In this document: piece by piece, positions 1 through 64,000 of the stretch
How positions within the stretch are numbered: the stretch's first letter is position 1
Layout of the letters: each line of letters begins with the position of its first letter
DNA from: a virus
DNA length: 64,000 nucleotides
Virus record (IMG/VR): IMGVR_UViG_3300032246_002821
Coordinates: 1-64,000 of that record
Reading direction: 5' to 3' (one strand)
Position numbers and translations under genes: made by a program
The notes under the pieces: model-generated
Seen by the model: the letters and a program-made list of their open reading frames with translations, nothing else
Told to the model about the DNA's origin: nothing
The model's database searches: none

Positions 1-2007
1 TCCTTTGCCTTTGAATTCTGGATAAACCTCGGCCACACTACGACCTGTATCAGCATCATATTGGTATACTCCTACTGGGTTGACACCAACACTTAAAGTA
101 GTTGCAAATTTGTTTTTACCTTTTTGTACCTTGAAACTAATTCCATTGTTTTCCGAGCCTTCCGCCACACCTTCGTCGCTTTCATTCTTGACACAGTTGG
201 GATATGTTTTACCAAACATCTTTTTGTTACCCTCTTTGTGGTAACCTTTCCAACATGCTTCATCCAATGTATTTCTTGAATGATCTCCGTGTGTCTGACA
301 CATGCCACAGTCTTCACAGACCATTTCCATCTCTGTGCTTTCATTGTGTTTCTTTTTGCCAGCGCAATGCGCCTTCTGACTAAATCCCTTGGGATGGCTA
401 CAGTTGATGCTGCGCTTGTACTTTTTACTCCAGGATTCTGTGACAACTGCTTCCAGTTCATCTGTGGTGTCGCCGGTCACTTTGTATGTTTTTCCGCGTA
501 CCACAAATGTATCTTTACCTGCTTTAATGGCATTCATTCTGGCATTAGTAAACACATTGGATTCTGCCATACCCTGCTGACCTTTTACAGGTTGCCACAC
601 CGGCACCATCTTCAATCCAGCTTTCTGTGCAGCCAGCGCACGATGGTTGCCGTCCAGGATATATCCTGCATCATCGATCACCAAGGGCTTGTTCTGCAGT
701 ATGGCAGCGATGTTGGGTATCAGTTTGTCCACATGATACAGGTCAGTGTCCTGCACACGGTTATAGGGGTCATAGATGTCATCCTGTTCAGGATCGAATA
801 TATGCAGGCTGCTCACAGGCACATCAGCTTCTGTCCAAAAGGGATGATCTGTTATCACATGATCTATATTAAATTCACCTTCGGGATGGATATGTTTCAC
901 ATACTTCAGGATCTCAGCAGCAGGAAACTGTTTTGCATTTTCAGTTACAGATTCTTGTTTTGCACCTTGTGATAGTGCAGCCCTAATGCGGTCACATTCG
1001 GGCCAACGGATGCCCAGATGTTGCAATACTTCAAAAACCGGAAACAAAGCCTTACCGGCATACTCGTAATCTTTCTTTACCATCTCCAACATACTTTTGA
1101 TGATACCGTGTCTGTGTTGTTGGATCAGTGCTGGCAGTCTGGGTTCTATCTCCAGGATGGATCTGGCCAGGTTTTCTGGGCTTCCAGTATCATAAATGTA
1201 ATCACGCAGATTCAATACAGTGAGATCTGTGGCGCCATCTGCCAGATCTTTATACATATTTTGCACATAACCAATCACAGGATCAGAATCAGGATCATAT
1301 GCTTCACCAACTGCTTTTTGTTGTTTGTTGTACGTCATTGCTTTTTTGACAGTCACAAGCTCTGGCCATTGGAGATCTGCATACATATCATCAATTATGC
1401 TTTCCACTGGTATATCTGATTCGTTCTTGATCACATACAGCAAGCCTTTCATTATCTCTGGCTTTAACTCGTTAAAAGAAGCCCACCAGCTCTGCAGGCA
1501 ATCTCTGTCTGTGTCATAAGCAGTTATCAGATTGTTGAAGGCTTCCCAATAATTTTTCTGATCCAGATAACCCAGGAACTCAGCCACCAATTCATCAGAC
1601 TCTTCTGTGCCTTCTGCCAAAGATTCGTTTTTCTTGGCGTGTTGGAATGCCTTGTCGGCCACAGCTATGATGTGGTCCAGTTCAGGCCAATCAGGTTGTA
1701 ACTCTTTCAGGATCCTATCCACATAATGATGGAAATAGTCGTCCAATTCCCAGTCCCTGGGTATGTGTTGGTTTTTGGCTATCTCCAGCACATATTTCAG
1801 AGCATAAGGCTTCATTATTGCACAAACCTGATCGTGTAATTCAGGATACTCATATTCCAGTCCTGACGTTGCCAGCATCAAAGCATCATCGAAATCAGTT
1901 GCGGCCCACTCTTTTATCTTTGCTATGAAATCGTCAGCGTCATATATTTCGTATGGTTCAGCAAAATCATATGCGAAACTTTCTGCTATCACTTGTTTAA
2001 TCTTCAT
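1..2007 (-). CDS. Large mosaic protein, probably virion-internal, with a ParB/Srx-like domain; runs off the window edge (partial)
   Basis: Absent from the ORF track because it has no stop in the window. Manual translation from ATG 2007 (MKIKQVIAESFAYDF...) is open to base 1. Contains LVIDDAGYILDGNHRALAA (ParB-like DGxHR) and the modules ESWSKKYKRSINCSHPKGFSQKAHCAGKKK and EACWKGYHKEGNKKMFGKTYPNCVK. Confidence 0.8.
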   Translation of the reverse strand, partial: MKIKQVIAESFAYDFAEPYEIYDADDFIAKIKEWAATDFDDALMLATSGLEYEYPELHDQVCAIMKPYALKYVLEIAKNQHIPRDWELDDYFHHYVDRILKELQPDWPELDHIIAVADKAFQHAKKNESLAEGTEESDELVAEFLGYLDQKNYWEAFNNLITAYDTDRDCLQSWWASFNELKPEIMKGLLYVIKNESDIPVESIIDDMYADLQWPELVTVKKAMTYNKQQKAVGEAYDPDSDPVIGYVQNMYKDLADGATDLTVLNLRDYIYDTGSPENLARSILEIEPRLPALIQQHRHGIIKSMLEMVKKDYEYAGKALFPVFEVLQHLGIRWPECDRIRAALSQGAKQESVTENAKQFPAAEILKYVKHIHPEGEFNIDHVITDHPFWTEADVPVSSLHIFDPEQDDIYDPYNRVQDTDLYHVDKLIPNIAAILQNKPLVIDDAGYILDGNHRALAAQKAGLKMVPVWQPVKGQQGMAESNVFTNARMNAIKAGKDTFVVRGKTYKVTGDTTDELEAVVTESWSKKYKRSINCSHPKGFSQKAHCAGKKKHNESTEMEMVCEDCGMCQTHGDHSRNTLDEACWKGYHKEGNKKMFGKTYPNCVKNESDEGVAEGSENNGISFKVQKGKNKFATTLSVGVNPVGVYQYDADTGRSVAEVYPEFKGKG

Positions 2008-2009
2008 GA

Positions 2010-2852
2010 TTATACACCATACTGCTTCATTAGATTCATCAGATCTTCCACTGGTGTACCAGCTGCCAGGTTCTCATCTGTCCAGTTACCCAGTGTCATT
2101 ATCTGTTTCATGCTCAGTTGTGGATTGTTCTTCTTGTAGAAATCCACGATGGGTTTCTTGGCCCAGTCTGGTATGGCATTCACACCCACATTGCGGTCAT
2201 CTTCCTGTGCCAATTGGCCTGAATCGATATGCAACTGATGGCGTTGCTTGGTAGCTTTGTCATATACCACAAACAGGTTATCGCTCTTGTCATAATGAGC
2301 AAACATATTGTTCTTGTTGGCACTGGTGCACCAGCGAGTGCCTTGTCCTATGAAACAGGCGGCCTTCTGTGTAGTGGGTATACGGATCCAACCTTCTGGT
2401 CCGTTATATACAGTGATCAGTTCTTTCTTTACCGCTTCCAGTTCGGCTGCTTTCTGTGCAGCTTCTGGGTCGGCAGCAGGTTGATTCTGGAATTGTGCTA
2501 TCACATCATATAAGTCAGCAAAGCTCTTGTACTGATTGATGTCTTTGTTTGCGATGCGGGCTTTGTTCTGTTCGAACGCTTGCAGGTCTTGTCCCACACG
2601 ATCCAGATCTTCCGGACGATTCTGTTGTGGTGCTTTGACTATAAGACCAGCCATCCAGGGCATATAGATGCCTTTCTGGCTGGGATCCACATCGCCCAGC
2701 TTTTCCAGGAACGCATCCAGGTCTTTATATCCTGGTAGACCACGCCAGGTCTGCTCCAGTTTTTGTTTGATGAATGCGGCGCGATTGGCCTTCTGGCCCA
2801 CCAGTTCTTCATCCAATCTGTAAAAATTCGTCCACAGTTCCAGTATTTTCAT
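2010..2852 (-). CDS. Conserved jumbo-phage protein (GTRWCTS motif, PcfJ-like), probably virion-internal
   Basis: 280-aa ORF with MKILEL...LDEE N-terminus and KDINQYKSF and GTRWCTSA motifs; ATAAATA motif upstream at 2876-2882. Confidence 0.55.
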   Translation of the reverse strand: MKILELWTNFYRLDEELVGQKANRAAFIKQKLEQTWRGLPGYKDLDAFLEKLGDVDPSQKGIYMPWMAGLIVKAPQQNRPEDLDRVGQDLQAFEQNKARIANKDINQYKSFADLYDVIAQFQNQPAADPEAAQKAAELEAVKKELITVYNGPEGWIRIPTTQKAACFIGQGTRWCTSANKNNMFAHYDKSDNLFVVYDKATKQRHQLHIDSGQLAQEDDRNVGVNAIPDWAKKPIVDFYKKNNPQLSMKQIMTLGNWTDENLAAGTPVEDLMNLMKQYGV

Positions 2853-2901
2853 CAGTGCCGATCCATTTGATCTGATATTTATCTGGCTTAATCATATTAA
2901 G

Positions 2902-2929
2902 TTGACTTGTGTCTGCATCATGTTATTAT
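2902..2929 (+). promoter_or_regulatory. Sigma70-type promoter
   Basis: TTGACT-N16-TATTAT with TG at the extended -10 position, upstream of GGAGG and ATG 2951. Confidence 0.65.
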
Positions 2930-2950
2930 GATATATGACAGGAGGCACAG

Positions 2951-3088
2951 ATGTATAACAGTATCGCAGATATACCTGCTTGGTTGGCCGATTATATGGA
3001 GACCATAAGCAAGCTACCCATCACTGAAATCGGTGTGGATGACGTCAATGCCATAGTCGAACTTTTGACCCAGGCTGGCGGGGAATAA
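2951..3088 (+). CDS. Small hypothetical protein (45 aa)
   Basis: GGAGG SD, then MYNSIADIPAWLADYMETISKLP...GGE*; directly precedes the methyltransferase. Confidence 0.6.
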   Translation: MYNSIADIPAWLADYMETISKLPITEIGVDDVNAIVELLTQAGGE

Positions 3089-3099
3089 TAATTATCTGT

Positions 3100-4314
3100 A
3101 TGGAAAATTGTAAACCCCTTAAAAAATGTCTGTGCTGTGGTAACACAGCACTCCACCTGGTGTTGGATATGGGCCAACAACCTCTAGCAAACAGCTTCAA
3201 AGCCACAGCCACCGAAGCAGAAGATGCATATCCGCTGGCAGTGAACTATTGTCCAGATTGCAGCCATCTGCAACTCACACACGCCGTGGCTCCTGAGATC
3301 ATGTTCAAAAACTACCTGTATGTGTCAGGCACCAGCCTGACTATGCAGAATTATTTCCAATGGTTCGCAGGATTTGTCACGGAATATTTTCCCGAGGTTA
3401 AACCCAGGACAGTGCTGGAGATCGGCTGTAATGACGGTAGCCAGCTGAATTATTTCAAACGTTATGGGCTGGACACATATGGCATAGATCCTGCGGAAAA
3501 CATCTATCCCATCAGCAGCCGGAATCACAAGATCATATGTGATTTTTTCACACCTGAAAGTGCTGCCCAGATAGACAAGATCCCAGACATCATCTATGCA
3601 CAGAACGTGTTCGCACACCAGGATGATCCTGAAACGTTCCTGAAACTGTGCAAGCAAGTGATGGGTACCAGCAGCCTGTTGTTCATACAGAACAGCCAGA
3701 GCGCAATGATAGCCAACAACGAATTCGACACTATCTATCACGAGCATCGCAACTTCTTTAACGTGCTGAGTATGCGTACACTGGCACAGAATGTGGGACT
3801 CAATCTGATAGATGTGTTCCGTGGCACCATCCACGGTGGATCAGACATCTTCGTGTTCAGTAGCTATCGCAGCAGCCCAGCACGTATTCAGGGCCTGGTG
3901 GATATGGAACGTGCTGCTGGACTACACGATATCAAGACCTATACAGATTGGGCTACCAGAGCACGTGAGACCACGGAGCAGCTGGCTATGGTGCTGGATG
4001 GTCAGCGTAAATACCATAACCATTTGATAGTGGGATATGGTGCTCCGGCCAAAGGTAATACACTTTTGAACTATGGTAAGATATCGCTGGATTTCATCAT
4101 CGATGACAACCCCCTGAAACAGGGCAAGTTTACTCCTGGGCAAAGCATACCAGTTGCGACCATAGATGAGCTGAAAAAATATCCGGATCGCAGCATATGC
4201 TTCGTGCCATTGGCTTGGAATTTCTTCGATGAGATCCGTGGCAGGATCAAAAAAGTCAGGAACAACAAAAATGACACATTTGTACGATATTTTCCAGATA
4301 TCACAATTCAATAA
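3100..4314 (+). CDS. NDP-hexose C-methyltransferase (Zn-binding N-terminus, SAM domain, C-terminal domain)
   Basis: CLCCG and YCPDCSHLQL Zn motifs, LEIGCNDG SAM motif, FDTIYHEH, GYGAPAKGNTLLN, IIDDNPLKQG. Confidence 0.9.
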   Translation: MENCKPLKKCLCCGNTALHLVLDMGQQPLANSFKATATEAEDAYPLAVNYCPDCSHLQLTHAVAPEIMFKNYLYVSGTSLTMQNYFQWFAGFVTEYFPEVKPRTVLEIGCNDGSQLNYFKRYGLDTYGIDPAENIYPISSRNHKIICDFFTPESAAQIDKIPDIIYAQNVFAHQDDPETFLKLCKQVMGTSSLLFIQNSQSAMIANNEFDTIYHEHRNFFNVLSMRTLAQNVGLNLIDVFRGTIHGGSDIFVFSSYRSSPARIQGLVDMERAAGLHDIKTYTDWATRARETTEQLAMVLDGQRKYHNHLIVGYGAPAKGNTLLNYGKISLDFIIDDNPLKQGKFTPGQSIPVATIDELKKYPDRSICFVPLAWNFFDEIRGRIKKVRNNKNDTFVRYFPDITIQ

Positions 4315-4360
4315 ATATATCGATAGTTTTTACAAAACAGTCAAACCGGAGCAAAACACA

Positions 4361-4681
4361 ATGCGTGTGGAAGAAATCATTTCAGAGGCAGACGAACCAC
4401 TGTTCATCGGTGGACATCGTGTTCCACGTAGCCATCCCATGTATGATGTGCTGATGCGTAAGGCTGCTGAGATTAAGGCACAGGAAGAACCAGCTGCAGA
4501 AGAACCACGTAAGAAACCACGTATGAGTGTTCGTGCTGCCAGTAGAGAAGTACCAGAGGAACCTGTAGCTGAACCTGTAAAAGAACCAGAAAAGAAATCA
4601 GACTGGAGCCTGGGTGGTGTGGATGCCATGCACCAGGCAGCACACAGACAGAAAAAAGACAGATACTGGCCACACAGATGA
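4361..4681 (+). CDS. Hypothetical late protein, probably virion-internal
   Basis: GGAG SD before ATG 4361 (MRVEEIISEA); ATAAATA at 4311. The ORF-track start at 4229 is an upstream extension. Confidence 0.65.
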   Translation: MRVEEIISEADEPLFIGGHRVPRSHPMYDVLMRKAAEIKAQEEPAAEEPRKKPRMSVRAASREVPEEPVAEPVKEPEKKSDWSLGGVDAMHQAAHRQKKDRYWPHR

Positions 4682-5295
4682 GGGCTAAAGAATTCATATC
4701 CGAATCGGATACAGATGACAAAATAGATAAACCAAAACAAACGCAGCAACCAGAATTGCCGTTTGGGAAGGGTCCGGGTATACCTTTAGATCAACACAAT
4801 ATGACCGAACCTAAAAAGATAGAACCTTTCGATCCCCTCAATGCCATAGCACAGCTGCCTGTACCTGCATCATCAGGAGCATCTGGTAAAAATACAGGAC
4901 CTGCTCCCAATCTGGGCCCAGCTGTCAAGAATGTAGTGGTGCCACCACCAGAACAAGGTGGATTGCTCAATGGCAGGGTGCCAGCTAAACCAGAAGATGT
5001 GACGCATGGTTACAGGAACATGCATCCAGCAGAACTGCAAGGGGCACAGAGTTCAGGATATTTTGAAAAGAATCCCAATCCCAGTCCCAGGATAGATTGG
5101 CCAGCAGACAACAAATATTGGGCATCAGGCGATTCCCAAGGGCATTTTGGTCGCGATTGGAAAAACAAAGAAGATAATGTCAGAGTTCGTGTACCAGTAG
5201 GGATGATTCCCGATGAAACGGCGGTAGATGTAAATCACGCAGAAATTTATAACAAAAATACTGGTGAATGGATGCCAGCTGCAAATTTTAAATAA
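4678..5295 (+). CDS. Hypothetical late protein with a Pro-rich linker and a possible ART-like C-terminal domain
   Basis: ATGA overlap with the previous gene; MRAKEFISES N-terminus; HGYRNMHPAELQGAQSSGYF...KYWAS. Confidence 0.6.
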   Translation: MRAKEFISESDTDDKIDKPKQTQQPELPFGKGPGIPLDQHNMTEPKKIEPFDPLNAIAQLPVPASSGASGKNTGPAPNLGPAVKNVVVPPPEQGGLLNGRVPAKPEDVTHGYRNMHPAELQGAQSSGYFEKNPNPSPRIDWPADNKYWASGDSQGHFGRDWKNKEDNVRVRVPVGMIPDETAVDVNHAEIYNKNTGEWMPAANFK

Positions 5296-5321
5296 AAAAA
5301 ACCGGCGCTAGCCGGTTTTTT
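5294..5321. terminator. Bidirectional intrinsic terminator
   Basis: A8-CCGGC-GCTA-GCCGG-T6 between convergent transcription units. Confidence 0.85.
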
Positions 5322-5576
5322 CCTTATACAATACCCTGCTCTAACCCGGGCCAGGTCCAGCTACCCAGATGCTTCAGTTGATGCAAATGGGCCTAGTTTG
5401 CCATTGTATGTAAACTGATACACAATACCCTTCAGATACTCTTGATATCTCCTATGGGCCACGATTTGGCTTCTGATCCGCCGGATCAGTGTTAGTTCAA
5501 GCCATTGTGTATCCACGCAAACAGATCCGGGCTCCTACAGCTCAGATCGCCTCCCCCGTCAGAGGGGGGTTTCAGT
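5322..5576 (-). ncRNA. Candidate structured ncRNA with two tandem similar domains (unknown family)
   Basis: No credible ORF. Stems 5417-5426/5504-5513 and 5326-5332/5403-5409 close two units that share ACAAUGGC..AACUA and AGGGUAUUGU; further hairpins lie inside and upstream. Confidence 0.5.
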
Positions 5577-5939
5577 TCAGGCGTTGCGTGTGATGTAATT
5601 GATACGAACCTTGTCCGCACCAAAATATTCTTTGACCACAGCGATGACATCGTCGATCTCGTAGGTCTTGCAACTGAACACATCCAGGTACATGGTGTTG
5701 TCACGTTCCACAAAGTGAGCAGCCAGGTTGCTGGTCTCGATCAACTGCATCATACTGTAACCAGCCTTGCCAGGATCGTGTGTAGCGAATCGTGCTACGA
5801 TAGGTTCACCGTAAGCGACCATATCGATCCTACGAATTAATTCTTTAGTGAAAGCAGTGATGTTGTCTCCGTCGCTGATCTTGGCATTGTCGCAGCCAGA
5901 GCAGTCGAGAAGGAGGTGAAATCCCCAGTATGTTGACAT
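5577..5939 (-). CDS. speD: Pyruvoyl-dependent S-adenosylmethionine decarboxylase family proenzyme
   Basis: GFHLLLDCSGC, QLIETSNLAAHF (processing Ser) and YLDVFSCK motifs. Confidence 0.85.
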   Translation of the reverse strand: MSTYWGFHLLLDCSGCDNAKISDGDNITAFTKELIRRIDMVAYGEPIVARFATHDPGKAGYSMMQLIETSNLAAHFVERDNTMYLDVFSCKTYEIDDVIAVVKEYFGADKVRINYITRNA

Positions 5940-5990
5940 TATGTCCTCCAGTAATAGAAATATATTTATTATCTACATAGATAATCGGTT

Positions 5991-6542
5991 TTATTTTGGC
6001 CAGCGGCCCATCTTATTGAAACAATCGTTCAACCTGATGATCTGATTCAAGCAATCATATAGTGCGTGATGCTTGGCTGCTTTGGGCATCTGATGATCAG
6101 GTACCATCTGATAGATGGTTCGTGCATCTCTCACTTGCCAGAACTGCCAGGCGTTGCGGATATTGTGAGTCTTGTTGGCTGATTCCAGGATTGGAAAGTC
6201 GAACGCTGAGCCATTGGCCCAGTAACGATCCGCGCCAGAAGCCCAGGCTTCCAAAGCAATCAGCGCATCGGACAGTGGAAAACGATCAGCTTCACCGAAC
6301 GCTTCTTCGCGGATTAACGGCGCCTGCTGTGCCCACCAATTCATAGTGTCATCACTGACAGTACGACCAGGTTGTTCCAGATCAACACGAGTATAGAAGT
6401 AATCCAGAGTGAAAGGATCTGCAACGTCAGAATAATCTTTGTTGTTGTCGAAACGAATAGCAGCAATGGTCAAAATTGCAGCCTGCGGGTCAGTGGCAAC
6501 TGTTTCCAGATCCACCATAATATCTCTGGGTTTTATAATCAT
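5991..6542 (-). CDS. DEDDh 3'-5' exonuclease (Rv2179c-like)
   Basis: DIMVDLET, WANGSAFDFPIL, VRDARTI and HHALYDC motifs. Confidence 0.85.
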   Translation of the reverse strand: MIIKPRDIMVDLETVATDPQAAILTIAAIRFDNNKDYSDVADPFTLDYFYTRVDLEQPGRTVSDDTMNWWAQQAPLIREEAFGEADRFPLSDALIALEAWASGADRYWANGSAFDFPILESANKTHNIRNAWQFWQVRDARTIYQMVPDHQMPKAAKHHALYDCLNQIIRLNDCFNKMGRWPK

Positions 6543-6547
6543 AATCC

Positions 6548-6575
6548 ACTATAACATATTATGCAGATAAGTCAA
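6548..6575 (-). promoter_or_regulatory. Sigma70-type promoter
   Basis: TTGACT-N16-TATAGT on the minus strand, upstream of the exonuclease. Confidence 0.65.
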
Positions 6576-6624
6576 AGTTTTTCTGCAGTTTTCCAATAAA
6601 TAAAGTCGTAGCTGGGAATCAACA

Positions 6625-6765
6625 ATGAGTCGTCAAGAATGGCAGATATTACGCAGACACTTTCCTAATTATTTGGCCTGCCCTTATTCATGGGCCGGGG
6701 TGATATTCGGAAGTGTATCTGGTGTATTGTTATTGGAGATCATCCTGCATTTTTGTTCGAGATGA
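6625..6765 (+). CDS. Small membrane protein (46 aa)
   Basis: MSRQEWQILRRHFPNY...GVIFGSVSGVLLLEIILHF; follows ATAAATA at 6596. Confidence 0.45.
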   Translation: MSRQEWQILRRHFPNYLACPYSWAGVIFGSVSGVLLLEIILHFCSR

Positions 6766-6768
6766 ACC

Positions 6769-7050
6769 ATGGATATGTTCTTTAAATTAGTAGCAGACGT
6801 AGGTTTCCCCATAGCAGCAGCTTGCGCTATGGGTTATTTCATCTTTCTTACCATCAAATTCATCCTAGCAGGCGTCACAGGGTCTGTCAACGGATTGAAA
6901 GGTATCATCATGGCACTGGATAATCGTGTCAAGACAATGAATCACGATGTTATCAGGATTGACACACTTATGAGCAATGCGCTAGGCGTCAAGCCAGACG
7001 TGGACCGTATCGCCAGAGCAGACGGTAAGAATGATGCGAGGAGAGATTGA
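6769..7050 (+). CDS. Single-TM coiled-coil membrane protein (GFPI motif, YvrJ-like)
   Basis: VADVGFPIAAACAMGYFIF, then LDNRVKTMNHDVIRIDT; paralog of 7296-7775. Confidence 0.65.
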   Translation: MDMFFKLVADVGFPIAAACAMGYFIFLTIKFILAGVTGSVNGLKGIIMALDNRVKTMNHDVIRIDTLMSNALGVKPDVDRIARADGKNDARRD

Positions 7051-7296
7051 TGGATAACCAGACAGTAGCACTAGTTTTTTTTGCTATCTGGGGTTATTTG
7101 TTTATAGAAGAATTTATTAGTTATTTTTTGGGTCACTGATATGATAAAAATTATTAAAAAACATATAGATAATGATATAAAAGAAATTCAAGATGCGTGG
7201 AACAATATGGACACATTTAGTCACGTGTTAGTTATATTGTTTGTGACACTTATATTCATGACCACCGATATGATAATGCACAGGATCCACTTCTGA
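7050..7296 (+). CDS. Two tiny membrane ORFs (7050-7139, 29 aa; 7141-7296, 51 aa)
   Basis: Translationally coupled ORFs, each with one hydrophobic stretch. Confidence 0.4.
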
Positions 7297-7775
7297 TGGA
7301 TATCGCAGAACTCGTCAATAAGTTTGGTTTTCCCATCATCGCAGCAGGGGGTATGGGATACATCATCTATACCATCTGGATATGGGCCACTGTGGAGATT
7401 AAACCTGTATTAAGCGAAGCAAATACCACACTGATAGCACTGATCGACCGCATACGTATGCTGGACAATGATCTGATCAGATTGAACCAGAAATTAAACA
7501 TAGTGCTACAGTTGCGTGGCAAGCAGATCGAAAGTGATAGACACTTGGAAGATGTCAGAAACTCCAGTGAAGCACAGAAGAAAGAACTGCAGGCTGCTGC
7601 TGAACAGAGACAGGCCGCTGAAGAGTTGGCACATCAACACACCGTGGAAGTGAAACCCAACGGCACCGTCGAAGTCACAGAAAAAAACGGAATAGATACT
7701 GTTAAAGTGAGTGTCTCACCTCAAGAAAACAAGGAAAAAGTCAATGGCACAACCAATAAACGAAACCCAAGCTAA
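7296..7775 (+). CDS. Single-TM coiled-coil membrane protein (GFPI motif, YvrJ-like)
   Basis: VNKFGFPIIAAGGMGYII...LIDRIRMLDNDLIRL. Confidence 0.65.
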   Translation: MDIAELVNKFGFPIIAAGGMGYIIYTIWIWATVEIKPVLSEANTTLIALIDRIRMLDNDLIRLNQKLNIVLQLRGKQIESDRHLEDVRNSSEAQKKELQAAAEQRQAAEELAHQHTVEVKPNGTVEVTEKNGIDTVKVSVSPQENKEKVNGTTNKRNPS

Positions 7776-8019
7776 AGATGTAGCTGATGCTAGATCAAAA
7801 CAACATGAGCTGCTTCACGGCAGTGACAAAACCGCTGCTCATTTCATATATTGGTTCAGTTGGTTCTGGAGTGCCGTGAGTGCATTTTATTTCTTTGCGG
7901 TGACTTTCGTACCCATGCCCAAGGACAGCCAACATTTTGCAGATATCATTTTGGGTTTCCTCTTGGGTACGGCTGTGGCCACGATCATAGGTTACTTCTT
8001 CGGCAACAGCAAGGAGTGA
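7744..8019 (+). CDS. Putative holin-like 2-TM protein
   Basis: Two TM segments ending ILGFLLGTAVATIIGYFFGNS, a YFFG-S type holin-like terminus; likely start MAQP at 7744. Confidence 0.5.
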   Translation: MAQPINETQAKDVADARSKQHELLHGSDKTAAHFIYWFSWFWSAVSAFYFFAVTFVPMPKDSQHFADIILGFLLGTAVATIIGYFFGNSKE

Positions 8020-8156
8020 TGATGGGCGGAAATTTCGGTAACATACACGATTTATGGGCTTTTGGATATCGCTTACCCATCAATGATGCCATATTCCTGG
8101 GCACAATGGCAGCACTGCTACTCGTGGCACTTATATGCGTAGCTTTGAAAATATAA
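8019..8156 (+). CDS. Small membrane protein
   Basis: TGATG coupling; MMGGNFG...AIFLGTMAALLLVALICVALKI. Confidence 0.45.
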   Translation: MMGGNFGNIHDLWAFGYRLPINDAIFLGTMAALLLVALICVALKI

Positions 8157-8174
8157 TAGTTAATAAATACTTGT

Positions 8175-8600
8175 ATGGCAATACAGGATATGGATCCAGA
8201 AAAAGCATTAAAAACTGGAGAAAAATGGGGTAAGACACTTGCCTCAGCAATCTTCGACGTGACTGACGTGTTGCGTGACGGCAAGAACATGAAGGCTGCC
8301 GCTAATGCTAAGATGAAACAACAAAATGCTATGACTGCTGCAAACAATGCTGTGATCAAAGCTAAAAACGAAGCCTACCTTAAACAAAAGCAAGAAGAAG
8401 CGTTCATGAAAATGAGCCACAGCGAGCGCGAAGCCTATAAGAAAATAATGAAAGAACAACGCATTGCTAGCACAGTGAAACAGGCACAGCAGGATGAGAT
8501 GCTGGGCGTTGGTCATTTGATGCTGATAATATTGGGCGTGGCGACCGTGGCGGTGGCTGCTTTCTTCGGTGCAGTGGCATTTGGTGTGATCCACAGATAA
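8175..8600 (+). CDS. Coiled-coil protein with a C-terminal TM anchor
   Basis: 141-aa ORF; ATAAATA at 8163; hydrophobic C-terminus. Confidence 0.65.
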   Translation: MAIQDMDPEKALKTGEKWGKTLASAIFDVTDVLRDGKNMKAAANAKMKQQNAMTAANNAVIKAKNEAYLKQKQEEAFMKMSHSEREAYKKIMKEQRIASTVKQAQQDEMLGVGHLMLIILGVATVAVAAFFGAVAFGVIHR

Positions 8601-8622
8601 GTAATCTAAAAGGATCAACAAA

Positions 8623-9222
8623 ATGGCACTAGGAGACGCAATTCTAAAACAACTGAGTAAAAAAGCAGACCAAGTGGGCGATGCTCCCACAGGAGGTCTC
8701 AAGAGCAAAGCAGCATTCATCATCAGTATATTCGCTGCTATCTACAGCTTTGATGCTTTCATAGGCAGCACACTCAGCAGCCGCATCCTGAACGAAACAA
8801 TACATCTCAACGACGTTTACAGCTTCTATCAGGCCAAGAGTATCAAACAGAGCCTGTATCAGATGGCAGCAGATGATCTGGAAATGGTATTGGAAGACAA
8901 GAATATGGCGGCTGGCCCTCGTGAGCAACTCACAGCCAGACTGAACAAATACAAAGCAGCAGTGGCCAGATATGAATCGGATCCTGCTAGTGGTGAAGGC
9001 AAGAAAGAATTGTTGGCTTCAGCCAAACAGATAGAAGCAGATCGAGATCGTGCTAAAAAACAAGCACCCTGGATAGGCATTGCTGGCAGTGTGATGCAGA
9101 TCAGTATAGTTTTGGTCACAGCTAGTATGCTCAGTGCAGGTATGCTTATGTTCTGGGCAGGCATAGCAGCTCAAGCAGCAGCTATAGCAATGATGGCACA
9201 AGGTTTATTTTTGTTCTTTTGA
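8623..9222 (+). CDS. DUF4337-like membrane protein
   Basis: AAFIISIFAAI TM, YSFYQAKSIKQ motif, coiled coil, then two C-terminal TMs. Confidence 0.7.
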   Translation: MALGDAILKQLSKKADQVGDAPTGGLKSKAAFIISIFAAIYSFDAFIGSTLSSRILNETIHLNDVYSFYQAKSIKQSLYQMAADDLEMVLEDKNMAAGPREQLTARLNKYKAAVARYESDPASGEGKKELLASAKQIEADRDRAKKQAPWIGIAGSVMQISIVLVTASMLSAGMLMFWAGIAAQAAAIAMMAQGLFLFF

Positions 9223-9300
9223 TGTTTGATTCAAGTATTTTTATTATTGTCGCCGGAATAGTGCTTGCAGTCATTGCAGGCATTATTTTCCATTATATCA

Positions 9301-9864
9301 TCAACAATCACTGATAAATGCTTTTAACTGCTTGATGCAATCATCGTGTTGCATTATCTCAGCGTGGTTAGCAGCTATCTCATGAACAGCGCCAGCACTC
9401 CAGCCACGCTGACTAGTAAGACTAACAACCCCATCATTCTCATCGAACATATAAGGGTTAAAACCGCGTGTAGTGATTATATGCTGCACTGGCATAGGAT
9501 AGGCCTGGTAGTGCAAATCCATGATGAACCTGCCGTTTTTCTTCAATTCCCTAATGAAACTGCTGCGGCTCATATATTGCTGAGCCATGCTAACATCCAG
9601 ACCATCCAGTGGACTGGCGATCGTTGTAATGCTTTGCACCTGATGGTGTCCAGCTAAAAACAATGCTATCATACCGCCCATGCTGTGACCTATCACGTGG
9701 CAAGGTATTGTCACGGAGTCTATGGCGCGGTTACAGACTTGTTGAAAGTCATTTATATCTTGACTGTAGTCGAACATTTGCCAACTATGGCTCTTAATCT
9801 TGGCCCTAGCATAGTTAAAGATTGTGGGGGTGCTGAATGCACCGTGGATAGCTAATATCTTCAT
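9301..9864 (-). CDS. Alpha/beta hydrolase (lipase/esterase)
   Basis: IHGAFS oxyanion loop, GHSMGG nucleophile elbow, NDGVV, and NHAEI catalytic His. Confidence 0.85.
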   Translation of the reverse strand: MKILAIHGAFSTPTIFNYARAKIKSHSWQMFDYSQDINDFQQVCNRAIDSVTIPCHVIGHSMGGMIALFLAGHHQVQSITTIASPLDGLDVSMAQQYMSRSSFIRELKKNGRFIMDLHYQAYPMPVQHIITTRGFNPYMFDENDGVVSLTSQRGWSAGAVHEIAANHAEIMQHDDCIKQLKAFISDC

Positions 9865-10739
9865 TTTTTACTTCCGCAGTATATCAAACATTCTTCTCTG
9901 ATCTGCCCTGTCTCTATTTCTTGTGCTATGTCTGCATCTGTTATCTGTAAATTTTTAATGAAACAACAGGTTATCAGCTGCCCTTTGAAATTGACGTACA
10001 CACTGGGCAAGTTCAGATGCATACAATTTTCTGGATGTAATGTGTTATTCTTATTGTCTTCTATATTACTGACTTTGCCTTTGTGGCGTCCGAACTTTTC
10101 TTCCAAGGACCATGGTTTAATTTCTATAGGTTCGCCGGTCTTGTGGTGCCGGGGCACATTACGATAGCGAACATTTTTTACCAGATAAAAGTTTTTAAAT
10201 CCCATCTGTTTGCTTATTTTGTAAGCATCTTTGATCTGATGTTCATTGTGAGCAAAGGGCAGGAATTGCCATTCAGCACAACCGCCTGCATCAATGAAGG
10301 CCTGGGCATTGTCTATTATTTTATGGAAGTTAGTATTCTGTCTATAGATGGCGTGTGTGTCTGCCAGCCCATCTATACCAAAAATAATCTTGTGTTGATG
10401 ATCTTTTAATTTCACACCCAATTGGCGCCACCAATTGGTGGTTTTTAAACTGCCATTTGTGTGTATCTGTATCATCAGGTTTTTGCCCAGGACCAGATCT
10501 ATGGTATCATCTATATTTTTACTGGCGATGCAATCTCCAAAATTGCCACAGAAAAACACATTGGTTAAATTGGGTAGTTGATTTAAAACTTCTGTTAGCC
10601 GTGGGATAGGTAAATCGGCTATCTGCAGACCAGGTATCACGCCATAACCGTCATTGTTCCTGGGGCAGGCTATGCAGCTGGCATTGCATCTGCTGGTTAA
10701 TTCTATGTGTAACCATTTGACCGTGGCTAGATTGATCAT
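9861..10739 (-). CDS. Radical SAM / SPASM-twitch protein
   Basis: ELTSRCNASCIACPRN (CxxxCxxC), CGNFGD, HTNG, GIDG; likely ATG 10739 overlaps the cyclase stop (ATGA). Confidence 0.85.
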   Translation of the reverse strand: MINLATVKWLHIELTSRCNASCIACPRNNDGYGVIPGLQIADLPIPRLTEVLNQLPNLTNVFFCGNFGDCIASKNIDDTIDLVLGKNLMIQIHTNGSLKTTNWWRQLGVKLKDHQHKIIFGIDGLADTHAIYRQNTNFHKIIDNAQAFIDAGGCAEWQFLPFAHNEHQIKDAYKISKQMGFKNFYLVKNVRYRNVPRHHKTGEPIEIKPWSLEEKFGRHKGKVSNIEDNKNNTLHPENCMHLNLPSVYVNFKGQLITCCFIKNLQITDADIAQEIETGQIREECLIYCGSKK

Positions 10740-12820
10740 TTTGTGTTTGTGCGGAATACTCCGTCCCAATCTGCGCCAGGTGGATTCTTTATATAATCGG
10801 CACAACGTTCGATCCACATCTCATAATAATGATCCATCTGACCATTAAATGCGCCTATTAGATCCCTACTCATATTCTTAGCGACCGTGAATCTTTGTGC
10901 CTTGTATGCTTTCATCATAGTCACATGATTGATCTTATCCTGATTCCAATTGGGTTTATCAGCACCTTCAGTGTTTAGTACCGTGAAGATGTCCACGCCT
11001 TCTTTCTTGCCCTTAACCGCCAAGCAGTCCAAGGGGAGCGTGAAGAAATCCGTTTTGACATATTCGTTAGTTAGAGGACCAATGACCATAGCCACGTGAT
11101 AAGGCTTAGACTGCCCTTCGAGACGGCTTGCGAGATTAACGCTATCGCCCAAGCAAGTGTAGTCAAAACGCTGCTCACTGCCCATATTACCAACAACGAC
11201 GACCCCGGTATTAATGCCCAGACCCATACCAAAAGGAGGAATACCTTCCGCAGTGACTTCGGCATTGAACGCAGCAAGGCTGTCCAACATTTCCAAGGCC
11301 GTTCTAACGGCGTTCTTCGCGTGTTCTTTATCATCCAGCGGAGCGTTCCAGAATGCCATCTGAGCATCACCGATGTACTTGTCCAGTGTTCCTTCATTGT
11401 CGATGATTTTCCTTGTCATTGCTGTCATGTAGCGGTTCATGATCTTAGTTAATCCTTGGACGTCTTTGCCATAATGCTCACTGATGGTAGTAAAGCCACG
11501 CACGTCAGTGAACATGATGCTTAGTTCTCTGCTGTCTCCTCCCAGCCTGAGCAGGTCTGGATTCTGTTGCAGTTTTTCCACCATCTTGGGACTCAGGTAA
11601 GTGCCAAACTGTTTCTTTATCTGTTGTTTTTGTCTAAATTCTCGAACAAAATTGTTAAAAACACATTGGAAAAATACAAGACTACCAGCGACCAGAAGAT
11701 AGCTGGCATCCAGGAGATAATTTCCATTATCGAATAGGCTAATGTGTACATATATGACCCCTCCTATTAATGTAGCGTACAGAGGTAATGTGGTTTTAAT
11801 ACCAGCACGTGGTACTATCAAGACGAGCAAAATGCTCAATAAAGCCAATGCTGCTAATTCTGCTAGATCTGCCCAGGCTGGGCGACTTATAGTTGTGCCG
11901 CTAATAAGAGTCTGTAATGCCTGCGCTTGCAGATCGTGTGGATAAATTTCGCCCCGGGGAGTGCCTATGATATTACCCAAACCCTCAGCAGTTAGTCCCA
12001 CTATCACTATCTTATCTGATAGATCCAAGGTGCTTTCACGAGTGATCACATCTATGGCTTCCACACGTTCGAATTTGGTGTTCTGGCTCAACCAGATGCG
12101 ACCATTGTTGTCTGTGTTTATGGTGGGAAACTGTGGTATGCGTACCGCTTCTATGCCAGCATCGCCAGTCTTGATCTGATAACTGGGATCTCCTGTGGCC
12201 ACACGGATTATCTCGAGCGGAAAGCTGGGATATAATTCTCCAGCCAGTCTGACTATCATGGGCATACGGCGTACAACACCATCTATTTCTGGTGTTGTGG
12301 CAACTACCCCCACACCGTCCGCGGCTTTGGCCAATTCAGGAATTGGACTGACCCCGCCGCGCCAGCTGAATGTCCAGGGTGCGGGATCTGCGCCTATCTT
12401 GGCCACACCACGGCGCACAGCATCTGGTTGTTGGCTTTTGATACTGACTGCTTGGCTAATCACTACACCTTGATCCAGCACACTTGCCAAGGGATCATCA
12501 CCACCCAATCTATCTGGTTCGGCGAACAGTATGTTCATAGCGATTACGCCGGCATTGGCCTGGCGCAATCTGCCCACCAATTCAGCAAACGCATCGCGAC
12601 GTGGCGGCCACTGGCCCCAACTTTTGAGGGTTTTTTCACCTATGTCTATCAATACAATATCTTTGCTGACCTGTTGTGGCTGACTGGTCATCAGGTAATC
12701 GAAATCTTTCAATCTAAGTGTTTTAACCAGGCTGGGATCTGCATATCGCACAAACAGCAATGCTAAGGCCAAGATGATCACAGCGCCAGTGCCAGTGATC
12801 CAGTTAATGTATTTTTCCAT
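10736..12820 (-). CDS. CHASE2-domain membrane class III adenylate cyclase
   Basis: N-terminal TM, CHASE2 (IDIGEKTLKSWGQWPPRR, EIDGVVRR), three TMs, IMFTDVRGFT, LDKYIGDAQMAFW, GINTG, FDYTCLGDSVNLASRLEG. Confidence 0.95.
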   Translation of the reverse strand: MEKYINWITGTGAVIILALALLFVRYADPSLVKTLRLKDFDYLMTSQPQQVSKDIVLIDIGEKTLKSWGQWPPRRDAFAELVGRLRQANAGVIAMNILFAEPDRLGGDDPLASVLDQGVVISQAVSIKSQQPDAVRRGVAKIGADPAPWTFSWRGGVSPIPELAKAADGVGVVATTPEIDGVVRRMPMIVRLAGELYPSFPLEIIRVATGDPSYQIKTGDAGIEAVRIPQFPTINTDNNGRIWLSQNTKFERVEAIDVITRESTLDLSDKIVIVGLTAEGLGNIIGTPRGEIYPHDLQAQALQTLISGTTISRPAWADLAELAALALLSILLVLIVPRAGIKTTLPLYATLIGGVIYVHISLFDNGNYLLDASYLLVAGSLVFFQCVFNNFVREFRQKQQIKKQFGTYLSPKMVEKLQQNPDLLRLGGDSRELSIMFTDVRGFTTISEHYGKDVQGLTKIMNRYMTAMTRKIIDNEGTLDKYIGDAQMAFWNAPLDDKEHAKNAVRTALEMLDSLAAFNAEVTAEGIPPFGMGLGINTGVVVVGNMGSEQRFDYTCLGDSVNLASRLEGQSKPYHVAMVIGPLTNEYVKTDFFTLPLDCLAVKGKKEGVDIFTVLNTEGADKPNWNQDKINHVTMMKAYKAQRFTVAKNMSRDLIGAFNGQMDHYYEMWIERCADYIKNPPGADWDGVFRTNTK

Positions 12821-12850
12821 ACTGATCCCCTCGATCTTTTACTTATTATA

Positions 12851-13375
12851 TCAACGTTTTGTGTAAGTGTATCCTGAGCAGGGGGGTGTCAAACACTGGA
12901 TACTCATGCTGCTGGCATCTGGTGTTAATGCATTATCCTGCAGAGCATTAGCTGTGATGCCTGAGCCGCTCAGATTAAACACAAAGCTCTTGGGTGCTGA
13001 ACCAGCTTGTTGTATCACAGCTGAGTTGTTGTTATTGCTGGTGGTCTTATCCAGATTGATGGCAGCAGTGTGGTTGCCTGATCCGGTCTGGAATATGGTC
13101 AGTATATTGTTATTGTTATTGGGAGCGATACTAGTGATAAAATTAGCTCCTGATTGTCCAGCTGGAGGTGTGCCAATGAATGCCATATGGGCACCAGTGC
13201 CTTCCTGTATGATGGCTAACTGATTGTTGTTGCCCTGATTGAGCACTATGGCTGTCTTGCTATCACTATCTTTCTGGTTGACGGTTATATTATTAAGATC
13301 TCCCACTTGGTCGATATAAACAGTATCAGCAGCATAAACTGGGGTTATAATCGCCAGTAACCATAATCGTTTCAT
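12851..13375 (-). CDS. Curlin-repeat secreted protein (CsgB-like)
   Basis: Signal peptide (VYA/ADT) and repeats IDQVGDLNNITVNQ, LNQGNNNQLAIIQEG, IFQTGSGNHTAAI. Confidence 0.75.
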   Translation of the reverse strand: MKRLWLLAIITPVYAADTVYIDQVGDLNNITVNQKDSDSKTAIVLNQGNNNQLAIIQEGTGAHMAFIGTPPAGQSGANFITSIAPNNNNNILTIFQTGSGNHTAAINLDKTTSNNNNSAVIQQAGSAPKSFVFNLSGSGITANALQDNALTPDASSMSIQCLTPPCSGYTYTKR

Positions 13376-14493
13376 TTGCTCTGCCTTATGGTTATGGTGC
13401 TGCCACCTGGTTTATTGACCTGTTGTAGTATGGGCAAACCGTCCTGATAAATGTTTATCTGTGCGCTGCTGTCCTTGTCCACTATGACTTGAGCGAAGTG
13501 ACTGGGGGCTGCGCGATACAGGTTAAGGCTGTAGTCTTCCACATAGTATTTGAGACCTTGTACTTTGTTGGGTTTATATCTGGGCAACATGGGATCGTCC
13601 TGTTCAGCCAGCGCATTATCCAATAATCCAGCGTTCATGAGATCGATAATGTTTTCCAGGAATGAAGAATCCAGATAGTTTTGTGCCAGTTTGCCAGTTG
13701 CTTCCGCTAGCAGATCCACATTGAGTGCATCGTATCTCAATAAATCTTTATCCAGCTCATTGCGATCTAATATGTTTTTGCCAGTCTCATCGTGGGTGGC
13801 GTGTTTGGGTTTGGTCAATATCAACATATTGCTTATCTGTGCATCTGTCAGTTGCAATATGGTGGGCTTGGCAGGATTGCCTTCCCTGCTAACTGTCTGA
13901 GTGCTCTGGAACATCTTGTCCAACCACACCGTGCCCATATCTGTTGTGACACTTATTTTACCCACTTTGCAATCTTTTTCCAGGCTTTTGTAACCCACTG
14001 GGCAACTGGGCAACAGAACAATTAGGCTACGGCCCAGCTCATCCACTGTCATACTGAAGTCCGTGCCACGCACACCCACAGTAGCAGTGGGTGTTTCTAT
14101 ACTCACAGACTGTGGATTAGCTTTGGCTATTTGGCCTGATGCGAATTTGGCTGTGCCCAGGGCCATCTTGAGTCCCACTTTGCCAGCATCACCTTTGGCT
14201 GGATCATACACAAAGCTGTCTATCACAAGTTTACTCTGTTCGGTTATTTTCACAGTGCTGTTGTCTTGAAAGGTGATGCTGACTTTGCTGTTGGCTGTGA
14301 CCACAGCATCATTCTGCTCCACGCCTGAATCTTTTGCGCTGGGAATCACTTGTTTGTCGCGTTGAATTTCAGTAGGACCAGTCTGTTCTGTTACAGTACC
14401 GGCCGCCGACCAAACATCAGTTGCCTGAACGCACAGTAATGCTGTTGTTACTGCCAACGCTCTTGATATTGACTGTTGAATCCACTGTGCCAC
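13372..14493 (-). CDS. FecR-domain exported protein
   Basis: GTG start with AGGAG SD; FQDNSTVKITEQSKLVID and ETPTATVGVRGTDF FecR motifs. Confidence 0.85.
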   Translation of the reverse strand: MAQWIQQSISRALAVTTALLCVQATDVWSAAGTVTEQTGPTEIQRDKQVIPSAKDSGVEQNDAVVTANSKVSITFQDNSTVKITEQSKLVIDSFVYDPAKGDAGKVGLKMALGTAKFASGQIAKANPQSVSIETPTATVGVRGTDFSMTVDELGRSLIVLLPSCPVGYKSLEKDCKVGKISVTTDMGTVWLDKMFQSTQTVSREGNPAKPTILQLTDAQISNMLILTKPKHATHDETGKNILDRNELDKDLLRYDALNVDLLAEATGKLAQNYLDSSFLENIIDLMNAGLLDNALAEQDDPMLPRYKPNKVQGLKYYVEDYSLNLYRAAPSHFAQVIVDKDSSAQINIYQDGLPILQQVNKPGGSTITIRQSK

Positions 14494-15103
14494 TCTGAGT
14501 GACTCCTATTGTGTTGCTGCCGCCTGTTACATCTACTGTCGCATCGAATCCGTTTAAGCCAGCTGTGCCGGTTTGGCTCACAGTGATGGCATTGCCATTA
14601 CCGCCAGTGCTTGTGATACGAGCTCTTGCTCCCAGTAGATTGGTTGTTGAACTTGTTATTCCCACTGTGTTGTTATCACCAGTGGCATCCACTGTGGCTG
14701 TGCTCTTGGCGCCAGCTGTGACATTAACTGTATTGGTATTACCATTTATATTAGCTGTTATTATAGTGTCTGTACAAGCAGTTGTGGGCGCAGCACCGCA
14801 ACTGGCATTGACAGTGTTGAAACTGCCAGTGACATTGCTGGTCAGTTGAGCACCATTGCCCTGTATATTGAACACGCTGTTGTTATTACTGCCTATCTGT
14901 GTTATGCTTACCAGCTGGCTGTTGCCACGAAAGATCGTTTTATTAGTTTCGTCTCCCACCACGTTGTTGCTACCTGTCTGTGTCACATCTATCGTACTGC
15001 TACTGCCTATCTGATCGATGTATACTGTATTCTGACTTTGAGCGAACACCGGAGTGGTGGCCATTAGCGATAGTGCTAGTAACAGTTTCATAAACTGTTT
15101 CAT
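14417..15103 (-). CDS. Curlin-repeat secreted protein (CsgA-like)
   Basis: Signal peptide (VFA/QS); Asn/Gly/Thr/Gln beta-solenoid repeats (IDQIGSSSTIDVTQTGSNN, ITQIGSNN, VSQTG, VTQSG). Confidence 0.8.
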   Translation of the reverse strand: MKQFMKLLLALSLMATTPVFAQSQNTVYIDQIGSSSTIDVTQTGSNNVVGDETNKTIFRGNSQLVSITQIGSNNNSVFNIQGNGAQLTSNVTGSFNTVNASCGAAPTTACTDTIITANINGNTNTVNVTAGAKSTATVDATGDNNTVGITSSTTNLLGARARITSTGGNGNAITVSQTGTAGLNGFDATVDVTGGSNTIGVTQSGTVDSTVNIKSVGSNNSITVRSGN

Positions 15104-15115
15104 AGCCTAGATACC

Positions 15116-15961
15116 TCATTTTTTATCCGTCTTTCGATTCGCTGCCGCGAGTTCTTCTGCTGTAAGCGGAGCGTGTCTCCACAACCCCTTGACTATACCT
15201 TGTTTGATTAAATCCACCACTGCTGCCTCGATCGCAATTCGCACAGCGTATGTGGTGGGTTCGTTAATTGTGACACCAGCTTCAAATTCCACAGCTTTGG
15301 TGCCAGCATCGATAAATTTCATTAGATTAGCACTGGTGCCTGCTGAGTAAACAGTCTTGCTGGCTCCAGAACTTAATAATACTTCGCCAGTGTGTACACT
15401 GACCAGTCTGATGATGATGGTTACCTCATCAGTGCGATACTGAGTGTTGCCATCTATGCCCAGGAATCTGGCGCCGATACCGCCTGATCCCACATTACTA
15501 TCATAACCAATGACACCGCCCTGCAACATTATACCAGCCACCAACATGGGTGCCAGTGGTTTGGCATTTTGTCCTTCATAGGTCTCACGCTGGTTGCGGA
15601 TCAGCTGACGCTCTTTTATCAAGTCGTCCAGTCCCACACGCTCCACAGGTTTAAACCAGGTGCCAGTGCCAGCATCTTGCAGGGCTTTGATCAGGAACAC
15701 TTCTGCACCCTGGGTGACAGCACTGCTAAAAGTGCTGAATTTGTCATTAGGTTTGCGCTGGCCAGTCTTGTCAGTGAAGCTGTACACAGCTACCACTATG
15801 GGAGGACCGTCTGGCTTACGCAAACCTGGCAGTTCTGCTAATCTGGGTTTGCTGATGATTTCAGGCATATCGTTGGGTTCCACGCTGGTGGGCACTTTAC
15901 CCACCAAACTGGTGCAACCTGACAGTGCCAGCAATAATATCAGCCCTATATTCTTAATCAA
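15116..15961 (-). CDS. csgG: Curli secretion channel CsgG (lipoprotein)
   Basis: Lipobox LSGC, AVYSFTDKTGQRK, STFSSAVTQGAEVFLIKAL, WFKPVERVGLDDLIKERQLIR. Confidence 0.93.
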   Translation of the reverse strand: MIKNIGLILLLALSGCTSLVGKVPTSVEPNDMPEIISKPRLAELPGLRKPDGPPIVVAVYSFTDKTGQRKPNDKFSTFSSAVTQGAEVFLIKALQDAGTGTWFKPVERVGLDDLIKERQLIRNQRETYEGQNAKPLAPMLVAGIMLQGGVIGYDSNVGSGGIGARFLGIDGNTQYRTDEVTIIIRLVSVHTGEVLLSSGASKTVYSAGTSANLMKFIDAGTKAVEFEAGVTINEPTTYAVRIAIEAAVVDLIKQGIVKGLWRHAPLTAEELAAANRKTDKK

Positions 15962-16404
15962 AATTTGAAACTCCCGATGGGAACACTGATCTCAGTACGG
16001 TTACCAGTGGGATCGATCAGTGTCAATTTGATCATATTAGTTGTTGCATCTTTTATCCAACTGATGTTAGTGCCTTCGAAGTCCATAGAACCAGAGGTGG
16101 CACCATCGGAAAACATAGCATTGCTCATCTGTAGACTCAGCTGGGCATAGATACGTGATTCCAGATTGTTCAAGAATTTATTTAGATTGGTGTTCTTGGC
16201 AGCAGTTGCTATGGCATCCAGTGCTGCTCGCTGTTCCTGCTTAATAGCTTGTTTGCGATTAAATTCCAGATTCTCGATAGTCAAGGCGTGACTGCTGAAT
16301 CCTTCGCCGCTGAAGCTGGGATTTTTATAGCCAAAAACCATTTCACTCGTCCACGCAGGACCAGAAATCATCAAAATTACAACAAAAGTCATAAATTTAT
16401 GCAT
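15958..16404 (-). CDS. csgF: Curli assembly component CsgF
   Basis: Signal peptide, then SEMVFGYKNPSFSG (mature CsgF N-terminal F-x-NP-x-FGG-like motif); LESRIYAQLS; adjacent to csgG. Confidence 0.85.
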   Translation of the reverse strand: MHKFMTFVVILMISGPAWTSEMVFGYKNPSFSGEGFSSHALTIENLEFNRKQAIKQEQRAALDAIATAAKNTNLNKFLNNLESRIYAQLSLQMSNAMFSDGATSGSMDFEGTNISWIKDATTNMIKLTLIDPTGNRTEISVPIGSFKF

Positions 16405-16419
16405 AAAACTCTCCAGAAG

Positions 16420-16426
16420 TATTTAT
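16420..16426 (-). promoter_or_regulatory. T4-late-like promoter (ATAAATA) of the curli/cyclase operon
   Basis: GATAAATAC just upstream of the csgF start; the same motif recurs before many structural genes. Confidence 0.55.
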
Positions 16427-16466
16427 CTATAGCGCATTTTGATTATGTTTGCATAGTAAATAACCT

Positions 16467-17609
16467 ATGTGGAAAATCTCTTGCCAATATCCCAACTGGT
16501 GTTTCGTAGCCTACGATCAAGAAAAATTATGGGAGATAGGCTACGTCATGAGTTTCTTAGACAGTGTGGACAAGAAGAACCTATACCTGTTTTTCATAGA
16601 TCAAAATAGCTTCTATTCAGCAGACTTTCCCTGGGATATCTTATCAGACAGACTGGCATACGCGAAGGAAAATTCCTTGCATTTCAAAATCATATATCTC
16701 AATATAGGGGAAGCACCTTGTTATCGTTTCGATCTGAAACAATTATGTGATGAGATAAATGATAAAAATATAGTGCCCTATGATGACCAGATACTGTTCA
16801 GCGCCGGTATAAGATATTTCGACGATCCCATTAGAGTAGCCACCAGTTATAATATTGCTTTAAGAAAACAGATCTGGTCGGGCTATGATCACACTCAACC
16901 ACCCACTCATCATTTCATAAGTCTGTGTAGGATTCTACGAAAGCAAAGAGCTGTAGCTAGTGTGGAAATACTGGACAGGGATCTTTTGAAATATGGATAC
17001 ATGAGCGTGGGCAGTGCCTATGCCAGTGTCGACGATCCTGGGCTGTCTTATTGCAGGGATAATTTCGAATTTATACCAGACAGGTACAAACACCTTATGC
17101 CAATGTATCTGGACGGTTATATAGGAGACGGTGTGCCTGCCGCCAGCATCTGTTATCTAAGCCAGAACGATCCCAGGGTATGCAGTGCGTTCGTACACGT
17201 GGTCATGGAGACCAGTTACGATTTTCCTTATGCCCAACAAGGGGGTGCCTGGTTGGTGCCCCTGTTAAGCGAAAAGACTTTCAAACCATTGGTATTCGGC
17301 CAGATACCATTATTCTTGTGCCATAAAGATCAGCTGAAATACCTGAGAGAGATGGGTTTCGATCTGTTCGATGATGTCATAGATCACAGCTATGATCACG
17401 AACCCGATCCTGCCTTGCGTATAATTAAAGTTGTGGATCAATTGGAAAAAATCTGTCGTGACTGGACTCTGGAACAGATGCAACGATATAAAAAAGATAA
17501 CATCGGTCGTTTCACGAATAACAGGAACCGTTTCATAGAAATACTGGCGCTGGAACCTGATCTAATAGGCAAGCCCAGCTTTATTAAAGCCCTCAATAAT
17601 TCTCGATGA
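16467..17609 (+). CDS. Putative glycosyltransferase-like phage protein
   Basis: HVVMETSY...LSEKTFKPL...LREMGFDLFDDVIDHSYD, resembling GT10-like C-terminal signatures; function inferred. Confidence 0.45.
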   Translation: MWKISCQYPNWCFVAYDQEKLWEIGYVMSFLDSVDKKNLYLFFIDQNSFYSADFPWDILSDRLAYAKENSLHFKIIYLNIGEAPCYRFDLKQLCDEINDKNIVPYDDQILFSAGIRYFDDPIRVATSYNIALRKQIWSGYDHTQPPTHHFISLCRILRKQRAVASVEILDRDLLKYGYMSVGSAYASVDDPGLSYCRDNFEFIPDRYKHLMPMYLDGYIGDGVPAASICYLSQNDPRVCSAFVHVVMETSYDFPYAQQGGAWLVPLLSEKTFKPLVFGQIPLFLCHKDQLKYLREMGFDLFDDVIDHSYDHEPDPALRIIKVVDQLEKICRDWTLEQMQRYKKDNIGRFTNNRNRFIEILALEPDLIGKPSFIKALNNSR

Positions 17610-18234
17610 AAGGTTGATCTGACATATCCTGATACACATACCTGTCGAAAGGATCAGCCGTGGTCTGTCCCACGGGCATACTATTGAAACCCAATATGAT
17701 GCGATTTTCATTGGTACCGTTGGGATCGGTCTGGTGTTCCAACCAAGCAGGAAATATCACCAGGGTACCAGGCACGAATTCAGTGGAATGCCTGTGTGCT
17801 ATCAACATATTCCTGCCAGGCAATCTGGCAGGAACGATAATGTGGCTGGCTGCTGCCGGACTGTAGAATGTAGTACCACGTGTACCAGCTGCACCACTGA
17901 GATAATACACCCCAGCTAGGAAAGTGTTGCCGTGGATATGACGATGATGTCTGCCACCAGGTGGCTGTAGTGTGCTCCACAGACTGGTTATCTGGCATTT
18001 GGGTTGGTAACCCATCTGGCTCATGACCCATTCTGTTTGCAACTGGACGAATTCGGCAAAGCTCTTGAACAATGGTTCGTTGTGCAGTGTGGCTTTGCCG
18101 AATTTGATATGTGGTAAATCACGACCCCAATTGGCACTGTCGCTAGCATATTCTATGTACTGTTGTTTCAATTCATCGTGTTGGGGAAAATTGAATGTCC
18201 AGATAGGAATAGTGAAAGCATTAATCTGTGCCAT
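17593..18234 (-). CDS. 2OG-Fe(II) oxygenase (TIGR02466-like)
   Basis: HHRHIHGNTFLAGVYY, LVIFPAWLEH and RIILGFN motifs. Confidence 0.8.
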   Translation of the reverse strand: MAQINAFTIPIWTFNFPQHDELKQQYIEYASDSANWGRDLPHIKFGKATLHNEPLFKSFAEFVQLQTEWVMSQMGYQPKCQITSLWSTLQPPGGRHHRHIHGNTFLAGVYYLSGAAGTRGTTFYSPAAASHIIVPARLPGRNMLIAHRHSTEFVPGTLVIFPAWLEHQTDPNGTNENRIILGFNSMPVGQTTADPFDRYVYQDMSDQPFIENY

Positions 18235-18243
18235 TGGCTGTCC

Positions 18244-18972
18244 TTAATTTTCGATCTGTTGACCGTTGGGTCCGATATTTCCGGTCACACCTGTGCGGTC
18301 GAATATGACCACATCCTTGTTGGGCAGGAACTTGTACCACAGATGCTCGATATCTATGTAACCACCAGCATCCACACGGTCTTTCATGTGCTTGGTCATC
18401 GTTGTCAACAGTTGGATAAACTCAGGTATACGATTGGTACCCAGGCTGTACACACGCAACATATACTGCATATCAACACCAGTGATGCCAGGCGCGAATT
18501 GGCTCAGGTTGCGTTTGCTGACCACATACTTGTCGCCCACCACACCGCGCTGGTAATCGCCGATCCAGAAACGGTCTGTCAGTTTATATCTGCCACTGAC
18601 TTTAAACACACGATCGCAATCAGCAAACCAGCCCTGCTCCAGTGCCATCTCGAAAAAACCAGTGACCACCACCAGCTCTGTCATATTTTTTACCACATCC
18701 TGCACTGTGATATTTTCAGCTATCCAGTTGACTGTTTCATCTTGACTAAAGTCAACGAAATAATCCACGTGGCTCTGTAGTTCTGCTTTCACATCATCTG
18801 AGATAGCCGGCACACTGCAATCTGTCAGACAGATCACAGCATTGGGCACCCGTTCTCTGATGCTTTTGATTGTTTCCAGCGTCTGCGCCAGTCTTTCGTC
18901 GGGTTTATAAATGCTAAACTTGGCATTTACTGCGCTGGTTACCAATACACCATATTTGCGTTTTTTATTCAT
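18244..18972 (-). CDS. Hypothetical protein, possibly glycosyltransferase-related
   Basis: 242-aa ORF with RVFKVSGRY motif, coupled to the dehydratase. Confidence 0.5.
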   Translation of the reverse strand: MNKKRKYGVLVTSAVNAKFSIYKPDERLAQTLETIKSIRERVPNAVICLTDCSVPAISDDVKAELQSHVDYFVDFSQDETVNWIAENITVQDVVKNMTELVVVTGFFEMALEQGWFADCDRVFKVSGRYKLTDRFWIGDYQRGVVGDKYVVSKRNLSQFAPGITGVDMQYMLRVYSLGTNRIPEFIQLLTTMTKHMKDRVDAGGYIDIEHLWYKFLPNKDVVIFDRTGVTGNIGPNGQQIEN

Positions 18973-19999
18973 CTAGATCCAACCAATCTGTGCGTTTGAG
19001 AGTCCATTCCACCACTTGGCTGATGCGTTCTGTCAGCTCGATCTTGGGTTCCCAACCCATGCTACGCATCAGGTCTCCACTAAGTGCATATCTGAGATCG
19101 TGGCCCGGGCGGCTGCTGTGGAAGTCCATAAGTTCATAGTTCAGTGGCTTGCCCTGTGCATCAGCTATCAGCTGAGCCAGTTGCAGGTTATTGATCTCCT
19201 GCTTGCCTACCAGATTGAACTTGGGACATACCTTGGTGCCCATATCTGTGTAATGGCGTTCATCCACGTTGTTCAACAAGAACAACAGACCGTCGGCCAC
19301 ATCAGATGCGTGGATATAGAAGCGACTGCCAGGAATGGTCTTGGTGCGGTCGCTGTGTACAGTGATGGTCTCGCCATCGCGCACCTTGCGGATGCACATG
19401 GGGATATACTTCTCAGGATGCTGTCGTTGACCGAACACATTCATAGTATGTGTGATGATCACTGGCAACTTGTAGGTGTTCTCATAACACACTGCCAGTT
19501 CTTCTCCGCCCGCTTTGGTAGCTGAGTAGGGGTTACCCGAATTATAACGATCGTATTCGCCATAGTTCACGCCCACGGGTGCCGGACCAAAAACTTCGTC
19601 TGTGCTGAAGTACACAAAGCGTTCCAAGTCAGGCTGTTTGCGAGCAAATTCCAGGATGTTACAAGTGCCCACCACATTGTCCAGCACGAATTCCATGGGA
19701 TAGTCGATGCTGCGATCCACGTGGCTTCCTGCAGCCAGATGCAGTATGATGTCACATTTGCCGATGCGCTGAGCAGTGAGAGGATTGATCTCTGCACGAA
19801 GATCGTGGAACACGATCTTGACACGTTTGCGAGTTAGTGCATCGTGATCCTGCATAACATCGTGCAGTCGGTTTAGGTTGCCTGAAAAATCCAGACGATC
19901 CAGACTGATGATATTCCAGTCTGTGTGTTTAAGCAAGTGGTCGATTACGTGATGCGCGATAAAGCCAGCACCACCTGTTACCAATACATTTTTTGTCAT
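18965..19999 (-). CDS. rfbB: dTDP-glucose 4,6-dehydratase
   Basis: TGGAGFI, HLAAGSHVDRSI, STDEVFG, YSATK, QHPEK and RPGHDLRY motifs. Confidence 0.92.
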   Translation of the reverse strand: MTKNVLVTGGAGFIAHHVIDHLLKHTDWNIISLDRLDFSGNLNRLHDVMQDHDALTRKRVKIVFHDLRAEINPLTAQRIGKCDIILHLAAGSHVDRSIDYPMEFVLDNVVGTCNILEFARKQPDLERFVYFSTDEVFGPAPVGVNYGEYDRYNSGNPYSATKAGGEELAVCYENTYKLPVIITHTMNVFGQRQHPEKYIPMCIRKVRDGETITVHSDRTKTIPGSRFYIHASDVADGLLFLLNNVDERHYTDMGTKVCPKFNLVGKQEINNLQLAQLIADAQGKPLNYELMDFHSSRPGHDLRYALSGDLMRSMGWEPKIELTERISQVVEWTLKRTDWLDLDE

Positions 20000-20052
20000 A
20001 GTATCTCCGCTATTGTTGCTATTATATAGTGACTGCTGGCCTAATGCAATAA

Positions 20053-20897
20053 TTAATCGTAATCTTTGCGGCGTAAATGTGGCAGGCCACGATTATGGAT
20101 TATGCTGTATTTCATATGCAATGTGCTGTTGCTGTCGCTGGTCTTGGGCACCAATAGCAGGAAAAATTTACTGCGACTTATCCACTTGCGTTGCTGTTCC
20201 ACGTTGATTTTATTATGTGGTGGCCAGGGCTGAACGATGGTGAATTCTGGAACGGCTTCCACCAGTTCCAGAATATCTTCATAACTCATACAGGCCAGAT
20301 ATATGTTGTTGACATCAGGATAAGCCCTTTTGCTACTTACATCAGCCAACAATATTAATGTGTTACTGTCCATGTTCAATCTTAGGAATAAGCGGTTCAT
20401 AAAGATCGGCGTCCAATGGTCTTGTTATCTTGCTGGTTTTGTCATACAGGGCAAAACCGATTCCAGTACTGGAATGTTCGAAAGGATAGGTAACAAGCAG
20501 TACACGATTGCCATATCCTTGATCGTTCAGGATACGATTCAAACGGTTATACTGATGACGAATAGTAAATTCGCTAGTGCAATCCACAAGTTGACCCATT
20601 TTACACCTATCAATAAAGTTCGTGAGCAGGTACGACAACAGCGCCACAACGGTCCATCTGTTGCTGTTCAGTATCAGGCAGAGCATCTTCGGGAATCACG
20701 TACCAGCTGTCCACGTGTTCGTGAAGCATAGGCTTGTGCTTTTCCACCTTACAGGCCACCTGGTGCACCAGTCGTTCCAGCACACTGGGATCGGTCACAG
20801 GTTTACGTCCCAGCCGCAACACATATTCACGTGTGGCGAAATCGCTGAAATGATCTTCCATCAATGCAAGTACTCGAGTTTTAACAATCAGTTTCAT
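20053..20897 (-). CDS. Three small hypothetical early genes (20053-20400, 20363-20686, 20610-20897; starts uncertain)
   Basis: Chained minus-strand ORFs downstream of the promoter at 20922-20949. Confidence 0.5.
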
Positions 20898-20921
20898 CGG
20901 GTTACCTCCTGTTTATCATTA

Positions 20922-20949
20922 CTTATAGCATACTGCGACAGGGTGTCAA
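20922..20949 (-). promoter_or_regulatory. Sigma70-type early promoter
   Basis: TTGACA-N16-TATAAG with TGC before the -10. Confidence 0.7.
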
Positions 20950-20955
20950 GACAAT

Positions 20956-20977
20956 AAAAGGGCCTTGCGGCCCTTTT
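20956..20977. terminator. Intrinsic terminator with GCAA loop
   Basis: AAAAGGGCC-TTGC-GGCCCTTTT; identical 21-mer at 62421-62441. Confidence 0.85.
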
Positions 20978-20982
20978 AGGTA

Positions 20983-21429
20983 TTATTTTTTAGCCTTGGG
21001 CTTCCTGGCCTTTTTGACCTTTTCTTTAACAGCTTTGACTTCGGCAACAATTTCATTTACCATTTTTTCTGGTAATGCTTCAGCTGCTTTGATCTCTGCC
21101 TTTACTTCTGCCACAACTGCTTCAGCTTTCACTTCAACAGCAGCAACTTCTGCCTTTACTTCTGCCACAACTGCTTCAGCTTTCACTTCAACAGCAGCAA
21201 CTTCTGCCTTTACTTCTGCCACAACTGCTTCAGCTTTCACTTCCACAGCAGCAACTTCTGCTTTGACTTCTGCCACAACTGCTTCCGCTTTTGCTTCCAC
21301 AACTTTAACATCTGCCTTTACTTCGTCCGCGACCTTCTGCACTTCTGCTTCGATCTTAGCCACAGTGGCGGCAGGTACTTCGGTAGTTTTTGGCGTAATG
21401 CCAAATAGATTTTTTAACCAATTAAACAT
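20983..21429 (-). CDS. Ala/Val/Glu/Lys repeat protein with a basic tail
   Basis: AVVAEVKAEVAAVEVKAE repeats; C-terminus KVKKARKPKAKK. Confidence 0.75.
   Translation of the reverse strand: MFNWLKNLFGITPKTTEVPAATVAKIEAEVQKVADEVKADVKVVEAKAEAVVAEVKAEVAAVEVKAEAVVAEVKAEVAAVEVKAEAVVAEVKAEVAAVEVKAEAVVAEVKAEIKAAEALPEKMVNEIVAEVKAVKEKVKKARKPKAKK
21095..21300 (-). repeat. 54-bp coding tandem repeat (3 full copies plus a partial)
   Basis: Units begin at 21095, 21149, 21203 and 21257; each encodes 18 aa. Confidence 0.9.
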
Positions 21430-21475
21430 CGATGTCTCCTAGTTTAACTATTTACTACCGTCGGACACTAATGAA

Positions 21476-21655
21476 TTATTTTGAAGGTACTAGGGTCTTC
21501 ATTGCATTGGTGATGGCAGTGTTGGTGACTTTGGTCAGGTCCACCTGGACGTCCACGATCTTGGTGAATACTTCCTTGATTTCCTTGTTGGGCACATAAG
21601 CCAGCACTACATTAGCGGTATTACGGTAAAATTCAGTGATTGATTCGATATTCAT
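21476..21655 (-). CDS. Phasin-like small protein (59 aa)
   Basis: AAGGAG SD; MNIESITEFYRNTANVVLAYVPNKEIKEVFTKIVDVQVDLTKVTNTAITNAMKTLVPSK, amphipathic helical; below the ORF-track cutoff. Confidence 0.5.
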   Translation of the reverse strand: MNIESITEFYRNTANVVLAYVPNKEIKEVFTKIVDVQVDLTKVTNTAITNAMKTLVPSK

Positions 21656-21698
21656 TATTAGTTCTCCTTTGTGTTATGATTTATATTACACGATATTT

Positions 21699-21730
21699 AT
21701 ATGCGGTGCAATATTTTTTTGTGCAGTGCA
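21699..21730 (-). promoter_or_regulatory. Two PhaR-type boxes overlapping a late promoter
   Basis: TGCACTGCACAA (21719-21730) and TGCACCGCATAT (21699-21710); ATAAATA at 21694-21700. Confidence 0.55.
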
Positions 21731-21737
21731 ACGATTT

Positions 21738-22775
21738 TTATGCGTTATTTTTTAATTGCTGATATGCATAAAGCGCAAAGCTGGCCAAGTTCTTGCCCTT
21801 GCTTTCGCACTGTATGTCGAATTTGTCGGCGAAAGTAAGAGCATAGTCATTGACAGCACTATTCCACATCATATCGCTGTGTGCTCTGAGTGCTGCTTTC
21901 TTCAGTCCAGATTCCAGCAGATCAGGCATCACCGGCCGCACAGACTCCAGAACCACTCTAGATTCTCGGAGTAGGTCTTCGCGGCTGACGCTGTAATGTA
22001 GTACAGGCCGTACACCGCGCCAGCTGTCAAGAATCCTAGCAACACGTACATCATCAGGCGCGAGATAATCTGCATCGCGAATCCAATGATGATGCAAGTC
22101 CAGTACAGTAGGTACAACGTCACTGAGACTGAGACAATCGTCCAGACCATATTTGTACTCCTCGTTCTCCACTGTGATGCAGTTGCGAGCTTCTGGGCTC
22201 AGCCTATTTAAGGCTGCACGAATGCCGTCAGGACCACGTCGGCCGCTGATGTGTACATTACACTTGAAGTCCTGGAATGTCTTACCGTAGCCCATCCACC
22301 TGATGATGTCAGTGTGGTATTCGAATTCTTCTATGCTACGGTTAACAATTTCGTCATTGTCACTCGCAAGCACCACAAACTGACCAGGGTGCATACTAAG
22401 CCTAACGTCAAGAGCTTTAGCAGTGGCACCCACTGTACTGAATGCCTTCTCACAATAATTACGTACATCCGGACGCTGCCAGAAATAACTGTAAGTAGGT
22501 TCAGTGTAGACAGGCAAAAGATTGCTGCTAAGACGCACCATTCTAAGACCGGCATCTTGTTCTCCCACTTTCTTGATCAATTTGTGTACAGCTTCTGTGT
22601 TGTACACCATGATGTCCCACAGCTTCTGTTCAGCAACATCACGTGGCTGACGGTTAAGCCAGGCCACAGTTGTGCCTAGGTCTGTGTATTGCTTGGCGTC
22701 ATCCTTGGGTTTAAGCCCATTGACCTGATCCGGATGGTCAAGCCATTTGCAGCAAAACCCTATACGATTTGTCAT
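21738..22775 (-). CDS. uvsE: UV damage endonuclease (UVDE)
   Basis: RIGFCCK, MVRLSS, RLSMHPGQF, ITVENEE, LDLHHHW, HYSVSR and LRAHSD motifs. Confidence 0.92.
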   Translation of the reverse strand: MTNRIGFCCKWLDHPDQVNGLKPKDDAKQYTDLGTTVAWLNRQPRDVAEQKLWDIMVYNTEAVHKLIKKVGEQDAGLRMVRLSSNLLPVYTEPTYSYFWQRPDVRNYCEKAFSTVGATAKALDVRLSMHPGQFVVLASDNDEIVNRSIEEFEYHTDIIRWMGYGKTFQDFKCNVHISGRRGPDGIRAALNRLSPEARNCITVENEEYKYGLDDCLSLSDVVPTVLDLHHHWIRDADYLAPDDVRVARILDSWRGVRPVLHYSVSREDLLRESRVVLESVRPVMPDLLESGLKKAALRAHSDMMWNSAVNDYALTFADKFDIQCESKGKNLASFALYAYQQLKNNA

Positions 22776-23089
22776 TCTGTTGTCCCGTGTTGGAGTATGT
22801 ATAATGTTAGCACATTCATGGCATCTTCGCGATTACGAAAGTACAATTTATGTCTGACTTTAGTAAAATCGGACCTATAATCATAGTCACTGGCGAATCT
22901 TTCATTCCTAATAAGCACCTTGCGCCTATCGAACCAAGCCCAATGTCCCATTTGATCTTGGGCTACCTTTCTCAATCCATTAAAAGTTTCATAATCAAGT
23001 ATGACCATCCTGTATTCAAAGTTATAGCGTTTGGCTCGCATACGGTTGTCAGTGGGGGCCAAAACTACATTACCTATTTTTTCTTTCAT
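22772..23089 (-). CDS. Small hypothetical protein (member of the F-x-x-x-ED-A family)
   Basis: Ends KLYFRNREDAMNVLTLYI; coupled to uvsE. Confidence 0.55.
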   Translation of the reverse strand: MKEKIGNVVLAPTDNRMRAKRYNFEYRMVILDYETFNGLRKVAQDQMGHWAWFDRRKVLIRNERFASDYDYRSDFTKVRHKLYFRNREDAMNVLTLYILQHGTTE

Positions 23090-23092
23090 GGA

Positions 23093-23287
23093 TCACCATT
23101 TGCCATCTGGGCAAGAACTGAATGTCACACGTATCTTGGTAGGCAAGAAACAGCCACACAATGTACACACATTAAGTTTCTTATTGTCGCAATTATTACA
23201 TATGTCGCGACGTTTGTCAACAGTTGCCTTGTCCGACAAAAATACAGCAGGTATTTCCGGAGGTGGATCGTAAGATTCTGATGTCAT
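23093..23287 (-). CDS. Small Cys-rich protein
   Basis: RRDICNNCD...CTLCGCFLPTK...CPDGKW; promoter TTGACA-N16-TATATT at 23294-23321. Confidence 0.7.
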   Translation of the reverse strand: MTSESYDPPPEIPAVFLSDKATVDKRRDICNNCDNKKLNVCTLCGCFLPTKIRVTFSSCPDGKW

Positions 23288-23317
23288 AATACTAATATAC
23301 AGCAGATATAACGATTG

Positions 23318-23971
23318 TCAACCGAAATATTGCGGATGGATCATTTGGATAGAGAGCATTTCTGTACCATTCAAATAGGTTTTGATGTGGGGTATGATAT
23401 TTTCCGCTAGGATCCTATGACCATTGGGAGTGAAATGATTGGATCTGCTGTCCTGCATATTTTTACCCCAATCGGGCCAGTCTGCTTTACTGCAACTTGA
23501 CAGTCCCATATCGCTTACCAACCACAATCCATAAGTTTTGTTCACATAAGTGCTATTGAATGCAGGCATATTGATCAATTTGATCTGTCTTTCCCTGCAC
23601 TTGTTTTGTATGTCATCTATCAATAATTTGTACATATTGAAACTGAAAATTTCATCATACAAATGTTCATAATACATCTTGGCCGCTGATATGATTTCTG
23701 ATCTAACAGTATTGTCGAAAGTGAAATTTTCTATATGTGGATTTATAGCAACTGTGGGATGATACAGTCTGCTATGTTCCGTATGAACTATCAGTACCAC
23801 ATCAGGTTCTCTATTCAAAACACGATGGAAGTTTTCCCATATTTTGTACTGGCTCTGTCCGCTGAAACCCTGATGGCTTATAAGATGCAATCCACATTCT
23901 GTTACCATGGTTTCCAGATATGTGTTTTTATAGTCCCGTACGAAGCTGTCCCCCATTATTGCTATGAACAT
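23318..23971 (-). CDS. SGNH-hydrolase-like protein
   Basis: IAIMGDSF block I, G(F)SG, C-terminal SNHF...GH. Confidence 0.65.
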   Translation of the reverse strand: MFIAIMGDSFVRDYKNTYLETMVTECGLHLISHQGFSGQSQYKIWENFHRVLNREPDVVLIVHTEHSRLYHPTVAINPHIENFTFDNTVRSEIISAAKMYYEHLYDEIFSFNMYKLLIDDIQNKCRERQIKLINMPAFNSTYVNKTYGLWLVSDMGLSSCSKADWPDWGKNMQDSRSNHFTPNGHRILAENIIPHIKTYLNGTEMLSIQMIHPQYFG

Positions 23972-25428
23972 CAGAAAACCCTTATGTCGTGTAATTCACT
24001 GAACCGCCTGGCATCAGACATATCATTAACTAGTGGTTCGCCTCGTATATTTAGACTTGTGTTTAGCAACATAGCACAACCAGTACGTGCTTGCCAGGCT
24101 TCCAGTATAGCCCGTATGATACCTGGATTGTTATGATGCACAGTTTGCACTCTGCTGGTGCCATCCACGTGACATATAGCCGGATATGTGTCAGGCTCCA
24201 GGCATTTTACCGTATATTGCATGAAATCATATCTGTCATCCGTGACATCGAAATGGAACCTGGCGTGTTCGGCCAGCACCACTGGTGCGAATGGTCTGAA
24301 CTTCTGTCTTTGTTTGATGGTATTGACACGATCTTTCACATCTGGCCCACGTGGGTCGGCCAGTATACTGCGATTTCCCAGAGCACGGGGGCCGAACTCA
24401 GCCCTGCCATTTGCTATGCCTATCACTTGCCCTGATTCCAGAGCATCCACAACTGTTGTGATATCAACATTACCACAGATATCATGTCCCAGATAGACGT
24501 GATCTAATCTTTGCTGACGCCTGGTCTTGTATAAGACCGCGCCCATACTGAGCCCAGCATCGCCTGGATTGGCTGGCACATACATCCGTTTATACACGCC
24601 TGATTTTAGGATTTCACTATTAGCTACGCAATTAAGAGCACACCCCCCACTGATGATCAGGTTGTCACTGGGCAGCAGCTTACGTGCATAGGATACCAGA
24701 CCTTGCATATATTCCTGGAATATCTGTTGAGCACTGGCGGCTATGTCTTCCGCTCGCCAGCCCCGGTGCTCTAGCAAGGATTTAATGCCACGATGGATGT
24801 TATATCGCATAGGGCAGCGAGGCGGTGTCCAATCGCTGAACAACATCTGTTTCAACTCCACCGCGTGTACAGGCTCGCCATAGGCAGCCATACCCATAGT
24901 GATGTATTCTTCTTCGTTGGGTTTGAGTCCAATGGCTTGTGTTATGGCGGTGTAAAATAATCCCATGCTATCTGGATAACTCTGATGCCACTTGCAGTAT
25001 AACTCAGCGCCACATCCGTACCAAATGCTGGTAGTTTTCCATTCTCCTATGGCATCTACCACGATTATTGCAGCGTTAGTGTAGCCGCTGGTATAATAAC
25101 CCAACGCCGCGTGAGCACCGTGATGCGGCACTGTTTCAAATTTCAAATCGTCCAGACCGAATTGCCTTAGATGTGCGACAGGATCCTGAAACACTGGCCG
25201 TTCGCCGCTGTATAGTCTGCGTAGTGCTTTAGTCCAGGGATTCTCGAACCACAATATTTTATCAGGTTTGCCATATCTGGCCATATCTGCCAGCATATGT
25301 TCGTTGAGCAAATTGTCACTTTTTTTCCTGCTGTATCTTTCGCTATGAGCAGCAAATAAAACTTCTTGTTCAGTGGCCAAACACACACTTGCGTCGTGAT
25401 TTAACGCATTTATACCCAGGTATTTCAT
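23971..25428 (-). CDS. Carbamoyltransferase (NodU/CmcH family)
   Basis: NHDASVC, ERYSRKK, HHGAHAALG, GGCALNC, EFGPRALGNRSILADPR, FRPFAP, LNTSLN. Confidence 0.93.
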   Translation of the reverse strand: MKYLGINALNHDASVCLATEQEVLFAAHSERYSRKKSDNLLNEHMLADMARYGKPDKILWFENPWTKALRRLYSGERPVFQDPVAHLRQFGLDDLKFETVPHHGAHAALGYYTSGYTNAAIIVVDAIGEWKTTSIWYGCGAELYCKWHQSYPDSMGLFYTAITQAIGLKPNEEEYITMGMAAYGEPVHAVELKQMLFSDWTPPRCPMRYNIHRGIKSLLEHRGWRAEDIAASAQQIFQEYMQGLVSYARKLLPSDNLIISGGCALNCVANSEILKSGVYKRMYVPANPGDAGLSMGAVLYKTRRQQRLDHVYLGHDICGNVDITTVVDALESGQVIGIANGRAEFGPRALGNRSILADPRGPDVKDRVNTIKQRQKFRPFAPVVLAEHARFHFDVTDDRYDFMQYTVKCLEPDTYPAICHVDGTSRVQTVHHNNPGIIRAILEAWQARTGCAMLLNTSLNIRGEPLVNDMSDARRFSELHDIRVF

Positions 25429-26066
25429 ATAATAAATCTACTACCTTCTGAATAATTTGTCAAGGTATTATATAAACTTTTGGCTATCTGGCTATTATGT
25501 TCGTATCCAAAATGGTTGCTGTGATTTTCATTATAAATGACCATATCAAACAGGCATTTTTCCGATACCATGCCTGTTTGAAACTGATAGGTTTGATTGT
25601 AACTACACAAGTGTAATACCTGAGGTATCCGGTGTAATCGGATCAGGTCTTCAAGTTCGTTGTACCAGGATTGTGCTGCCCAGATCCAGTAATTCCTGGA
25701 AAACAAATGTTTATAGTAACCACGGGCTGCATCTAGTATCTCGCTGCTGTAAATAGCTTCTGCCTCTGTGGGAACAAAAATATGATCGTTGTTGGCTTGC
25801 CCTTGTCCTATTCCCAGATCATGGTCGTTGGGCAGGCGGTATTCATTGGTATGACAAATTATCAACAACTTAGGTATTTTAATAGATAATTCTTGCAACA
25901 AACACCTCCTAGTGCTCCACCAACTGGCACCTGGAAAACCTTTGCCCCTGGGTATGTTTGTCTCACCTGTCAACAGATAGTGTAACTCCCAGGGCCAGTC
26001 GCCTGTTTTGTGCCTTTGCCCACAAAAACTATCACCTACGATCAATATTTCATCGCTGGTCATCAA
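25425..26066 (-). CDS. SGNH-hydrolase-like protein
   Basis: LIVGDSF, GFPGASWW, SNHF; close paralog of the next gene. Confidence 0.65.
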   Translation of the reverse strand: MMTSDEILIVGDSFCGQRHKTGDWPWELHYLLTGETNIPRGKGFPGASWWSTRRCLLQELSIKIPKLLIICHTNEYRLPNDHDLGIGQGQANNDHIFVPTEAEAIYSSEILDAARGYYKHLFSRNYWIWAAQSWYNELEDLIRLHRIPQVLHLCSYNQTYQFQTGMVSEKCLFDMVIYNENHSNHFGYEHNSQIAKSLYNTLTNYSEGSRFII

Positions 26067-26731
26067 GGCAATAATTCCTGAATGATCTCACCATCTGCAT
26101 AATTGGATAAAAGGTTCAACAGAGTATTAGCTAACCGCAGGTTTTCCCTTTCGTGGAAATGGTTGCGGCTGAATTGTTTGCTGTCCTTGTCGTGGATGCT
26201 GCTGAGATGGAATAGGTTTTGTCTGCTGGTCATCCCTTTTCTAAATTTGTATCTGTACGCAAAACACCACAGATGTATAACTTTGTCTACATTATGCTGT
26301 TGCATCAACTCATCACATTCTTTATACCAGCGATCAGCGGCCCATTCCATATATTCTTTGCTAAAAAGGTGCTTATAAAATAATTTCGCAGCATCAAATT
26401 TTTCAGGATAATAAGTGTGTTTCACTTCATCTGGAACAAATAAATCATCGCTATCTAGTATACCCAAAGTGATACCATAATTGTAATCGCTGGCTAATCT
26501 ATAGGGATCTGTATGACAGAAAATAGCTATCTTGGGGCTAGCTTGTTCTAATTCCGCAAGTAAACGACATCTCACGCTCCACCAACTGCCGCCTTTGAAA
26601 CCTGCGCCACGTGGCTGGGTCTTAACGCCAGTGAGCAATTCGGTCAACACCAGTGGCCAATCATTTGGCTGGCTGCGATCAAAAGCAAAACTGTCTCCCA
26701 ATATCAAAATATCTTGAGGTATTAACATCAA
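26063..26731 (-). CDS. SGNH-hydrolase-like protein
   Basis: LILGDSF, GFKGGSWW, RNHF. Confidence 0.65.
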   Translation of the reverse strand: MMLIPQDILILGDSFAFDRSQPNDWPLVLTELLTGVKTQPRGAGFKGGSWWSVRCRLLAELEQASPKIAIFCHTDPYRLASDYNYGITLGILDSDDLFVPDEVKHTYYPEKFDAAKLFYKHLFSKEYMEWAADRWYKECDELMQQHNVDKVIHLWCFAYRYKFRKGMTSRQNLFHLSSIHDKDSKQFSRNHFHERENLRLANTLLNLLSNYADGEIIQELLP

Positions 26732-26828
26732 TAGATAAAAGGATCTCTTTTCTTCAATTCTTCCAGCATTTTTTTACGTTTGTATCTGTAATAGATGTTG
26801 TAAAAAAAATTATAAATTGTCTTGAACA

Positions 26829-28004
26829 TCAACTTATCCTTTGCCAACTGTTCTGACCCAGGCATCTATAGATGCCGGATCCGTCTCTCAAGATTTGCAA
26901 CTCGCCAGGCTCGCCCACTTGTTCCGGAATACGATCAGTGACCTTGACCAAGATGCCGTTGAATCTGATGGGACCTGATATCTCTATCTCTCCGGTGTTC
27001 TTCAATTTGATCTGATCCTGGTTGTTGGTGCCCAGGCTGACATCTGTCATCCTGGTGCTGCCTGCGAACATTGTGCGCTGTGCAGATTTAACCAGCGTGA
27101 ACTCTGCATCCTGGTCCCAGACGCTCAGTGCTCCACGGGCTTCTTCCGTGTTGATACCCACCTTGTTATCAGATACCATGAGTGTTTCACAGATTATGGC
27201 CTGCCCACTAACAGTGAGTTCTGTCAGGTTACCCAATCGACGCAGGTTGCTGTTGATCACGCCAGGTCCTAGTGTGTCGGTGCTCAGTACCAGTTTTCCG
27301 TTATCCAGTATACCACGATTGGTCAAATCTATGTTAAGCTGATTGTTGGCAGATATCCTCTCATCACTGATATCTGCGGCGTATTTTCTCAGTATAGCAC
27401 TGTCGGCTATGGGCCCTGTGACATTCAGTATGCCTTCCACCGTGAGGTTATTGGTGAAAGTGTTGTCACTGATCAGCAAGTTTTCCGCTGTGATGTTGTT
27501 GACTACCACCAGCCCAGTGTCAGTTATGGTCAATTGGGGGCTGTCGCTGACATCCTGTATGCCGGTGCTGGTGAAGTTCTTGTAGATGCCACCAGTTATG
27601 CTCTCGGCATTCAGTGTATATCCTGTGAAATCCACGCTGCTGTAAGCTATGCTTCTTTCAGGGAATGACACCGTATCCAGCAAGTTTTTCACAGTGCTGG
27701 TGGTCTTGCTTTCTATCAGCGCAGTGAGATCCAGCTCTGCCAGTTTGTTTTCCAGTATCTTCTGGGCAGCCCCCATCAGATAATCTGTGACGATGTTATT
27801 GACGATGGCGCTGACTTCAGCTTCCAGATCCCTGTGGCCCACCACCTGTGCCAGCAACCTGTTGCTGGTGTTGACGATCACGTTGTTTATATTGGTCTGC
27901 AGGCTATCACTGATGATTTTGTCCAGATCGGTGCTTTGCAGATAGTTTTCTATCGCTGCACGTACACTATTGTTGATCTGTTCTTGTATGTTTAGATCTA
28001 TCAA
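26829..28004 (-). CDS. Hypothetical, probably structural (tail-associated) protein
   Basis: Helical N-terminus, then beta-rich segments (GVINSNLRRLGNLTELTVSG, VGINT). Confidence 0.5.
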   Translation of the reverse strand: MIDLNIQEQINNSVRAAIENYLQSTDLDKIISDSLQTNINNVIVNTSNRLLAQVVGHRDLEAEVSAIVNNIVTDYLMGAAQKILENKLAELDLTALIESKTTSTVKNLLDTVSFPERSIAYSSVDFTGYTLNAESITGGIYKNFTSTGIQDVSDSPQLTITDTGLVVVNNITAENLLISDNTFTNNLTVEGILNVTGPIADSAILRKYAADISDERISANNQLNIDLTNRGILDNGKLVLSTDTLGPGVINSNLRRLGNLTELTVSGQAIICETLMVSDNKVGINTEEARGALSVWDQDAEFTLVKSAQRTMFAGSTRMTDVSLGTNNQDQIKLKNTGEIEISGPIRFNGILVKVTDRIPEQVGEPGELQILRDGSGIYRCLGQNSWQRIS

Positions 28005-28714
28005 CCAAACCTCACATTGATTATATGTTCATAATGTTTTTTAAAAAACCCACGATATAAAAGGTTTTTCTGAATCATATAATCAGTGCCGTTGAGATCA
28101 CTGCTGTATTTGGCCAGTTGTTTGAAATACATGGTACGACGCATTTCAGGACCCAGAACTGTTAAATCGTGATTGTCTTTTATCATGTATATATAGTTCT
28201 GCCAATTCTGTCTGTTATTTTTATCCCAATTGGTCTGGTCTATCACGATATAGTCTGCGTCGGTGTGGTGTGTGGTGGTTTCTGCTTGGCTACGCTTGTG
28301 AGGAGCGGCGTTCTTGTAATCCTGACAGGTGGTGATCAACCAGCCACGTGTGCTGTTTTTTAATTCACTCAATCTGTCTCGCTGTTCCAGTTCTGTCTCA
28401 GCATAAGTGAGGTATTCGTCCAGCGCCAGGCACAGATCTGCTGGCTCCTGCATCTGATCCAGGCTGTCGATAAATTTGCTGCTGCTACCCCAATAATGTT
28501 TCACAGACTGATCAGCAACAACCGTGCAGTCATATGTTTTTTCCAAACATAGCACTACAGGATTGAAACTGGGAAAGATTATTGTTTCTGGGACTTGGTC
28601 TAACGACTCTATTACTTTTACAAGTAATGCAGCTTTGGCTTCCGCTTGTTCTATCCATCTGGAAAGATCTGCAATCTGCTGGATCTGCATCCAGTATTTG
28701 GTATTGATCATCAC
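28001..28714 (-). CDS. Hypothetical protein (possible degenerate methyltransferase fold)
   Basis: 237-aa coupled ORF; no intact SAM motif. Confidence 0.5.
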   Translation of the reverse strand: MMINTKYWMQIQQIADLSRWIEQAEAKAALLVKVIESLDQVPETIIFPSFNPVVLCLEKTYDCTVVADQSVKHYWGSSSKFIDSLDQMQEPADLCLALDEYLTYAETELEQRDRLSELKNSTRGWLITTCQDYKNAAPHKRSQAETTTHHTDADYIVIDQTNWDKNNRQNWQNYIYMIKDNHDLTVLGPEMRRTMYFKQLAKYSSDLNGTDYMIQKNLLYRGFFKKHYEHIINVRFG

Positions 28715-28746
28715 GAATCCTCTAGAGATATTTAGTGGATTCAGTG

Positions 28747-28980
28747 TTATTTTACAAGCAAGCCCAGTTCTTTGAGCTCATCGTGCAGCACGAAGTCATC
28801 CGTGACCTGTTGTGTCTGACCTGCCTTGATATTTTTGATCAATCGTTCCACATCAGGAGCAGCCATGGTTGTGCATTTTTTGAAAGCCGCTCTGACTTTA
28901 CTCCAATCAATCGTGCCTCTAAATCCATAAATCAACATATTGTTTGCTCCTAGTATCGATGATACTAAAGAAGTTAACAC
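28747..28980 (-). CDS. Small hypothetical protein (weak bL12 C-terminal-domain resemblance)
   Basis: KVRAAFKKCTTM...VERLIKN...LHDELKELGLLVK. Confidence 0.4.
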   Translation of the reverse strand: MLTSLVSSILGANNMLIYGFRGTIDWSKVRAAFKKCTTMAAPDVERLIKNIKAGQTQQVTDDFVLHDELKELGLLVK

Positions 28981-28983
28981 TTG

Positions 28984-29673
28984 TCAATTAAAAATGTAAC
29001 GGCCATTAACTATTTTCACTGGCACAGGCTGTTGTGTGGATTCGAATACGTCATAGCCCTGTTTGAGTTGTTGCCAAAAGTCTGCGTTCTGACCTGACAT
29101 ACCAGATGCCCAGCCCATCCTGTGGGGATAGATCTGCAACTGAACAGTATGCTGTCCTGCCTGTAGCGCATCGCGGATACTGGCATACAAATCCTGCATA
29201 GGACCATCTTTGATGGCATAACAACCTATGCTACTGCAACCACCGTGGATCATCAGTGCCGACCCAGTATAGCCTTTGCTGCGGTCATAGGCATTGGGAA
29301 AACCAGTGTTAATGCTGAGCCATTCCCTGCTGTGTGGATTGAGACTGCTGATATTGATCTCATAAAAACCTTCAGGCGCCTGCCGATCACCTTCGCGTTT
29401 CTTGGGTCCTGGACCGCCACTGTATTTGCAGATCTCGAACGTGGCAACCAACACGAAACGATCGCCTTTGTGCCGCCACAATTCCAATTGATTCTCTTGT
29501 TTAAAGATCCTGACAAGTGCTGCCGCCCTGTCCGAGATGTTAGCAGTGCTGTTGCGATCTTTCATCCATTGGCTGGCGGCCACTTGGCCGCGAGCAGGAT
29601 GCCGGGGCTGATCAGGAACCGTGTGGGTACAGGCTGTGAGCAGCAATAATAGCAGTGATGCGAGTAATTTCAT
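28984..29673 (-). CDS. L,D-transpeptidase family lipoprotein (YafK/DpaA-like)
   Basis: Lipobox LTAC, RIFKQENQLELW, GPKKREGDRQAPEGFY, GFPNAYD, IHGGCSSIGCYA. Confidence 0.88.
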   Translation of the reverse strand: MKLLASLLLLLLTACTHTVPDQPRHPARGQVAASQWMKDRNSTANISDRAAALVRIFKQENQLELWRHKGDRFVLVATFEICKYSGGPGPKKREGDRQAPEGFYEINISSLNPHSREWLSINTGFPNAYDRSKGYTGSALMIHGGCSSIGCYAIKDGPMQDLYASIRDALQAGQHTVQLQIYPHRMGWASGMSGQNADFWQQLKQGYDVFESTQQPVPVKIVNGRYIFN

Positions 29674-30443
29674 GTCCAGAGGCTTTTGCGTACTGTAATG
29701 ATACGGATCAGCATTTCTTGATCTTGTTTTTCATACTGCTCTTCGATCTCACGAAGTTTAGTGAATGCTGTATCAGATTCTGCAATCTGTTCAGGTGTGA
29801 CATCCTCTGCCTTCTGCTTCCAGCTATAAGGATATTTCGCACAGTACGCGGTCCATCCGCTTGCTTCATGTGGATCAGGTCTGGTAGGGCGTGACTTAGC
29901 CCAGTCATAGACCAGCTTGACTTCTCTGGCACTGTTAGCTTGGGTGTCAGCGCGATTGTATTCGTCCAGTTCTGGACTGTCCAGACCCATCTCCCATTCC
30001 AGGTACTTGAGCCCCAGTCCAGGACAACGACCGTTGCGCCACTGTGCGTTCTCTACCTCATCACTGCCACACCACATATGTTTATATGCCAGCTCGATCT
30101 CCACATAGTCGATGATGGCATTTGCCAGTGCCGTCAGGATTCGCTCATCAGTGTCCCAGTATTCACCCACAGGACAATCGGTACGCAACTGATGTGATTT
30201 GCGATAGAAGCGATTGCGGATATAATAACGAGTGTTGTAATAGGGAGATGTAATAAAGTTGTATACATCTTCGATAAAATCTGGCAGGGTTTCAGTGAGG
30301 AACCAACCTACAGGATGTTCCTTTCGGATGCGAGCATTGATCTCGTCCCATTCGCCCAAGCCTGCCCATTGTGGTTTATCGATACCGAATCGCCGGCGTA
30401 GTGATTCTACCCACCCGCTATCGCCCAGATATAATCTTGCCAT
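29670..30443 (-). CDS. Hypothetical phage protein
   Basis: 257-aa ORF directly downstream of the tRNA. Confidence 0.65.
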   Translation of the reverse strand: MARLYLGDSGWVESLRRRFGIDKPQWAGLGEWDEINARIRKEHPVGWFLTETLPDFIEDVYNFITSPYYNTRYYIRNRFYRKSHQLRTDCPVGEYWDTDERILTALANAIIDYVEIELAYKHMWCGSDEVENAQWRNGRCPGLGLKYLEWEMGLDSPELDEYNRADTQANSAREVKLVYDWAKSRPTRPDPHEASGWTAYCAKYPYSWKQKAEDVTPEQIAESDTAFTKLREIEEQYEKQDQEMLIRIITVRKSLWT

Positions 30444-30459
30444 AATCGCCTTTAAATTT

Positions 30460-30534
30460 TGGTGCCGGTAGAGAGAATCGAACTCCCAATCTACTGATTA
30501 CAAATCAGTTGCCTTACCATTGGGCCATACCGGC
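30460..30534 (-). tRNA. tRNA-Thr(UGU)
   Basis: GCCGGTA/TACCGGC acceptor with encoded ACCA, anticodon arm ACTGA-TTTGTAA-TCAGT, T-loop TTCGATT. Confidence 0.95.
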
Positions 30535-30540
30535 ATATAA

Positions 30541-30906
30541 TTAATTATCTTCTGTAGGTACGACAAACATGATGCCGTCCCATTCCTTATTTACTTTAGC
30601 AGCTTCTGTACAAAAGTCAACTACTCTTTCATAAAATTCGTCTATCTCGCCACTGAATTGGCCACGTAAACTCTCGGCAATTTCAATAGCGCGATTCCAT
30701 TCGCCCGATTTATAAGCAGTGATCATCTCCTGATGCAGCCCTTTGTAGAAGGGCAAAGTGCTGATCTCTGCCAGATTGATGGCTTCAACCACGGCATATA
30801 AAACCATAGGTTTTTCCATACCAGGCTGTAGCAAAGTATCCAGTTCCAGGATGGTGTGTTTTTCTTTGAGTTGCTCTGCAACTGCGCTGTCAAAAATTAT
30901 GTTCAT
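30541..30906 (-). CDS. Stand-alone homolog of the adenylate cyclase C-terminal tail (no catalytic core)
   Basis: Aligns by eye with the last ~120 aa of 10736-12820: LD, HxxMxxAYK, LxGxFxGxxDxxYE, C, WDG. Confidence 0.75.
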   Translation of the reverse strand: MNIIFDSAVAEQLKEKHTILELDTLLQPGMEKPMVLYAVVEAINLAEISTLPFYKGLHQEMITAYKSGEWNRAIEIAESLRGQFSGEIDEFYERVVDFCTEAAKVNKEWDGIMFVVPTEDN

Positions 30907-30947
30907 AGTACCATTATATATAACTAATTATAACAAAGCAAGAAAAA

Positions 30948-31724
30948 ATGCATTTTGATTTATTAAGCGATCTACACGAAAACTGGTGGCCAGTGGACCA
31001 ACGTATGGACTATGCTGGATTGGGCACCAGTCTGCTGGCGGTGGTTGCTGGTGACATCAGCCAGGACTGGAATTACACCTACGACTATCTGGCCATTATG
31101 GCTAGACATTACCGTCACGTGATATTCGTGGATGGTAACCACGAGCATAATGGAGCCAATAACATACAGGCCAACTGTGACCTGTTCTCGGCTCGTATAA
31201 AAAACCTGGACAATGTCACCTATCTGCACAAGAGCGCAATCGTTCTGGATGACACTGCTTTCATCGGCTGCAACGGTTGGTGGACTTATGACTTTTGCGA
31301 GCCCGAGATGAGCAAACAGGATTGTTGGTTACAACTGCTGTTACAGACCAATGACGAATACAAGATGTCTGAAAATCTACACGTGGCCAGGGAGGAGTAT
31401 CGTTACCTGGTACAGCAATTACAGATATTCGATGCGGATTTTCGCATCAATAACATCGTGATCGTGACCCATACTGCACCGCTCAAGAAGTTCCGTTACA
31501 TTCCTGCCAGTATGAGTGAGGCAAATATGGGCAGAGCAGGCAACAGTTTTATGGCCAATGCGCTAAGATACAACACCAACAAAAAGATCCGTGCCTGGTG
31601 CTTCGGCCACGTACACAAACAATGGGACGAAACCATAGACGGTATCCGATATGTTTGCAATCCCCGTGGCAGGCCAGGAGACGATCTCAGCCCTGTGTAT
31701 TACCCTAAACTGATCGAAGTTTAA
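30948..31724 (+). CDS. Calcineurin-like metallophosphoesterase
   Basis: SDLH, AGD, GNHEH, VTHTAP and FGHVH metal-binding motifs. Confidence 0.9.
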   Translation: MHFDLLSDLHENWWPVDQRMDYAGLGTSLLAVVAGDISQDWNYTYDYLAIMARHYRHVIFVDGNHEHNGANNIQANCDLFSARIKNLDNVTYLHKSAIVLDDTAFIGCNGWWTYDFCEPEMSKQDCWLQLLLQTNDEYKMSENLHVAREEYRYLVQQLQIFDADFRINNIVIVTHTAPLKKFRYIPASMSEANMGRAGNSFMANALRYNTNKKIRAWCFGHVHKQWDETIDGIRYVCNPRGRPGDDLSPVYYPKLIEV

Positions 31725-32047
31725 CCTTCGGGTTCCAGTTTGACATTCAGTGGAAAGTTGTTGTTTCTAGCCAGCAGTGTCACTTCCACTGCCTTGCTTT
31801 CTGCGATCTCGAAAGGCAACAAAGCCACGCTGGCTTGCCCTTGTTCGTGGATCTTCATGGTGAGATCGGCTGCCGATTCTGGCGTGTGTTCGAACAGTTC
31901 CATCAGTACAGCGATGACAAAATCCATGCTTGTGACATTGTCATTGAGGAAAACCACGTTGTACCTAGGTGGTGGAACGATGTCCAACTTGGCTGCGATC
32001 TTATGTTTGGTCTTGGTAGCAGTGTCTGTGCTCATCTTATCCATCAC
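31721..32047 (-). CDS. clpS: ATP-dependent Clp protease adaptor ClpS
   Basis: PPRYNVVFLNDNVTSMDFVIAVL...IHEQGQA...AESKA...FPL. Confidence 0.92.
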   Translation of the reverse strand: MMDKMSTDTATKTKHKIAAKLDIVPPPRYNVVFLNDNVTSMDFVIAVLMELFEHTPESAADLTMKIHEQGQASVALLPFEIAESKAVEVTLLARNNNFPLNVKLEPEG

Positions 32048-32057
32048 TATTATTTAA

Positions 32058-32083
32058 CACAGCGGGCAAAATTACCCGCTGTG
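32058..32083. terminator. Hairpin between hsp20 and clpS
   Basis: CACAGCGGG-N8-CCCGCTGTG. Confidence 0.6.
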
Positions 32084-32099
32084 ATATTACTATAACACA

Positions 32100-32528
32100 T
32101 TAATTGATATATGCAATAGATATTTTTTGTGGTTTGTCTTCTTCAGGAATATGCTGTTCCAATTCGATAGTAAGCATACCATTCTTTACTGTGGCACTCT
32201 TTACTTCCACGTTGTCGGCCAGTTGCCAGCTGCGTTCGAACTTGCGGGTGGCGATGCCACGGTACAGGAAATTGCTTTCACTGGGTGTCTTGATCTCACC
32301 TGTGACAGTCAGCAATCCCTTGTGCAAGGTCACATCCAGATCTTCCTGTGTGAAGCCGGCCACTGCCACTTCTATACTGAAGATGTTTTCTTCGTTCTGG
32401 ATGATGTTGTAGGGAGGATAACCTGTGCTGTTTGTTACACTGGTAGTGGTGTGTAGGCGATTAAAGATGTCATCGAAACCTACGCTAACTCTGTGGAAGT
32501 CGTGAAGTTGCTGTAATAGATTAGTCAT
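32100..32528 (-). CDS. ibpA: Small heat-shock protein (Hsp20/IbpA family)
   Basis: VGFDDIF, GYPPYNI, IEVAVAGF, FLYRGIATRKFERSWQLAD, NGMLTIEL. Confidence 0.93.
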   Translation of the reverse strand: MTNLLQQLHDFHRVSVGFDDIFNRLHTTTSVTNSTGYPPYNIIQNEENIFSIEVAVAGFTQEDLDVTLHKGLLTVTGEIKTPSESNFLYRGIATRKFERSWQLADNVEVKSATVKNGMLTIELEQHIPEEDKPQKISIAYIN

Positions 32529-32583
32529 TGCTTGTTTCTCCTTTGTTAAGCAAGAATATCAGACGGCCCATAAAGGCACCGTC
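32529..32583 (-). promoter_or_regulatory. ROSE-like RNA thermometer in the hsp20 5' UTR
   Basis: UUCUU-G-CUU-aaca-AAG-GAGAA hairpin occludes the SD with a bulged G; upstream hairpin GACGG..CCGTC. Confidence 0.7.
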
Positions 32584-32607
32584 CAACATTATATATGCAT
32601 TCAGGTA

Positions 32608-32850
32608 TTAAAGTGCAATACCTGCCGTACGCATTTCTTTTAATTTTTTCTGCCAACGCTTCTGGGCACGTGCTTTGGCCTTCTTGCGCTTCTGGCTGGG
32701 TGTCTCGAAACGCTCGCGTTCGCGCAACGTCTGGAAGATACCATCGGATTGGATCTGTTTCTTCAATTTACGCAGGGCTTTGTTGACGTCGTTGTTGTGG
32801 ACTTCCACGAACAGGCCCTTCTGTTTTAGATCGGTTACTTCAAAGCTCAT
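32608..32850 (-). CDS. rpsU: Ribosomal protein bS21
   Basis: VEVHNNDVNKALRKLKK...RERFETPSQKRKKAKARAQKRW; likely start MSFEV at 32850. Confidence 0.9.
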   Translation of the reverse strand: MSFEVTDLKQKGLFVEVHNNDVNKALRKLKKQIQSDGIFQTLRERERFETPSQKRKKAKARAQKRWQKKLKEMRTAGIAL

Positions 32851-33238
32851 TTTTTCCCTCTTGGTGCTTCTGGTAATTAGCATATCTTTCGGCCAGCCAA
32901 GAATAAAGATCGAATGTCTGTCTGTGCGTGGCTTTGCCTATGGCATTGTCTCCCCAGGCCCACACATTATCTTGTGCCAGCAGATAGCCTTTCAGTATTT
33001 CTTTATTGCCCTGAAAGCGGCAATTTATCAAGCAGGCAGTGGCGTGTTTGGCTGCATTGATGCACCAGACATCGTCGGTCTCTTTGCTGCCATACAAGAA
33101 AACGGTCACGGGTTCAGGCATGGTTTTCACTATCTGACTGAAACGTTCCACATCCGACCATTCGCAATCCACTAGTAATATCTTGAAACGATTGCTCAGG
33201 TCCATATCAGGTACGGTTACTATCCTGCTTTCATCCAT
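32840..33238 (-). CDS. Hypothetical protein
   Basis: 132-aa coupled ORF. Confidence 0.55.
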   Translation of the reverse strand: MDESRIVTVPDMDLSNRFKILLVDCEWSDVERFSQIVKTMPEPVTVFLYGSKETDDVWCINAAKHATACLINCRFQGNKEILKGYLLAQDNVWAWGDNAIGKATHRQTFDLYSWLAERYANYQKHQEGKNEL

Positions 33239-34670
33239 TTGCCAGCTTTTCTTCTATGGCCACTTGTTCCGTGACAGTCAGTTCGTCCAGTTCGATCTCG
33301 CCTCGACCCAGCCTGCCTATCTGCCAGTGCTGCCAGTGTTCATCGTCAGTGTAACTGGTATTGGTGGCTTTGTCAACTTGGATCCAATTGGTGCCATTGA
33401 ATTTGTACAGCAGATCTGGTTTGCCGGTGTTGATGAACAACTGGCCTATCTCACCCGTATCTGGGAATTCGGGGCCCAGTATGCTGCTGTGAGCATTGGC
33501 TGTGAAATCTTCTGCGTCTGCCCCTGCGGCCTGTTCCTTGGCGATGTCTTGCACTGCTTGCAACTGTGATTGCAGATGATTGATAGTGTGTTGTTTGCTT
33601 TCATTCTCTGCCAGCATATGATCCAGTGCTGTGGTCAACTTACTGATGGTGGCATAGTCCGTGTTATCCACCACAGGTGGCTGAGCTTCCAACTTAACGA
33701 TGGCTTCTGCTAATTCTTCTTCCAGTCGCTGTATCTCTGAGTCATCTTTTATCAGCACTTCGCGTATGACTTCCACAGGCACCTGGACTTCTCGGATCAC
33801 CTCCACAGGCACTTCGACTATCTTTTGGATCACTTCAGGATCCTGATGCACTTCTGCTTCTGCCTGCGCTTGCTGTTCAGCTTGATCTTCTTTGCGACGG
33901 TTCATGACCATTGTCACACCCAATACCATCGCCACTGCCAGTGGATCGAATACAGCCACGATGACGATGATCACCCAACGAACCGCTCGTTCCATCATAT
34001 CTTTGTTGGCATTGTCGTCGTATATCAGCTGTGCGATATACTTGATGGGACCAACTTCGGCTTCCATTTTCAGTTGTTCTTGGTTCAGCTTGAGCTTTTG
34101 TCTGCTGAGTTCTGTGATGCGATTGTTACTGGCATCTATGCTGGCATTGAGGCTGTCGCGCTCTTTCTTCTGGCTGTCACGTAATTTGGTAGCTTGTGTT
34201 GCCATAGCCGCAGTGCGGTTGTTGTCACGATCAGCATTAGCCCCTGATCCTTTGAGCAGGCTGCCGACCGCATCGTCCATCTGTGCCATGACTTTTCGGG
34301 CATCGTCGATGCGTCTTTGTTCTATGGCAATGTTCTGGTCCACTTGTTGCACCAGTAGATCCCCGCCCCCAGCCTGGCTGGTCACCTCGATGTGAGCACG
34401 GCTCAGGAACCCGAAAATACCCATACTGGTGATGAACATCAGCACTATCACCGCCAAGCTCATGTAGCTTTTGAGCAGCCATTTCAGATGACCCCAATAG
34501 GTGTGTAGCCACACCGTGGTGACTATCTTGCCCACTTCCAACACACTTCCCATGATAACGATGGGCCAGAACACACCGCTGAATATGGCAGTGAGACCGT
34601 AAATGCTGTAGTATGCTGCCACTCCGCTGATGCTGAGCGCAGTCAATAGCGCGATATAATTTAAAAACAT
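33231..34670 (-). CDS. Multi-TM coiled-coil membrane protein
   Basis: Three N-terminal TMs, long coiled coil, VGPIKYIA, VFDPLAV TM, acidic C-terminus. Confidence 0.7.
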   Translation of the reverse strand: MFLNYIALLTALSISGVAAYYSIYGLTAIFSGVFWPIVIMGSVLEVGKIVTTVWLHTYWGHLKWLLKSYMSLAVIVLMFITSMGIFGFLSRAHIEVTSQAGGGDLLVQQVDQNIAIEQRRIDDARKVMAQMDDAVGSLLKGSGANADRDNNRTAAMATQATKLRDSQKKERDSLNASIDASNNRITELSRQKLKLNQEQLKMEAEVGPIKYIAQLIYDDNANKDMMERAVRWVIIVIVAVFDPLAVAMVLGVTMVMNRRKEDQAEQQAQAEAEVHQDPEVIQKIVEVPVEVIREVQVPVEVIREVLIKDDSEIQRLEEELAEAIVKLEAQPPVVDNTDYATISKLTTALDHMLAENESKQHTINHLQSQLQAVQDIAKEQAAGADAEDFTANAHSSILGPEFPDTGEIGQLFINTGKPDLLYKFNGTNWIQVDKATNTSYTDDEHWQHWQIGRLGRGEIELDELTVTEQVAIEEKLANG

Positions 34671-34673
34671 AAA

Positions 34674-35693
34674 TTATTTACCTGTTGTATCAAAGAATTT
34701 ACTGATGCTTTCTGGCATCTGTTGTCCACGACTTCGTTCCAGACTTGTCATATAATCCCAGAATAACACACGGTTCTGCAGATTGCAATCTAATAGTGGC
34801 AGTGACAACCGCTCACGTTCTGCAGGCAGCAACACATTGAGTTGTAAAAATTCCGGATCAGTGAGAGTGAATCTCTCCTGTGTGATGCCCAGATCTGTGA
34901 GATAATCAGCCAGTTGAGCCTGTCCCAGGATGCTGACTGCGTGTAGCACAGTATGCACACTGAGTCTGTTTGTGCATATAGATTGGAATTGTCGTAAATT
35001 ATCAGTTATCCTGTGCCAGCTGGCATTCCATCTGGTCCATTCGTAGCTGTCTGCGAAACCATCTATGCTGGCATTGATCCTCACGGCAGGATGCTCTATG
35101 AATTTTTTGGTTTTCCTGGTATTGTAGGTAAGATTGGTACTCAGGTTCATTGTGTCTATCTGATGATCCAGCAATAGCTGCTGCAACCACTCCACGATAT
35201 CATCATCATACAGTGGCTCGCCCCCCTGGATGTTGATGTTCAGGGGCATATCTATGGTATGGATGAAGCGTTGTATGCGCTCGCGTTGGCTGATGTGTAT
35301 GCTGAAACTTTTTAGTTTCTTTATCTTGTAGTAGCTTTTAAGATGTTCAGGCAGCTGGCTGATATCCTCACTCAACAGGCTGCTATATTCGGGCCTGCAC
35401 ATCAGGCACCTGAGATTGCACTGGTTGCCCACGTTTATGGTCAGGCTGTAATGGTTGGGTGTCTGGCTCAGGCCCAGCCTGGTGCTGATATCCCCTGCTG
35501 CTTCCGTGTGATGGCAGATGTCACAAAAATCGAATCCCGTGTAATTTTGCTGTTGCACATAGTGCATACGCTGCCGGCTGTCGACAAACGTCTGATCTGG
35601 TCTATCTTGTTGTACAGGATCATTGCAGCAAAGACCTATCTTGCCCACAGGATCGAATTTGGCCACCAGCCCTTTAAACGCCAGGCACTTCAT
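34674..35693 (-). CDS. Radical SAM protein (twitch-like N-terminus)
   Basis: NVGNQCNLRCLMCRPEYSS, QGGEPL, STN, SIDG. Confidence 0.85.
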   Translation of the reverse strand: MKCLAFKGLVAKFDPVGKIGLCCNDPVQQDRPDQTFVDSRQRMHYVQQQNYTGFDFCDICHHTEAAGDISTRLGLSQTPNHYSLTINVGNQCNLRCLMCRPEYSSLLSEDISQLPEHLKSYYKIKKLKSFSIHISQRERIQRFIHTIDMPLNINIQGGEPLYDDDIVEWLQQLLLDHQIDTMNLSTNLTYNTRKTKKFIEHPAVRINASIDGFADSYEWTRWNASWHRITDNLRQFQSICTNRLSVHTVLHAVSILGQAQLADYLTDLGITQERFTLTDPEFLQLNVLLPAERERLSLPLLDCNLQNRVLFWDYMTSLERSRGQQMPESISKFFDTTGK

Positions 35694-36048
35694 TATCTGC
35701 TACCACTATCCATCCTATACTTAATAGATCTGCTTTTATCTCGTCAATAACCGTGCCTTCGCCTGCCCTGGTGTTGTTATATTCATCAATCCCCATACCT
35801 GCACAATAGAATTCCAGATAATCTTCAGAGGCCATATTGTTGAATAACCTGCTTGCTATGCCTCCAGCATAACGCCAGCTGCAACTCCATCGTTCATCAG
35901 CCAACACGGGTTCCACCGCCAGTTTCTGGAATTCATTATTGCATAATGCAGCATAGAGGTTATGACAATACAAGTCATTACCAGCAGCTTTTTCCCTAAT
36001 ATATTTGCTATCGTACAGTTCACGTTCCAGATTATTGTTCATGACCAC
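35674..36048 (-). CDS. Conserved hypothetical phage protein
   Basis: NLYAALCNNEFQK...WSCSWRYAGGIA. Confidence 0.65.
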   Translation of the reverse strand: MVMNNNLERELYDSKYIREKAAGNDLYCHNLYAALCNNEFQKLAVEPVLADERWSCSWRYAGGIASRLFNNMASEDYLEFYCAGMGIDEYNNTRAGEGTVIDEIKADLLSIGWIVVADNEVPGV

Positions 36049-37611
36049 CTCAATACAAATAATGTCAGATCTTCCTCGCTGTCAAAAGCTATTATACCCT
36101 GCCCTATCCAGCTGACCCGCATACCCTGCTCTACCGACTGATCAAGGATCAGTCTCATCTCGTCAAGGAGGGCGTTGCGTTCAGGTTCCATAGCCTGCGT
36201 GAAGCTCTTGGGCGCAGGGTTACGACAGCGTATGCCGCGCAACCACAGTGGATTGCCGTCCACAGTCGCCCATCGTATACGACGAGTCACAACCACCTCA
36301 TTACAAACAGCGTGGCATCTTCCTTGTGCTTGAACATCAGTATAGGCATAGGGCTCATTGTTGCGTGATCTAATATATAGGCCCATTGTATCTGCATTAG
36401 TCGCAGCCATTGGGTCACATCTTCATCGCCGATATATAATAACTCTGAGAAAGTCTCTGGACAACGACGTCTCTGAGGCAACAGATGTCGTATGTCCACC
36501 GGTGTCCAACCGTCCCAATCATTCATGACCATCTCAGTATGAATCTCACGGCATCTTCTTCTGTGGCGAATACGATGTCGTTTCTAACGATGCGAGCATT
36601 GTATTCTTTATTCAATATCTCATTGCCATACAGATACTGATCGTCAGACTCCACGAAGTTTTTCCACACTTGTGCATAGTCGCGGGCATACGTTACCCCA
36701 TCTGGATTGATACCCCATTCTATGAAACAGATACGAACAGTCATGAATACCTCATTACGAATGACATATACGACATTTCATCGAAGAAGTCAAGATATAT
36801 CCTGTCACGGGGATATTCAGCTGAGTTATCAAATCCAAAGCGTCTGACACAGCCCAATTCTTTTTGCATACGCCAGCTGAGGAATATGCTGATGCCATGT
36901 TCAGCAATCAAGTCCTGCCTTATGGGTTGCCATTCCTGTTCTGTCATCTCTACCATGAGGAATTTGAACTTCAAATTTGCCACCTCAATGAATAAGCAGT
37001 CGCGGCTTCCTTGGACAACATAACAAACATTTTTACAACATATTCTTCGCAATTGATGTCCAGATAATTTTTTAGGAATATCTCATATTCCCAACCCTGA
37101 TCCTCTATCCAGCTGATGCGTTCCAGATTTTCTATCTTGTTCCATTCCTCGCGAAGATCTGTGAGAGGAGTGTCAGACTCACGTTTGATGATGAAACTAT
37201 CCAGCTGCAAAGCAGCATGAGTCTCAGGCACAGGTCCTGTCCTGTCCTGAGCATTCAGCAGATTTTGGAAATTGTTAGCCATCACCCACCTGCAAACGCC
37301 ATAGTGATCAGTGCAAGTTCTAGGTCGTCTCTTACATATATACGCATTTTGCCGTATTCGCTCTCCCAGCACCAGACGTTGGGCAAGTTTCTCCTCAGAT
37401 GTAATTCACAAGCTGGCCCCCATTGCTGCCAACACCAGACACGCATATCACTGAATAGCTCTGCTTTGGTGTTATTTGCTTGGGCAGTGAACTTGATGAA
37501 AGGCTCTACCATGAATTTGAAATTTTCGCAGCCGTTGTACCTGCGGTCTAGTTTAGTAACCTTGTAATTACCTATCTGCATACCATACTTCCTCGATGCT
37601 AAATCCACCAT
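36039..37611 (-). CDS. Array of six small paralog-like genes ending F-x-x-E-E/D-x-x-F-x-L/M-R-W
   Basis: ORFs 36039-36410, 36287-36532, 36523-36744, 36741-37052, 36971-37372 and 37282-37611 (several starts over-extended); C-termini listed in findings. Confidence 0.65.
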
Positions 37612-37960
37612 AATAGCCGTTGTGCTCGTTGTGGTTTACCAGTGTGATGAAACCTGAGTCAGTCTGGATTTCCAAGAACTGTGTGTCGTGTACATCATAA
37701 CCATTTTCGTCGCTCACATCAGGACCGTCCTTGACTTCGTAGCACATGAATCTGCTACCAATCAGCTGTCGCACATCATCGTCTGTGCTCATGTAACGAT
37801 TTTCGCAGCAGCACTGACCGTTGTCACGCAATGTCAACTTGCCAAAGTCAAACTTCAAGGTGATGCTGTCTTCATCTACCTCTGCATCACGGATGATCAT
37901 ACCTTTAAGCTGCATTTTCCAAAACCTGTCTGATATGTTTGCAGTCCCGGCGGAAGCCAT
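37568..37960 (-). CDS. Conserved hypothetical phage protein
   Basis: DNGQCCCENRY...HNEHNGYYGGF. Confidence 0.65.
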   Translation of the reverse strand: MASAGTANISDRFWKMQLKGMIIRDAEVDEDSITLKFDFGKLTLRDNGQCCCENRYMSTDDDVRQLIGSRFMCYEVKDGPDVSDENGYDVHDTQFLEIQTDSGFITLVNHNEHNGYYGGFSIEEVWYADR

Positions 37961-38270
37961 AACCTGGGCAAGTGCAGGAGCGTTGTTTGCCGTCTATGGT
38001 CACACTGTAGGTGCTGCCTTTGCTGCCTGTGACGATGTGTACACGCTGGCTCACGGCAATGGGTGGCACGGTGTAATCTTCACTGCACTCTTCGATCCAT
38101 TCCGCTGGAATGATGTGCAGGCCCTTGTGGTCCACAATGCACACTGCACCAGGCTCAGCCCACTTGGGAGCAGGCACACGCTCTCCGCGGTACTCATGAA
38201 ACTCACGCACCACCCCACGAGCATATAGATGACGCTTGGGCCACTTGGGATCACGAACCTTGACGTACAT
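37905..38270 (-). CDS. SWIM zinc-finger protein
   Basis: VTGSKGSTYSV...SCTCPGYGFRRDCKHI; AAGGAG SD before ATG 38270. Confidence 0.8.
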   Translation of the reverse strand: MYVKVRDPKWPKRHLYARGVVREFHEYRGERVPAPKWAEPGAVCIVDHKGLHIIPAEWIEECSEDYTVPPIAVSQRVHIVTGSKGSTYSVTIDGKQRSCTCPGYGFRRDCKHIRQVLENAA

Positions 38271-38391
38271 CTGTATGCTCCTTGTTAACTCGTTTGCGGT
38301 TGTAGCTGCCAGCACCCTTGCGAGCAACGACGATGCGCTGGCGATACTTGCGATCCGCCAATGCTTTTGCCTGTATGCTACGCTGTTTCAT
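38251..38391 (-). CDS. arfA: ArfA-like alternative ribosome-rescue factor (46 aa)
   Basis: Not in the ORF track. GGAG SD; MKQRSIQAKALADRKYRQRIVVARKGAGSYNRKRVNKEHTDVRQGS* matches the ArfA signature AL-x-D-x-x-F/Y-RQR...KG-x-GSY-x-RK. Confidence 0.72.
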   Translation of the reverse strand: MKQRSIQAKALADRKYRQRIVVARKGAGSYNRKRVNKEHTDVRQGS

Positions 38392-38417
38392 CACTCGCTC
38401 CTGGGCTCTATATATTC

Positions 38418-38445
38418 AATATAGCACACAAAGACCATCTGTCAA
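38418..38445 (-). promoter_or_regulatory. Sigma70-type early promoter (arfA-like gene)
   Basis: TTGACA-N16-TATATT with TGC before the -10. Confidence 0.75.
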
Positions 38446-38460
38446 CCACAAAAAGAAAGA

Positions 38461-38486
38461 TCTCCCGCAGATCAATCTGCGGGAGA
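38461..38486. terminator. Intrinsic terminator
   Basis: TCTCCCGCAGA-TCAA-TCTGCGGGAGA, followed on the minus strand by a T-rich run. Confidence 0.75.
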
Positions 38487-38505
38487 CCACAATCATCAAG
38501 CTGTA

Positions 38506-38784
38506 TCAAGCAGCCTGTTCGACCTTCTGGGCAACTGCTTCAGCAGTGACCTGGGCCCGGGTATTCTGCGACAAGAACTTCTCGCGCATCGTGGCCTGCT
38601 TGGTTGCATTACCGATGTAAACTGCGGCATCTTGCTTGGTCATTGGCTGCGGCAACACCTGGATGTCGATGTCAGTCTTGCCTTCACGAGCCAAGATCTT
38701 GGCATAATCGGCGCGGTTGGTGGCGCGGAAAACAACAGAACCATCGGTTTCACGAGCAGTACCAGCGTATGTAAAAGTCTTCAT
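38506..38784 (-). CDS. Small early hypothetical protein
   Basis: MKTFTYAGTAR...FRATNRADYAKILAREGKTDI; own promoter at 38838-38865. Confidence 0.7.
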   Translation of the reverse strand: MKTFTYAGTARETDGSVVFRATNRADYAKILAREGKTDIDIQVLPQPMTKQDAAVYIGNATKQATMREKFLSQNTRAQVTAEAVAQKVEQAA

Positions 38785-38837
38785 TGTAGATCTCCGTAGA
38801 GTTGAGGGTTAAAAGTTCAAGTCCAAATTACATTATC

Positions 38838-38865
38838 ATATTAACACGGTCTAAGACCGTGTCAA
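38838..38865 (-). promoter_or_regulatory. Sigma70-type early promoter with a palindromic spacer
   Basis: TTGACA-N16-TAATAT; ACACGGTC-TAA-GACCGTGT at 38844-38862. Confidence 0.75.
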
Positions 38866-38874
38866 CACTTTTTT

Positions 38875-39252
38875 TCAGTCCAAACGGCTGGCGGCATAAG
38901 CCTTGAAGCCGTATTTCTTCAGCACTGCGGCAGCAGCCACAGCACCAGCTTCCTTGCAGTCGATGCTCTGTCCGGGCCACTTGGCTGGGTCCCAGATCTG
39001 ATAAGCAGGACCACCAAAGCCAGGCCTAAAACCCATCTCCTTGAGCTGGGCCCGTTCAGCCTTGCCCAATTTGGTATTGCCCTTGTTTGCTGGGTAAACT
39101 TCCACCCAGGCAAAGCCACATGCACCACCATCACGACCTTCATAACGCTCGTCTGCCCGTTGTTTGGCAGCGTATTGAGCGGCAATGGTCATTTCAGTAA
39201 CAACAGCTTGCGTATTCAACATGTGCATCTCCATCATCAACTTATAACTCAA
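38875..39252 (-). CDS. Conserved early hypothetical protein
   Basis: GGACGFAWVEV...QSIDCKEAGAVAAAAVLKKYGFKAYAASRLD; promoter at 39251-39278. Confidence 0.7.
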   Translation of the reverse strand: MSYKLMMEMHMLNTQAVVTEMTIAAQYAAKQRADERYEGRDGGACGFAWVEVYPANKGNTKLGKAERAQLKEMGFRPGFGGPAYQIWDPAKWPGQSIDCKEAGAVAAAAVLKKYGFKAYAASRLD

Positions 39253-39274
39253 TATAACACGGCTTTATCAGGTG

Positions 39275-39409
39275 TCAACCATTAATTTGCTGAACGGTGC
39301 ATTTATTTCCAGTAACTTCTTCGTAGAACATCACTTCTTCCATCAGGTTACCCAGATCAGCGTTGCGGCAAATTTCACGACCATTGTGGTTGTATGCTAC
39401 CCAAATCAT
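39275..39409 (-). CDS. Small early hypothetical protein (44 aa)
   Basis: AAGGAG SD; MIWVAYNHNGREICRNADL...; promoter TTGACA-N16-TATATT at 39440-39467. Confidence 0.6.
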   Translation of the reverse strand: MIWVAYNHNGREICRNADLGNLMEEVMFYEEVTGNKCTVQQING

Positions 39410-39547
39410 AGTGTGCTCCTTTGCTTCAACTTATACCCCAATATAGCACGTGATCTGATGGTGTCAACCACTATTTTCCAGAAAAATTCTCCAATGATTT
39501 CAAGGCAGAAAAATCCCCTGTATCAGTTAAAATACAGGGGAAATTTA

Positions 39548-42500
39548 TCAGAAGCGCCAGTCTAGACCTATCATACCAGTTGTGTTGGTATAGTGGTTGC
39601 CTCTTGCATAACTGATGCTGGCATTCACGCTGATGTCATCAGTCAGCTTCTCCTTGACAGTGGCTTTGATACTCTTGACATTACCAAAGTCCTTGGTCTG
39701 TGTGCTACGAGCTTCAACAGCAACATTGTCGTTGAACTCATATCTCAAACCTACATAGGGATTGGCTTGGATAGTGGTCTTGGCTGCTGGTGCAGTTGCT
39801 AACAGAGCATTACTGTCCCAGGCATTTGACACACTGCTGCGGACAACTGTTACACCAGCCAGTGGACGGAATCCCCACAGTGTATCAGCTGCATAAACAG
39901 TTAGATCACCATAAGTGTTGGTCTGTGCTGCTTTGCTTACACCACCGAAACCTATGTCTTGTAGACTGGTCTGTGTGGTGTAAACACCCTTGCTCATGCC
40001 CAATGTGCCTTTGATCCAAACATAGTCTTGCTTGGATAGAAGATAGATAGCACCAGCATAGGTGTCGCCGCTTGTGCGAGTGTTGACAAATCCAGCACTC
40101 TCACTGTTGCTAGCACGGAAAGCAAAACCAGTAGTGTTGTTCTCCGCAGTCTGTTGCCAGCCACCTGAAAAATTCTTGCTGTTCATGCGACCAGTTGTAG
40201 TAGTACGATCAAAGCTGGGAGTGATCCAAGCACCGTCTTTTGTGCTGAGAGCATCAACGATGAACGGATTGGTTCTGTTGGCTTTCATCACATCTGACAT
40301 AGCACCCACATTGGCTGTACGTGTAGTAACATATGGATTAGCCACTACCTGTGTACCAGTCACAGTGTTGGTTGATACTTGGTTACTGATAGTAGTCGTG
40401 CTAGCCACACTATTACTTGTACTAGTTGACTGTGTAGTTGAACCATTGCTAGTGACAGTTGACCCATCGCTGTAGGTTGTTACAGTAGTAGGGGTAGTAT
40501 CAGTTACAGTTGTCACTGGAGTAGTATTTGTAACAACGGTAGTTATTGGAGTAGTTGTAGTGATCACTGTGCTGAACGGTGTGCTGGTTGTTATAGTAAC
40601 AGTTCTAGTTACTACTAGATTGCTGCCCTGTCGCTGTCCAGCAAATGCTGATCCTGTAGTGATGGTTGGTGTCCCAGTTGTGATATTAGCAACCTGCACA
40701 GGAGTACCTGGTGTGCTGGTAGTGGTTGTAACTGTTGTACCATTTGTTGATGTTGTTGTTACAACTGGATTACCTGGAGCAGTTCCTGTTATATAAACAC
40801 TTGGTCTCCATTCGACACTTACTAGATTATTGTTCTGTGTAAGTGTCCAGTTCACACCAGCTACTGTACCGCTTGTTGTGACAAACGCACCAGTGATACT
40901 GCCGCTGGCATTGATCACATTCACATAAGGACTGTTCAGTACTACATTAGTCGATGTGTTACCCACTATCTGTGGAGTATATGTGGCATTTGTTCCCAAT
41001 GTCAACATACCATTTACAGTCAATTGACCATAAGCAACACCATTGAACCAAGTAGTGATATTGCCATTGCTGGTCATATCACCGTTTACCACAGTGTTAG
41101 CACCCGCACCAATCGCAAGTGTTCCATTGTTAGTAACAGTTACGGCATTGATACCAACGCCCAGGTTGTCAGTTAATGTGCTGCCTGTGTTGATGTTCAC
41201 TGCCGATAATGGTTGGAAAGTAAACGCTCTTGGGAAGTTGCCATATGTGCCTGAGGGTGCACCTGTGTTAGCAGGATCGCCTAAGTTGCCAGCAAGTGTA
41301 GTTGTTGCTGTGGTAGCATTAGTTCCAATGTTTACCACTGCGGTGCTGTCAGTTGTGCGAACTGCACCAGCAACTGAACCAGTTCCTAGTTGATTAAGCA
41401 CACCATTAGTTGATAACTGGACATCACCAGTGATAGTTCCGGCATTGTTGATAATCGCTCCAGTGTTTGTACCTAGATTGATTATGGCTATACCGCTGTT
41501 GCCAGTGATAGTGCCTGTAGCATTATTGTTGATAGTGCTGCCTGCTGTGGTGTTGATAAAGTCTACACCAACATCGCCAGTGATGCTGCCATTGTTATTA
41601 ATCGTAGCATTATTGCCCATAAGTACTGCTGGCATACTATTAGTGCCAGTTGGTGTGCTAGTGATGCTACCGTCGTTGTTTAGTACTGTATTACCATATC
41701 CCATCATAACAACACCGTCGCCATTAGTAACTGCGATAGTACCAGTTGCTGTGTTATTAACTGTCGCTGTGCCTGTGCTGCCGGTGCCATTGAAACTAGT
41801 TACGATGCCGTGTGCTGAATAGCCATTGCCCAGCAGTGTGTTACCGCTAGTGTTAGCAGTGATATCGCCGCTGTTTGTCACTGTGATGTTGCTAGTAGTA
41901 TTAGTACCCTGCTGAGCATTGATGCCAGTGCCGTTGTCTGTAGTGATAGTTCCAGCATTAGTGATAGTGGTTGTGCCAGCATTTGTACTATTGATACCAT
42001 TGCTGTTAGCACCTGTGACGTTAATCGTACCGTTGTTTGTGATGGTACCATCTGTAGGCTGTCCTAATGTAAAGGTAGTAGTTGTACCTGTGGGATTAGT
42101 GCTGGTTGTAGCAGCAGGAGCACCGTTGGGATTGTTTGTGCTCATTGTGCTGTTATAACCACCAGCAGTTCCGCTAGTTGTACCACCAGTTGCACTTGGT
42201 CCGCCACCGTTCTGGTTGGCTACCAGACCTACTGTGCTCTGTCCTGGTGTACCGCTGCTGTTGACGATACAGGCATTGCTACCGCCCCAAGCACCCTGAC
42301 AAGCACCAAAGCCTGGGCTGCTTGTCCAACCCTGTGCCGTGATGCCATTGTAAGGACCAAACTCTGGATTGTACAGCCTGTTGTTGCCAGCACCGTTCAC
42401 TGTCAGTGTGGGCGCACGATACCAAGGACCGTAATCTCCTGCCCAATATGAACCGTCGATACCATACATGCTGACCTTGGCATAGGCCACCGTCGCTGCC

Positions 42501-42901
42501 TGTGCTTGAGTCAATGTCTTGCTGATGGCCAGTGTGGTCCAGGGCACAGCGGGATCGATCTGCGGATTGCCGCCCAGTGCATTAGGGTTAGGCAAGTTGT
42601 TGCTGAAGCTGGTGTTAGCACTGGTAACCAGTGCATTACCACTGGTGAAGAACTCGATCTTTACGTTAGCAGTGTCTGATTGTCCTGCACGGCCGCCACC
42701 GTTATGTGCCAGGACACTAAAGTCGAAAGTACCACCCTGTTGCATAGTGCTGTCGAACACCACGAACTGGCTGATGGTAGTAGTCACATAAGCTGTGGCT
42801 ATACTGTTGTAAACTTGCTGTGCTGATGCTTCTCCGGCTACAAATAAGCCAGCAATCAAAGCACAGGCTTTGATTAGATTCTTAATCACAATTCTCTCCA
42901 A
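39548..42901 (-). CDS. Autotransporter-like outer-membrane adhesin
   Basis: Signal peptide (ASA/QQ; likely GTG 42889), Gly/Asn/Thr beta-helix passenger, Thr-rich stalk, amphipathic C-terminal barrel ending GLDWRF. Confidence 0.75.
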   Translation of the reverse strand: MERIVIKNLIKACALIAGLFVAGEASAQQVYNSIATAYVTTTISQFVVFDSTMQQGGTFDFSVLAHNGGGRAGQSDTANVKIEFFTSGNALVTSANTSFSNNLPNPNALGGNPQIDPAVPWTTLAISKTLTQAQAATVAYAKVSMYGIDGSYWAGDYGPWYRAPTLTVNGAGNNRLYNPEFGPYNGITAQGWTSSPGFGACQGAWGGSNACIVNSSGTPGQSTVGLVANQNGGGPSATGGTTSGTAGGYNSTMSTNNPNGAPAATTSTNPTGTTTTFTLGQPTDGTITNNGTINVTGANSNGINSTNAGTTTITNAGTITTDNGTGINAQQGTNTTSNITVTNSGDITANTSGNTLLGNGYSAHGIVTSFNGTGSTGTATVNNTATGTIAVTNGDGVVMMGYGNTVLNNDGSITSTPTGTNSMPAVLMGNNATINNNGSITGDVGVDFINTTAGSTINNNATGTITGNSGIAIINLGTNTGAIINNAGTITGDVQLSTNGVLNQLGTGSVAGAVRTTDSTAVVNIGTNATTATTTLAGNLGDPANTGAPSGTYGNFPRAFTFQPLSAVNINTGSTLTDNLGVGINAVTVTNNGTLAIGAGANTVVNGDMTSNGNITTWFNGVAYGQLTVNGMLTLGTNATYTPQIVGNTSTNVVLNSPYVNVINASGSITGAFVTTSGTVAGVNWTLTQNNNLVSVEWRPSVYITGTAPGNPVVTTTSTNGTTVTTTTSTPGTPVQVANITTGTPTITTGSAFAGQRQGSNLVVTRTVTITTSTPFSTVITTTTPITTVVTNTTPVTTVTDTTPTTVTTYSDGSTVTSNGSTTQSTSTSNSVASTTTISNQVSTNTVTGTQVVANPYVTTRTANVGAMSDVMKANRTNPFIVDALSTKDGAWITPSFDRTTTTGRMNSKNFSGGWQQTAENNTTGFAFRASNSESAGFVNTRTSGDTYAGAIYLLSKQDYVWIKGTLGMSKGVYTTQTSLQDIGFGGVSKAAQTNTYGDLTVYAADTLWGFRPLAGVTVVRSSVSNAWDSNALLATAPAAKTTIQANPYVGLRYEFNDNVAVEARSTQTKDFGNVKSIKATVKEKLTDDISVNASISYARGNHYTNTTGMIGLDWRF

Positions 42902-43005
42902 AATAATTGATTTTGTCGAGTTTTTCTTTTACTTTAGATTGAATCGTTGATTAAAAATGAATGTTGTTGAGTGCCTGACATATTTATCAGGCACCGCAAC
43001 ATCTT

Positions 43006-43395
43006 TTATGCTACTTTAAGGTCTGAACCCACTTCAGCGTAGCTTTTACGGGCTTTCTTGCCTGCTACCTCAATCTTGTCTGACTCGATCTTGTGATTGA
43101 GTTCGTCGATTCTGCTAAGACTGTTTTCCACTTTAGCATCAGCTTCTGCAACTGCCAACTTTTGTTCAGCGATCTTTAGATCACGACGACGAAGTTCCAC
43201 GTCATATACAGCACGTTCCAGATTGCGGCTGTGTTCTATATCTTCCATGCTAACTGGCAGATCACTGACCATGTCGTTACGCATTTCCTTTTTAATATAC
43301 CAGGCATAAATCTTTAGTATAAAGTACCAGACAGTGCTGGTGGCAATGACAGCTAGTGTAAAACTTGCGCCGTCTATTTTATTGATGATATCCAT
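43006..43395 (-). CDS. Membrane-anchored coiled-coil protein
   Basis: N-terminal TM followed by a coiled coil. Confidence 0.6.
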   Translation of the reverse strand: MDIINKIDGASFTLAVIATSTVWYFILKIYAWYIKKEMRNDMVSDLPVSMEDIEHSRNLERAVYDVELRRRDLKIAEQKLAVAEADAKVENSLSRIDELNHKIESDKIEVAGKKARKSYAEVGSDLKVA

Positions 43396-43431
43396 ATTTG
43401 ATCTCCACTTGGATCAATTATATAGCTGTGA

Positions 43432-43896
43432 TTATATGCGCCTATAAAAATAATGGCCGCCTATCTGCGCCGTTTTTACCAGTCTGGGATCGCGAAACGG
43501 ACGATTGTTGAAAAATTCAGCACTGTTGCTGACATCAGTATGAAAGCCCAGCATAACTAGTTCTGCACTGGCCAAACTGCGCTCATATTGCTCTTGGCGT
43601 GTGATTATCAGGGTTTTATCGCAGGCGAATGTGAATTGACAACGGCCCTGCCAGCGTTGGTACACAACATTGCAGATGGTATTGCCATAACGACCGCTGT
43701 TAACCCTGTTCATAATAACTTTGCCCACAGCAATGCGGCCAATATCCGATTCATTACCTGCTTCAAAATATATGGCTGTGGCCATACATTGCAGTTGTTT
43801 TGCATCGGGTTTGGGCGCGGTCCAACTAAACCATTCTGCCTGTGCTGTGTTTAAGCCGATGATTAAGGTTATCACAGCAATGTAAAATCTAATCAT
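43432..43896 (-). CDS. SleB-like cell wall hydrolase
   Basis: AIYFEAGNE, AVGKVIMNRV, ICNVVYQ, CQFTF, IGGHYFY; AAGGAGG SD before ATG 43896. Confidence 0.88.
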   Translation of the reverse strand: MIRFYIAVITLIIGLNTAQAEWFSWTAPKPDAKQLQCMATAIYFEAGNESDIGRIAVGKVIMNRVNSGRYGNTICNVVYQRWQGRCQFTFACDKTLIITRQEQYERSLASAELVMLGFHTDVSNSAEFFNNRPFRDPRLVKTAQIGGHYFYRRI

Positions 43897-44029
43897 ATTA
43901 CCTCCTTTGGTATTCCGCAGACAGTTGTCCTGGGAATATATAGGGTCAGCGATTAATGGAAAATCTAGCAAGTTAGGCGCACAAGGCCGAGTGTGCTGAC
44001 ACTGTTGTTCAGACTGTTGTGTCACGAGG

Positions 44030-44410
44030 CTGTCTGATGTAGCCCTACCTGGTAGACCAGGAATTGTTTTAACTGCGTATCAGCCGCTTACGCAAGCTGG
44101 TTGTACTGGTATTTAGTGGCCCGTTCTGTTGCCGGGTGGAGCCATACCCCTGGTGGTTACGCTGCTAGAGCGAACTCCTGAGTAGCAAAGTTATCGTTTG
44201 CATTTGTCATTTTGCTTTCTGTCTCAGCTGGTCTTTATCACACCTGTCGATCCTATTTCGCCCCCATCAAAGATACACTGACTCGAAACAGTGCCGGCCA
44301 GTCACCTATCAGTTAGTGGTGTGCTATCCAGTGTATCTATGGTGGAGGCGCCGGAGTACTGCCCTCCGGGTCCAGTGAGTTTATTCCACTTCGCCTCAAC
44401 GACATAAGCA
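44030..44410 (-). ncRNA. ssrA: Circularly permuted (two-piece) tmRNA, tag ANDNFATQEFALAA
   Basis: Acceptor piece ends CCGGAG-GGCAGTA-CTCCGG-CGCCTCC-ACCA at 44340; intervening hairpin 44266-44339; coding piece starts GGGGGCGAAATAGGATCGAC at 44265 (G3-U70 pair); tag at 44201-44157. Outer ends approximate. Confidence 0.93.
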
Positions 44411-44440
44411 TATTATTTATAGCATTAAATGTGTAGTATG

Positions 44441-47400
44441 TCAACTATTTCTGGGCGATACATCAAATTGACCGTCGGGCCCTGAACCGCCCCAACCAGT
44501 TGTTTCGTTTCTGTCCATTCCAGTTTTCATTGTTTTGAGTATGGCCTGGAATTGGTTACGTATCTTGTCCAGCAAAGGAGCCAACACCTGGCTTCCCAAC
44601 AATGTGGTGCCCAATGCATCCACATTGGATGGTGTCACTTGGCTGAGCATCTCCAACATACCATATACCATCTGATCTGTCAGGAAGGGATTATCATATT
44701 TGGTTGTACCGATGCTGCCGTATAGGATTTTATTACACAGGCTCAGCATCGTGCCCACGAACATCTCATTATTGGTCAGTAATAACCCTTTTTCGTCTAT
44801 GGTGGCAAACAGGTTCTGGCTACGGTTCAGTCCCACCACATAGCACTTGTTACCGATGACCAGTGTATTACGGCCTACAACTTGGCTCAACACATCCATA
44901 CCTATGGTTTTCTTTACCTGCTCGCTGGTGTTGGCCCATTGTATGTCGTAATATGCTTCGTCGGCCTGTGCAGGCAACATATGAGCAGGATCGTTTCCGC
45001 TGTTGATCAATGCTGTATTTCTCAACTGTATATAGATGTCATCTGGATTTTGTGGTGCAGGAGGATCCAACAACACATCAGGCACTATGGGCATTTCGCC
45101 ATTGTAAACAGTCTGGGCGAAACCATAGGGATCATTGTAATATTTGCTCCTGGGCAGATCGAATCGACCTGTGTCTATACCCAGCTCTGTCAATAATTCT
45201 TTGTTTTTACCCTGACGCATAGCTGCTTTTATGCTGTCTCCCCAGATGTCATCGGTGGCAACTCGTTCGAGGAAATGTCCCATTTCTCCATAACCCATAT
45301 TCATTCCGTGATAGGGCAGCTGGCTTGCGAACACGAATGCGTTGGTGGGGTTCTGATCCAGTCCATCTGTGTTGAAATGATCTATACCGAAAGTCTTGCT
45401 CATATGGTTTTCTTTAAGCAACTGAGCACAACTGGCCAAATGCGCTGCTTCGCTGGCAGCAAGCAGTTTTTTCAATGTGGGATCAGTCGTGTTTTTTATC
45501 ACAGTCAGCTGTGCTTCCACATAAGGGATGAAATCTGTAAGACAAGCGTCCAGACTGGTATAAACTATACCATCATAAGGGGTGGTGCCGAAATCGTGGA
45601 TCACTGGCAGACCAGTTGCACCCAGCGGCACTGCATTGCCATCAGCATCTGTGACATTGCTCAGATATTGAGTGCTGGTGCTGGTATCTCCAGTGATGGG
45701 ATTGGTTATAGTTTTGGTTGGCAGTGTACCTGTCAAACCTCCTGTCAAACTGTTGCTGACATCCGCTGCGTTCACCACTTTTGTCAGTTTATTAGTGGGA
45801 GCACCAGCCCAGGGCACACTCACTTTAGGTGTGATAACGATAGTGTCCACATTAGTGCTGCCAGCTGGAGGTGTGCCTCCACCTGATACACTTGTTCCGT
45901 CAGGAGCAGGTACATTATAGAGACCGTTTATTATGTTGTGCATGATATTCAATCTGCGTTGAAGTTCCTGCCCATCAGTGGTGGCCATCACCGCATCATT
46001 GGCCGCGATGATATGTGGCAGAGTGTCGTTATGCACATAACCAGCACAAGTACCCATGAAATCTGCCATAGTTATTTCGCCTATGGTACCGCCACCGAAA
46101 CCATATGTGCTCTGTATCTCGTCTACGGCAGGCTGATAGTATGGCGTGCTCATCTGGCTCACGTGGTTCAGATCCAGGCCAGGATCCACTTTGCTCAACA
46201 CCATACCCACCTGTTGGAAATTTTCAGCTCTGGTGATGCCCAGGCTCATGAAGTGTTCGCCCAGTTCTTTGAAGTTATTGTGCGGACTGCTCTGGCTCAT
46301 ATTGGGCATCATGGTCTTGTAATCTGTCAGCTGTCCCAGATGTGTAACAGGTGTGCTCACATTGAAATGGCTGCTGACACTAGCCACTGCTGTGGGATCG
46401 CTGATCTGTGTCAGCACATTCTGCACACTCTTGTCGTACCTGGGATCATCCACGCCTGCCAGAGGCACACCAGCTGTGACCAATTTGGTAGTGAGACCTG
46501 TCTTGGTTCCCAGACCAGCATTGAGTATCTGATTGGCCACGTTGCCAGGTTGCATAAGCCTGGTGGGATTACTGGTGCTGAATGTGCCCATATTCAGCAT
46601 ATCAGTGCTGGCGCCAGCAAGATTCCTGGTTAGACTGGTCACTCCATAACTTAGCACATCATTCATATTGCGGAAATTGGCCCCCAACGCACCAGGACCT
46701 TGGGTACCGAATTTTGCCGCACTGGCTTCACTAGCTGCGCCCACCATCTGATTGGCTATGCCGCTATAAGCGTTGGATACGCCCAGATTGTTCATCATTG
46801 CATTGAGGCCGCCGCCCACTGCACCCCCCACCATATTATTGGCCACGTTCTTGATCATACCCTGGAGTCCACCATTGGCCGCGAACTGCTGCATCACGTT
46901 GGGCAGATTCATGGGATTTTGCATTATTGCATTGAGGGGCGCCATCAGTTGTCCCAGTGCTCCATTGATAGCACCATTTGCGATGCCAGCCAGCTGTGGT
47001 GGCAACACTCCTGTGAGGCTGGGTAGTATGCTACCGCCCAGTTGGCTTATCTGTTGCATTATGGGGCCAGTGATGCTGCTCATAGCACTGCCCAATGCTC
47101 CCTGAGCGAATCCACCCAGGCCCTGCCCGCTCATTATGCCGCTGATGCCGCCCTGCAAGGCACCCTTCATCATATCGCCAGCCACACCTGTGATCCCAGC
47201 TGCTCCCAGCGCATTGGTCAACTGGCTGGTCAGTCCATTGGTTGCCATTCCCAGTGCGTTCTGTAATCCAGCTGCGCTCATGAGACTGGCGGGATTCATC
47301 CCGCTGCTGGCACAGCCAGCACCTCCCGCGCCTGGTGCGCCGGGCATACCAGGAGGACCTCCTGCTGCACCAGCAGGTGGTTTGGCATTGGGATCTATGT

Positions 47401-47950
47401 TTTGATCAATGAGGCTGTTTGTACCTGTACCAGCCACTTTAGCACTGTCACCGCCATTGCTGTTTAATTGATCTGCCCAGGTGGTTTTGCTGTTGTTGGT
47501 AAACCCTTGCAAACCACTCACATACTGGGCTAATTCTGCATCACTTGCACCATTTTTCACCAGTTCGCCATATTTTTGCACCGCTTGGCAATTACCACAG
47601 GCGTAACTCATTGCCACACCGATAGCCTGGGCATTGGGACTGGCGTTCTCGATGGCACCACCGCTTGCTTTATAAATGTTCTGATAGTACTGATCGCTGG
47701 CTTGGTATTGCAGTGTAGCCAGTGCTGTAGGTTGATCTATCTTGGTGTCTGGCGTGACAGTGGTCAATCGTCCTGTGTTGGGATCTATATACTGGCTGGT
47801 GCCTCCCACACGCCAGGCGCTGAAACTGCCGTCACGTACATTGGTATCAGCGTGAGCACTCAATAATTGACCACTTCTAGGGATAGCACCTTCGGTACTA
47901 TTGATAACTTTCATAGCCTGTACCAGGCCTGGTCCTTGTAGTGTTGCCAT
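44441..47950 (-). CDS. Large structural protein (tail/baseplate hub or tape-measure-like) with a possible lysozyme-like N-terminus
   Basis: 1169 aa; Gly/Ala/Met-rich helical middle; lies downstream of the PAAR and fibre genes. Confidence 0.55.
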   Translation of the reverse strand: MATLQGPGLVQAMKVINSTEGAIPRSGQLLSAHADTNVRDGSFSAWRVGGTSQYIDPNTGRLTTVTPDTKIDQPTALATLQYQASDQYYQNIYKASGGAIENASPNAQAIGVAMSYACGNCQAVQKYGELVKNGASDAELAQYVSGLQGFTNNSKTTWADQLNSNGGDSAKVAGTGTNSLIDQNIDPNAKPPAGAAGGPPGMPGAPGAGGAGCASSGMNPASLMSAAGLQNALGMATNGLTSQLTNALGAAGITGVAGDMMKGALQGGISGIMSGQGLGGFAQGALGSAMSSITGPIMQQISQLGGSILPSLTGVLPPQLAGIANGAINGALGQLMAPLNAIMQNPMNLPNVMQQFAANGGLQGMIKNVANNMVGGAVGGGLNAMMNNLGVSNAYSGIANQMVGAASEASAAKFGTQGPGALGANFRNMNDVLSYGVTSLTRNLAGASTDMLNMGTFSTSNPTRLMQPGNVANQILNAGLGTKTGLTTKLVTAGVPLAGVDDPRYDKSVQNVLTQISDPTAVASVSSHFNVSTPVTHLGQLTDYKTMMPNMSQSSPHNNFKELGEHFMSLGITRAENFQQVGMVLSKVDPGLDLNHVSQMSTPYYQPAVDEIQSTYGFGGGTIGEITMADFMGTCAGYVHNDTLPHIIAANDAVMATTDGQELQRRLNIMHNIINGLYNVPAPDGTSVSGGGTPPAGSTNVDTIVITPKVSVPWAGAPTNKLTKVVNAADVSNSLTGGLTGTLPTKTITNPITGDTSTSTQYLSNVTDADGNAVPLGATGLPVIHDFGTTPYDGIVYTSLDACLTDFIPYVEAQLTVIKNTTDPTLKKLLAASEAAHLASCAQLLKENHMSKTFGIDHFNTDGLDQNPTNAFVFASQLPYHGMNMGYGEMGHFLERVATDDIWGDSIKAAMRQGKNKELLTELGIDTGRFDLPRSKYYNDPYGFAQTVYNGEMPIVPDVLLDPPAPQNPDDIYIQLRNTALINSGNDPAHMLPAQADEAYYDIQWANTSEQVKKTIGMDVLSQVVGRNTLVIGNKCYVVGLNRSQNLFATIDEKGLLLTNNEMFVGTMLSLCNKILYGSIGTTKYDNPFLTDQMVYGMLEMLSQVTPSNVDALGTTLLGSQVLAPLLDKIRNQFQAILKTMKTGMDRNETTGWGGSGPDGQFDVSPRNS

Positions 47951-49254
47951 TATGTACTAGTTCCTGATATGCTGGCGTAGAGATTGGTCAGAGCCGATCC
48001 TTTGACGCCCAAGTTTGCCAATTCCATGATATTGACACTGCTGGGATAAAACACCGGTGGGCTGAATTGGGCGGTGGCTGGCTCGAAAGTATCGCTGACA
48101 ACGTTTAGCACACCAGGTATGGCTATGGGTGCTCCAGTGCTACGCATATGTTTCAAACCAGGAGCCGGTACCCGTAATTTGGGATCTTGTGAGGCACCTA
48201 TGTTTACCACGCTGGTCTGAGCTAATATATCAGCACTGCCGCTCTTGCTGAAATATCCTTTGAGTGTTTGCTGGTCATCTGCCACGCTGGGAATAGATGC
48301 GCCCATCAGTCTTGCTATATGGTCGTGATTGGTGTATGGTTTAAGATTCTTCAAACCTTGCTGGAAATTTTCAGGTGCACTTTGGGCCAACTCTTGTAGT
48401 TGCTGGCTCATATGTAAACTGTCGTGTACGTAAGAAATATCGCTGCCGAATACCCTGGTATCGCTCTCGAAATCTCTTAGATGTGTACCGCCGGCATCGC
48501 TGCCAGCTATTCCTTGGCCGTGATTATATGTGGTTGTGAGGTTGCCACTTATGGCACTGTTATTAGCTATAGTAGCTGGTAGATGAACAAATATACCAGT
48601 GATGGGGTCTTGCATAGGTGGATGATAATTATGTACCATATCAGCACCGCTCAATAATCCACTAGTGGTAAAATCATAAAGGGGTTTATTAAAAGTATGT
48701 ATAGCGCCGCTGACATTCGCATCATTGCTTTGCAAAGATCTTTGTTTGTCGTAATTGTCCACGATCCAATAGCTGACATTACTTACAACACTCACACTGG
48801 GTTTTTCCAGGTATAGTTGTGTGTTGCTTACTATCATTCCCACACGGCCCAGGAAGATATTAGCCACGCTAGTGGTCACACTGATGTTGGGAATATACAA
48901 GTCCTGTCCTGTCTTGATATTTGCTATGAAATAAGTGTTGTATCCTGATACAGTGGCATTGGTGCCGTAGGTGGTGATGTTGCCCACGCTGTTGTAGTTG
49001 TATACCAAGTTGGGATAGAACTGGATAGCACGGTAGCTGCTGCCAGTTATGGCAACATTGGCATTAGCGGTTAAAACCATGCTGTTGTTGTTGCTGACAT
49101 AACTGACATAGCCCACAAACACCCCAGTGCTGTTGGCAATATAGCTGCCTCTGCTGAAGTTGTTGACAAATTTGGTGTTGGATCCAGTGACCACATTGCT
49201 TGTTTTACTACAAGTGACAGTGCCATTGGGACTCAGGTTGGCTGTATAAGGCAT
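47950..49254 (-). CDS. Tail/baseplate structural protein
   Basis: Duplicated V-T-G-x-N-T-x-F module; likely start MPYTA at 49254. Confidence 0.55.
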   Translation of the reverse strand: MPYTANLSPNGTVTCSKTSNVVTGSNTKFVNNFSRGSYIANSTGVFVGYVSYVSNNNSMVLTANANVAITGSSYRAIQFYPNLVYNYNSVGNITTYGTNATVSGYNTYFIANIKTGQDLYIPNISVTTSVANIFLGRVGMIVSNTQLYLEKPSVSVVSNVSYWIVDNYDKQRSLQSNDANVSGAIHTFNKPLYDFTTSGLLSGADMVHNYHPPMQDPITGIFVHLPATIANNSAISGNLTTTYNHGQGIAGSDAGGTHLRDFESDTRVFGSDISYVHDSLHMSQQLQELAQSAPENFQQGLKNLKPYTNHDHIARLMGASIPSVADDQQTLKGYFSKSGSADILAQTSVVNIGASQDPKLRVPAPGLKHMRSTGAPIAIPGVLNVVSDTFEPATAQFSPPVFYPSSVNIMELANLGVKGSALTNLYASISGTST

Positions 49255-49541
49255 TAGGGTCCTATGATCACCTGGGCTTTTACTGGTATCATTTTGTGTT
49301 TGCAGATATCGTGATTGCCTAGATAAGCTGCTGGTCTGCCATTGATTATGACCGAATGGCTGCAATTCAAAACGATAGGATTGGGAGGATGTTTTCTTTT
49401 CTTGCCAGATGGATGCGGTGTAACCATATCGCCCTTGCGGCCAGCTGGTTTACCGTTAAAGATAGTATCCAAAGCACCCATAAATTGTTTACCACGTGCG
49501 GTATTAAAACTACCCAATACACTGGGAAAAAATCCTGCCAT
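49254..49541 (-). CDS. PAAR-motif spike-tip protein
   Basis: FNGKPAGRKGD...HPPNP...INGRPAAYLG...CKH. Confidence 0.85.
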   Translation of the reverse strand: MAGFFPSVLGSFNTARGKQFMGALDTIFNGKPAGRKGDMVTPHPSGKKRKHPPNPIVLNCSHSVIINGRPAAYLGNHDICKHKMIPVKAQVIIGP

Positions 49542-49553
49542 TTTTATCTCCTG

Positions 49554-49862
49554 TTATAGAGCTTTGGCAATAGTCAACCCTGTGGTTTTAGCCAGGTATT
49601 GATTAGCCAACTCTGATTCTGTAGGACCGTGAAAGGCCACTGCGTGTTTATTTAACACCACAGAAGCAGCGTTGGGGCCCATGCTAAAAACCGCAGGTGC
49701 TAGACCAAAACCGCCTTGTGGCGTATTGATCAGTACGTGCGGTTTGGTTAGTCTATAGTAAGTATCGGTTTCTTCTGCGATCCTGGCGACTACTTCCTCG
49801 CCAGCAGTGGTTTTGAGAGTGACTACATCGTTGGCTTCATAACTTGTTTTCGTTAATAACAC
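49554..49862 (-). CDS. Conserved phage protein (Sm-like fold suspected)
   Basis: VVTLKTTAGEEVVAR...LTKPHVL...GLAP. Confidence 0.55.
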   Translation of the reverse strand: MLLTKTSYEANDVVTLKTTAGEEVVARIAEETDTYYRLTKPHVLINTPQGGFGLAPAVFSMGPNAASVVLNKHAVAFHGPTESELANQYLAKTTGLTIAKAL

Positions 49863-50103
49863 GTTTATTTTCCTGGATATCTGAGGGATGCAACTGGGTC
49901 AGTCCAGTATAGCCACCCTCTACCAGTAATTTATCGTTATAGTATAGCTGTGGTACCGTTTTGTGACCTTGAGCTGTCAACCATTCCCTGAGATCAGGGT
50001 TCTTGGTGATGTTGACTTCTTCGTACTGTTCGCCTAGCTTTTTGAGATATGCTTTTGCGCCGTCACAATAGGGACAAAAATCTTTGGTATATACTATTAT
50101 CAC
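49837..50103 (-). CDS. grx: Glutaredoxin
   Basis: CPYC active site, TVPQ, GGY. Confidence 0.9.
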   Translation of the reverse strand: MIIVYTKDFCPYCDGAKAYLKKLGEQYEEVNITKNPDLREWLTAQGHKTVPQLYYNDKLLVEGGYTGLTQLHPSDIQENKRVINENKL

Positions 50104-50861
50104 TTGCGGTCCCCCATAAGCTGTAGCAAGCTAGTAAAGATGTTTACAAAATCCAGATAAAGATTCAATGCACCAAATACACCAGCTTTTTCACGCTCGT
50201 CTCCCCACAGATCATAATATGTCTGCTTGATCTGTTGCATATCCCAGGCAGTCAAACCTGTGAAGATGATAACACCCAGCGCCGAGCAGATCATCTGTAA
50301 TGCACTGCTCTGCAGGAAGATGTTAACCAATCCAGCGATGATGATCCCGAAAAGGCCCATCATCAAAAAACTGCCCATATTACTAAGATCGCGTTTGGTT
50401 GTATAGCCCCACAATGCGGTGGTGCCGAATGTAGCGGCTGTGATGAAGAACACCTGGGCAATGCTGGCCATGGTATAAGCCACAAAAATACTGCTGAGGC
50501 TGAGTCCCATCAGGGCACTGAACACAAACAGGCAGATCTTCGCTGTGTCTAAGCTCATGCTATTGGCTTTGAACCCCATGAAAAACGCCATACCCAGTGG
50601 TGCCAGCATAACCACCCAAGCCACCGGTGTGCCCCATATGGCAGCGATCAATGCTGGTGTGGTTCCCACGATGAAAGCGATGGCACCACTGATGGCCAGT
50701 GCTGCTGTCATATAATTAAAAACACCGATCAAATAACGACGTAATCCTTGATCGTATGATTGTACACTATCTGTGTAATTGTCGTACATTGTCATCTCCT
50801 TATAATTTGAATCCTGCGAATGTATTATTGTCCACGTCTTGCACTGTGCCACCCTGGACAT
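50100..50861 (-). CDS. Bax inhibitor-1/YccA family membrane protein
   Basis: Seven TMs; GLRRYLIGVFNYM, YTTKRDLS, AWDMQQIK, ALNLYLDFVNIF. Real start probably near 50795. Confidence 0.9.
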   Translation of the reverse strand: MSRVAQCKTWTIIHSQDSNYKEMTMYDNYTDSVQSYDQGLRRYLIGVFNYMTAALAISGAIAFIVGTTPALIAAIWGTPVAWVVMLAPLGMAFFMGFKANSMSLDTAKICLFVFSALMGLSLSSIFVAYTMASIAQVFFITAATFGTTALWGYTTKRDLSNMGSFLMMGLFGIIIAGLVNIFLQSSALQMICSALGVIIFTGLTAWDMQQIKQTYYDLWGDEREKAGVFGALNLYLDFVNIFTSLLQLMGDRK

Positions 50862-51903
50862 AACTGCTTATTTCGGTCTCCTGTGGCGCGACCTGAACAT
50901 CAGATCCAGCGATCCATTTCTGCGTCCAAGGCAGTGGATTACTTTTTGTGGCATATGGCTGACCCAGGCCCACTGCCTGCATACGCTTGTTGGCGATGAA
51001 TTCCACATATTCGGCCAACAACTGATAGTTGAGACCGATCATGCTGCCATCTTTGAACAGATATTGCGCCCAGGCCTTTTCCTGCTGCACAGCATCATCG
51101 AATAATTTAAGAGCTTCATCCCGGCATTCTACTTCGATCTTGGCATAATCAGGATCGTCCTTGGGCAGGATTTTCAGCAATGTCTGAGTGCTGGCCAGAT
51201 GCAGATTTTCATCACGAGCGATGAACTTGATGATCTTGGCGTTGCCTTCCATCTTCTTGAGCTCAGCAAACGCCCAACTACAAGCGAAGCTGACGTAGAA
51301 CCTGACACCCTCCAGGATGTTCACGCTCATCAAGCAAAGCCACAGGGCTTTCTTGTGCTCATATTCATTGCCTTTGTAGGCTTCTGGATCGTGTGCCATC
51401 ATGTTATTGTAGTGGATCAGTTTGTCATACCAACGACTGATGTCACCGGCGCAATCCACGATCTCCTGGATGTCCATGAGTTCGTCGAAAACCTTGCTTG
51501 GGTTTGCATACACGTTGCGGATAATGTGAGTGTAGCTACGACTGTGGATGGTCTCTGAAAATGTCCAGGTGGTGATCCAGCTCTCCAGTTCAGGCAGGCT
51601 GCACACAGGCCCAAACGCCACCATTGGAGCGCGGCCCTGTACACTATCCAGCAGGATCTGGCGTTTCAGGTTACTAGTGAAAATATGCTGTTCGTGTTCT
51701 GTCAGGTCCTTGAAGTCCTTGGCGTCACGTAGTGTGTCCACTTCCTGTGGCAACCAAAAAAATCCCAGTTGCTTCTCTGTCAGCTTATCGAACTGCTTGT
51801 ACTTCATGGTGTCGTAACGCTGGATGGTCACGCCACCATTGGGGTCCAAAAATGCCAGACTCTGAGTGTGATCACTTTTATTTTCGGTATCAAAAACGCT
51901 CAT
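50800..51903 (-). CDS. nrdB: Ribonucleotide reductase class Ia beta subunit
   Basis: FFWLPQEV, LDSVQGR, ETIHSRSY, NILEGVRFYVSF, RDENLH, VAPQETE. Confidence 0.96.
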   Translation of the reverse strand: MSVFDTENKSDHTQSLAFLDPNGGVTIQRYDTMKYKQFDKLTEKQLGFFWLPQEVDTLRDAKDFKDLTEHEQHIFTSNLKRQILLDSVQGRAPMVAFGPVCSLPELESWITTWTFSETIHSRSYTHIIRNVYANPSKVFDELMDIQEIVDCAGDISRWYDKLIHYNNMMAHDPEAYKGNEYEHKKALWLCLMSVNILEGVRFYVSFACSWAFAELKKMEGNAKIIKFIARDENLHLASTQTLLKILPKDDPDYAKIEVECRDEALKLFDDAVQQEKAWAQYLFKDGSMIGLNYQLLAEYVEFIANKRMQAVGLGQPYATKSNPLPWTQKWIAGSDVQVAPQETEISSYVQGGTVQDVDNNTFAGFKL

Positions 51904-51912
51904 AATAACCTC

Positions 51913-54237
51913 TTAAATGGTGCAGCTTTCACAGTCTGCTTCGTTGACATCTGGTAATTCTACTACATCTGGAACAAACTTGTCAATGTTTATTTCGCCC
52001 TGACCGTCATAGGTGTTGAAGTAGTAAAGGGTCTTTGTGCCGTATTTGTAGCACATGAGCAGATGTTTCAGCATCTCGCTCATTGGTATCTTTTCGTCCG
52101 CATAATGCTGCGGATTATAACTGGTGTTGACACTGATGGCCTGGTCGATGTATTTCTGCAACACAGCACACAGCTTCAGATAACCTTCTGGGCTTTTCTG
52201 ATCCCACAGCAGCTCATACTTGTTTTTCAGCTTTTTAAATTCAGGCACAACCTGACGCAGTGCGCCGTGCTTGCTCTGTTTGATACTGATAAGACTGCGT
52301 GGAGGTTCGATACCATTGGTAGCATTGGCCACCTGTGCTGATGTTTCAGCAGGCATCAGTGCCATCAGTGTGCTGTTGCGGATGCCGGTTTCCTTCAGCT
52401 GTTCACGCAGGCTGTTCCAGTCCATGCGTTCAGTATGAGGCACCAGTTCATCCACTTCTTTCTTGTAAGTGTCGATAGGCAGGATGCCTGTGTGATATTT
52501 GGTCTGGCTGCTGAGTGGTGCTGCTCCCTTCTCACGAGCCAGGTCGGCTGATGCTTTGATCAGATAATAACTCCAGGCTTCGGCATATTCGTCTACCACA
52601 GCCAGTGCCGCTGGATCCGAATACTTGAGATCGTTCTTGGCCAGGAAGTAGGCAAAGTTGATGATGCCGATACCCAGTGGACGACGATTCATTGTGCTGA
52701 TCTCTGCGGCGATAACAGGATACTTCTGGTAGTCCAACAGTTCGTCCAGTCCACGCACAGCCAGGTCACACATCTTGGCGAAGTCGTGTGGTTCTTTCAC
52801 ATTGCCCCAGTTGATTGCTGATAATGTACACAGGCTTATCTCACCTTCAGGGTCGGCACTGTGTTGCAGTGGTTTTGTGGGCAGTGTGATTTCACAGCAC
52901 AGGTTGCTCTGGCGCACAGGGCTGGTGCTTTCCAGGAAACTGCTGTGTGTGTTGGCGTGATCCACATTCATCAGATAGATGCGACCGGTGTTCTTGCGTT
53001 CTTCCATGAACATACTGAACAGGTCCACTGCTTTGAATGTCTTCTTGCGGATCTTGGTGTTCTTTTCTGCTCGCTCATAAAGTTCCTTGAACCGGTCCTG
53101 ATCGTTGAAGAAAGCCTCATACATACCAGGTACTTCGTGTGGACTGAAGCAAGTGATGTCGCCACCTGTGAGTAATCTCTCATACATCAGCTTGTTGAAC
53201 TGCACACCATAATCCATATGGCGGATGCGAGTGTCTTCCGTGCCTTTGTTATTTTTGAGCACCAACAGGTCTTCCACTTCCAGATGCCATATGGGATAAT
53301 ACAATGTGGCAGCACCATTACGCACACCGCCCTGGCTGCAACTACGCACAGCACTCTGCAGGTGTTTCCAGAAAGGAATGACACCAGTGTGGCTGGTATC
53401 GCCATTACGCACGGCTGAACCGATGGCACGGATACGTCCAGCATTGATACCGATGCCAGCTTTCTGGCTCACATATTTGACGATACTGGTGGCTGTGGCA
53501 CTGATGCTGTCCAGGCTGTCGTCTGTCTCGATCAGCACACAACTGCTGAACTGGCGTTGTGGTGTACGGACACCTGCCATGATGGGAGTGGGCAAACTGA
53601 TGTCGTGCTTGCTGATGGCATCATAGTAATCCCGCACATATTTCATACGAGTAGCTTGGGGATAACGACTGAACAGGGTGGCAGCGATCAGCGCATAGGC
53701 CACCTGAGGTGTTTCTTTGATTTCACCAGTGACACGGTTCTGTACCAGGTACTTGCCACGCAGTTGCTCCATGGCCACATAAGTCAGGGTCTGGTCACGG
53801 TCGTGGTCCACGAACTTGTCGATCTGTTCCCATTCCGCTTCGGTATAATCTGTCAGCAGGCTGGGATCATAGAATCCTTCTTTGACATTCTTCTTGATCA
53901 GCGTCAGCAGTGGCCAGGGCTGATAATCATTGTACACTTCCTTACGCAGGTGATAATTGACCAGACGACCTGCCACATACTGATAGTGTGGTGCTACTTC
54001 GCTGATCAGATCTGCCGCCGCTTTGATCAGGGTTTCCTGGATTTCAGTGGTCTTGATGTTGTTGTATAGTTGGATCTGGCTTTTGATTTCCACTTCACTT
54101 GCACTTACGCCTGGCAAATTCTCCGTGGCCCAAAACACCACTCTGTGAAACTTCTCTAGATCTAGTAGTTCTTTTCTTCCGTCACGCTTTGTTACATTGA
54201 TACCGCGGCTGGCAATCATTATCTGGTCCTTTTTCAA
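51913..54237 (-). CDS. nrdA: Ribonucleotide reductase class Ia alpha subunit with ATP-cone
   Basis: VTKRDG ATP-cone, PTPIMAG, QFSSC, SNLCCEI, CTLSAIN, MPAETS, TLYY. Confidence 0.97.
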   Translation of the reverse strand: MKKDQIMIASRGINVTKRDGRKELLDLEKFHRVVFWATENLPGVSASEVEIKSQIQLYNNIKTTEIQETLIKAAADLISEVAPHYQYVAGRLVNYHLRKEVYNDYQPWPLLTLIKKNVKEGFYDPSLLTDYTEAEWEQIDKFVDHDRDQTLTYVAMEQLRGKYLVQNRVTGEIKETPQVAYALIAATLFSRYPQATRMKYVRDYYDAISKHDISLPTPIMAGVRTPQRQFSSCVLIETDDSLDSISATATSIVKYVSQKAGIGINAGRIRAIGSAVRNGDTSHTGVIPFWKHLQSAVRSCSQGGVRNGAATLYYPIWHLEVEDLLVLKNNKGTEDTRIRHMDYGVQFNKLMYERLLTGGDITCFSPHEVPGMYEAFFNDQDRFKELYERAEKNTKIRKKTFKAVDLFSMFMEERKNTGRIYLMNVDHANTHSSFLESTSPVRQSNLCCEITLPTKPLQHSADPEGEISLCTLSAINWGNVKEPHDFAKMCDLAVRGLDELLDYQKYPVIAAEISTMNRRPLGIGIINFAYFLAKNDLKYSDPAALAVVDEYAEAWSYYLIKASADLAREKGAAPLSSQTKYHTGILPIDTYKKEVDELVPHTERMDWNSLREQLKETGIRNSTLMALMPAETSAQVANATNGIEPPRSLISIKQSKHGALRQVVPEFKKLKNKYELLWDQKSPEGYLKLCAVLQKYIDQAISVNTSYNPQHYADEKIPMSEMLKHLLMCYKYGTKTLYYFNTYDGQGEINIDKFVPDVVELPDVNEADCESCTI

Positions 54238-54713
54238 ACTGGTAGGTGGTCAATAGTTACTGTGTTTATTAGATCGACTTCAGGGCCGATAGTGGAGATA
54301 TTTACCACGGCACCCAATTGGTAATTAAGCATATATTTCCCACTCTCACAGTTGACTAAATTAAGGTATTGGTGATTTTTTCTATCTTTGTAGCATTGTA
54401 ACACCATCGTGTCACGATGTCTATAATCGCTGTAGTATAAGGTATAGAACATTCCCAGCGCACGAGCGCAATCGCAATAATGACCTGCACCTATCAGTGA
54501 CCAGGCATCTGGCCAGTCCGTGGGATCATCCAAATTGAGATAACGATGTTCCAGTGGGCACTGGGCCCAATCGGCGGCAACCTGACTGACATAATCAGGT
54601 TGCAGATTTTTTCTATAATTTCGCCAATTAAGGATTCGATCTTCAGTACGTCCGTTAAACCATTTCCAAGTATCTGATTGCATAGTTGAGAGTGCCAGTT
54701 CCGTTGGTATCAC
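54234..54713 (-). CDS. Hypothetical protein (possible transglutaminase-like Cys fold)
   Basis: WPDAWSLI...HYCDCARALGMFYTL resembles BTLCP-type motifs. Confidence 0.45.
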   Translation of the reverse strand: MIPTELALSTMQSDTWKWFNGRTEDRILNWRNYRKNLQPDYVSQVAADWAQCPLEHRYLNLDDPTDWPDAWSLIGAGHYCDCARALGMFYTLYYSDYRHRDTMVLQCYKDRKNHQYLNLVNCESGKYMLNYQLGAVVNISTIGPEVDLINTVTIDHLPV

Positions 54714-57700
54714 TTATATATTGAATGTCGCTGCTGCTGTAGGTAAATGTCACACCCACATCTCCTGTCTGGGTACTGTCATCATCGATAGCAAAGGCAC
54801 CGTTGAGCACTTTGGTGAAAGTGGTCCTGCCTGTTCTCACCTGGCTATTTCTCACGATGGTATAGATGAATTCGAATCCTGTGCTCTGATCCCAATCATC
54901 GAAATTGACACCCAGTGCTGCTGTGGTGCTGGCTGCAAGGGTGACACTCTTGCCCATATTTTGTTGGAAAGCACCCAGGCGTAGGCCCGTGGATAGGTTC
55001 CATTCAACGCTGCTAGCGGTTTCGGATACACGATGCACTGTGAGATTATAGGTGTCGGTCCTGTCGAATTGATCTGCGATACTACCGCAACCAACAGCAG
55101 TGCTGTCGAAATAGATTATCACGCTGGCTGGCAGAGTATATCCTCTGAGATCATTGGCTACATCGCGATAATAGTTACCCATACTGAGGAAATTGGTAGC
55201 ATTGGTGATGTAACATCCGCTGTCATATACCAGATCCATTATACTGTTGGTCAATGTGACATTTTTCGCGCTTGTGCCTGCAAAATACACACCCTGGTAA
55301 AGATTTTCGAAAGTACAACTGTCTATCAGAGTGTTTGTTAAATTTTGTCCAGAAGGCAAATATATGCCCACATTGAATCCATCGAACAGGCAGTCCGTGA
55401 CATTGAAATCACTGCTACTTACCAGGCTCTGGCCATTAATCCTGATGGCACTGGTGGGCACTCCCAGGATCGCATCATTCAAAGTGCTTACCGAAGTCTT
55501 GGGTCCTTTGAATCTCACATTGGTCAGGGTGACTCTGCTGGCGCTGTCCACGATGATACCATCACCTGTGCTGTTCAAGCTCATGTTCTGGATAGTGATG
55601 TCCGTGGGCAGACTGGCCCCGTTCAAACCTATAAGGCTCTGGGTCTGTTGCAGGTTATCTGCGGTATATATTACCCAGGTGATGTAAGGAGCGATATAAG
55701 GGCTGCGGGTCTGTGTTATGACCGTGTTGTATGCACCTTCACCCATCAGTATGGCGTGGCTGGGTACTTTGATGTCACTGCTGATCACATAGTTGCCTGC
55801 AGGGAAATACAGTATTTTCCTCGCTGCCAGGCTGCTGCTTCTGCAATAGATTTCATAAAGAGCGCGGTTGATGGCTTCCGTGTCATCTGTTGCACCATCG
55901 CCTTTGGCGCCGAAGTCTTTGACGCTGACGAAATCATCCAGTTTGTTCTGTAGTGGGCGTACGGTCCTGGCGCTGCCCACACTGAAGCTCTGGCTGGTCC
56001 AGGTCAGTCCATCAGTGCTGTAACTCAGTTGCCCATTGGCTCCGGCAGCTACGAATTGGGTATTATAAACAACCACTTCCAGATCGTAGGTAAGACTATT
56101 TGAGGTCTTTTTGAAGTATTTGTGTTGCTGTGTGCCATAATAGACCAGGCCATATTGGCCCACGATCACATTGACATTATTGTTATACGCTGTATCGAAC
56201 AGATAGGGAGCGATGAGATTGGTTCCGAAATATTGGGTGGAAGTGTTCCAAGTGCTGGCATCTGTGCTGGTGAGGTAAGTCAAGCCTATGTCACCACCCA
56301 CATAAAAATATGTGTTAACATAAGTCAGATCCATCAGATTGCTTTGAGTATATGTGGTCCTGGTGGTCCAACTACCTGGCAGTGCAGTTGCGCTCACTGC
56401 CACCACACCATTGTCACCCACAGCGATATAACGGCTGATGGTGCTATTCCAAATTATTTTGTTAAGATTACCTACAGCTACAGTGTTGCCACTGGGATCT
56501 GTGGCACTGTTGGCCAGAGCACTGATCCAGGTCACACCGCTGTCTGTGCTGTAGACACCTATACCTGATGCGCCCACTGCCACTGCTTTGGTGCTATTGA
56601 TGGTCACACTATTGAGATCTGTGGTAAGTCCGGTGCTCTGTGCAGTCCAGCTGGTGCTGTTGGTACCTGTCAGCACAGTGCCGCTGGCACCCACAATAAA
56701 ATAAGTGCTGCCAGTGATTTGGTTGATGCCATAGAGATTGTTGGATGTGCCGCTGGTTCTGCTGGTCCAGGTCACTGCATCAGGACTGGTGAGGATAACA
56801 CCGCTGTTGCCCACCACGATCCATCTGGTATTGGTGTTGTCATAGTATGCACGGTTCAATCCTGTGGATACGCCGCTTGTCTGAGCAGTCCAGGCGATGC
56901 CATTTGTACTGGTATATATACCGCCGCTACCTGTGAGCGCCACGAACTTGCCTGATCCTATACCATAATACAGTGTGGTAACGTTTTCCAAACCGCTGGC
57001 GATATTGCTGAGATAGCTGATCGTGGTGCCGCTGTTTTTGTAAACATCGCCCCAGCTGGTTATGTAGAAAGCATTGGTGCCATCGTTGGTGACACCTGTG
57101 TAAGCGTCGATCAAACTTCTAGACCAGGTCACAGCATCGGTGCTGTAAAACACCTTGCTATTGCCGCCCACGGCAATGAAAGCACTGTCTTGATAATGCA
57201 CACCATACAGATCATATGATGTGATGCTGCTGCTGGTCCAGGTTATGCCATCGGTACTGACTGCTACCTTGCCTCCGGTACCCACTGCCACGTATTTGCT
57301 GCCGCTGTAGCATAATCCTTGCAAGCTGGTGGTGATAGCAGGTGTGACACCTGACTGCAATGTCCAAGTGATGCCGTCCAGGCTGCTATAGATGCTACCG
57401 GTCAGTGTGACCAGGACGAATTTGCTTGCACCATAGATGATGTCATTGATGGTGGTGTATGCCACCAGGCTCAGGCTATATGTGGTCCAGTAAGTGGCAT
57501 TGGTGGGTAGATAGCCCAGCGTGGTGCTCAGTGCTTTGTATGTGGTGCCCTGGTAATTGACCAGATCATTGGCATTGTAAGTGGTGGTGCTGACGAAGTC
57601 CTGTTGCACTCCTGCCTGCTTCCACACGGTTCCGTCTGTGCTGTAGATGATGGTACCATTGCCACCCACAGCCACGAATTTACCTGCACCATAAGCAACA

Positions 57701-58089
57701 CCCAATAGATTGTTTGTGGTACCGCTCTTGGTATTGCTCCAGTTGATACCATCGCTGCTTATCAAGATATTGCCGTTGGTGCCCACAGCCACATAAATGC
57801 TGGCACCATATGTCACTGCATTGTATTGTGCTTTGGCACCACCTGTGACAGGATTGTATCCGGCATCGGTATTTTTATATGTATATGTGTTAGCCAGGTT
57901 CAGGATATCGCTGTATTCGGTGAGGATTTCCGTGTTTCCGGTTTCTGGAGCACCATCAGCAAGCGTACCGTTACCGATGTACAGTTTTCGTTGATCCACA
58001 CTGTAACCCAGTTCTGCCTTGCTTAACTGTGGAAGATTCGCTCCCAATCCGCTGCGATGTTGTATTCTGGAAATTTGCACAATGGCCAT
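54655..58089 (-). CDS. Tail fibre/spike with BNR-like repeats and a pectate-lyase-like beta-helix
   Basis: MAIVQISRIQHR N-terminus, many S-x-DG-x-TW repeats, VSVKDFGAKGDGATDDTEAINRA. Confidence 0.8.
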   Translation of the reverse strand: MAIVQISRIQHRSGLGANLPQLSKAELGYSVDQRKLYIGNGTLADGAPETGNTEILTEYSDILNLANTYTYKNTDAGYNPVTGGAKAQYNAVTYGASIYVAVGTNGNILISSDGINWSNTKSGTTNNLLGVAYGAGKFVAVGGNGTIIYSTDGTVWKQAGVQQDFVSTTTYNANDLVNYQGTTYKALSTTLGYLPTNATYWTTYSLSLVAYTTINDIIYGASKFVLVTLTGSIYSSLDGITWTLQSGVTPAITTSLQGLCYSGSKYVAVGTGGKVAVSTDGITWTSSSITSYDLYGVHYQDSAFIAVGGNSKVFYSTDAVTWSRSLIDAYTGVTNDGTNAFYITSWGDVYKNSGTTISYLSNIASGLENVTTLYYGIGSGKFVALTGSGGIYTSTNGIAWTAQTSGVSTGLNRAYYDNTNTRWIVVGNSGVILTSPDAVTWTSRTSGTSNNLYGINQITGSTYFIVGASGTVLTGTNSTSWTAQSTGLTTDLNSVTINSTKAVAVGASGIGVYSTDSGVTWISALANSATDPSGNTVAVGNLNKIIWNSTISRYIAVGDNGVVAVSATALPGSWTTRTTYTQSNLMDLTYVNTYFYVGGDIGLTYLTSTDASTWNTSTQYFGTNLIAPYLFDTAYNNNVNVIVGQYGLVYYGTQQHKYFKKTSNSLTYDLEVVVYNTQFVAAGANGQLSYSTDGLTWTSQSFSVGSARTVRPLQNKLDDFVSVKDFGAKGDGATDDTEAINRALYEIYCRSSSLAARKILYFPAGNYVISSDIKVPSHAILMGEGAYNTVITQTRSPYIAPYITWVIYTADNLQQTQSLIGLNGASLPTDITIQNMSLNSTGDGIIVDSASRVTLTNVRFKGPKTSVSTLNDAILGVPTSAIRINGQSLVSSSDFNVTDCLFDGFNVGIYLPSGQNLTNTLIDSCTFENLYQGVYFAGTSAKNVTLTNSIMDLVYDSGCYITNATNFLSMGNYYRDVANDLRGYTLPASVIIYFDSTAVGCGSIADQFDRTDTYNLTVHRVSETASSVEWNLSTGLRLGAFQQNMGKSVTLAASTTAALGVNFDDWDQSTGFEFIYTIVRNSQVRTGRTTFTKVLNGAFAIDDDSTQTGDVGVTFTYSSSDIQYISDTNGTGTLNYAIRYLEMV

Positions 58090-58113
58090 GGTAATCTCTC
58101 TTTAGAGTATTTA

Positions 58114-58812
58114 TCAGTTAGACAGATAGTATTCAGCTACCCTAGTCCACCATTTTTCTGTCCAGTATTCATACTCGTCCGCTTTGATGATCCAGCGTTG
58201 GGGTTCCAGGTCCTTGCTGCACATCAGCACCACTATCTGAGCAACATCAGTGCCAAAAAGATGATTATGAGCTTGACTATATGCCGCACCTTGCAGGAAG
58301 TAGTCATCGATCCATTCGGTTCTCTTGGGTTTGTTAGTCTGTTTAAAGTCGATGATACTGGGTTTTCCATCGTATACTCCCACTAGGTCAGTAGTACCTG
58401 CATATAGACCAGTGTGATACAGATTGGCTTCGCTTGCCCACCATTCCTGTAAGCTGGGTTTCAGATATTCGTCGATGATTATTTGTGCCATCTTGGCGGC
58501 CTGTTGATGTACCATATTGCCGCCCGTCTTGAGCTCACCGTGTTCCAGCCAGTTTTCCAACTGCTTGTGCATACTGGTACCACGTCCTGCTGCTTCGGTG
58601 GTGATGGCTTGTGCCTGTGTGTGACCCACACGATTGCGCCATTCCTGTAGTGCTTGCCGCTTTTCCTCTGGTTTGGTCTTGTCCAGGATCGTGGTCACAC
58701 TGGGCACAGCATCTGTGCCATTGGTCTCGTATAAACGACCGCGGTCTGTCTGCCTGCGGGTCAATTTGGGATAATTGAATGTGGGATTATATTTTACCAG
58801 GTTATTTGCCAA
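58114..58812 (-). CDS. PD-(D/E)XK exonuclease (RecB/Cas4-like)
   Basis: PSVTTIL, GTSMH, YAGTTDL, IIDFKQT, YFLQGAAY. Confidence 0.88.
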   Translation of the reverse strand: MANNLVKYNPTFNYPKLTRRQTDRGRLYETNGTDAVPSVTTILDKTKPEEKRQALQEWRNRVGHTQAQAITTEAAGRGTSMHKQLENWLEHGELKTGGNMVHQQAAKMAQIIIDEYLKPSLQEWWASEANLYHTGLYAGTTDLVGVYDGKPSIIDFKQTNKPKRTEWIDDYFLQGAAYSQAHNHLFGTDVAQIVVLMCSKDLEPQRWIIKADEYEYWTEKWWTRVAEYYLSN

Positions 58813-59132
58813 TATATGTACTGTCCATCGCTACTTTTACGACTCACAGTATAACCTAATTTGGTGAAATTGTCAATAACGGCCTTCATCTGGCCGTCCA
58901 GAGCATTGTTGGTAATGGTAGTTTGCCACACATTGAAATAGTTGGCATTCAGTGTCATAGGGCTACCCACCACTGTGTTTCCTGCAAAGCTAGTACGAGT
59001 GTTTGCTCCCAAACTGGCACTGACATTACCAGCTGCTGCTTGTGTCAATATGTTGATATTGAGCAGGGCTATTTCAGTTTCAACAGTTGGGCTACTTAAA
59101 CTTTTTGTTCTGGTATCTGATGCAGTTAACAT
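58794..59132 (-). CDS. Hypothetical structural-region protein
   Basis: 112-aa ORF in the late operon. Confidence 0.6.
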   Translation of the reverse strand: MLTASDTRTKSLSSPTVETEIALLNINILTQAAAGNVSASLGANTRTSFAGNTVVGSPMTLNANYFNVWQTTITNNALDGQMKAVIDNFTKLGYTVSRKSSDGQYIYWQITW

Positions 59133-59149
59133 TTTGGTCTCCCAATTAC

Positions 59150-59956
59150 TTATTTGGTTTTTTTGTTTTTGGGTCGTTTAACTTTATAAGTCTTGCCATC
59201 TACCGTGAACTCTGATGCTCCTGCGGCCCTGGCTGCTACCAGTGCGCCGCTGAAGGCGTTGCCTTCACGTAAACTCAGTTCCCTGTCGGTGGCATCCACG
59301 GCAGCCTGCCATAATCTGTCCATGGCACCTGTGTTACGCAACAGCTTGAATGTGAGATTCTCCACACCATATTCGCCCGATTGTTCCAATCCAGCCTGGC
59401 GCATTTTCTTTATCTTGTCTTTCAATTTGTTTATAGTGTCGCTGTCACCACTGTGTACCGCCTGCATTATATCGCTGTTGAGTTGTGTGAATTTGTGTTC
59501 TATATTGGTGCTGTCGGGATTGGCTGTGATGTGTTTGGGTTTTTTTAACCAGGCATCGTGGAACACGCTGTACACGCCATTGCTGATGTGCGCTTGGTCG
59601 CTGTCCTGCACATAAACTTCCACAGTGTGACCCAGTATGTCTATGTCGTGCTGATCATTGAATTGTGATTTTTTAGCCAGGAACAGTTCCCTTAGATTGG
59701 CTTCGCAAGGACTGTTCACGTCTGCTGTCAGGTGTAGATCTATATCCGAATTCTGATTGTAATTGTAGCTGGCGTTACTGCCACTGATAGTGATATCAGT
59801 GAGAGCCAGATCCGGAACATTTATGAATTTAATAAATGCCTTGGCTATGCGGAACAGAGCCAGTCTGACTTCTGGACGTAAATGATTGTCTACCCATAGA
59901 TCAGGATTTAAATGTTTGTGAAAATGTACAAGCTGATCCAGATCGTCTATACGCAT
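59150..59956 (-). CDS. Pol-beta superfamily nucleotidyltransferase
   Basis: ITISGSNASYNY...SDIDLH, VEVYVQD; late promoter at 59961-59967. Confidence 0.8.
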   Translation of the reverse strand: MRIDDLDQLVHFHKHLNPDLWVDNHLRPEVRLALFRIAKAFIKFINVPDLALTDITISGSNASYNYNQNSDIDLHLTADVNSPCEANLRELFLAKKSQFNDQHDIDILGHTVEVYVQDSDQAHISNGVYSVFHDAWLKKPKHITANPDSTNIEHKFTQLNSDIMQAVHSGDSDTINKLKDKIKKMRQAGLEQSGEYGVENLTFKLLRNTGAMDRLWQAAVDATDRELSLREGNAFSGALVAARAAGASEFTVDGKTYKVKRPKNKKTK

Positions 59957-59963
59957 CTGGTAT

Positions 59964-60344
59964 TTATAGGCTGGCAGCTTTGCTAGCCATCTGGTCCACA
60001 GTGTTGGCCTGGGCCTCAGGATTGGGTTGGCCCTGTAACATCTGTTCGTCTTGTCCTATAGTGATGCTGTTCTGATTATAATCGGTCACAAGATTCTGGA
60101 TGTGATTGTTGTCGCGATATAATGCTTGGAAGTCGTCGTAATTGAAACTGTAGCCCATATTGCTCATCATCTTTGCAATGCTGCTGATGGGAACAGCAGT
60201 ACCTGGTTTGGTTTTGGCCTTCAGGTACTGCAATATGGTCATTAAGATTCCGGCTTGGCTACTGACAAAATCCGGGGCGACTTCCAAAAGTTTCATATCA
60301 AACTCGCTTGCCGCGACCCAGTTGTTCACTACCACCAGTTGCAC
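59964..60344 (-). CDS. Hypothetical late protein
   Basis: Likely start MKLLEVAPD; helical. Confidence 0.55.
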   Translation of the reverse strand: MQLVVVNNWVAASEFDMKLLEVAPDFVSSQAGILMTILQYLKAKTKPGTAVPISSIAKMMSNMGYSFNYDDFQALYRDNNHIQNLVTDYNQNSITIGQDEQMLQGQPNPEAQANTVDQMASKAASL

Positions 60345-61194
60345 TGTCAGCTGTGGCCAATTCTTCAGGTTGAGCAGCAGGTGCTGCGCCTGTATCTGTC
60401 ACATTACCGCCTTCCAAACCACTAGCAGGGGCAGGAGCAGCGGCAGCAGGTGCTGCTGACATATCCATGGGCTGAGCACTGTAAACACCACGGCTGGCGT
60501 TGTCCAGCGTATCACGTGCGCCGTTGGCTGCATCCATGATAGTGGCCATAGCAGCACTGGCAGTGGAATTGAACTGGTTTGCTTGATCGATACCGATCTC
60601 GTCTTTCATAGCACTAACCAATGCAGGCAGTTGTTCGTTCTGCATCTTGCCGATCTTTCCCACCAGATCCTGGATGGTATCAACCATATCACGAGCTGCC
60701 ATTGTCACACGGGCAGTTTCGATCTCACCTTCTGTTAGTGCCAAACGCAAGATACCCATCGCACGATGAGTTGTGCTTTCCTGGGCCATCTTGGTAGCTG
60801 TGGCATACATCACATCGTCTGCACGATTGCCATAACGCTTCTTGAAATCGCCCTTTACTTTCTTCATACCTTTAACGTATTTTTCACGTTTGGCTTTTGC
60901 TTTGCTGTCCATTTTTCTTTCCACTAGATTCATACGGCTGCTTGTTTCCAATTCGGCTCTCCAGCTTTCCAGCACACGGCTAACCATAACTGCTTCCATG
61001 AATTCTGGATTGCGTTCTGCGTGGTGTGCCTGGCTAGTGCTGCGGATGGCACTGATTTTATTGTGTAGAGTTTGAAGCATATTGCTGGCATCTGATTCGT
61101 TGATACGCTCCAGATCCAGTTGCCATCTGTAAACTTTACTTAATTGCTGATTGAGCTCTTGAGCTGCTGTCTTACCAAATTCGTTAACAAACAT
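60298..61194 (-). CDS. Hypothetical structural protein (prohead core/scaffold-like)
   Basis: Basic central module (KRYGNRADDVMYATATKMA), acidic Ala/Pro tail; late promoter at 61218-61224. Confidence 0.55.
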   Translation of the reverse strand: MFVNEFGKTAAQELNQQLSKVYRWQLDLERINESDASNMLQTLHNKISAIRSTSQAHHAERNPEFMEAVMVSRVLESWRAELETSSRMNLVERKMDSKAKAKREKYVKGMKKVKGDFKKRYGNRADDVMYATATKMAQESTTHRAMGILRLALTEGEIETARVTMAARDMVDTIQDLVGKIGKMQNEQLPALVSAMKDEIGIDQANQFNSTASAAMATIMDAANGARDTLDNASRGVYSAQPMDMSAAPAAAAPAPASGLEGGNVTDTGAAPAAQPEELATADSATGGSEQLGRGKRV

Positions 61195-61220
61195 AGGATT
61201 GTCCTTGTATTTGTAAGTAT

Positions 61221-62417
61221 TTATAGTAAGTTGGCGGTTTTTTCCAATTCGTGTATCTGGTTTTTCAGATTATCCAGCTCACCATCTGCCCTGGCCAGAC
61301 GATCTTCGTACACCCTTTTATCAGGATTCATACGGAACAAGTGCTTGTAATGGTGCTGATCTTTGACGAAAATGTCATATTTTTGATCGATACCCTGGAT
61401 CGCTCTGATGATTTTGTGCTTTTTCAGGGTTATGAACGCGGCTGCAAGCACAGCCAACCGTTTTTGTCTTAGTTCAGTTATCACGTTTCCGTTTTTATCT
61501 GTGACTTGCCACAAGTTTTCTGTGGGACTGATATGAAACTTTCCCACTTGCAAATTGCCCATATGATTTTTTACTATCAATTGCTTGGTAGTAATATCTT
61601 CATACTGCTGTTTAATAAAGTTTTGTACTTTGTCATACTGCTGAGATACATTTTTCATTCTTAAATCCTAGCAGTTTTGTTATGGGGAGTCTATCTAAAT
61701 GTGTGATTTAGCCACATAGAGTATTAGTCCCAGTAGTGCTGTCAATAGTGAGCCGATTAAGCCAATGCCGATGCCGATAATTTTTTTATAAGCCAGTGTT
61801 TCTTTTTCGATTAACATACTTTTAATTTCGCTCACTATGGACTCGACTTTAGCCAGTCTCTGTTCCATACTTTCCATTCTTTCATCCAATTTGTCATAGC
61901 GATCATCACAGAGTTCCACGTGGGCTTCCAGGCTTTTCTTTTCTATATCTGCTAAAATACCCATTTGAATTTCCAGGATGATAAATTATTTATCAGTATC
62001 GAAAGGGTATAAAAAGCTGATATTTTGTTCTGCACAGTTGTGTCTCATATACTTCTGTGGAAACTGCACAGTCTCTTCCAGACCAGTTATCATAGGAATA
62101 TAATCGGTGTCCTGCTTCAAATGATACAACGGGTCATCCGCCAGCGCCACTGCATCCATATTGGCCAGTTCGAAATCGAAAATCCATACATTATGGTGGC
62201 CAGAAAACACGCTGCCCAATTCCAGGTTTTCCACACTGCGCCAGATCTTTTTGGGTTGGGTGTGCAATATCACGCTGCTACGGATGCTGAGTGTTTGCAG
62301 CAGGGTATTCCAATTACGCCGCTGAAGCTGATAAAATTGTTCATTGCCGCTGGTGGTTATATCGAATAAACAAAAACATCTTATCATAGGTTTACTTATA
62401 ACAGTAAAAATCGCCAA
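61221..62417 (-). CDS. Three hypothetical proteins (61221-61658; 61695-61964 coiled coil with C-terminal TM; 61986-62417)
   Basis: ORF track; chained on the minus strand with ATAAATA motifs. Confidence 0.55.
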
Positions 62418-62420
62418 AGA

Positions 62421-62441
62421 AAAAGGGCCTTGCGGCCCTTT
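62421..62441. terminator. Intrinsic terminator with GCAA loop
   Basis: AAAAGGGCC-TTGC-GGCCCTTT, identical to 20956-20976. Confidence 0.85.
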
Positions 62442-62463
62442 AGCTTGCGATATGCGATATCTA

Positions 62464-62859
62464 TTATGATAGTGCTAGTTTGAAACCAGCGTCGAATACC
62501 AGGGTACCACGAGCATCGATGTTGTTAGTGTTACCATACCAACCTGAACCGTTACCACCGCCACGAATCTGTGCCTGTAGTGTAGCTGCTGTAGTTGCAC
62601 CGTATACACCTTCTACCATCAAACTGATGTTGCCGCTTGATGAGTTTTCAACCTGATAAACCAATACTGAAGCATTGCTTTCGATGTTGTTCAGGATGTC
62701 TTTCACAGCACCGTTAACACCCATTTCAGCTGAAATGTCTTGTGCTGAACCACCGTTGTTGCAAATGTATAGACCAAAGAACTTTGGTGCTTTACCAACA
62801 AAACTCTGAGCAACACCAACTGTGCCGGCATTACCATTTACGCGATAAAAATCTGCCAT
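62464..62859 (-). CDS. Probable abundant virion protein (decoration-like)
   Basis: Late promoter at 62897-62903, strong GGAG SD, own terminator, Gly/Ala/Asn-rich. Confidence 0.5.
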   Translation of the reverse strand: MADFYRVNGNAGTVGVAQSFVGKAPKFFGLYICNNGGSAQDISAEMGVNGAVKDILNNIESNASVLVYQVENSSSGNISLMVEGVYGATTAATLQAQIRGGGNGSGWYGNTNNIDARGTLVFDAGFKLALS

Positions 62860-62926
62860 CTTATTTCTCCAAAAAATTGCGCTTGTACGCTACAATTATT
62901 TATACCAGATGTAGAATATCGGCTGA

Positions 62927-63175
62927 TTACTTGCTTTCGTTTATGCGGCGCAGACCACGTGTGAATTTGGCTGGATCTTGCGTCCTGATGCTGTTGATCA
63001 AGCGTCTTTCCAGCTCGTCTGCCTCGGGACCGTCATATTGTTCACGTATGGTATTGATCAAATTAACTGCGCTGTTAATGATATGATTGGCTCTGCTTTC
63101 AATGATCAGCTCAGGATTGCGACCTGTGCCGATATGGCTTAACTCGTCCAATATGCTACGTGTTTGTTTACGCAA
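62927..63175 (-). CDS. Small hypothetical late protein
   Basis: MRKQTRSILDEL...RRLINSIRTQDPAKFTRG; ATAAATA at 63193-63199. Confidence 0.65.
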   Translation of the reverse strand: MRKQTRSILDELSHIGTGRNPELIIESRANHIINSAVNLINTIREQYDGPEADELERRLINSIRTQDPAKFTRGLRRINESK

Positions 63176-63304
63176 ATGTAGTACTCCGATAATATTTATT
63201 GGTTCCTACAGTTATAACAAATTATATTCCAGATCAATTTCATCCAAAACGCCATTTCCAGCGGATAAATTATTACATAGGCATTATAGGCAAAAGAGGC
63301 AATT

Positions 63305-64000
63305 ATGGCAAACGAATTACCAAAGAACGCATTACAACAACTTGAACGATTATTGGCAGCATTTAAACGAACGGTACCAGATACACCAGATTACCAGGAC
63401 AGGCTCGCAGAAGAATTAGATATAATACTGCGCCTGCGATTCACAGATTACTTCCTACAGATATGCGAAGTACTGGCGCTCACCACAGACATACCACATA
63501 TGACCCGAGGTTCGGCCGGCAGCAGCGTTGTATGCTGGGCACTGGGCATCACAGATGTGGATCCTGTCCTACAGAACATACCAGTGGCTAGATTTTTAAA
63601 TCCACATCGTGATGATCTACCTGATGTGGACATAGACTTTCCGCACTGGGCACAGGGCATAGTGATGCAACGAATATTCGATCGCTGGCCGGGCCGCAGT
63701 GCCAGGATCAGCAACTATGTGATGTATCGTGAGAAGTCAGCCAGGCGTGAAGCAGCACGCCGTATGGGTGCCACTGGCAAGCTAAAACGCGATTTCAAAC
63801 TGTCAGATCTGGACATAGATCACTCCGAGGCTGCTCGCATAGAACGCAAGTTGCTGGGCAAGAAACGAGCCATCAGCAAGCACTGCGGTGGCATATTGAT
63901 ATTCCGCAACAGCGTACCCAAGAGCCTGATCAATGGCGAGAATCAGATCCTGCTGGACAAGAACGAAGTGGAAGATCTGGAACATCTGAAGATAGACATC
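63305..64000 (+). CDS. dnaE: DNA polymerase III alpha subunit, PHP-less (partial)
   Basis: Not in the ORF track (runs off the edge). RLAEELDII...DYFL, RGSAGSSVVCWALGITDVDP, RFLNPHRDDLPDVDIDF, KHCGGILI, LKIDI. Confidence 0.93.
   Translation, partial: MANELPKNALQQLERLLAAFKRTVPDTPDYQDRLAEELDIILRLRFTDYFLQICEVLALTTDIPHMTRGSAGSSVVCWALGITDVDPVLQNIPVARFLNPHRDDLPDVDIDFPHWAQGIVMQRIFDRWPGRSARISNYVMYREKSARREAARRMGATGKLKRDFKLSDLDIDHSEAARIERKLLGKKRAISKHCGGILIFRNSVPKSLINGENQILLDKNEVEDLEHLKIDI

Follow-up and report, generated by a model that had tools for sequence, protein, structure and literature searches.

Few conserved non-coding RNAs are known from phages, and most of them have no assigned function. 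In T4, the genes rnaC and rnaD (species 1 and 2 RNAs) encode two structured RNAs of ~100–140 nt that are arranged head to tail with a spacing of 6 nt; they stand at the end of a transcription unit, and neither has a known function. Tandem RNA modules are also found in the 3′ UTRs of flaviviruses, where exonuclease-resistant RNAs of ~70–100 nt come right after the stop codon and act against Xrn1. Rfam includes models of exonuclease-resistant RNAs, and the accession for those of flaviviruses is presumably RF03547.

A tandem structured RNA that likewise closes a transcription unit is described here from a large freshwater T4-like phage. The stretch of DNA that was analysed, referred to as the window, covers positions 1 to 64,000 of an IMG/VR record that is 183 kb long and has an estimated completeness of 54%. 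On its minus strand lies speD (5577..5939), encoding an S-adenosylmethionine decarboxylase of 120 aa (PF02675, E=1.6e-20; phrog_3125), with the stop codon UGA at 5579-5577. A gene for a DEDDh/Rv2179c-like exonuclease (5991-6542, minus strand; the domain match is weak) is located upstream of speD, and on the other side the plus-strand gene 4678-5295 is convergent with it. The RNA element occupies the minus strand from ~5592, inside the last speD codons, to a terminator at 5293, a length of ~300 nt. This bidirectional intrinsic terminator (5293..5323) folds into a 13-bp stem around CCGGC-UAGC-GCCGG with flanking A and U runs; the convergent gene ends at it, and the predicted fold would serve both transcripts. 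Its stem covaries, an A-U pair being replaced by G-C with pairing kept in 4 of the 12 homologues.

The genes beside the element vary, and PADLOC finds no toxin or defence-system match among them. A comparison of positions 3100-5295 with L004 and L005, two relatives that share synteny, shows that the DNA from speD to a C-methyltransferase gene (3100-4314) is a variable island: the window has two small genes there (4229-4681 and 4678-5295), both of unknown function, and the relatives have ~2.2 kb of unrelated genes. Both relatives also keep a pair of adjacent plus-strand paralogues found in the window at 6769-7050 and 7296-7775, which belong to phrog_18771; the second of the two is extended to 159 aa.

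How is the RNA built? A preliminary description of the nucleotides that follow the speD stop codon recognised two units, at 5513-5417 and 5409-5326 and 7 nt apart, each opening with ACAAUGGC..AACUA and closing with AGGGUAUUGU, ahead of a terminator. Both units are present with these ends, and a strong terminator follows at 5323-5293. The exact sequence AGGGTATTGT occurs in two copies and nowhere else in the 64 kb. The closing stems differ between the units and both pair, as had been stated, over 10 of 10 bp in one and 7 bp in the other. The hairpins CUGAUCC/GGAUCAG, CCCCC/GGGGG, and GAUCUG/CGGAUC can all be found, but the last two are not separate upstream hairpins, as had been thought; they are parts of a third module, U0. 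Alignment and single folds thus give three similar three-way junctions, each closed by its own helix and each with a second helix that carries an asymmetric AACUA loop (AACUG in the U0 of the window). Such invariant unpaired motifs recur across the modules, and the conserved unit "ends" consist of helix P1 together with the first strands of P2 and P3.

Module U0 (5514..5592, minus strand; MFE fold z=-3.92) begins within the reading frame. Its P1 pairs CACGCAA (5590-5584, the last speD codons) with UUGCGUG (5520-5514); P2, CGCCU/AGGCG, extends into the stop codon and is followed by a GAACUG internal loop and the CCCCC/GGGGG hairpin, and the third arm is the GAUCUG/CGGAUC hairpin. The U0 consensus rests on single-sequence folds, in which the junction is recovered in most of the 11 homologues folded, with three different sequences for the second hairpin; a MAFFT alignment across subtypes was misaligned and gave no useful RNAalifold consensus.

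Module U1 (5417..5513, minus strand; alignment A3; z=-4.00) has a P1 formed by 5504-5513 with 5417-5426. Its P2 consists of GGCU/AGCC, the AACUA loop (5497-5493), and the hairpin CUGAUCC-GGC-GGAUCAG, and P3 is GCCC/GGGU around a hairpin with an invariant CAAGA loop. A GCCA/UGGC hairpin proposed for this unit can be drawn, but it is paired in only 82.5% of alignment cells, against 100% for the competing GGCU/AGCC and 97.5% for GCCC/GGGU. Between U1 and U2 is the linker AGUUUAC (5410..5416), whose sequence and length (7–10 nt) vary among homologues. Module U2 (5326..5409, minus strand; alignment A4) is closed by the P1 AUACAAU/AUUGUAU; its P2, GGC/GCU, bears the AACUA loop (5398-5394) and a hairpin that is long and variable, and the module also has a 5-bp hairpin with an invariant GGCCC loop. 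This loop and an invariant GGGU beside P1 are proposed to form an H-type pseudoknot. By itself, U2 folds little better than shuffled sequences (z=-1.28).

Homologues of the element come from lake metagenomes and comprise 12 distinct full-length variants, two shorter forms, and partial copies. A metagenome scan with the shared unit ends returned three true homologues (L054, L057, and L058), and the other full-length variants were found through metagenome contigs encoding close SpeD variants. The remaining four matches of that scan (L052, L053, L055, and L056) are due to chance. L053, from a sediment metagenome, is a 10-kb contig with no ORF longer than 117 aa and with three exact tandem copies of the 14-nt repeat TGGCAGGGTATTGT at 4257-4298, and is probably eukaryotic or non-coding DNA. 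Every homologous copy lies directly 3′ of speD and ahead of a terminator, and the next gene is convergent in every case. The number of modules is not fixed: L102 and L103 have U0 and U1 only, while L099 has U0 and a U2-like unit in the absence of U1. In L054, an intact RNA follows a speD allele that is 50% identical to that of the window, and the 5′ strand of U0, including the former stop codon and 17 nt that once ended the coding sequence, is kept there as non-coding DNA. The RNA thus behaves as an independent module, of which U0 forms part.

Are the units related to each other, and is their structure maintained by selection? A covariance model built from U2 only (R1, 98.9 bits at U2) finds U1 in the window with 26.5 bits (E=1.5e-4) as its sole further match in the 183-kb record, and it scores 27–37 bits on U1 of the homologues; thus U1 and U2 are homologous. 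The model R2 gives 116.5 bits at U1 and has no other site in the record. In the alignment of U2, 10 of the 32 pairs are changed on both sides, a value reached by none of 500 shuffles, and 90.6% of cells are paired compared with 30–38% when the partners are slid. For example, P1 of U2 reads ACACAGU/ACUGUGU in L107 in place of AUACAAU/AUUGUAU. P2 of U2 is 97% paired, as opposed to 78.8% for a rival outer stem present in the MFE fold. In U1, 96.3% of cells are paired and the CAAGA hairpin contains two compensatory pairs. Covariation speaks neither for nor against P2, P3, and the proposed pseudoknot, all of which are invariant. A whole-element RNAalifold pairing of the speD end with the 3′ end of U2 was rejected, being contradicted by the covariation in L107.

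Folding energy does not decide the strand, since both strands fold better than shuffled sequences (z=-3.7 for the minus strand and z=-4.9 for the plus strand). The pairing does differ: on the speD strand it reaches 96.3% in U1 and 90.6% in U2, compared with 89.4% and 76.1% on the opposite strand, and 80 cells are G-U. This has a bearing on the idea that the locus acts as DNA, as a miniature mobile element, a set of inverted-repeat sites for protein binding, or a site of recombination. The units do end in inverted repeats, the element borders a variable gene island and is found in only some close relatives, and unit number changes by recombination between unit ends. However, helices keep pairing through G-U intermediates that are valid on one strand only, the compensatory changes fall in internal hairpins that DNA sites would not need, and no further copies occur in the 183-kb record.

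A protein-coding explanation can be considered alongside it. The region had been said to contain no credible ORF; a 51-codon GTG ORF does exist on the minus strand (5364-5516), but it is intact only in the window and absent or truncated in 11 of the 12 homologues, 8 of which have no ORF of at least 25 codons on the strand of the element. The product of 51 aa has no database homologue. A conserved translated ORF across the region was thus looked for and not found, the 51-codon ORF is rejected as a gene, and its spurious nature here is a warning for annotation. Taken together, a DNA-level element or a small protein gene is very improbable. Unit homology, covariation, strand-specific G-U pairs, and the lack of a conserved ORF bear out the original view of a duplicated structured RNA domain rather than a protein repeat, and the structured RNA on the speD strand is very probably real. 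The element is 70–98% identical to that of the window, while third codon positions of speD on the same contigs are 48–71% identical; this higher conservation points to purifying selection on the element.

The element has a narrow distribution. A BLAST search with 5200-6000 found no homologue among GenBank phages. A strict scan of IMG/VR for the end motifs gave no match, and a looser one gave 39, all due to chance and mostly at coding starts. IMG/VR relatives collected through SpeD (L002-L009) have no element, and IMG/VR contigs with 44–96% identical SpeD carry other sequence after the speD stop codon; in L002, whose SpeD is 96% identical, and in sampled SpeD clusters at 77–88% identity, there is only a short hairpin. 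The element is likewise absent from the whole records of five relatives, including a complete genome of 453 kb, and from L051, a relative found through the convergent gene 4678-5295. A weak R1 match in L005 lies inside a coding region, and a pattern scan of bacterial genomes yielded 73 matches, none significant with R1 (best E=0.29), which are attributed to chance. Since the element is missing from close relatives and confined to a narrow clade, it is dispensable. A literature search found nothing on an RNA after speD.

What takes the place of the element when it is missing? Among phages with SpeD more than 90% identical, some carry nothing at this site and some carry a different structured RNA, here called type B. 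It is ~230 nt long, with two multi-branch domains and a terminator, and was found in contigs ranging from L079 to L092 (L079:1556-1815; L080:1556-1815; L089:1544-1805; L092:426-687). One of its hairpins keeps a GGC loop while the stem changes from CAUCC/GGAUG to CCAGC/GCUGG. Neither Rfam nor the models R1 and R2 match type B. The first closing helix of this RNA, CCUGAUCA/UGAUCAGG, extends across the speD stop codon; in both types of RNA, a helix closes over the end of the speD reading frame. In L102 and L103, a 195-aa ORF with a faint NUMOD3 match of the homing-endonuclease type (379-966) precedes speD in place of the exonuclease gene, and a homing endonuclease at this place could be a driver of the cassette-like mosaicism around speD.

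Relatives also carry a structure on the other side of speD. A tRNA-like gene is located between the exonuclease gene and speD in several contigs (L093:1095-1170; L089:1096-1171; L054:1967-2042; L104:899-970; L100:897-971; L060:1401-1473), where a TATAAATA motif precedes it. The acceptor and T arms are kept among the copies, and the anticodon loop is highly variable: 8–9-nt loops can be read as the four-base anticodons GUUU, GUUC, and UUUU, and other copies read as Val-GAC, Ser-UGA, and Asn-AUU. Instead of decoding, this structure may serve in RNA processing or stability. In the window, only 51 nt separate the exonuclease gene from speD, and no tRNA-like gene is present.

The RNA is probably transcribed together with speD. 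A consensus scan of the minus strand from speD to the terminator found no sigma-70-like or other promoter-like site inside the element, and the CCCCC/GGGGG hairpin after the speD stop codon is not followed by a U run; both observations argue for co-transcription. Moreover, the element starts inside the last speD codons and would thus be the 3′ end of the speD message. The transcript that carries it likely starts at a AATAAATA motif (5963..5970, minus strand), which resembles a T4-type late promoter and lies 24 nt upstream of the speD start.

One role for such a 3′ end would be in cis: the modules and the terminator would shield the speD message from exonucleases or set its 3′ end, with no role in trans. 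Several features are in keeping with this idea. The element is always at the 3′ end of speD, and its first helix takes in the end of the reading frame, as does that of the unrelated type B RNA. The modules are all junctions, with a possible pseudoknot in U2, an architecture like that of the tandem junction-plus-pseudoknot RNAs that resist exonucleases in flavivirus 3′ UTRs, and relatives also have a tRNA-like structure 5′ of speD. Against it, a terminator hairpin is normally enough for 3′ protection, close relatives carry speD with a short hairpin only, and there is no Rfam match. A purely protective role is on its own unlikely, although it is rated as nearly as likely as that of a protein-binding fragment; ligand sensing and self-cleavage are less likely.

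Does the RNA belong to a known family? The preliminary description could not match it to one, and a check against Rfam agrees. With Rfam 15 at the gathering threshold, the window contains only a tmRNA and one tRNA, both elsewhere: an alphaproteobacterial-type two-piece tmRNA at 44115-44448 (minus strand, 135.5 bits) and a tRNA-Thr(UGU) at 30460-30534 (minus strand). With E-values up to 10, the region of the element gives only matches driven by the terminator, at 10–30 bits compared with cut-offs of 39–114; among them, rsmX scores 20–24 bits, below threshold. The sole CRISPR direct-repeat match in that search, of interest for an RNA anti-CRISPR that would mimic a repeat of the host, is also on the terminator (17 bits, E=7.3). 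The homologues match no family either. The compensatory changes among these homologues, the collection of which had been proposed as a check, support the helices.

The association with a gene for a SAM-consuming polyamine enzyme raises the question of ligand sensing, in which tandem aptamers for SAM, decarboxylated SAM, a polyamine, or another metabolite would tune speD mRNA stability or termination. The linkage to speD is tight in all cases, and tandem junction domains with invariant unpaired nucleotides are also a feature of tandem aptamers. However, the RNA is 3′ of the gene, no gene on the same strand follows, and every homologue has a convergent neighbour (4678-5295 in the window); a classical riboswitch would thus have nothing to control. 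Alternative pairing of the terminator with any module is not seen, the riboswitch models of Rfam give no match at E-values up to 10, and the U1 junction has no unpaired strands between P1 and P2 or between P3 and P1. A sensor of this kind is improbable; if the RNA does sense a metabolite, it would be a rare example of a 3′-located sensor.

The short variable linkers between units suggest another possibility, namely that the transcript is cut into RNAs of unit length, either by self-cleaving ribozymes or at processing signals that resemble tRNA, and T4 does make two stable RNAs 6 nt apart by processing. By contrast, hammerhead, twister, twister-sister, pistol, hatchet, and HDV-like ribozymes give no match at E up to 10 with permissive filters, RF00005 is absent among the E≤10 matches in 5200-5700, and ARAGORN finds nothing at the element and only the tRNA-Thr at 30460-30534 in the window. 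In the T4 region 69000-74000, searched with filters off, R1 and R2 score at most 9.8 bits, with no match on rnaC or rnaD. Cleavage into units is even less probable than ligand sensing.

Partners of known RNA-binding systems were also sought in the 183-kb record, which is 54% complete. It contains no PF05731 (TROVE) protein that could serve as a Ro partner, although controls matched, and the region of the element has no Y RNA/YrlA match; genes for CsrA and ProQ are absent from the record as well. Resemblance to ToxI breaks down on three points: the units are 79–97 nt long and share only their ends, no gene on the same strand follows, and PADLOC finds no toxin. A toxin, CRISPR-repeat, or Ro-type partner for the RNA did not emerge from these searches.

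What, then, might the RNA do? The recurring unpaired motifs, the variable number of modules, the replacement by type B, and the helix over the end of the reading frame suggest that some factor recognises the 3′ end of the message. As an inference, a role in binding a protein or in facing a nuclease appears most plausible, and the best guess, offered tentatively and with somewhat less than even confidence, is a 3′ RNA fragment that withstands decay and would bind or block a protein, perhaps a nuclease. In this model, the RNA would be transcribed with speD, probably from the late-type AATAAATA promoter, and each module would fold on its own. The closed helices and the terminator would make the tail resistant to decay, so that a stable 3′ fragment would remain once the coding part is gone. 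This fragment would show up to three copies of one exposed surface, formed by the AACUA bulge and, in U1 and U2, by the GGCCC and CAAGA loops. The partner would probably be a host or phage nuclease or RNA-binding protein that is blocked or titrated by the RNA. Taken singly, the steps deserve differing caution: accumulation as a stable fragment may occur but is somewhat doubtful, and action through binding of a protein is a little more doubtful still.

A more specific version of the protein-binding model draws an analogy with flaviviruses. Here, the RNA would be a phage counterpart of their exonuclease-resistant RNAs, stalling a host or phage exoribonuclease on the speD message, and the leftover three-module RNA would titrate that enzyme or another RNA-binding protein. 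This version is rather improbable. If it were true, incomplete decay of an mRNA would supply the phage with a "subgenomic decoy RNA". More generally, a nuclease-blocking or protein-titrating function would give phages a further, RNA-based level of control over the RNA metabolism of their hosts. Whatever its function, the speD RNA provides a workable case among phage RNAs: its build is modular, from three related junction domains, it is attached to the 3′ end of an auxiliary metabolic gene, its unit number varies, and it behaves as a cassette in whose place near-identical phages have another structured RNA or none.

By the Rfam and other searches, the speD RNA is a new family, although orphan structured RNAs as such are familiar from phages. 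It is unusual in that three homologous junction modules stand in tandem, that it begins inside a reading frame, and that it is exchanged like a cassette. In comparison with T4 rnaC and rnaD, the spacing of 7 nt between U1 and U2 is close to the 6 nt in T4, but there is no similarity in sequence or structure (R1 and R2 give <10 bits); rnaC and rnaD follow a tRNA cluster, and rnaC has a tRNA-type T arm, whereas the speD RNA follows a protein gene and overlaps its last codons. RsmY/Z/X, CrcZ, and ToxI arrays also present the same exposed motif in a repeated unit, vary in unit number, and end in a terminator. Their GGA-loop or A-rich motifs are not the ones conserved in the speD RNA, however, and their repeats are near-identical and 36–45 nt long, in contrast to units of 79–97 nt with differing interiors; unlike in sponge and antitoxin systems, the record has no CsrA gene and no toxin gene follows the RNA. 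Tandem aptamers, such as the glycine riboswitch and the glutamine (glnA) RNAs of marine bacteria and cyanophages, have homologous junction domains in a row, conserved unpaired nucleotides, and a link to a metabolic gene, but they are located 5′ of the gene they regulate and have an expression platform, whereas the speD RNA is 3′ and no same-strand gene follows. With the exonuclease-resistant RNAs of flaviviruses, the speD RNA shares three-way junctions, conserved unpaired nucleotides, and perhaps a pseudoknot in U2, a likeness of architecture only; those RNAs belong to eukaryotic RNA viruses, and the speD RNA differs from them in having no Rfam match and no evident 5′-end pseudoknot or ring.

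Follow-up and report, generated by a model that had tools for sequence, protein, structure and literature searches.

A viral curli cassette with a FecR-domain protein and a CHASE2 adenylate cyclase in a large uncultured phage

The DNA analysed here (64,000 nt, called the window below) belongs to a large uncultured phage and contains, intact, the "viral curli" module that is known from earlier publications. Eight ORFs on the minus strand, from 16404 to 9301, were confirmed: csgF, csgG, curlin A, FecR, curlin B, a CHASE2/class III adenylate cyclase, a radical SAM protein and an alpha/beta hydrolase. An earlier sequence-only reading had named these genes and described a tight operon, and both points are borne out by the ORFs themselves, by matches to Pfam, NCBIfam and phrog families, and by 4-nt overlaps or short gaps between neighbours. 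The gene for a small membrane protein, convergent with the operon, is a linked extra member of the cassette. The features are as follows.

16420..16427, minus strand: GATAAATA, a T4-late-type promoter-like motif, 15 nt 5' of the csgF ATG
15958..16404, minus strand: csgF (148 aa): signal peptide, and a CsgG-binding segment at the N-terminus with an N-P-x-F motif
15116..15961, minus strand: csgG, 281 aa, a lipoprotein (L-S-G-C lipobox) and predicted outer-membrane channel
14417..15103, minus strand: curlin A (228 aa): signal peptide, rungs of the Q-x-G-x-x-N type and a Cys pair
13372..14493, minus strand: exported FecR-domain protein (gene callers: start 14457, 361 aa)
12851..13375, minus strand: curlin B (174 aa), in a variable "second curlin" slot: signal peptide, rungs like those of curlins and a C-x4-C motif at the C-terminus
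10736..12820, minus strand: CHASE2 receptor and class IIIb adenylate cyclase in one 694-aa protein (Pfam CHASE2 3.9e-45, Guanylate_cyc 1.8e-19)
9861..10739, minus strand: radical SAM (SPASM/twitch-like) protein, 292 aa, with a C-x3-C-x2-C motif; its start overlaps the cyclase stop
9301..9864, minus strand: small alpha/beta hydrolase, 187 aa, matching several Pfam Abhydrolase families; it lacks a signal peptide and has the nucleophile elbow G-H-S-M-G
7296..7775, plus strand: small membrane protein (phrog_18771), with an N-terminal TM helix carrying a G-F-P-I motif and then a long helical stretch

Overlaps of 4 nt join csgF to csgG, FecR to curlin B, the cyclase to the radical SAM gene (start 10739) and the latter to the hydrolase gene. 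The gaps between csgG and curlin A and between curlin B and the cyclase are 12 nt and 30 nt, and curlin A shares 41-77 nt with FecR, the figure varying with the start that is chosen. Compared with a near relative (L083), the six core genes have dN/dS values of 0.02-0.11. The cassette genes are real and under purifying selection.

Between the GATAAATA motif and the csgF ATG lies a GGAGAG Shine-Dalgarno sequence. In the 183-kb record 23 of 39 ATAAATA sites are located 8-45 nt 5' of the start of an ORF of at least 80 aa, against 9.4% for control 7-mers of the same composition at that distance. ATAAATA is therefore a real gene-upstream motif, and it also precedes tail-spike-like and virion-protein genes. 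Late action would follow by analogy with T4 only.

The CsgF product matches Pfam CsgF over its full length (6.8e-14) and phrog_35372 (7.8e-50), and its N-terminus aligns with residues 7-37 of E. coli CsgF. CsgG matches Pfam CsgG (2.8e-51) and scores 176 bits against E. coli CsgG with the lipobox Cys aligned. Curlin A, identified by Pfam Curlin_rpt (2.8e-9, five stretches) and also by family alignment, is a predicted secreted beta-solenoid subunit. Curlin B is barely past the Pfam cut-off (Curlin_rpt, 3.3e-4) and matches NCBIfam CsgB (6.8e-6); its AF2 model contains 12 regular strands (pLDDT 80.7). In other phages the second curlin slot is filled by an 88-aa mini-curlin or by long proteins with large extra N-terminal regions, which by eye look like carbohydrate-binding domains. 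These extra regions suggest a surface role.

The phage block shares with the curli system of E. coli a CsgG lipoprotein channel, a CsgF cap with an N-terminal plug motif and two curlin-repeat subunits. However, the CsgG constriction is only partly conserved (F56 is retained, N55→Thr, Y51→Asn), and the phage subunits are longer, Cys-containing solenoids. No CsgE homologue is encoded, and CsgC and CsgD are absent too; CsgE and CsgD are also missing from the alphaproteobacterial type of curli system.

The hydropathy profile of the cyclase shows a TM helix at 4-32, the CHASE2 domain, three TM helices at 314-392, the cyclase domain at 425-615 and a conserved 80-aa tail. This topology (one TM, CHASE2, three TMs) places CHASE2 in the periplasm. 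Among 25 phage cyclase homologues D439, K481, D485 and R566 are invariant, and T555 and N562 are kept in at least 90%. In the alignment K481 falls on the Glu/Lys position that specifies the substrate in Cya2/IlaC. The catalytic residues that had been claimed are all present, and the adenylate-cyclase site is intact, with cAMP as its predicted product. The cyclase has at least 585 viral relatives. The 183-kb record, which is about half complete, encodes no cNMP-binding protein.

The FecR protein (Pfam FecR 1.6e-11) consists, in its AF2 model, of a signal peptide, a FecR beta domain (~30-215), a low-confidence acidic linker and a six-strand C-terminal domain (314-371). [quoted passage not shown] Unlike these regulators, it has neither a cytoplasmic anti-sigma domain nor a TM anchor, only the signal peptide, and neither an ECF sigma factor nor a TonB-dependent transducer was found among the cassette genes or the scanned flanking ORFs. 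An R-G-T motif at 142-144 is invariant; the conserved motif is a candidate positional equivalent of the self-cleaving G-T site of the family (PMC8144685).

Residues 28-123 also match the RIN retention plug of MpIBP (PDB 5IX9; Z 10.8, rmsd 2.2, 73/76 residues, 20% identity), and this LapA-type periplasmic plug was the sole sequence match of the FecR profile in the PDB (E 0.11). In LapA/MpIBP-type RTX adhesins this small beta-sandwich, followed by a flexible segment as in the phage protein, remains periplasmic and plugs the outer-membrane pore. That pore is T1SS/TolC-like, whereas here it would be CsgG; the phage FecR is Sec-exported, and the likeness lies in the fold and is marginal in sequence. 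PupR CCSSD and the RIN plug are both domains that dock on outer-membrane channel proteins. The C-terminal tail weakly resembles a curlin repeat: the best PDB match of its profile is CsgA (E 0.19), and hhalign aligns it with the final curlin A rung (P 0.0065). This resemblance is below significance, as nothing was found in Pfam and the curlin A profile scores reversed FecR sequences equally well.

The same gene set in the same order (csgF, csgG, curlin, FecR, second curlin, adenylate cyclase) forms the viral T8SS (curli) module of pelagiphages: HTVC008M gp014-019, Melnitz gp99-104 and HTVC023P-type podophages (PMC9599517; Zaragoza-Solas 2020, PMC7029224; Buchholz 2022, PMC9004378). Identities to this phage are 37-47%. 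The sequence-only reading had regarded only csgG and csgF as known in phages, but the whole block, csgF-csgG-CsgA/B-FecR-CsgA/B-AC, was described in SAR11 phages in 2022 (Wittmers et al. 2022, PMC9599517); modules that lack the cyclase are reported there as well (Wittmers et al., PMC9599517). Gene order is conserved, and its lack of conservation was what that reading had named as refuting it: the cassette occurs in all viral loci with enough flank, and likewise in HTVC008M and Melnitz. The order is retained down to 35-45% identity and across phage families. The genes csgF-csgG-curlin-FecR are contiguous in 53/53 viral loci. FecR and the cyclase overlap by 4 nt in 17 of 68 phage loci and have one curlin-slot gene between them in 39; the cyclase is split off by cargo in 8 loci and inverted in 4, while FecR is never away from the curli genes. 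The main partner of FecR may therefore be the secretion system and not the cyclase.

This phage is not a pelagimyophage. It has a GC content of 46%, T4 capsid, sheath and portal families were not found in it, and neither were homologues of gp32/gp33/gp59 or of the tail and baseplate genes that flank the cassette in pelagimyophages. Its terminase is closest to those of PA5oct-type jumbo phages (54%) and groups with them, not with those of pelagimyophages.

Unlike in the pelagiphage modules, the cassette here has a radical SAM gene and a hydrolase gene coupled to its 3' end. The radical SAM ORF matches phrog_21308 (1.2e-24), weakly matches rSAM/SPASM maturase families of NCBIfam and has no Pfam match; elsewhere such a gene follows the cyclase only in L083 (49% identity). 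A hydrolase gene of this kind lies close to the cassette in just a few loci (L011, L077, L083, L084, L092). Both had been counted as parts of the unit. Their coupling is real, but they are local accessories and not conserved parts of the module. Homologues of the 7296-7775 protein, by contrast, lie within 3 kb of the cassette in 74/93 loci, and in 50,697 phage records the protein occurs only in Melnitz and HTVC008M, adjoining csgF. It probably corresponds to the short "HK" of Wittmers et al., located upstream in pelagiphages and convergent downstream here. It belongs to no Pfam family, and its nearest named look-alikes are holin families (weak score, 0.82). More small membrane proteins, one with DUF4337, are encoded at 7711-9222.

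In bacteria the two halves of the cassette are found apart. A CHASE2 gene adjoins a FecR gene in 31 of 71 bacterial loci, such as L161 of Marinomonas (FecR, CHASE2 cyclase, TPR) and L129, and csgG, csgF or a curlin gene is present in 0/71; a bacterial curli operon with an embedded FecR-domain protein and cyclase was likewise seen in none of them. In S. meliloti the neighbour of cyaD1, SMc02177, is a FecR-domain protein (PMC5498481), and Burkholderia has an operon of LysM-FecR and a CHASE2 histidine kinase (PMC5192318). The bacterial genes adjoin directly, often with overlapping codons, and their cyclases have the same TM/CHASE2/3TM/class III layout as the phage enzyme. The FecR partners, however, are longer (~450-520 aa in the three ORFs scanned), are often accompanied by a TPR protein and have no link to curli, while the phage FecR has its own linker and small C-terminal beta domain. 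Since FecR and CHASE2 adjoin in bacteria without curli genes, the phage block is a chimera of two modules, which upholds the earlier view of a curli operon joined to a signalling pair.

The preferred reading, in which we have about even confidence, is that of a chimeric curli-secretion system and FecR/CHASE2-cyclase sensor, with FecR reporting the state of export or of the fibre to cAMP. The analysis establishes which genes are present, that the catalytic residues are intact, that there are export signals, purifying selection and conserved synteny, and that FecR and CHASE2 pair in bacteria; we infer fibre formation, every protein contact, the signal sensed and the role of cAMP, and the relay from fibre through FecR to cAMP as a whole. 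In S. meliloti, signal perception by CHASE2 cyclases did not need the FecR-domain gene beside cyaD1 (PMC5498481). Also weighing against this reading are the displaced, inverted or missing cyclase of some phages, the lack of CsgE, and the lack in the 183-kb record of a cNMP-binding protein that could be the cAMP receptor. It is possible, though rather unlikely, that FecR instead belongs to the structure of the secretion machinery, as a cap or adaptor in the periplasm like CsgE or as a fibre anchor held back in the pore, and that the cyclase is an optional accessory acting separately. The unbroken contiguity of FecR with the curli genes beside a cyclase that may be displaced, inverted or missing (PMC9599517), the lack of CsgE, the retention-plug match and the curlin-like tail are all consistent with this. 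The likeness of the tail, however, is not significant, the same type of FecR occurs beside bacterial CHASE2 genes without curli genes, and FecR still overlaps the cyclase start in a quarter of the phage loci.

It is improbable that CsgG/CsgF form a gated pore in the envelope that times lysis or passes small molecules, a use put forward for Melnitz, with the small membrane proteins and cAMP as a timing circuit and the curlins as plugs or gates. A pinholin- or secretin-like role was proposed there and infected cells did not clump (Buchholz et al. 2022, PMC9004378), which also counts against the fibre and relay reading; the linked phrog_18771 protein with its holin look-alikes, the small membrane proteins at 7711-9222 and the late-type motif upstream of the operon point the same way. 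But CsgG is a ~1 nm outer-membrane channel and cannot depolarise the inner one, two conserved proteins with curlin repeats, in some cases with large N-terminal extras, fit poorly as gates, and no endolysin or spanin was found adjoining the cassette in the window. The "curlin-lined pore" proposed earlier found nothing in its support. Also quite doubtful is that the curli half and the FecR/cyclase half have no functional relation and are cargo co-inherited only through a shared hypervariable island. The cassette does sit in a variable island with many sugar-modification genes, cargo genes are inserted inside it in some phages, and both halves exist separately in bacteria. Against this, FecR is interleaved between the curlin genes and its stop and start codons overlap with theirs, the order persists down to 35-45% identity and across phage families, and the six genes share similar purifying selection.

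To the published module this analysis adds the bacterial FecR-CHASE2 pairing and the chimera reading, the 53/53 contiguity, the LapA-plug likeness, the linked 7296-7775 gene and the PA5oct-type terminase. In the chimeric sensor proposed here, the CsgG lipoprotein and its CsgF cap would form an outer-membrane channel, with the two Sec-exported curlin-repeat proteins as its cargo. Once outside the infected cell, these would most likely build beta-solenoid fibres or adhesive filaments. The exported FecR-fold protein and the four-pass receptor would make up an envelope sensor pair, in which the periplasmic CHASE2 domain would control the cytoplasmic class IIIb adenylate cyclase. As its gene is wedged between the phage curlin genes, FecR is most likely located at or near the CsgG channel, from where it would inform CHASE2 about the state of the fibre or of curlin export. 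In response CHASE2 would set cAMP synthesis, probably late in infection.

The gene unit seen in the sequence alone, phage curli genes together with FecR and CHASE2-cyclase genes, was confirmed. Eight consecutive, tightly coupled ORFs occupy the minus strand of the window from 16404 to 9301. In gene order they are:

Cassette gene 1, minus strand: CsgF (Pfam 6.8e-14, 52.6 bits, full length)
Cassette gene 2, minus strand: CsgG (Pfam 2.8e-51, 174 bits)
Cassette gene 3, minus strand: curlin A (Pfam Curlin_rpt 2.8e-9, 37.2 bits, 5 repeat stretches)
Cassette gene 4, minus strand: FecR-domain protein (Pfam FecR 1.6e-11, 44.9 bits)
Cassette gene 5, minus strand: curlin B, 174 aa (Curlin_rpt 3.3e-4, 21.0 bits against a cut-off of 20.7, 4 stretches; NCBIfam CsgB 6.8e-6)
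Cassette gene 6, minus strand: CHASE2 plus class III cyclase (Pfam CHASE2 3.9e-45, cyclase 1.8e-19)
9861-10739, minus strand: radical SAM-like ORF (C-x3-C-x2-C motif; phrog_21308 'radical SAM' 1.2e-24; weak rSAM/SPASM maturase NCBIfam matches)
Last cassette gene, minus strand: alpha/beta hydrolase (Pfam)

Four of the junctions are 4-nt start/stop overlaps, two others are gaps of 12 and 30 nt, and the curlin A and FecR genes overlap by 41-77 nt. Given its 4-nt overlap, the radical SAM gene starts at 10739 and not at 10817. Pfam gives no match for this ORF, and its NCBIfam scores are far under their cut-offs. N-terminal signal peptides are present in CsgF, both curlins and the FecR protein.

The motif ATAAATA is found at 16420-16426 (GATAAATA at 16420-16427), 15 nt ahead of the csgF ATG and with GGAGAG between. 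Of the 39 ATAAATA sites in the entire 183-kb record, 23 precede a same-strand ORF of at least 80 aa, with 8-45 nt between site and ORF start, compared with 80 of 851 sites for all other 7-mers of equal composition at that spacing. This enrichment identifies ATAAATA as a genuine gene-upstream motif of the phage. It also precedes a tail-spike-like gene and a virion-protein-like gene. The motif had been described as late-type: its position upstream of genes stands, while the word 'late' comes from an analogy with T4, by which it may be a late promoter. Overall, what the sequence-only reading observed was borne out, and its interpretation is partly supported.

The window cassette is a further copy of a published module, in a different phage lineage. 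The curli cluster was reported by Zaragoza-Solas et al. 2020 (PMC7029224). Wittmers et al. 2022 (PMC9599517) described the full module in Podoviridae and Myoviridae (CsgF, CsgG, CsgA/B, FecR, a second CsgA/B and adenylate cyclase), with short 'HK' genes preceding it, and reported its global distribution and metatranscriptome detection. CHASE2 goes unmentioned in these two papers and in Buchholz et al. 2022. Among cultured phages, Pelagibacter phage HTVC008M (gp014-019) and Methylophilales phage Melnitz (gp99-104) carry the six genes from csgF to the cyclase in the same order as the window, with protein identities of 37-47%. In the Melnitz record the FecR, curlin and cyclase genes are already labelled. 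A blastn search of the cassette against 50,697 phage records returned no DNA-level match.

The viral record is 182,953 bp long with 46% GC, and CheckV rates it 54% complete. An identical FecR protein is encoded on a 248,571-bp contig, and contigs of 330-380 kb carry relatives. The 183-kb record probably represents about half of a jumbo-phage genome. The large terminase used for lineage comparison (locus L177, 17568-19154, minus strand) is closest to those of Pseudomonas phage PA5oct (54%), Sinorhizobium phage Phosso (51%) and Yersinia phage fHe-Yen9-04 (44%). Since the terminase is nearest to PA5oct-type jumbo phages, this copy of the cassette belongs to a jumbo lineage outside the pelagiphages. 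Pfam searches of the incomplete 183-kb record found no Gp23, sheath or T4-portal match, with the Gp23 and portal control searches likewise giving none. In Melnitz and HTVC008M the cassette is flanked by gp32, gp33, gp59, tail (tail-tube) and baseplate genes; homologues of these were also not found in the record. By these tests a T4-like pelagimyophage identity was rejected, although in an incomplete record such absences are no proof.

The viral survey covered the best 80 of at least 585 IMG/VR cyclase relatives and 11 loci found with CsgG. All 53 loci that hold the four genes for CsgF, CsgG, curlin A and FecR have them side by side in the same orientation. The spacing of the FecR and cyclase genes is more varied: among the 68 loci having both, they overlap by 4 nt in 17, are separated by one gene in 39 and lie more than 1.5 kb apart in 8, and the cyclase is on the opposite strand in 4. 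The gene-neighbourhood survey named as a check in the sequence-only reading thus found the order csgF, csgG, curlin, FecR, (second curlin), cyclase to be conserved in phages. Selection on the six core genes is evident in the comparison of the window with its near relative L083 (CsgG 98% identical), where dN/dS is 0.02-0.11.

The last two genes behave differently. Of the surveyed loci, L083 alone has a radical SAM gene after the cyclase (49% identity), and a hydrolase is near the cassette in few. Both are local accessories. The two radical SAM genes (L083 15148-16086; window 9861-10739) are 49% identical, while the flanking genes are 82-98% identical, which reflects either very fast evolution or replacement by a homologue. 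In another locus, L073, an insertion of about 5 kb of cargo (2817-7900) separates the second curlin from the cyclase; judged by eye, it contains one metallophosphatase-like, one glycosyltransferase-like and one ATP-grasp-like gene. The cassette therefore tolerates insertion at the curlin B-cyclase junction.

A small membrane-protein gene accompanies the cassette:

7296-7775, plus strand: phrog_18771 small membrane protein, with an N-terminal TM helix bearing a G-F-P-I motif and then a long helical stretch

In 74 of 93 loci a homologue is no more than 3 kb from the cassette. The gene abuts csgF upstream on the same strand in 18 loci and is convergent after the cyclase in 54. Across most of these loci the conserved N-terminal portion of the protein shows 60-79% identity, more than most cassette proteins do. 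Melnitz (gp98) and HTVC008M (gp012) are the only two of the 50,697 phage records to encode it. Its position and paralogy point to it as the probable 'HK' of Wittmers et al. A histidine kinase identity was rejected, as the protein belongs to no Pfam family and resembles viral hypothetical proteins in the Atlas; holin families are a weak lead. Between this gene and the cassette (7711-9222, plus strand) the window encodes a two-TM protein, a C-terminally anchored protein and a DUF4337 protein, the last of which is also encoded beside the cassette in eight other loci. On the other side, at 17593-28004 on the minus strand, the cassette adjoins a sugar-modification island with a 2OG-Fe(II) oxygenase, a nucleotide-sugar epimerase and a Nol-like carbamoyltransferase. 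Elsewhere in the window, 3100-4314 encodes a C-methyltransferase and 34674-35693 is a second radical SAM gene.

In bacteria, the FecR alignment was scanned against 185,579 species genomes and two kinds of match were obtained. Nine contigs (L094-L102) hold the whole cassette, but are filed in MAGs of unrelated groups: Verrucomicrobia (Luteolibacter), Planctomycetes (Pirellulales), Bacteroidetes, Legionellales, Caulobacteraceae, an actinobacterium and Pelagibacter. On several of them the phage-specific phrog_18771 gene is beside the cassette, which supports the view that they are probably phage contigs binned into MAGs. These contigs were not counted as evidence that the cassette arose in bacteria. 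Such binning could mislead inference of host or origin. The other 71 bacterial loci match in the FecR domain only, and csgG, csgF and curlin genes were found in none of them. In 31 of the 71 a CHASE2 gene is beside the FecR gene, nearly always abutting and mostly with a cyclase output. For example, Marinomonas L161 encodes a 521-aa FecR protein, a CHASE2 cyclase and a TPR protein, and the order in L129 is cyclase, TPR, FecR, FecR. In S. meliloti the gene beside cyaD1 codes for a FecR-domain protein and another Clr target for a TPR protein; neither the FecR-domain gene nor the TPR gene is required for plant-signal perception (PMC5498481). In a Burkholderia biofilm operon a LysM-FecR gene adjoins a CHASE2 histidine kinase gene (PMC5192318). 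As bacterial FecR-CHASE2 pairs exist without curli genes, the phage block is a chimera that combines a curli secretion set with a FecR/CHASE2 sensor pair.

The lipobox of CsgG (L-S-G-C) aligns with that of E. coli CsgG, and the protein scores 176 bits to 3x2r/4q79. By alignment, its predicted constriction loop is present but altered: F56 is retained, N55 is replaced by Thr and Y51 by Asn, and one residue is inserted. The CsgF N-terminus aligns to residues 7-37 of E. coli CsgF and keeps N-P-x-F of the F-x-F-x-N-P-x-F-G-G-type CsgG-binding segment. A family search of the 183-kb record did not find CsgE (PF10627). Curlin B is modelled by AF2 as a regular all-beta repeat; Foldseek matches to the model were weak (E > 0.3) and mostly beta-helix proteins, with the FapC fibril at rank 23 and the CsgA fibril at rank 42. 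In viral loci the product of the slot between the FecR and cyclase genes is always curlin-like and highly variable. It is an 88-aa mini-curlin in L004, the 174-aa protein in the window, and in L051, L062-L064 and L088 a long protein with a large extra N-terminal region before the curlin-like part. Inspected by eye, the extra regions resemble carbohydrate-binding domains, as though the fibre subunit had swappable heads.

The AF2 model of the FecR protein (mean pLDDT 74.5) has four parts:

N-terminal: signal helix
32-200: beta-rich domain, pLDDT about 85
About 220-300: low-confidence linker
314-371: six-strand C-terminal domain, pLDDT 81-87

Structure searches with this model gave three clear matches before the next at Z 5.2: the C-terminal cell-surface signalling domain (CCSSD) of PupR (Z 15.9), the anti-sigma factor BDI_1681 (Z 14.3) and, for residues 28-123, PDB 5IX9 (Z 10.8, rmsd 2.2, 73 of 76 residues). 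The last was also the only match of the FecR profile to PDB sequences, at E 0.11. It is RIN, a periplasmic beta-sandwich of the Marinomonas ice adhesin, which exceeds a TolC-like pore in size and has been the template for the LapA retention module. R142-G143-T144 is invariant in the FecR alignment. A conserved G-T is the self-cleavage site of FecR-family regulators (PMC8144685), to which the phage G143-T144 may correspond. Family scans of the cassette genes and most flanking ORFs found no cytoplasmic anti-sigma domain, ECF sigma factor or TonB-dependent transducer. The FecR domain is preceded by a signal peptide alone and there is no TM anchor. Lacking the cytoplasmic anti-sigma domain and the anchor, this is a FecR-domain protein and not a FecR regulator.

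The C-terminus of the FecR protein was compared with curlins. Pfam Curlin_rpt gave nothing there even at E 10, and a profile of 63 viral curlin A proteins scored reversed FecR sequences as high as real ones. Among 177,635 PDB sequences the best match to the tail profile was CsgA, at a sub-threshold E of 0.19. With hhalign the tail aligned end-to-end on the last rung of curlin A, also below threshold (P 0.0065, probability 5.8%). These matches do no more than suggest a FecR protein ending in a curlin-type strand pair, and we do not claim a curlin repeat. A search at E 1e-8 found no longer fused forms (FecR-CHASE2 or FecR-curlin), which is weak evidence. Complex prediction with alignments for the CHASE2 periplasmic domain (25-335) and the FecR domain (30-235) scored 0.00, a result that speaks neither way.

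The cyclase has hydrophobic segments before (one, 4-32) and after (three, 314-392) the CHASE2 domain, which Pfam places at 18-333. The layout fits TM1, an extracytoplasmic CHASE2, three TMs and a cytoplasmic catalytic domain. An alignment of 25 phage homologues, which share 46-87% identity with the window's cyclase, shows D439, K481, D485 and R566 without variation and T555 and N562 in at least 90%. The metal Asp pair, the adenine-specifying Lys and Thr and the Asn/Arg pair singled out in the sequence-only reading are thus all present and conserved. In alignment with the Cya2/IlaC and CyaC structures, K481 falls at the substrate-specifying position, which is occupied by Glu in the guanylate cyclase Cya2 and by Lys in the adenylate-cyclase derivative of Cya2. 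K481 and T555 together make up the class IIIb adenylate-cyclase signature, as established for this family. By this signature the protein is a predicted class IIIb adenylate cyclase with a CHASE2 sensor and an intact catalytic site. A cNMP-binding domain (PF00027) was not found in the 183-kb record (CheckV 54% complete).

Our preferred reading, to which we give even chances, is a late-expressed composite. Curlin-like subunits would be exported to the cell surface via CsgG and CsgF, the FecR protein would make the CHASE2 cyclase responsive to the state of export or of the fibre, and the cyclase would make cAMP. FecR is proposed as the coupler because its gene sits between the subunit genes and its fold is like domains that dock on outer-membrane channels. 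The analysis establishes the gene identities, the intact sites, the export signals, selection, synteny and the pairing of FecR with CHASE2 in bacteria, whereas we infer the protein contacts, the sensed signal, fibre formation and the cAMP target. In the main rival the FecR protein would work within the secretion apparatus, as a CsgE-like cap or a pore-retained anchor, and the cyclase would be an optional add-on. In its favour, the surveyed viral loci never have FecR away from curli genes, whereas the cyclase does occur away from them; we nevertheless rate it as rather unlikely.

A more novel reading, in our view improbable, makes the FecR protein a through-the-pore tether. Its beta-sandwich, like a LapA-type retention plug, would be held at the periplasmic mouth of CsgG, the long acidic linker would thread the channel, and the small curlin-like domain at the C-terminus would attach to the base of the curlin fibre on the outside. 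Fibre load or channel occupancy would then pass mechanically across the outer membrane to the CHASE2 cyclase. If true, this would be a phage-built trans-envelope sensor converting surface contact (with a cell, a particle or a superinfecting phage) into cAMP. Also less likely than the coupled composite are a pore that times lysis, a pore or lysis-timing role having been discussed by Buchholz et al. 2022 (PMC9004378), and carriage of the genes as unrelated cargo.

The viral curli module ranks among the more common accessory gene blocks in ocean phages. At least 3,728 FecR-type relatives and at least 585 viral cyclase relatives were found, and Wittmers et al. 2022 (PMC9599517) estimated the module at about 0.1% of assembled viral proteins. 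It would supply a predicted secretion system and a second-messenger enzyme that are absent from known hosts such as SAR11 and OM43, and it has also reached a jumbo-phage lineage beyond the pelagiphages. The bacterial comparison narrows the question to whether FecR links the curli channel to the CHASE2 cyclase or serves the channel alone. Either answer would also bear on the bacterial FecR-CHASE2 pairs, such as those of the Sinorhizobium CyaD1 locus and the Burkholderia biofilm operon.

Follow-up and report, generated by a model that had tools for sequence, protein, structure and literature searches.

A SAR11-type minimal ArfA and a permuted tmRNA in an uncultured T4-like aquatic phage

Ribosome rescue is essential in bacteria, and three routes to it are known. 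ArfA, which belongs to one of them, is under tight tmRNA control, and its N-terminal minidomain is thought to be essential in E. coli. To our knowledge, ArfA has been described as limited to β- and γ-proteobacteria, and reviews hold it to be absent from α-proteobacteria of the SAR11 type, SAR11 being among the most abundant bacteria of the ocean. In E. coli ArfA, the folding of residues 2–25 opens RF2, a patch formed by L19/L24/F25 binds W319 of RF2, and roles have been described for A18 and for the basic tail (PMC5378476); the arfA gene itself uses a stop-associated hairpin (PMC8012679). Among phages, ArfA (PMC12753301) and tmRNA (PMC9004378) have each already been published singly.

The window analyzed here, a stretch of 64,000 nucleotides, is part of the 183-kb record of an uncultured large aquatic T4-like phage, ~54% complete as estimated by CheckV. 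The original prediction had seen in it two ribosome-rescue routes forming one system, and members of both routes are indeed present. The reading we favor, with a probability of about 0.6, is that they are two auxiliaries of host origin, independent of each other, through which the infected cell gains capacity to free ribosomes stalled on stop-less mRNAs. The first lies in the following transcription unit.

38251–38391, minus strand: arfA-like gene (mini-ArfA), 46 codons plus TGA stop (PF03889, family profile, pN/pS)
38418–38445, minus strand: arfA promoter, sigma70-type, TTGACA-N16-(TGc)TATATT, scored 11/12 plus the TG extension
38459–38488, minus strand: intrinsic terminator closing the upstream transcription unit, 13-bp stem with 8 GC pairs, then a T run
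37905–38270, minus strand: SWIM zinc-finger gene (PF04434, E 3.5e-5)
38219–38280, minus strand: imperfect 17-bp hairpin over the arfA end (folding and comparison of 10 relatives)

The unlisted 46-residue ORF with an ArfA signature, pointed out from the sequence, is real: its coding part spans 38254–38391 on the minus strand (46 amino acids counted from the ATG) and its stop codon 38251–38253, and when all six frames of the 183-kb record are searched, no other ArfA site comes up besides this one (E 3.3e-6). The Pfam family PF03889 matches the ORF with E 4.8e-6 and 26.4 bits in a 47-residue reading, or 27.2 bits in the 46-residue one, narrowly above the gathering cut-off of 25.5 bits; the six-frame fragment by itself scores 24.9 bits, and the alignment spans only positions 18–41 of the 44 of the profile. 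The protein is one of a family of phage mini-ArfAs; PF03889 matches all 22 aligned members (best E 5.6e-8), and the family profile, when compared with the PDB, retrieves ArfA chains only (E 4e-4 to 9e-4). With a pN/pS of 0.09–0.27, the gene is under purifying selection. Ten residues are invariant in the 22 sequences (A8, L11, K15, R19, K25, G26, G28, S29, Y30, and R32), and the E. coli positions corresponding to the invariant set are A18, L20, R28, K34, G35, G37, S38, Y39, and R41. The basic C-terminal segment, RKGAGSYNRKR in this phage, aligns its K25, G26, G28, S29, Y30, and R32 with K34–R41 of E. coli. The nearest cellular kin of the phage protein is a chromosomal ArfA of 38–44 residues found in SAR11, not the 66–72-residue form of β- and γ-proteobacteria. 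It is present in 66 of 101 sampled SAR11 genomes, which indicates that cells maintain the stripped-down form; no description of this chromosomal mini-ArfA of SAR11 (Pelagibacteraceae) was found in the literature searched.

The part of the protein that is reduced is the one that acts on RF2. Most of the minidomain (E. coli residues 2–25) is missing, with only seven residues before the equivalent of A18, and the fold-back segment containing T7, K8, and I11 is absent. The protein keeps A8 (equivalent to A18), L11, and Y16 (equivalent to F25), and K15 replaces L24 of the hydrophobic patch. Hence, activation of RF2 by mini-ArfA is not assured. One could therefore suppose that mini-ArfA binds the vacant mRNA channel without activating RF2, as a sensor, blocker, or competitor that could, for example, deny the host trans-translation machinery or further factors access to ribosomes, or bring in some other partner. 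The element through which folding of ArfA opens RF2 is for the most part gone (PMC5378476), the retained part is what the inactive “Structure I” complex shows as ordered, and the lysine replacing L24 is invariant. Yet if the tail alone mattered one would not expect A8, L11, and Y16 to be invariant or nearly so, and a pure inhibitor would be costly in SAR11, most sampled genomes of which conserve the short form on the chromosome. On balance we regard channel binding alone as unlikely.

The TTGACA/TATATT promoter that had been proposed lies at 38445–38418, is TG-extended and followed by an AGGAG ribosome-binding site, and has the intrinsic terminator (38488–38459) directly upstream. The 183 kb contain 11 near-consensus sites of this kind, this one included; it is kept in a relative (L010). 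Downstream, the start of the SWIM gene overlaps the 3′ end of arfA by 20 nt; within the subfamily to which this arfA belongs, the SWIM gene is invariably the next one, and the order ArfA-SWIM-DUF7448 is kept across relatives. Against synthesis from a non-stop mRNA stand its own TGA and the lack of a destabilising hydrophobic tail.

The hairpin over this junction could nonetheless suggest a rebuilt bacterial circuit, in which RNase III or a similar enzyme would cut at 38219–38280, upstream of the arfA stop, to create a non-stop mRNA, so that ArfA would accumulate only once trans-translation, including that by the phage tmRNA, is saturated. E. coli arfA has such a hairpin (PMC8012679), and in the phages a stem of 16–18 bp with the arfA stop in its loop is found in 10 of 10 relatives, 89% of cells being paired against 21–48% in slid controls. 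However, these relatives show no covariation (a single double-sided change, equalled by 51 of 500 shuffles), the fold z-score of the whole region is only −1.6, and a low-GC subfamily lacks the hairpin altogether, its arfA stop and the next start simply overlapping as ATGCGTAA. Both arms are protein-coding, and synonymous changes in the 3′ arm break pairs without compensation. The 5′ arm spans arfA codons 38–43 and both the SD and the AUG that belong to the SWIM gene, so that cleavage would abolish SWIM expression. We thus find the circuit improbable. Because no T run follows the stem, the hairpin is not a terminator either; translational coupling of arfA and the SWIM gene, which explains the layout simply, is the favored role suggested by the sequence. 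Nevertheless, a conserved hairpin with the arfA stop in its loop means that the gene is not with certainty unregulated.

The second element is a tmRNA gene, with a hydrolase gene downstream.

~44115–44404, minus strand: tmRNA, permuted two-piece alpha-type (Rfam)
44414–44444, minus strand: compound tmRNA promoter, TTGACA (44444–44439), N17, TGc-TATAAATA (44421–44414) (sequence reading, four-phage comparison)
44340–44404, minus strand: acceptor piece with T-arm, 3′ acceptor strand CGCCUCC, discriminator A, and encoded CCA at 44342–44340 (Rfam alignments, sequence reading)
44266–44339, minus strand: intervening segment removed on maturation, with a 10-bp closing stem, AGATACACTG/CAGTGTATCT (sequence reading)
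44115–44265, minus strand: coding piece with 5′ GGGGGCG, tag ORF 44201–44157, and conserved 3′ domain (Rfam, sequence reading)
43432–44025, minus strand: cell-wall hydrolase, endolysin-like (PF07486, E 1.1e-19)

ARAGORN missed this gene. Nevertheless, the two relevant Rfam models are covered in full, alpha_tmRNA (RF01849) with 135.5 bits and E 7.9e-37 at 44115–44448 on the minus strand (gathering score 50 bits) and tmRNA_permuted (RF04321) with 95.2 bits (gathering score 47 bits), and all hallmarks are readable, so that the tmRNA had rightly been called complete. The gene is thus a permuted two-piece one, a point absent from the original prediction: the acceptor piece lies 5′ of the coding piece, and a removable spacer separates the two. 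GGGGGCG pairs with CGCCUCC to give the G3:U70 alanine identity pair. Among relatives the acceptor piece is invariant, while the intervening segment varies between invariant flanks and is mostly deleted in G001. The tag ORF reads ANDNFATQEFALAA followed by TAA and differs synonymously from that of G001 (ANDNFVAQDYALAA), and the tags of relatives end in ..ALAA, ..LAA, or ..AVAA. The hydrolase gene directly follows and is probably co-transcribed; the order tmRNA, hydrolase, 129-aa protein recurs in L003.

We give little credence to the idea that this tmRNA serves mainly for something other than ribosome recycling and co-occurs with ArfA by coincidence, either tagging proteins for amino-acid recycling, as suggested by Buchholz et al. 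(PMC9004378), or being the processed 5′ leader of a late lysis transcript: the gene does lie upstream of an endolysin-like gene here and in L003, and cultured relatives do carry tmRNA without ArfA, but recycling and tagging are inseparable in the trans-translation reaction, and the retention of the tRNA-like domain, G3:U70, CCA, and the ALAA tag end, with a tag change that is synonymous, indicates that full trans-translation function is under selection.

The temporal division once proposed, ArfA early and tmRNA late, is not supported by the sequence. The late motif is where it had been placed, at 44421–44414, but TATAAATA there forms the −10 element of a complete promoter of the sigma70 type, TTGACA-N17-TGcTATAAATA, in which a sigma70 site and a T4 late motif are merged. 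Across four phage tmRNA genes, neither TTGAC nor TATAAAT changes and the distance from one to the other is constant, whereas the spacer sequence is variable. The Melnitz tmRNA has this arrangement too, and its authors labelled it an early promoter (PMC9004378). All nine TATAAATA sites of the 183-kb record face a downstream gene on the same strand: for seven of them an ORF begins 5–39 nt away, and the remaining two stand before the tmRNA and before a cluster of 22 tRNAs, which is headed by the only other compound site. Such a promoter predicts expression of the tmRNA both early and late, hence throughout infection. T4-type late promoters go with gp55/gp33-type late transcription factors; the record, at ~54% completeness, contains no match to the gp33-like coactivator of Melnitz. 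In pelagiphage HTVC027P, the ArfA gene gp30 is transcribed early and late (PMC12753301).

That the two genes form a system is not supported. They are 5.7 kb apart, with unrelated genes, an autotransporter-like one and lysis genes, between them. Both are found in five uncultured phage contigs (G000, the L003 contig, G001, G003, and G008:C12). In contrast, Melnitz and HTVC008M have tmRNA but no ArfA, HTVC034P and CRP-212 have ArfA but no tmRNA, and none of these complete cultured relatives has the pair. Hence, the pairing is not obligatory; arfA and tmRNA behave like accessory genes that are inherited independently of each other and, in some lineages, are repeatedly found side by side in one phage.

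Other translation and proteostasis genes named in the original prediction are also confirmed.

32608–32883, minus strand: homolog of ribosomal protein bS21 (PF01165, 62.5 bits)
32100–32528, minus strand: Hsp20 small heat-shock protein (PF00011, 70.8 bits)
31721–32047, minus strand: ClpS adaptor homolog (PF02617, 88.6 bits)
30460–30534, minus strand: tRNA-Thr (UGU) (tRNA search and Rfam)

A tie of ArfA and tmRNA to ClpS, Hsp20, and bS21 is speculation, as is a counter-defence role for the pair. The absence of smpB noted for the window extends to the whole 183-kb record, ~54% complete, in which neither an SmpB domain (PF01668) nor a release factor gene is found. The phage tmRNA would consequently need host SmpB, and the rescue genes would also need host RF2, AlaRS, and processing RNases.

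Taken as two independent auxiliaries, the genes might work as follows. Host sigma70 RNA polymerase would transcribe mini-ArfA from its consensus early promoter, and the protein would be translated from an ordinary mRNA ending in its own stop codon. Since it ends at this stop and carries no hydrophobic tail, the tmRNA-dependent shut-off known for E. coli ArfA should not apply to it. The basic KGxGSYxRK tail would test the vacant mRNA channel, and the core of the protein would recruit host RF2, leading to hydrolysis of the peptidyl-tRNA. Host RNases would split the pre-tmRNA, probably made throughout infection from the compound promoter, into its acceptor and coding pieces. Host AlaRS would charge it by way of G3:U70, host SmpB together with EF-Tu would deliver it, and the tag ANDNFATQEFALAA would direct the stalled product to Clp-type proteolysis. 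We infer that the need for rescue would arise from mRNA decay during takeover or from defence nucleases that generate non-stop complexes.

A wider proposal, which we hold tentatively and with less confidence, is that mini-ArfA is a distinct class of constitutively made, RF2-dependent rescue factors, native to SAR11-type α-proteobacteria and repeatedly captured by phages, that works without the N-terminal minidomain, the paired myophages thus carrying two of the three known rescue routes. A minimal ArfA conserved in SAR11 and many aquatic phages offers a natural means of testing what RF2 activation requires; if the proposal is true, large aquatic myophages with both genes would keep a ribosome-poor host translating during mRNA destruction. 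That one phage lineage has both ArfA and a tmRNA of its own suggests that in slow-growing hosts poor in ribosomes, infection is limited by stalled ribosomes. The conserved compound sigma70 and late-motif promoter on stable-RNA genes gives a testable rule on how T4-like marine phages maintain the supply of tRNA and tmRNA throughout infection.

Among known systems, the closest on the tmRNA side are Methylophilales phage Melnitz and the pelagimyophages (PMC9004378), Kyanoviridae-like myophages related to the present one, which likewise have an alpha-type permuted two-piece tmRNA (ssrA) dependent on host SmpB and, in Melnitz, the promoter TTGACA-N17-TATAAATA. The neighbors are lysis genes here and a late-transcription coactivator in Melnitz, and Rfam shows no glutamine riboswitch in the present phage. 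The Caulobacter two-piece tmRNA (RF01849) shares the permuted order, the sequence of the tRNA-like domain, and an ANDNFA..A[LV]AA-type tag. No close source was found among 400 sampled α-proteobacteria, which match only in universal tRNA-like segments (≤63 bits), and SAR11 tags have merely 9 aa. On the ArfA side, PF03889 mini-proteins also occur in the small podophages HTVC027P (gp30; PMC12753301), HTVC034P, and roseophage CRP-212, the latter two checked and lacking tmRNA; their ORFs match the present protein weakly (tblastn E 0.2–0.3). E. coli ArfA (YhdL; PF03889; PDB 5MGP, 5U4I, 5MDV, 5H5U, 7OJ0) aligns without gaps over residues 20–42, with the common core L-x-D-x-x-[FY]-R-Q-R-[VI]-x4-K-G-x-G-S-Y-x-R-K, the A18 equivalent, and the mRNA-channel basic tail, and the end of the phage protein coincides with that of the active 55-residue E. 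coli product (46 + 9). Unlike it, the phage protein is ~10 residues shorter at the N-terminus, within the minidomain that activates RF2, has lysine for L24 and arginine for P23, ends at its own stop without a hydrophobic C-terminal tail, and has no covariation-backed RNase III hairpin in its gene. The SAR11 mini-ArfA resembles it most, with 49–54% identity, 7–12 residues before the conserved alanine, its own stop, no tail, and a PF03889 score of 28–29 bits; it differs in stopping ~8 residues past GSYxRK, where the phage protein has 13 more, in having P or K in place of VVA, and in lying among housekeeping genes.

The region contains an arfA-like ORF and a two-piece tmRNA, the pieces of the latter read from the sequence:

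38254-38391 (-), stop codon 38251-38253: arfA-like ORF of 46 aa, with a Pfam ArfA match
44340: end of the tmRNA acceptor piece, in CGCCUCC-A-CCA
next to it, 74 nt: tmRNA spacer, with a perfect closing stem of 10 bp
44265: start of the tmRNA coding piece, in GGGGGCG, giving G3:U70
44201-44157: tmRNA tag ORF, encoding ANDNFATQEFALAA, then TAA

The ArfA-like ORF of the original prediction is present, and the HMM search proposed for it gave a match to the Pfam family above the cut-off (26.4 bits against 25.5, E 4.8e-6). Translated in all six frames, the full record matched ArfA at this one place only. No gaps are needed to align the protein with the E. coli ArfA chains of ribosome structures (their residues 12-42), and a PDB search with the family profile returned only ArfA chains below E 0.001 (E 4e-4 to 9e-4). 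Relatives were found in 27 viral contigs, and there are twelve close metagenomic homologs. PF03889 is matched by all 22 aligned family members, among which A8, L11, K15, R19, K25, G26, G28, S29, Y30, and R32 are invariant. A complex prediction for this alignment with E. coli RF2 gave a median ipSAE of 0.29 (mark 0.32). The order ArfA-SWIM-DUF7448 is conserved, followed further on by bS21, Hsp70, Hsp20, and ClpS. Judging from pN/pS values of 0.09-0.27 against three relatives, with pS up to 0.52, the ORF is a real protein-coding gene.

The 3′ end of arfA lies in a hairpin of 16-18 bp (38219-38280) with the stop codon in the loop. Over ten relatives, pairing is kept in 89% of cells, against 21-48% in slid controls. 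Both arms are protein-coding, and the stem has no covariation among the ten relatives. Because the 5′ arm holds the Shine-Dalgarno sequence and AUG of the downstream SWIM zinc-finger gene, the simpler reading would be translational coupling from arfA to that gene. In a low-GC phage subfamily there is no hairpin, and stop and start overlap as ATGCGTAA. No intrinsic terminator is present within arfA in the window or in this subfamily. An E. coli-style regulatory hairpin was also considered and ranked low because covariation is absent.

The claim of a complete tmRNA is borne out by full-model Rfam matches (alpha_tmRNA, 135.5 bits; tmRNA_permuted, 95.2 bits); ARAGORN detected no tmRNA in the window. 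Aligned against three further phage copies, the gene has invariant tRNA-like and 3′ domains. The spacer varies among the four copies and is mostly deleted in G001, another contig with both ArfA and tmRNA, whose tag, ANDNFVAQDYALAA, differs from that of the window by several synonymous and conservative changes. BLAST against 400 sampled Alphaproteobacteria gave matches confined to the universal tRNA-like segments. The SAR11 tmRNA differs in having a tag of 9 aa. Two-piece tmRNAs are known in phage Melnitz and in 17 of 47 related contigs (PMC9004378). Melnitz also has a glutamine riboswitch, and none of that kind was found in the window. In an 80-kb relative (L003:3844-4278) the tag frame has been lengthened by insertion to about 32 codons ending in DIAVAA, and the tRNA-like domain is unchanged.

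The full record is linear, of 182,953 bp and 46% GC, and about 54% complete by the CheckV estimate; the window is its first 64 kb. The best-conserved protein among those tested is a CHASE2-type cyclase (10736-12820), whose identity is 44% with Methylophilales phage Melnitz and 42% with Pelagibacter phage HTVC008M, both T4-like marine myophages of the Kyanoviridae. There are 24 tRNA genes, of which 22 form one cluster. Megablast of the arfA-tmRNA region against GenBank phages gave no match. In the sequenced part, about half of the genome, we found no gp23 capsid gene and no tblastn match to the Melnitz gp33-like coactivator, gp59, PhoH, or ThyX. The claimed absence of smpB from the window extends to the 183-kb record (about 54% complete), which has neither an SmpB gene nor an RF-1-domain gene.

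The arfA promoter, TTGACA-N16-TGcTATATT, is among 11 near-consensus sigma70 sites of the record and is one of three within 1.1 kb, so that an early assignment of arfA transcription is reasonable on the basis of sequence. These three promoters (38418-39467, minus strand) share the format TTGACA-N16-TGnTATATT and each precedes a small ORF, making up an array of early transcription units in tandem. In the window's subfamily arfA has a 27-nt leader with AGGAG. In the lower-GC subfamily (L011-L036, e.g., L011:4130-4172) the gene starts 6 nt past TTGACA-N17-TATATT (TATATTAATAAT-ATG) and lacks a Shine-Dalgarno sequence, and its mRNA should therefore be leaderless.

The tmRNA had been proposed to be made late, from the motif TATAAATA. 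The sequence does not support this timing, as the motif is the −10 part of a compound promoter, TTGACA-N17-TGcTATAAATA, and the tmRNA of Melnitz likewise has TTGACA-N17-TATAAATA. In the four phage tmRNA genes, TTGAC and TATAAAT are invariant and their spacing is fixed, with variable sequence in between. A second compound site, TTGACA-N16-TGTATAAATA (positions 141421-141450 of the record, outside the window), has the same design and is followed after about 300 nt by the cluster of 22 tRNAs (141756-150962); the 183 kb contain no others. All nine TATAAATA sites of the record face a same-strand downstream gene, seven of them 5-39 nt from the ORF start; hence the motif is probably functional. Given the combination of a sigma70-type promoter with it, the tmRNA is thus predicted to be made early as well as late, and its late transcript may extend into the endolysin-like gene that directly follows. 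Three TATAAATA sites (59961-59968 in the window; 68238-68245 and 134000-134007 in the record) lie 5-9 nt from a predicted start codon. Should they be late promoters, leaderless late mRNAs would result; alternatively, the crude ORF starts may be wrong.

The two putative rescue genes had been interpreted as parts of one staged system. Both are real, and the observation is thus confirmed, but the interpretation is only partly supported: like the late timing of the tmRNA, the idea of a single system is not supported, since the genes are 5.7 kb apart and are split among cultured genomes. Between them are small ORFs, lysis genes, and a gene for a secreted repeat protein of 1117 aa (39548-42901, minus strand). 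The latter combines a signal peptide with long repeats rich in Thr, Asn, and Gly and a C-terminus of the outer-membrane type (ending in GLDWRF); similar to an autotransporter, it has no Pfam or PHROG match. With the proposed search of related phages, the contigs known to have both ArfA and tmRNA number five: this record, the 80-kb relative, G001, G003 (whose ArfA is only 70% identical), and G008:C12. The last is of phage origin but was binned with a “Cellvibrionaceae” MAG; it has a tRNA array, an ArfA of 37 aa, and a tmRNA whose tag is ANDNHAYGRVALAA. Among complete cultured genomes, Melnitz and HTVC008M have only the tmRNA, and HTVC034P and CRP-212 only ArfA. As these carry one element or the other, ArfA and tmRNA behave as accessories that are inherited separately, although certain lineages repeatedly have the two. 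No publication reporting the pair in a single phage came up in our literature search. The MAG (G008) is a species representative of 8.8 Mb with T4-like phage contigs, C10 and C12 (L066, L084), which look like binning contamination; C10 carries an alpha-type tmRNA along with a gp23 capsid gene, and the tmRNA of C12 is permuted.

A scan of species-representative genomes placed the closest cellular relatives of the phage ArfA in Pelagibacteraceae. These homologs (L040-L065; G006-G110) are chromosomal, have 38-44 aa, an equally short N-terminus, and their own stop codon. One copy, which passes the Pfam cut-off, neighbors dapB, a pfkB kinase, a response regulator, and a DNA glycosylase. ArfA matches occur in 66 of 101 sampled Pelagibacteraceae genomes, above the cut-off in 50. 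A 2021 review limits ArfA to a subset of β- and γ-proteobacteria, and no description of a SAR11 ArfA was found in our literature search. When 1.84 billion cluster representatives were searched with a profile, 193 clusters matched at E ≤ 0.001, and among the best 149 of these, 103 have at most 55 aa. Among pelagiphages, HTVC027P has a PF03889 ArfA gene expressed early and late (PMC12753301). In Roseobacter phage CRP-212, the annotated gp38 CDS (1204 aa) contains within its 3′ end, in a different reading frame, an unannotated 41-aa ArfA-like ORF (MZ892988.1, ~39085-39207; L008:3001-3123; PF03889, 29.8 bits). The weak tblastn match there had been taken as spurious for lying inside a large annotated CDS, a view overturned by this separate frame.

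In E. coli, ArfA residues 2-25 form a minidomain whose L19/L24/F25 patch contacts W319 of RF2; RF2 opens in a step coupled to the folding of this minidomain, and activation is blocked by A18T (PMC5378476). The phage protein has equivalents of A18, L20, and F25 in A8, L11, and Y16. It differs in having only seven residues ahead of A8 and K15 at the position of L24. The E. coli product comes from a non-stop mRNA cut by RNase III (PMC8012679), whereas the phage gene has its own stop codon and its product lacks the hydrophobic tail. The phage C-terminus corresponds to residue 55, which is also the end of the active truncated E. coli product.

Follow-up and report, generated by a model that had tools for sequence, protein, structure and literature searches.

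A short ArfA-family gene with a conserved stop codon in a large phage, and its relatives in other phages and SAR11 bacteria

Introduction

ArfA is the textbook back-up factor of ribosome rescue, kept off by being produced from a message that lacks a stop codon. An RNase III hairpin or a terminator ahead of the stop creates this message, the hydrophobic tail of the protein is poorly conserved, and tmRNA represses the product. We studied a virus-borne gene that resembles the active part of ArfA and yet ends in a stop codon of its own. Is this a genuine ArfA-family gene, and if so, has it escaped the tmRNA control usual for ArfA? The gene lies in a stretch of 64,000 nucleotides (hereafter, the window) taken from an IMG/VR virus record of 182,953 bp. 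CheckV puts the completeness of this record at 54%, which by division implies a genome of roughly 340 kb.

Phage genes annotated as ArfA are already known from two published phages (PMC8953757, PMC12753301). Our literature search found no paper on a distinct stop-terminated ArfA design, on its spread in large phages or on its presence in SAR11 chromosomes.

Results

The encoded peptide belongs to the ArfA family

The gene was first proposed from the bare sequence, and the coordinates and peptide given by that original prediction proved exact; the strand, which it had left out, is minus:

38251..38391, minus strand: ArfA-like coding sequence, 46 codons plus TGA (translation, Pfam ArfA, phrog_20887, dN/dS)

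The frame opens with an ATG at 38391, its last sense codon extends to 38254 and the TGA occupies 38253-38251. Translation yields a peptide of 46 residues, MKQRS...RQGS, identical to the one first quoted. An alternative in-frame GTG start is present one codon further 5' (38394); the ATG, not the GTG, is the start kept among relatives.

Taken singly, the sequence gives a match to the Pfam ArfA family that we regard as marginal: PF03889, with a curated gathering cut-off of 25.5 bits, scored 27.2 bits against the protein (E 2.7e-6, residues 11-34) and 24.9 bits, below that cut-off, in a six-frame search of the contig. The peptide also matched phrog_20887, a PHROG of unknown function (E 1.1e-4, residues 1-38 on profile positions 1-35 of 46). 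Despite the marginal single-sequence score the family link is firm at the level of sequence, because 47 of 49 members of the short family individually matched PF03889 at E <= 0.001 (best E 5.5e-12) and because the top matches of a profile built from close relatives were six E. coli ArfA sequences (ten PDB entries, E 0.018-0.037). All of these matches fell in a single register, in which phage residue n corresponds to E. coli ArfA residue n+9. When the phage and SAR11 genes were aligned by MAFFT with the ArfA proteins of Providencia and Suttonella, the alignment was gap-free from residue 1 through KGxGSYxRK, about 32 residues. The motif reads KGAGSYNRKR here. In the close group K25, G26, S29, Y30 and R32 never vary; across 49 sequences this still holds for G26 and R32, and K25, G28, S29 and Y30 each reach at least 90% conservation. 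The original prediction had staked itself on conservation of KGxGSYxRK in homologous phage frames, and on this point it holds.

The frame carries the signals and selection of a gene

Upstream of the ATG we found the following elements:

38398..38403, minus strand: Shine-Dalgarno sequence CAGGAG, 6 nt 5' of the ATG, invariant in aligned relatives
38418..38445, minus strand: sigma-70-type promoter, TTGACA, 16 nt, TG-extended TATATT, 11 of 12 consensus positions
38449..38488, minus strand: intrinsic terminator of the upstream gene, 13-bp stem (38488-38459) followed by a T run

The terminator places the ArfA-like gene in its own transcription unit. Both promoter hexamers are kept in 8 of 9 distinct lineages, with a variable spacer and a fixed distance of 26 nt to the ATG, and the CAGGAG and ATG are invariant wherever the promoter is conserved. 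The pattern TTGAC-N16-18-TATAWT occurs exactly four times in the window (0.25 expected), always on the minus strand, and three of the four occurrences lie at 38.4-39.5 kb. Near-identical sigma-70-type promoters with 16-nt spacers form a run on the minus strand (38418-38445, 38838-38865, 39251-39278 and 39440-39467); each precedes one small gene, the ArfA-like gene being the last of the run.

Twelve close metagenome relatives share 74-100% identity with the peptide and measure 43-47 residues, except for two over-extended calls. Over codons 1-40, outside the overlap with the next gene, dN/dS against three relatives was 0.06, 0.08 and 0.23, and in a second viral group the median over 53 pairs was 0.20. 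Downstream, two genes follow in fixed order:

37905..38270, minus strand: SWIM zinc-finger gene, 121 residues (Pfam SWIM, E 2.7e-5)
37568..37960, minus strand: DUF7448 gene, third of the conserved operon (Pfam DUF7448, E 3.8e-12)

The SWIM ATG lies 17 nt 5' of the ArfA-like stop, creating a 20-nt overlap, and this overlap and order recur in all related contigs. In every one of these the ArfA-like gene is followed by SWIM (118-121 residues) and DUF7448, while the upstream gene varies; the two downstream genes (37568-38270) always lie 3' of the ArfA-like gene, with overlapping starts and stops. As judged from its sequence and that of its relatives, the ArfA-like frame is a genuine gene.

The peptide spans most of the active core and differs at its N-terminus

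At the +9 offset, the 43-46 phage residues reach position 52-55 of E. coli ArfA. The E. coli protein, of 72 residues, is active without the last 17-18; shortened to 40 residues it is inactive, and the part that is ordered on the ribosome measures 46-48 residues (PMC8012679). The phage peptide thus covers all of the ribosome-ordered part save the first nine residues, and its length, above 40 residues, suffices for the part needed for E. coli ArfA activity. The hydrophobic tail is absent. That the gene encodes only the active core, as originally proposed, is borne out by the gap-free alignment and by this end point. The accompanying idea that a regulatory tail had been lost fared less well: the tail is indeed missing, but being short and stop-terminated is the mark of an entire clade, in phages and SAR11 alike, and a tailed ancestor is not required.

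The N-terminus is 9 residues shorter than that of E. coli ArfA. In the gap-free alignment, where a slip of one residue is possible, E. coli Ala18 falls opposite phage Lys9, and the nearly invariant Ala8 of the clade opposite Glu17. In E. coli, the A18T variant of ArfA still binds and recruits RF2 but activation is blocked (PMC8012679). The residue at the Ala18 position and the shorter N-terminus therefore suggest that activation of RF2 by the phage peptide may be different or absent. An N-terminal motif, R-N/S-x-x-A-K-x-L, is conserved throughout the clade.

The stop codon is conserved and no canonical non-stop signal precedes it

In close relatives the frame is closed by TGA at codon 47 or, in one lineage, by TAA at codon 44, so the real stop codon that had been read from the single sequence is a kept feature of the gene. 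The TAA arose by a C-to-T change that is silent in the SWIM frame, which overlaps here, and it implies that the last three residues are dispensable. We accordingly rejected functional conservation of the C-terminal QGS; its conservation follows from the overlap with the SWIM frame.

Local folding revealed one structure around the stop:

38219..38280, minus strand: hairpin of 16 bp with a 27-nt loop, -24 kcal/mol MFE, z -3.4, none of 200 shuffles as stable

Its 5' arm comprises ArfA-like codons 38-43 together with the Shine-Dalgarno sequence and AUG of SWIM, its 3' arm lies within the SWIM gene, and the ArfA-like TGA sits in the loop. No U tract follows the stem, and an intrinsic terminator inside the ArfA-like frame was rejected for that reason. 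Of the nine related sequences compared, four have a strong stem: that of the window (-24 kcal/mol) and three more from 2 lineages (-27.7 to -31 kcal/mol). In the other five the stem is decayed by two uncompensated mismatches (z -0.1 to -1.7); no compensatory change was seen across the nine. Folding of the whole 232-nt transcript was not unusual (z -1.1), and only the local hairpin stands out. The simplest reading is that the hairpin masks the SWIM start site until the ArfA-like frame is translated.

For comparison, the stretch that begins at the GSY codons was folded in other genes. In the arfA genes of Providencia and Suttonella a perfectly paired GC-rich hairpin with U's behind it lies well ahead of the stop. 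In a SAR11 gene, gp63 of Pelagibacter phage HTVC034P and a Cellvibrionaceae gene, 33-42 nt separate the GSY glycine codon from the stop, and no hairpin precedes the stop. The second viral group showed no unusual structure (z -2.0 to +1.1), and there the ATG of the next gene overlaps the stop (ATGCGTAA).

The hallmarks of non-stop control of ArfA were thus not found in the phage gene: its stop is conserved and overlaps the next gene, and both tail and U tract are absent, with the qualification that in the window's lineage a long-loop hairpin spans the stop. A real overlapping stop, no hydrophobic tail and no terminator or hairpin of the canonical arfA kind before the stop together predict a factor that should accumulate regardless of trans-translation, and synthesis independent of the state of tmRNA is, on these features, likely.

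Short stop-terminated relatives are widespread in phages and SAR11

An exhaustive profile search retrieved 88 clusters at E <= 0.001, mostly of 35-56 residues; the median number of residues beyond the KGxGSY motif is 12. The members examined as DNA have real stop codons and no pre-stop hairpin or terminator of the canonical arfA kind. Relatives are encoded in 27 IMG/VR contigs, and the IMG pipeline names some of these short proteins ArfA. Three more distant members sit in phage contigs of 353 kb, 45 kb and 56 kb. As for phage contexts, the 353-kb contig has sheath and T4 gp13-like genes, another member lies beside RNA ligase and RtcB, and a third occurs with NAMPT and a gp6-like gene. In the RNA ligase/RtcB case (L037:4657-8123) the short ArfA-like gene stands directly 3' of the two, a tRNA or RNA repair pair, a neighbourhood that may point to a common task against defences that cut RNA.

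The second viral group consists of IMG/VR contigs (L009-L034) with a GC content of 36-41%. In these genes a -10-like TATATT ends about 6 nt 5' of the ATG and no Shine-Dalgarno sequence is present, which suggests that the ArfA-like message is leaderless in this group; the gene whose ATG overlaps the stop encodes a signal-peptide protein.

Among cultured phages, neither megablast with 5 kb around the ArfA-like gene nor tblastn with the peptide at E <= 0.01 gave a match. At E <= 10, tblastn returned four weak matches, three of them in phages of Alphaproteobacteria: g10 of Citromicrobium phage RXM, an ORF of Roseobacter phage CRP-212 and HTVC034P gp63 (41 residues). The CRP-212 frame (MZ892988.1, L040:1501-1626) is an unannotated 41-codon ORF within the 3' end of gp38, in another frame.

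In bacteria, a search of species-representative genomes with a 12-sequence alignment confirmed at least 48 loci, in a biased sample; among those listed, 43 are from Pelagibacteraceae/Pelagibacterales, one from an Acetobacteraceae MAG and four from Gammaproteobacteria. The SAR11 frames (loci among L042-L088) are 37-52 residues long, stop-terminated and 43-57% identical to the phage peptide. One of them (L052:3001-3117) lies in an ordinary stretch of chromosome and starts at a TTG that overlaps the stop of the response-regulator-like gene upstream.

In 401 evenly sampled alphaproteobacterial genomes, PF03889 matched in 10, above the cut-off in 8. Among ten alphaproteobacterial genomes that carry an ArfA-like gene (partly incomplete, several related), nine have no ArfB-sized RF-1-domain gene; the nine contain only RF1- and RF2-sized RF-1-domain frames, one genome having a single such frame. 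In a published survey, 2,022 of 2,376 Alphaproteobacteria had arfB and not one had arfA (PMC11633108). The ArfB-poor distribution is circumstantial and suggestive support for a rescue function of the ArfA-like genes.

Companion genes point to an alphaproteobacterial host

Two features of the window are informative about the host:

44115..44448, minus strand: two-piece (permuted) tmRNA of the alpha type (Rfam alpha_tmRNA 135.5 bits, tmRNA_permuted 95.2 bits)
32608..32883, minus strand: ribosomal protein bS21 gene (PF01165, 62.3 bits)

The tmRNA is complete and encodes the tag ANDNFATQEFALAA at 44201-44157; the motif TATAAATA lies just upstream, at 44414-44421. It was found by Rfam and missed by ARAGORN. 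No SmpB or release-factor domain was detected in the 183-kb contig. Matches to the phage bS21 were present in 190 of the 201 alphaproteobacterial genomes sampled (best 50.6 bits), against 110 of 201 Gammaproteobacteria (best 43.8 bits), tallies that take in the unpublished genomes G043, G442 and G544. BLAST of the tmRNA against the 401 alphaproteobacterial genomes recovered only a conserved core of 35-60 nt, in 70 of them. Among cultured phages, the large subunit of ribonucleotide reductase (RNR) is closest to gammaproteobacterial phages (57-62% identity) and carries little host information, the phage collection being dominated by such phages.

An alphaproteobacterial host is likely, given the alpha-type tmRNA and the affinity of bS21. 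The alphaproteobacterial signal noticed originally is confirmed by Rfam as far as the tmRNA is concerned. The mismatch then perceived between such a host and an ArfA gene stands only in part: the host is supported, but Alphaproteobacteria are no strangers to ArfA-like genes, with PF03889 matches in 10 of the 401 genomes and in many Pelagibacteraceae, and relatives in phages of Citromicrobium, Roseobacter and Pelagibacter.

Comparison with known rescue factors

The phage gene shares its Pfam family with ArfA of E. coli and other beta- and gammaproteobacteria (YhdL, PF03889; PDB 5MGP, 5MDV, 5U4I, 5H5U, 7OJ0), and the two proteins have in common the KGxGSYxRK channel motif and an F/Y-R-Q-R-V/I segment. 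Unlike ArfA (YhdL), the phage gene has a conserved real stop, no hydrophobic C-terminal extension, and neither a terminator nor a short-loop hairpin before its stop; its product is 9 residues shorter N-terminally, with Lys at the Ala18 position. It is moreover phage-borne, driven by a predicted early promoter and probably coupled in translation to a downstream operon.

In published design, the level at which we compared them, it resembles ArfT of Francisella tularensis, with which it shares a very short length, a basic tail and a normal stop. ArfT is a working rescue factor of 40 residues that is stop-terminated, is not controlled by truncation or tmRNA tagging and works with RF1 or RF2; its similarity to ArfA is low (KKGGSTNKK instead of KGKGSY) and an independent origin has been proposed (PMC6299226). 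Unlike ArfT, the phage protein is a clear member of the ArfA family.

ArfA-family genes in phages of Alphaproteobacteria have been published as annotations. One is g10 of Citromicrobium phage vB_CbaS-RXM (PMC8953757); the other is gp30 of pelagiphage HTVC027P, which is transcribed early and late in infection (PMC12753301). RXM g10 is 53% identical to the phage ArfA-like protein over 32 residues. It encodes 60 residues including a tail (L039:1492-1674), and a strong GC-rich hairpin followed by U's lies about 50 nt before its stop. This is the canonical non-stop design, and by its sequence RXM g10 is the canonical regulated type, carried by a phage. The short SAR11 genes resemble the phage gene in being stop-terminated and in their motifs, and L052, the sole SAR11 gene folded, has no pre-stop hairpin; unlike the phage gene they are cellular, reside in low-GC genomes and, in L052, are coupled to the upstream response-regulator-like gene.

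Discussion

The ArfA-like frame is a real gene of the ArfA family, its design is stop-terminated and this design is widespread. Ribosome binding, recruitment of a release factor, independence from tmRNA and a benefit to the phage are what we infer from these sequences. The explanation that we favour, with confidence only a little better than even, is that the gene encodes a stop-terminated rescue factor reduced to the ArfA core, made whatever the state of trans-translation and of benefit to the phage. The gene would be transcribed early, heading a small operon under a host-type promoter of its own, and the product would be an ArfA-family member of 43-46 residues containing the active core only. 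By homology, its target would be ribosomes that have stalled on reaching the 3' end of a truncated message, whose vacant mRNA entry channel the basic C-terminal half (KGAGSYNRKR...) would occupy. The central YRQRIVV segment and the N-terminus would bring in RF2 of the host, or a different class I release factor, and activate it. The recruited factor would then free the peptide without a stop codon. The likely benefit would be to free ribosomes from messages cut during infection by host mRNA decay or by defence nucleases, with the ArfA-like factor acting alongside the phage's own tmRNA and bS21.

Three rival readings were weighed. Control of the arfA kind could persist if RNase III cut the hairpin at 38219-38280 and removed the stop, leaving a non-stop message whose peptide would be tagged by host or phage tmRNA unless trans-translation were saturated. 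The stability of the hairpin is significant, with z -3.4 here and about -5 in the three relatives that keep it, its stem of 16-18 bp is about as long as that of the Providencia arfA hairpin, and the stem begins 8 codons after the GSY motif, near the canonical position. We nevertheless hold this to be unlikely. In the five relatives where mismatches have decayed the stem, the gene and its stop are kept; the 27-nt loop and missing U tract are unlike canonical arfA hairpins; and, the 5' arm carrying the SWIM Shine-Dalgarno sequence and AUG, cleavage would sever the conserved downstream operon. Masking of the SWIM start for translational coupling accounts for the stem equally well. Both arms are moreover protein-coding, the 5' arm in two frames, so that sequence conservation alone is no sign of structure.

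A stop-terminated peptide might also bind the mRNA channel and rescue nothing, serving instead as a modulator or inhibitor that competes with SmpB-tmRNA or mRNA, redirects release factors or aids a takeover of translation. Such a role would fit a gene that, like takeover genes, appears to be early and whose best conserved part is the channel-binding motif; it would also fit the divergent N-terminal activating region (9 residues shorter, Lys at Ala18), given that the A18T variant of ArfA, though able to bind and to recruit RF2, leaves it inactive (PMC8012679). We give this reading rather little weight, since the short form is found as well in an ordinary SAR11 chromosomal context, its occurrence in mostly ArfB-less alphaproteobacterial genomes fits a working cellular rescue factor, and the N-terminal R-N/S-x-x-A-K-x-L is conserved across the clade. 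That the similarity to ArfA is convergent is more improbable still. Under this alternative a small basic peptide would have another role, for example in binding nucleic acids, or would be a leader peptide that opens the SWIM start, as the very short length, the richness in Lys and Arg, the marginal single-sequence Pfam score and the conserved coupling layout with SWIM might suggest. Against it stand purifying selection at the amino-acid level along the whole peptide, a gap-free sequence continuum to canonical ArfA, the PF03889 matches of 47 of the 49 clade members, and the occurrence of the gene in SAR11 and in other phages where no SWIM gene adjoins it.

If the stop-terminated rescue factor is what the gene encodes, a large natural clade of ArfA exists without non-stop control, in phages and in the most abundant marine bacteria, and the ArfA core can be constitutive. 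Phages would then be seen to invest directly in ribosome rescue, with an ArfA-like factor, tmRNA and bS21 in one genome, and the view of Alphaproteobacteria as devoid of ArfA (0 of 2,376 genomes surveyed, PMC11633108) would need correction. These claims are tempered by the earlier ArfA annotations in two published phages. A broader proposal, which we put forward as tentative and on balance doubtful, is that large alphaproteobacterial phages carry a two-tier rescue kit and, jointly, that stop-terminated ArfA is the back-up factor in SAR11 and in Alphaproteobacteria that lack ArfB. An early, unregulated ArfA-type factor would provide untagged release and the phage tmRNA would act later; such a kit would keep ribosomes available when host or defence nucleases shred mRNA or tRNA.

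The window also contains cargo that is unusual for a phage, all of it on the minus strand: a CHASE2-adenylate/guanylate cyclase (10736-12820), a FecR-domain protein (13372-14493), a carbamoyltransferase (23971-25428) and a UvdE UV endonuclease (21738-22775), with sugar-modifying enzymes nearby.
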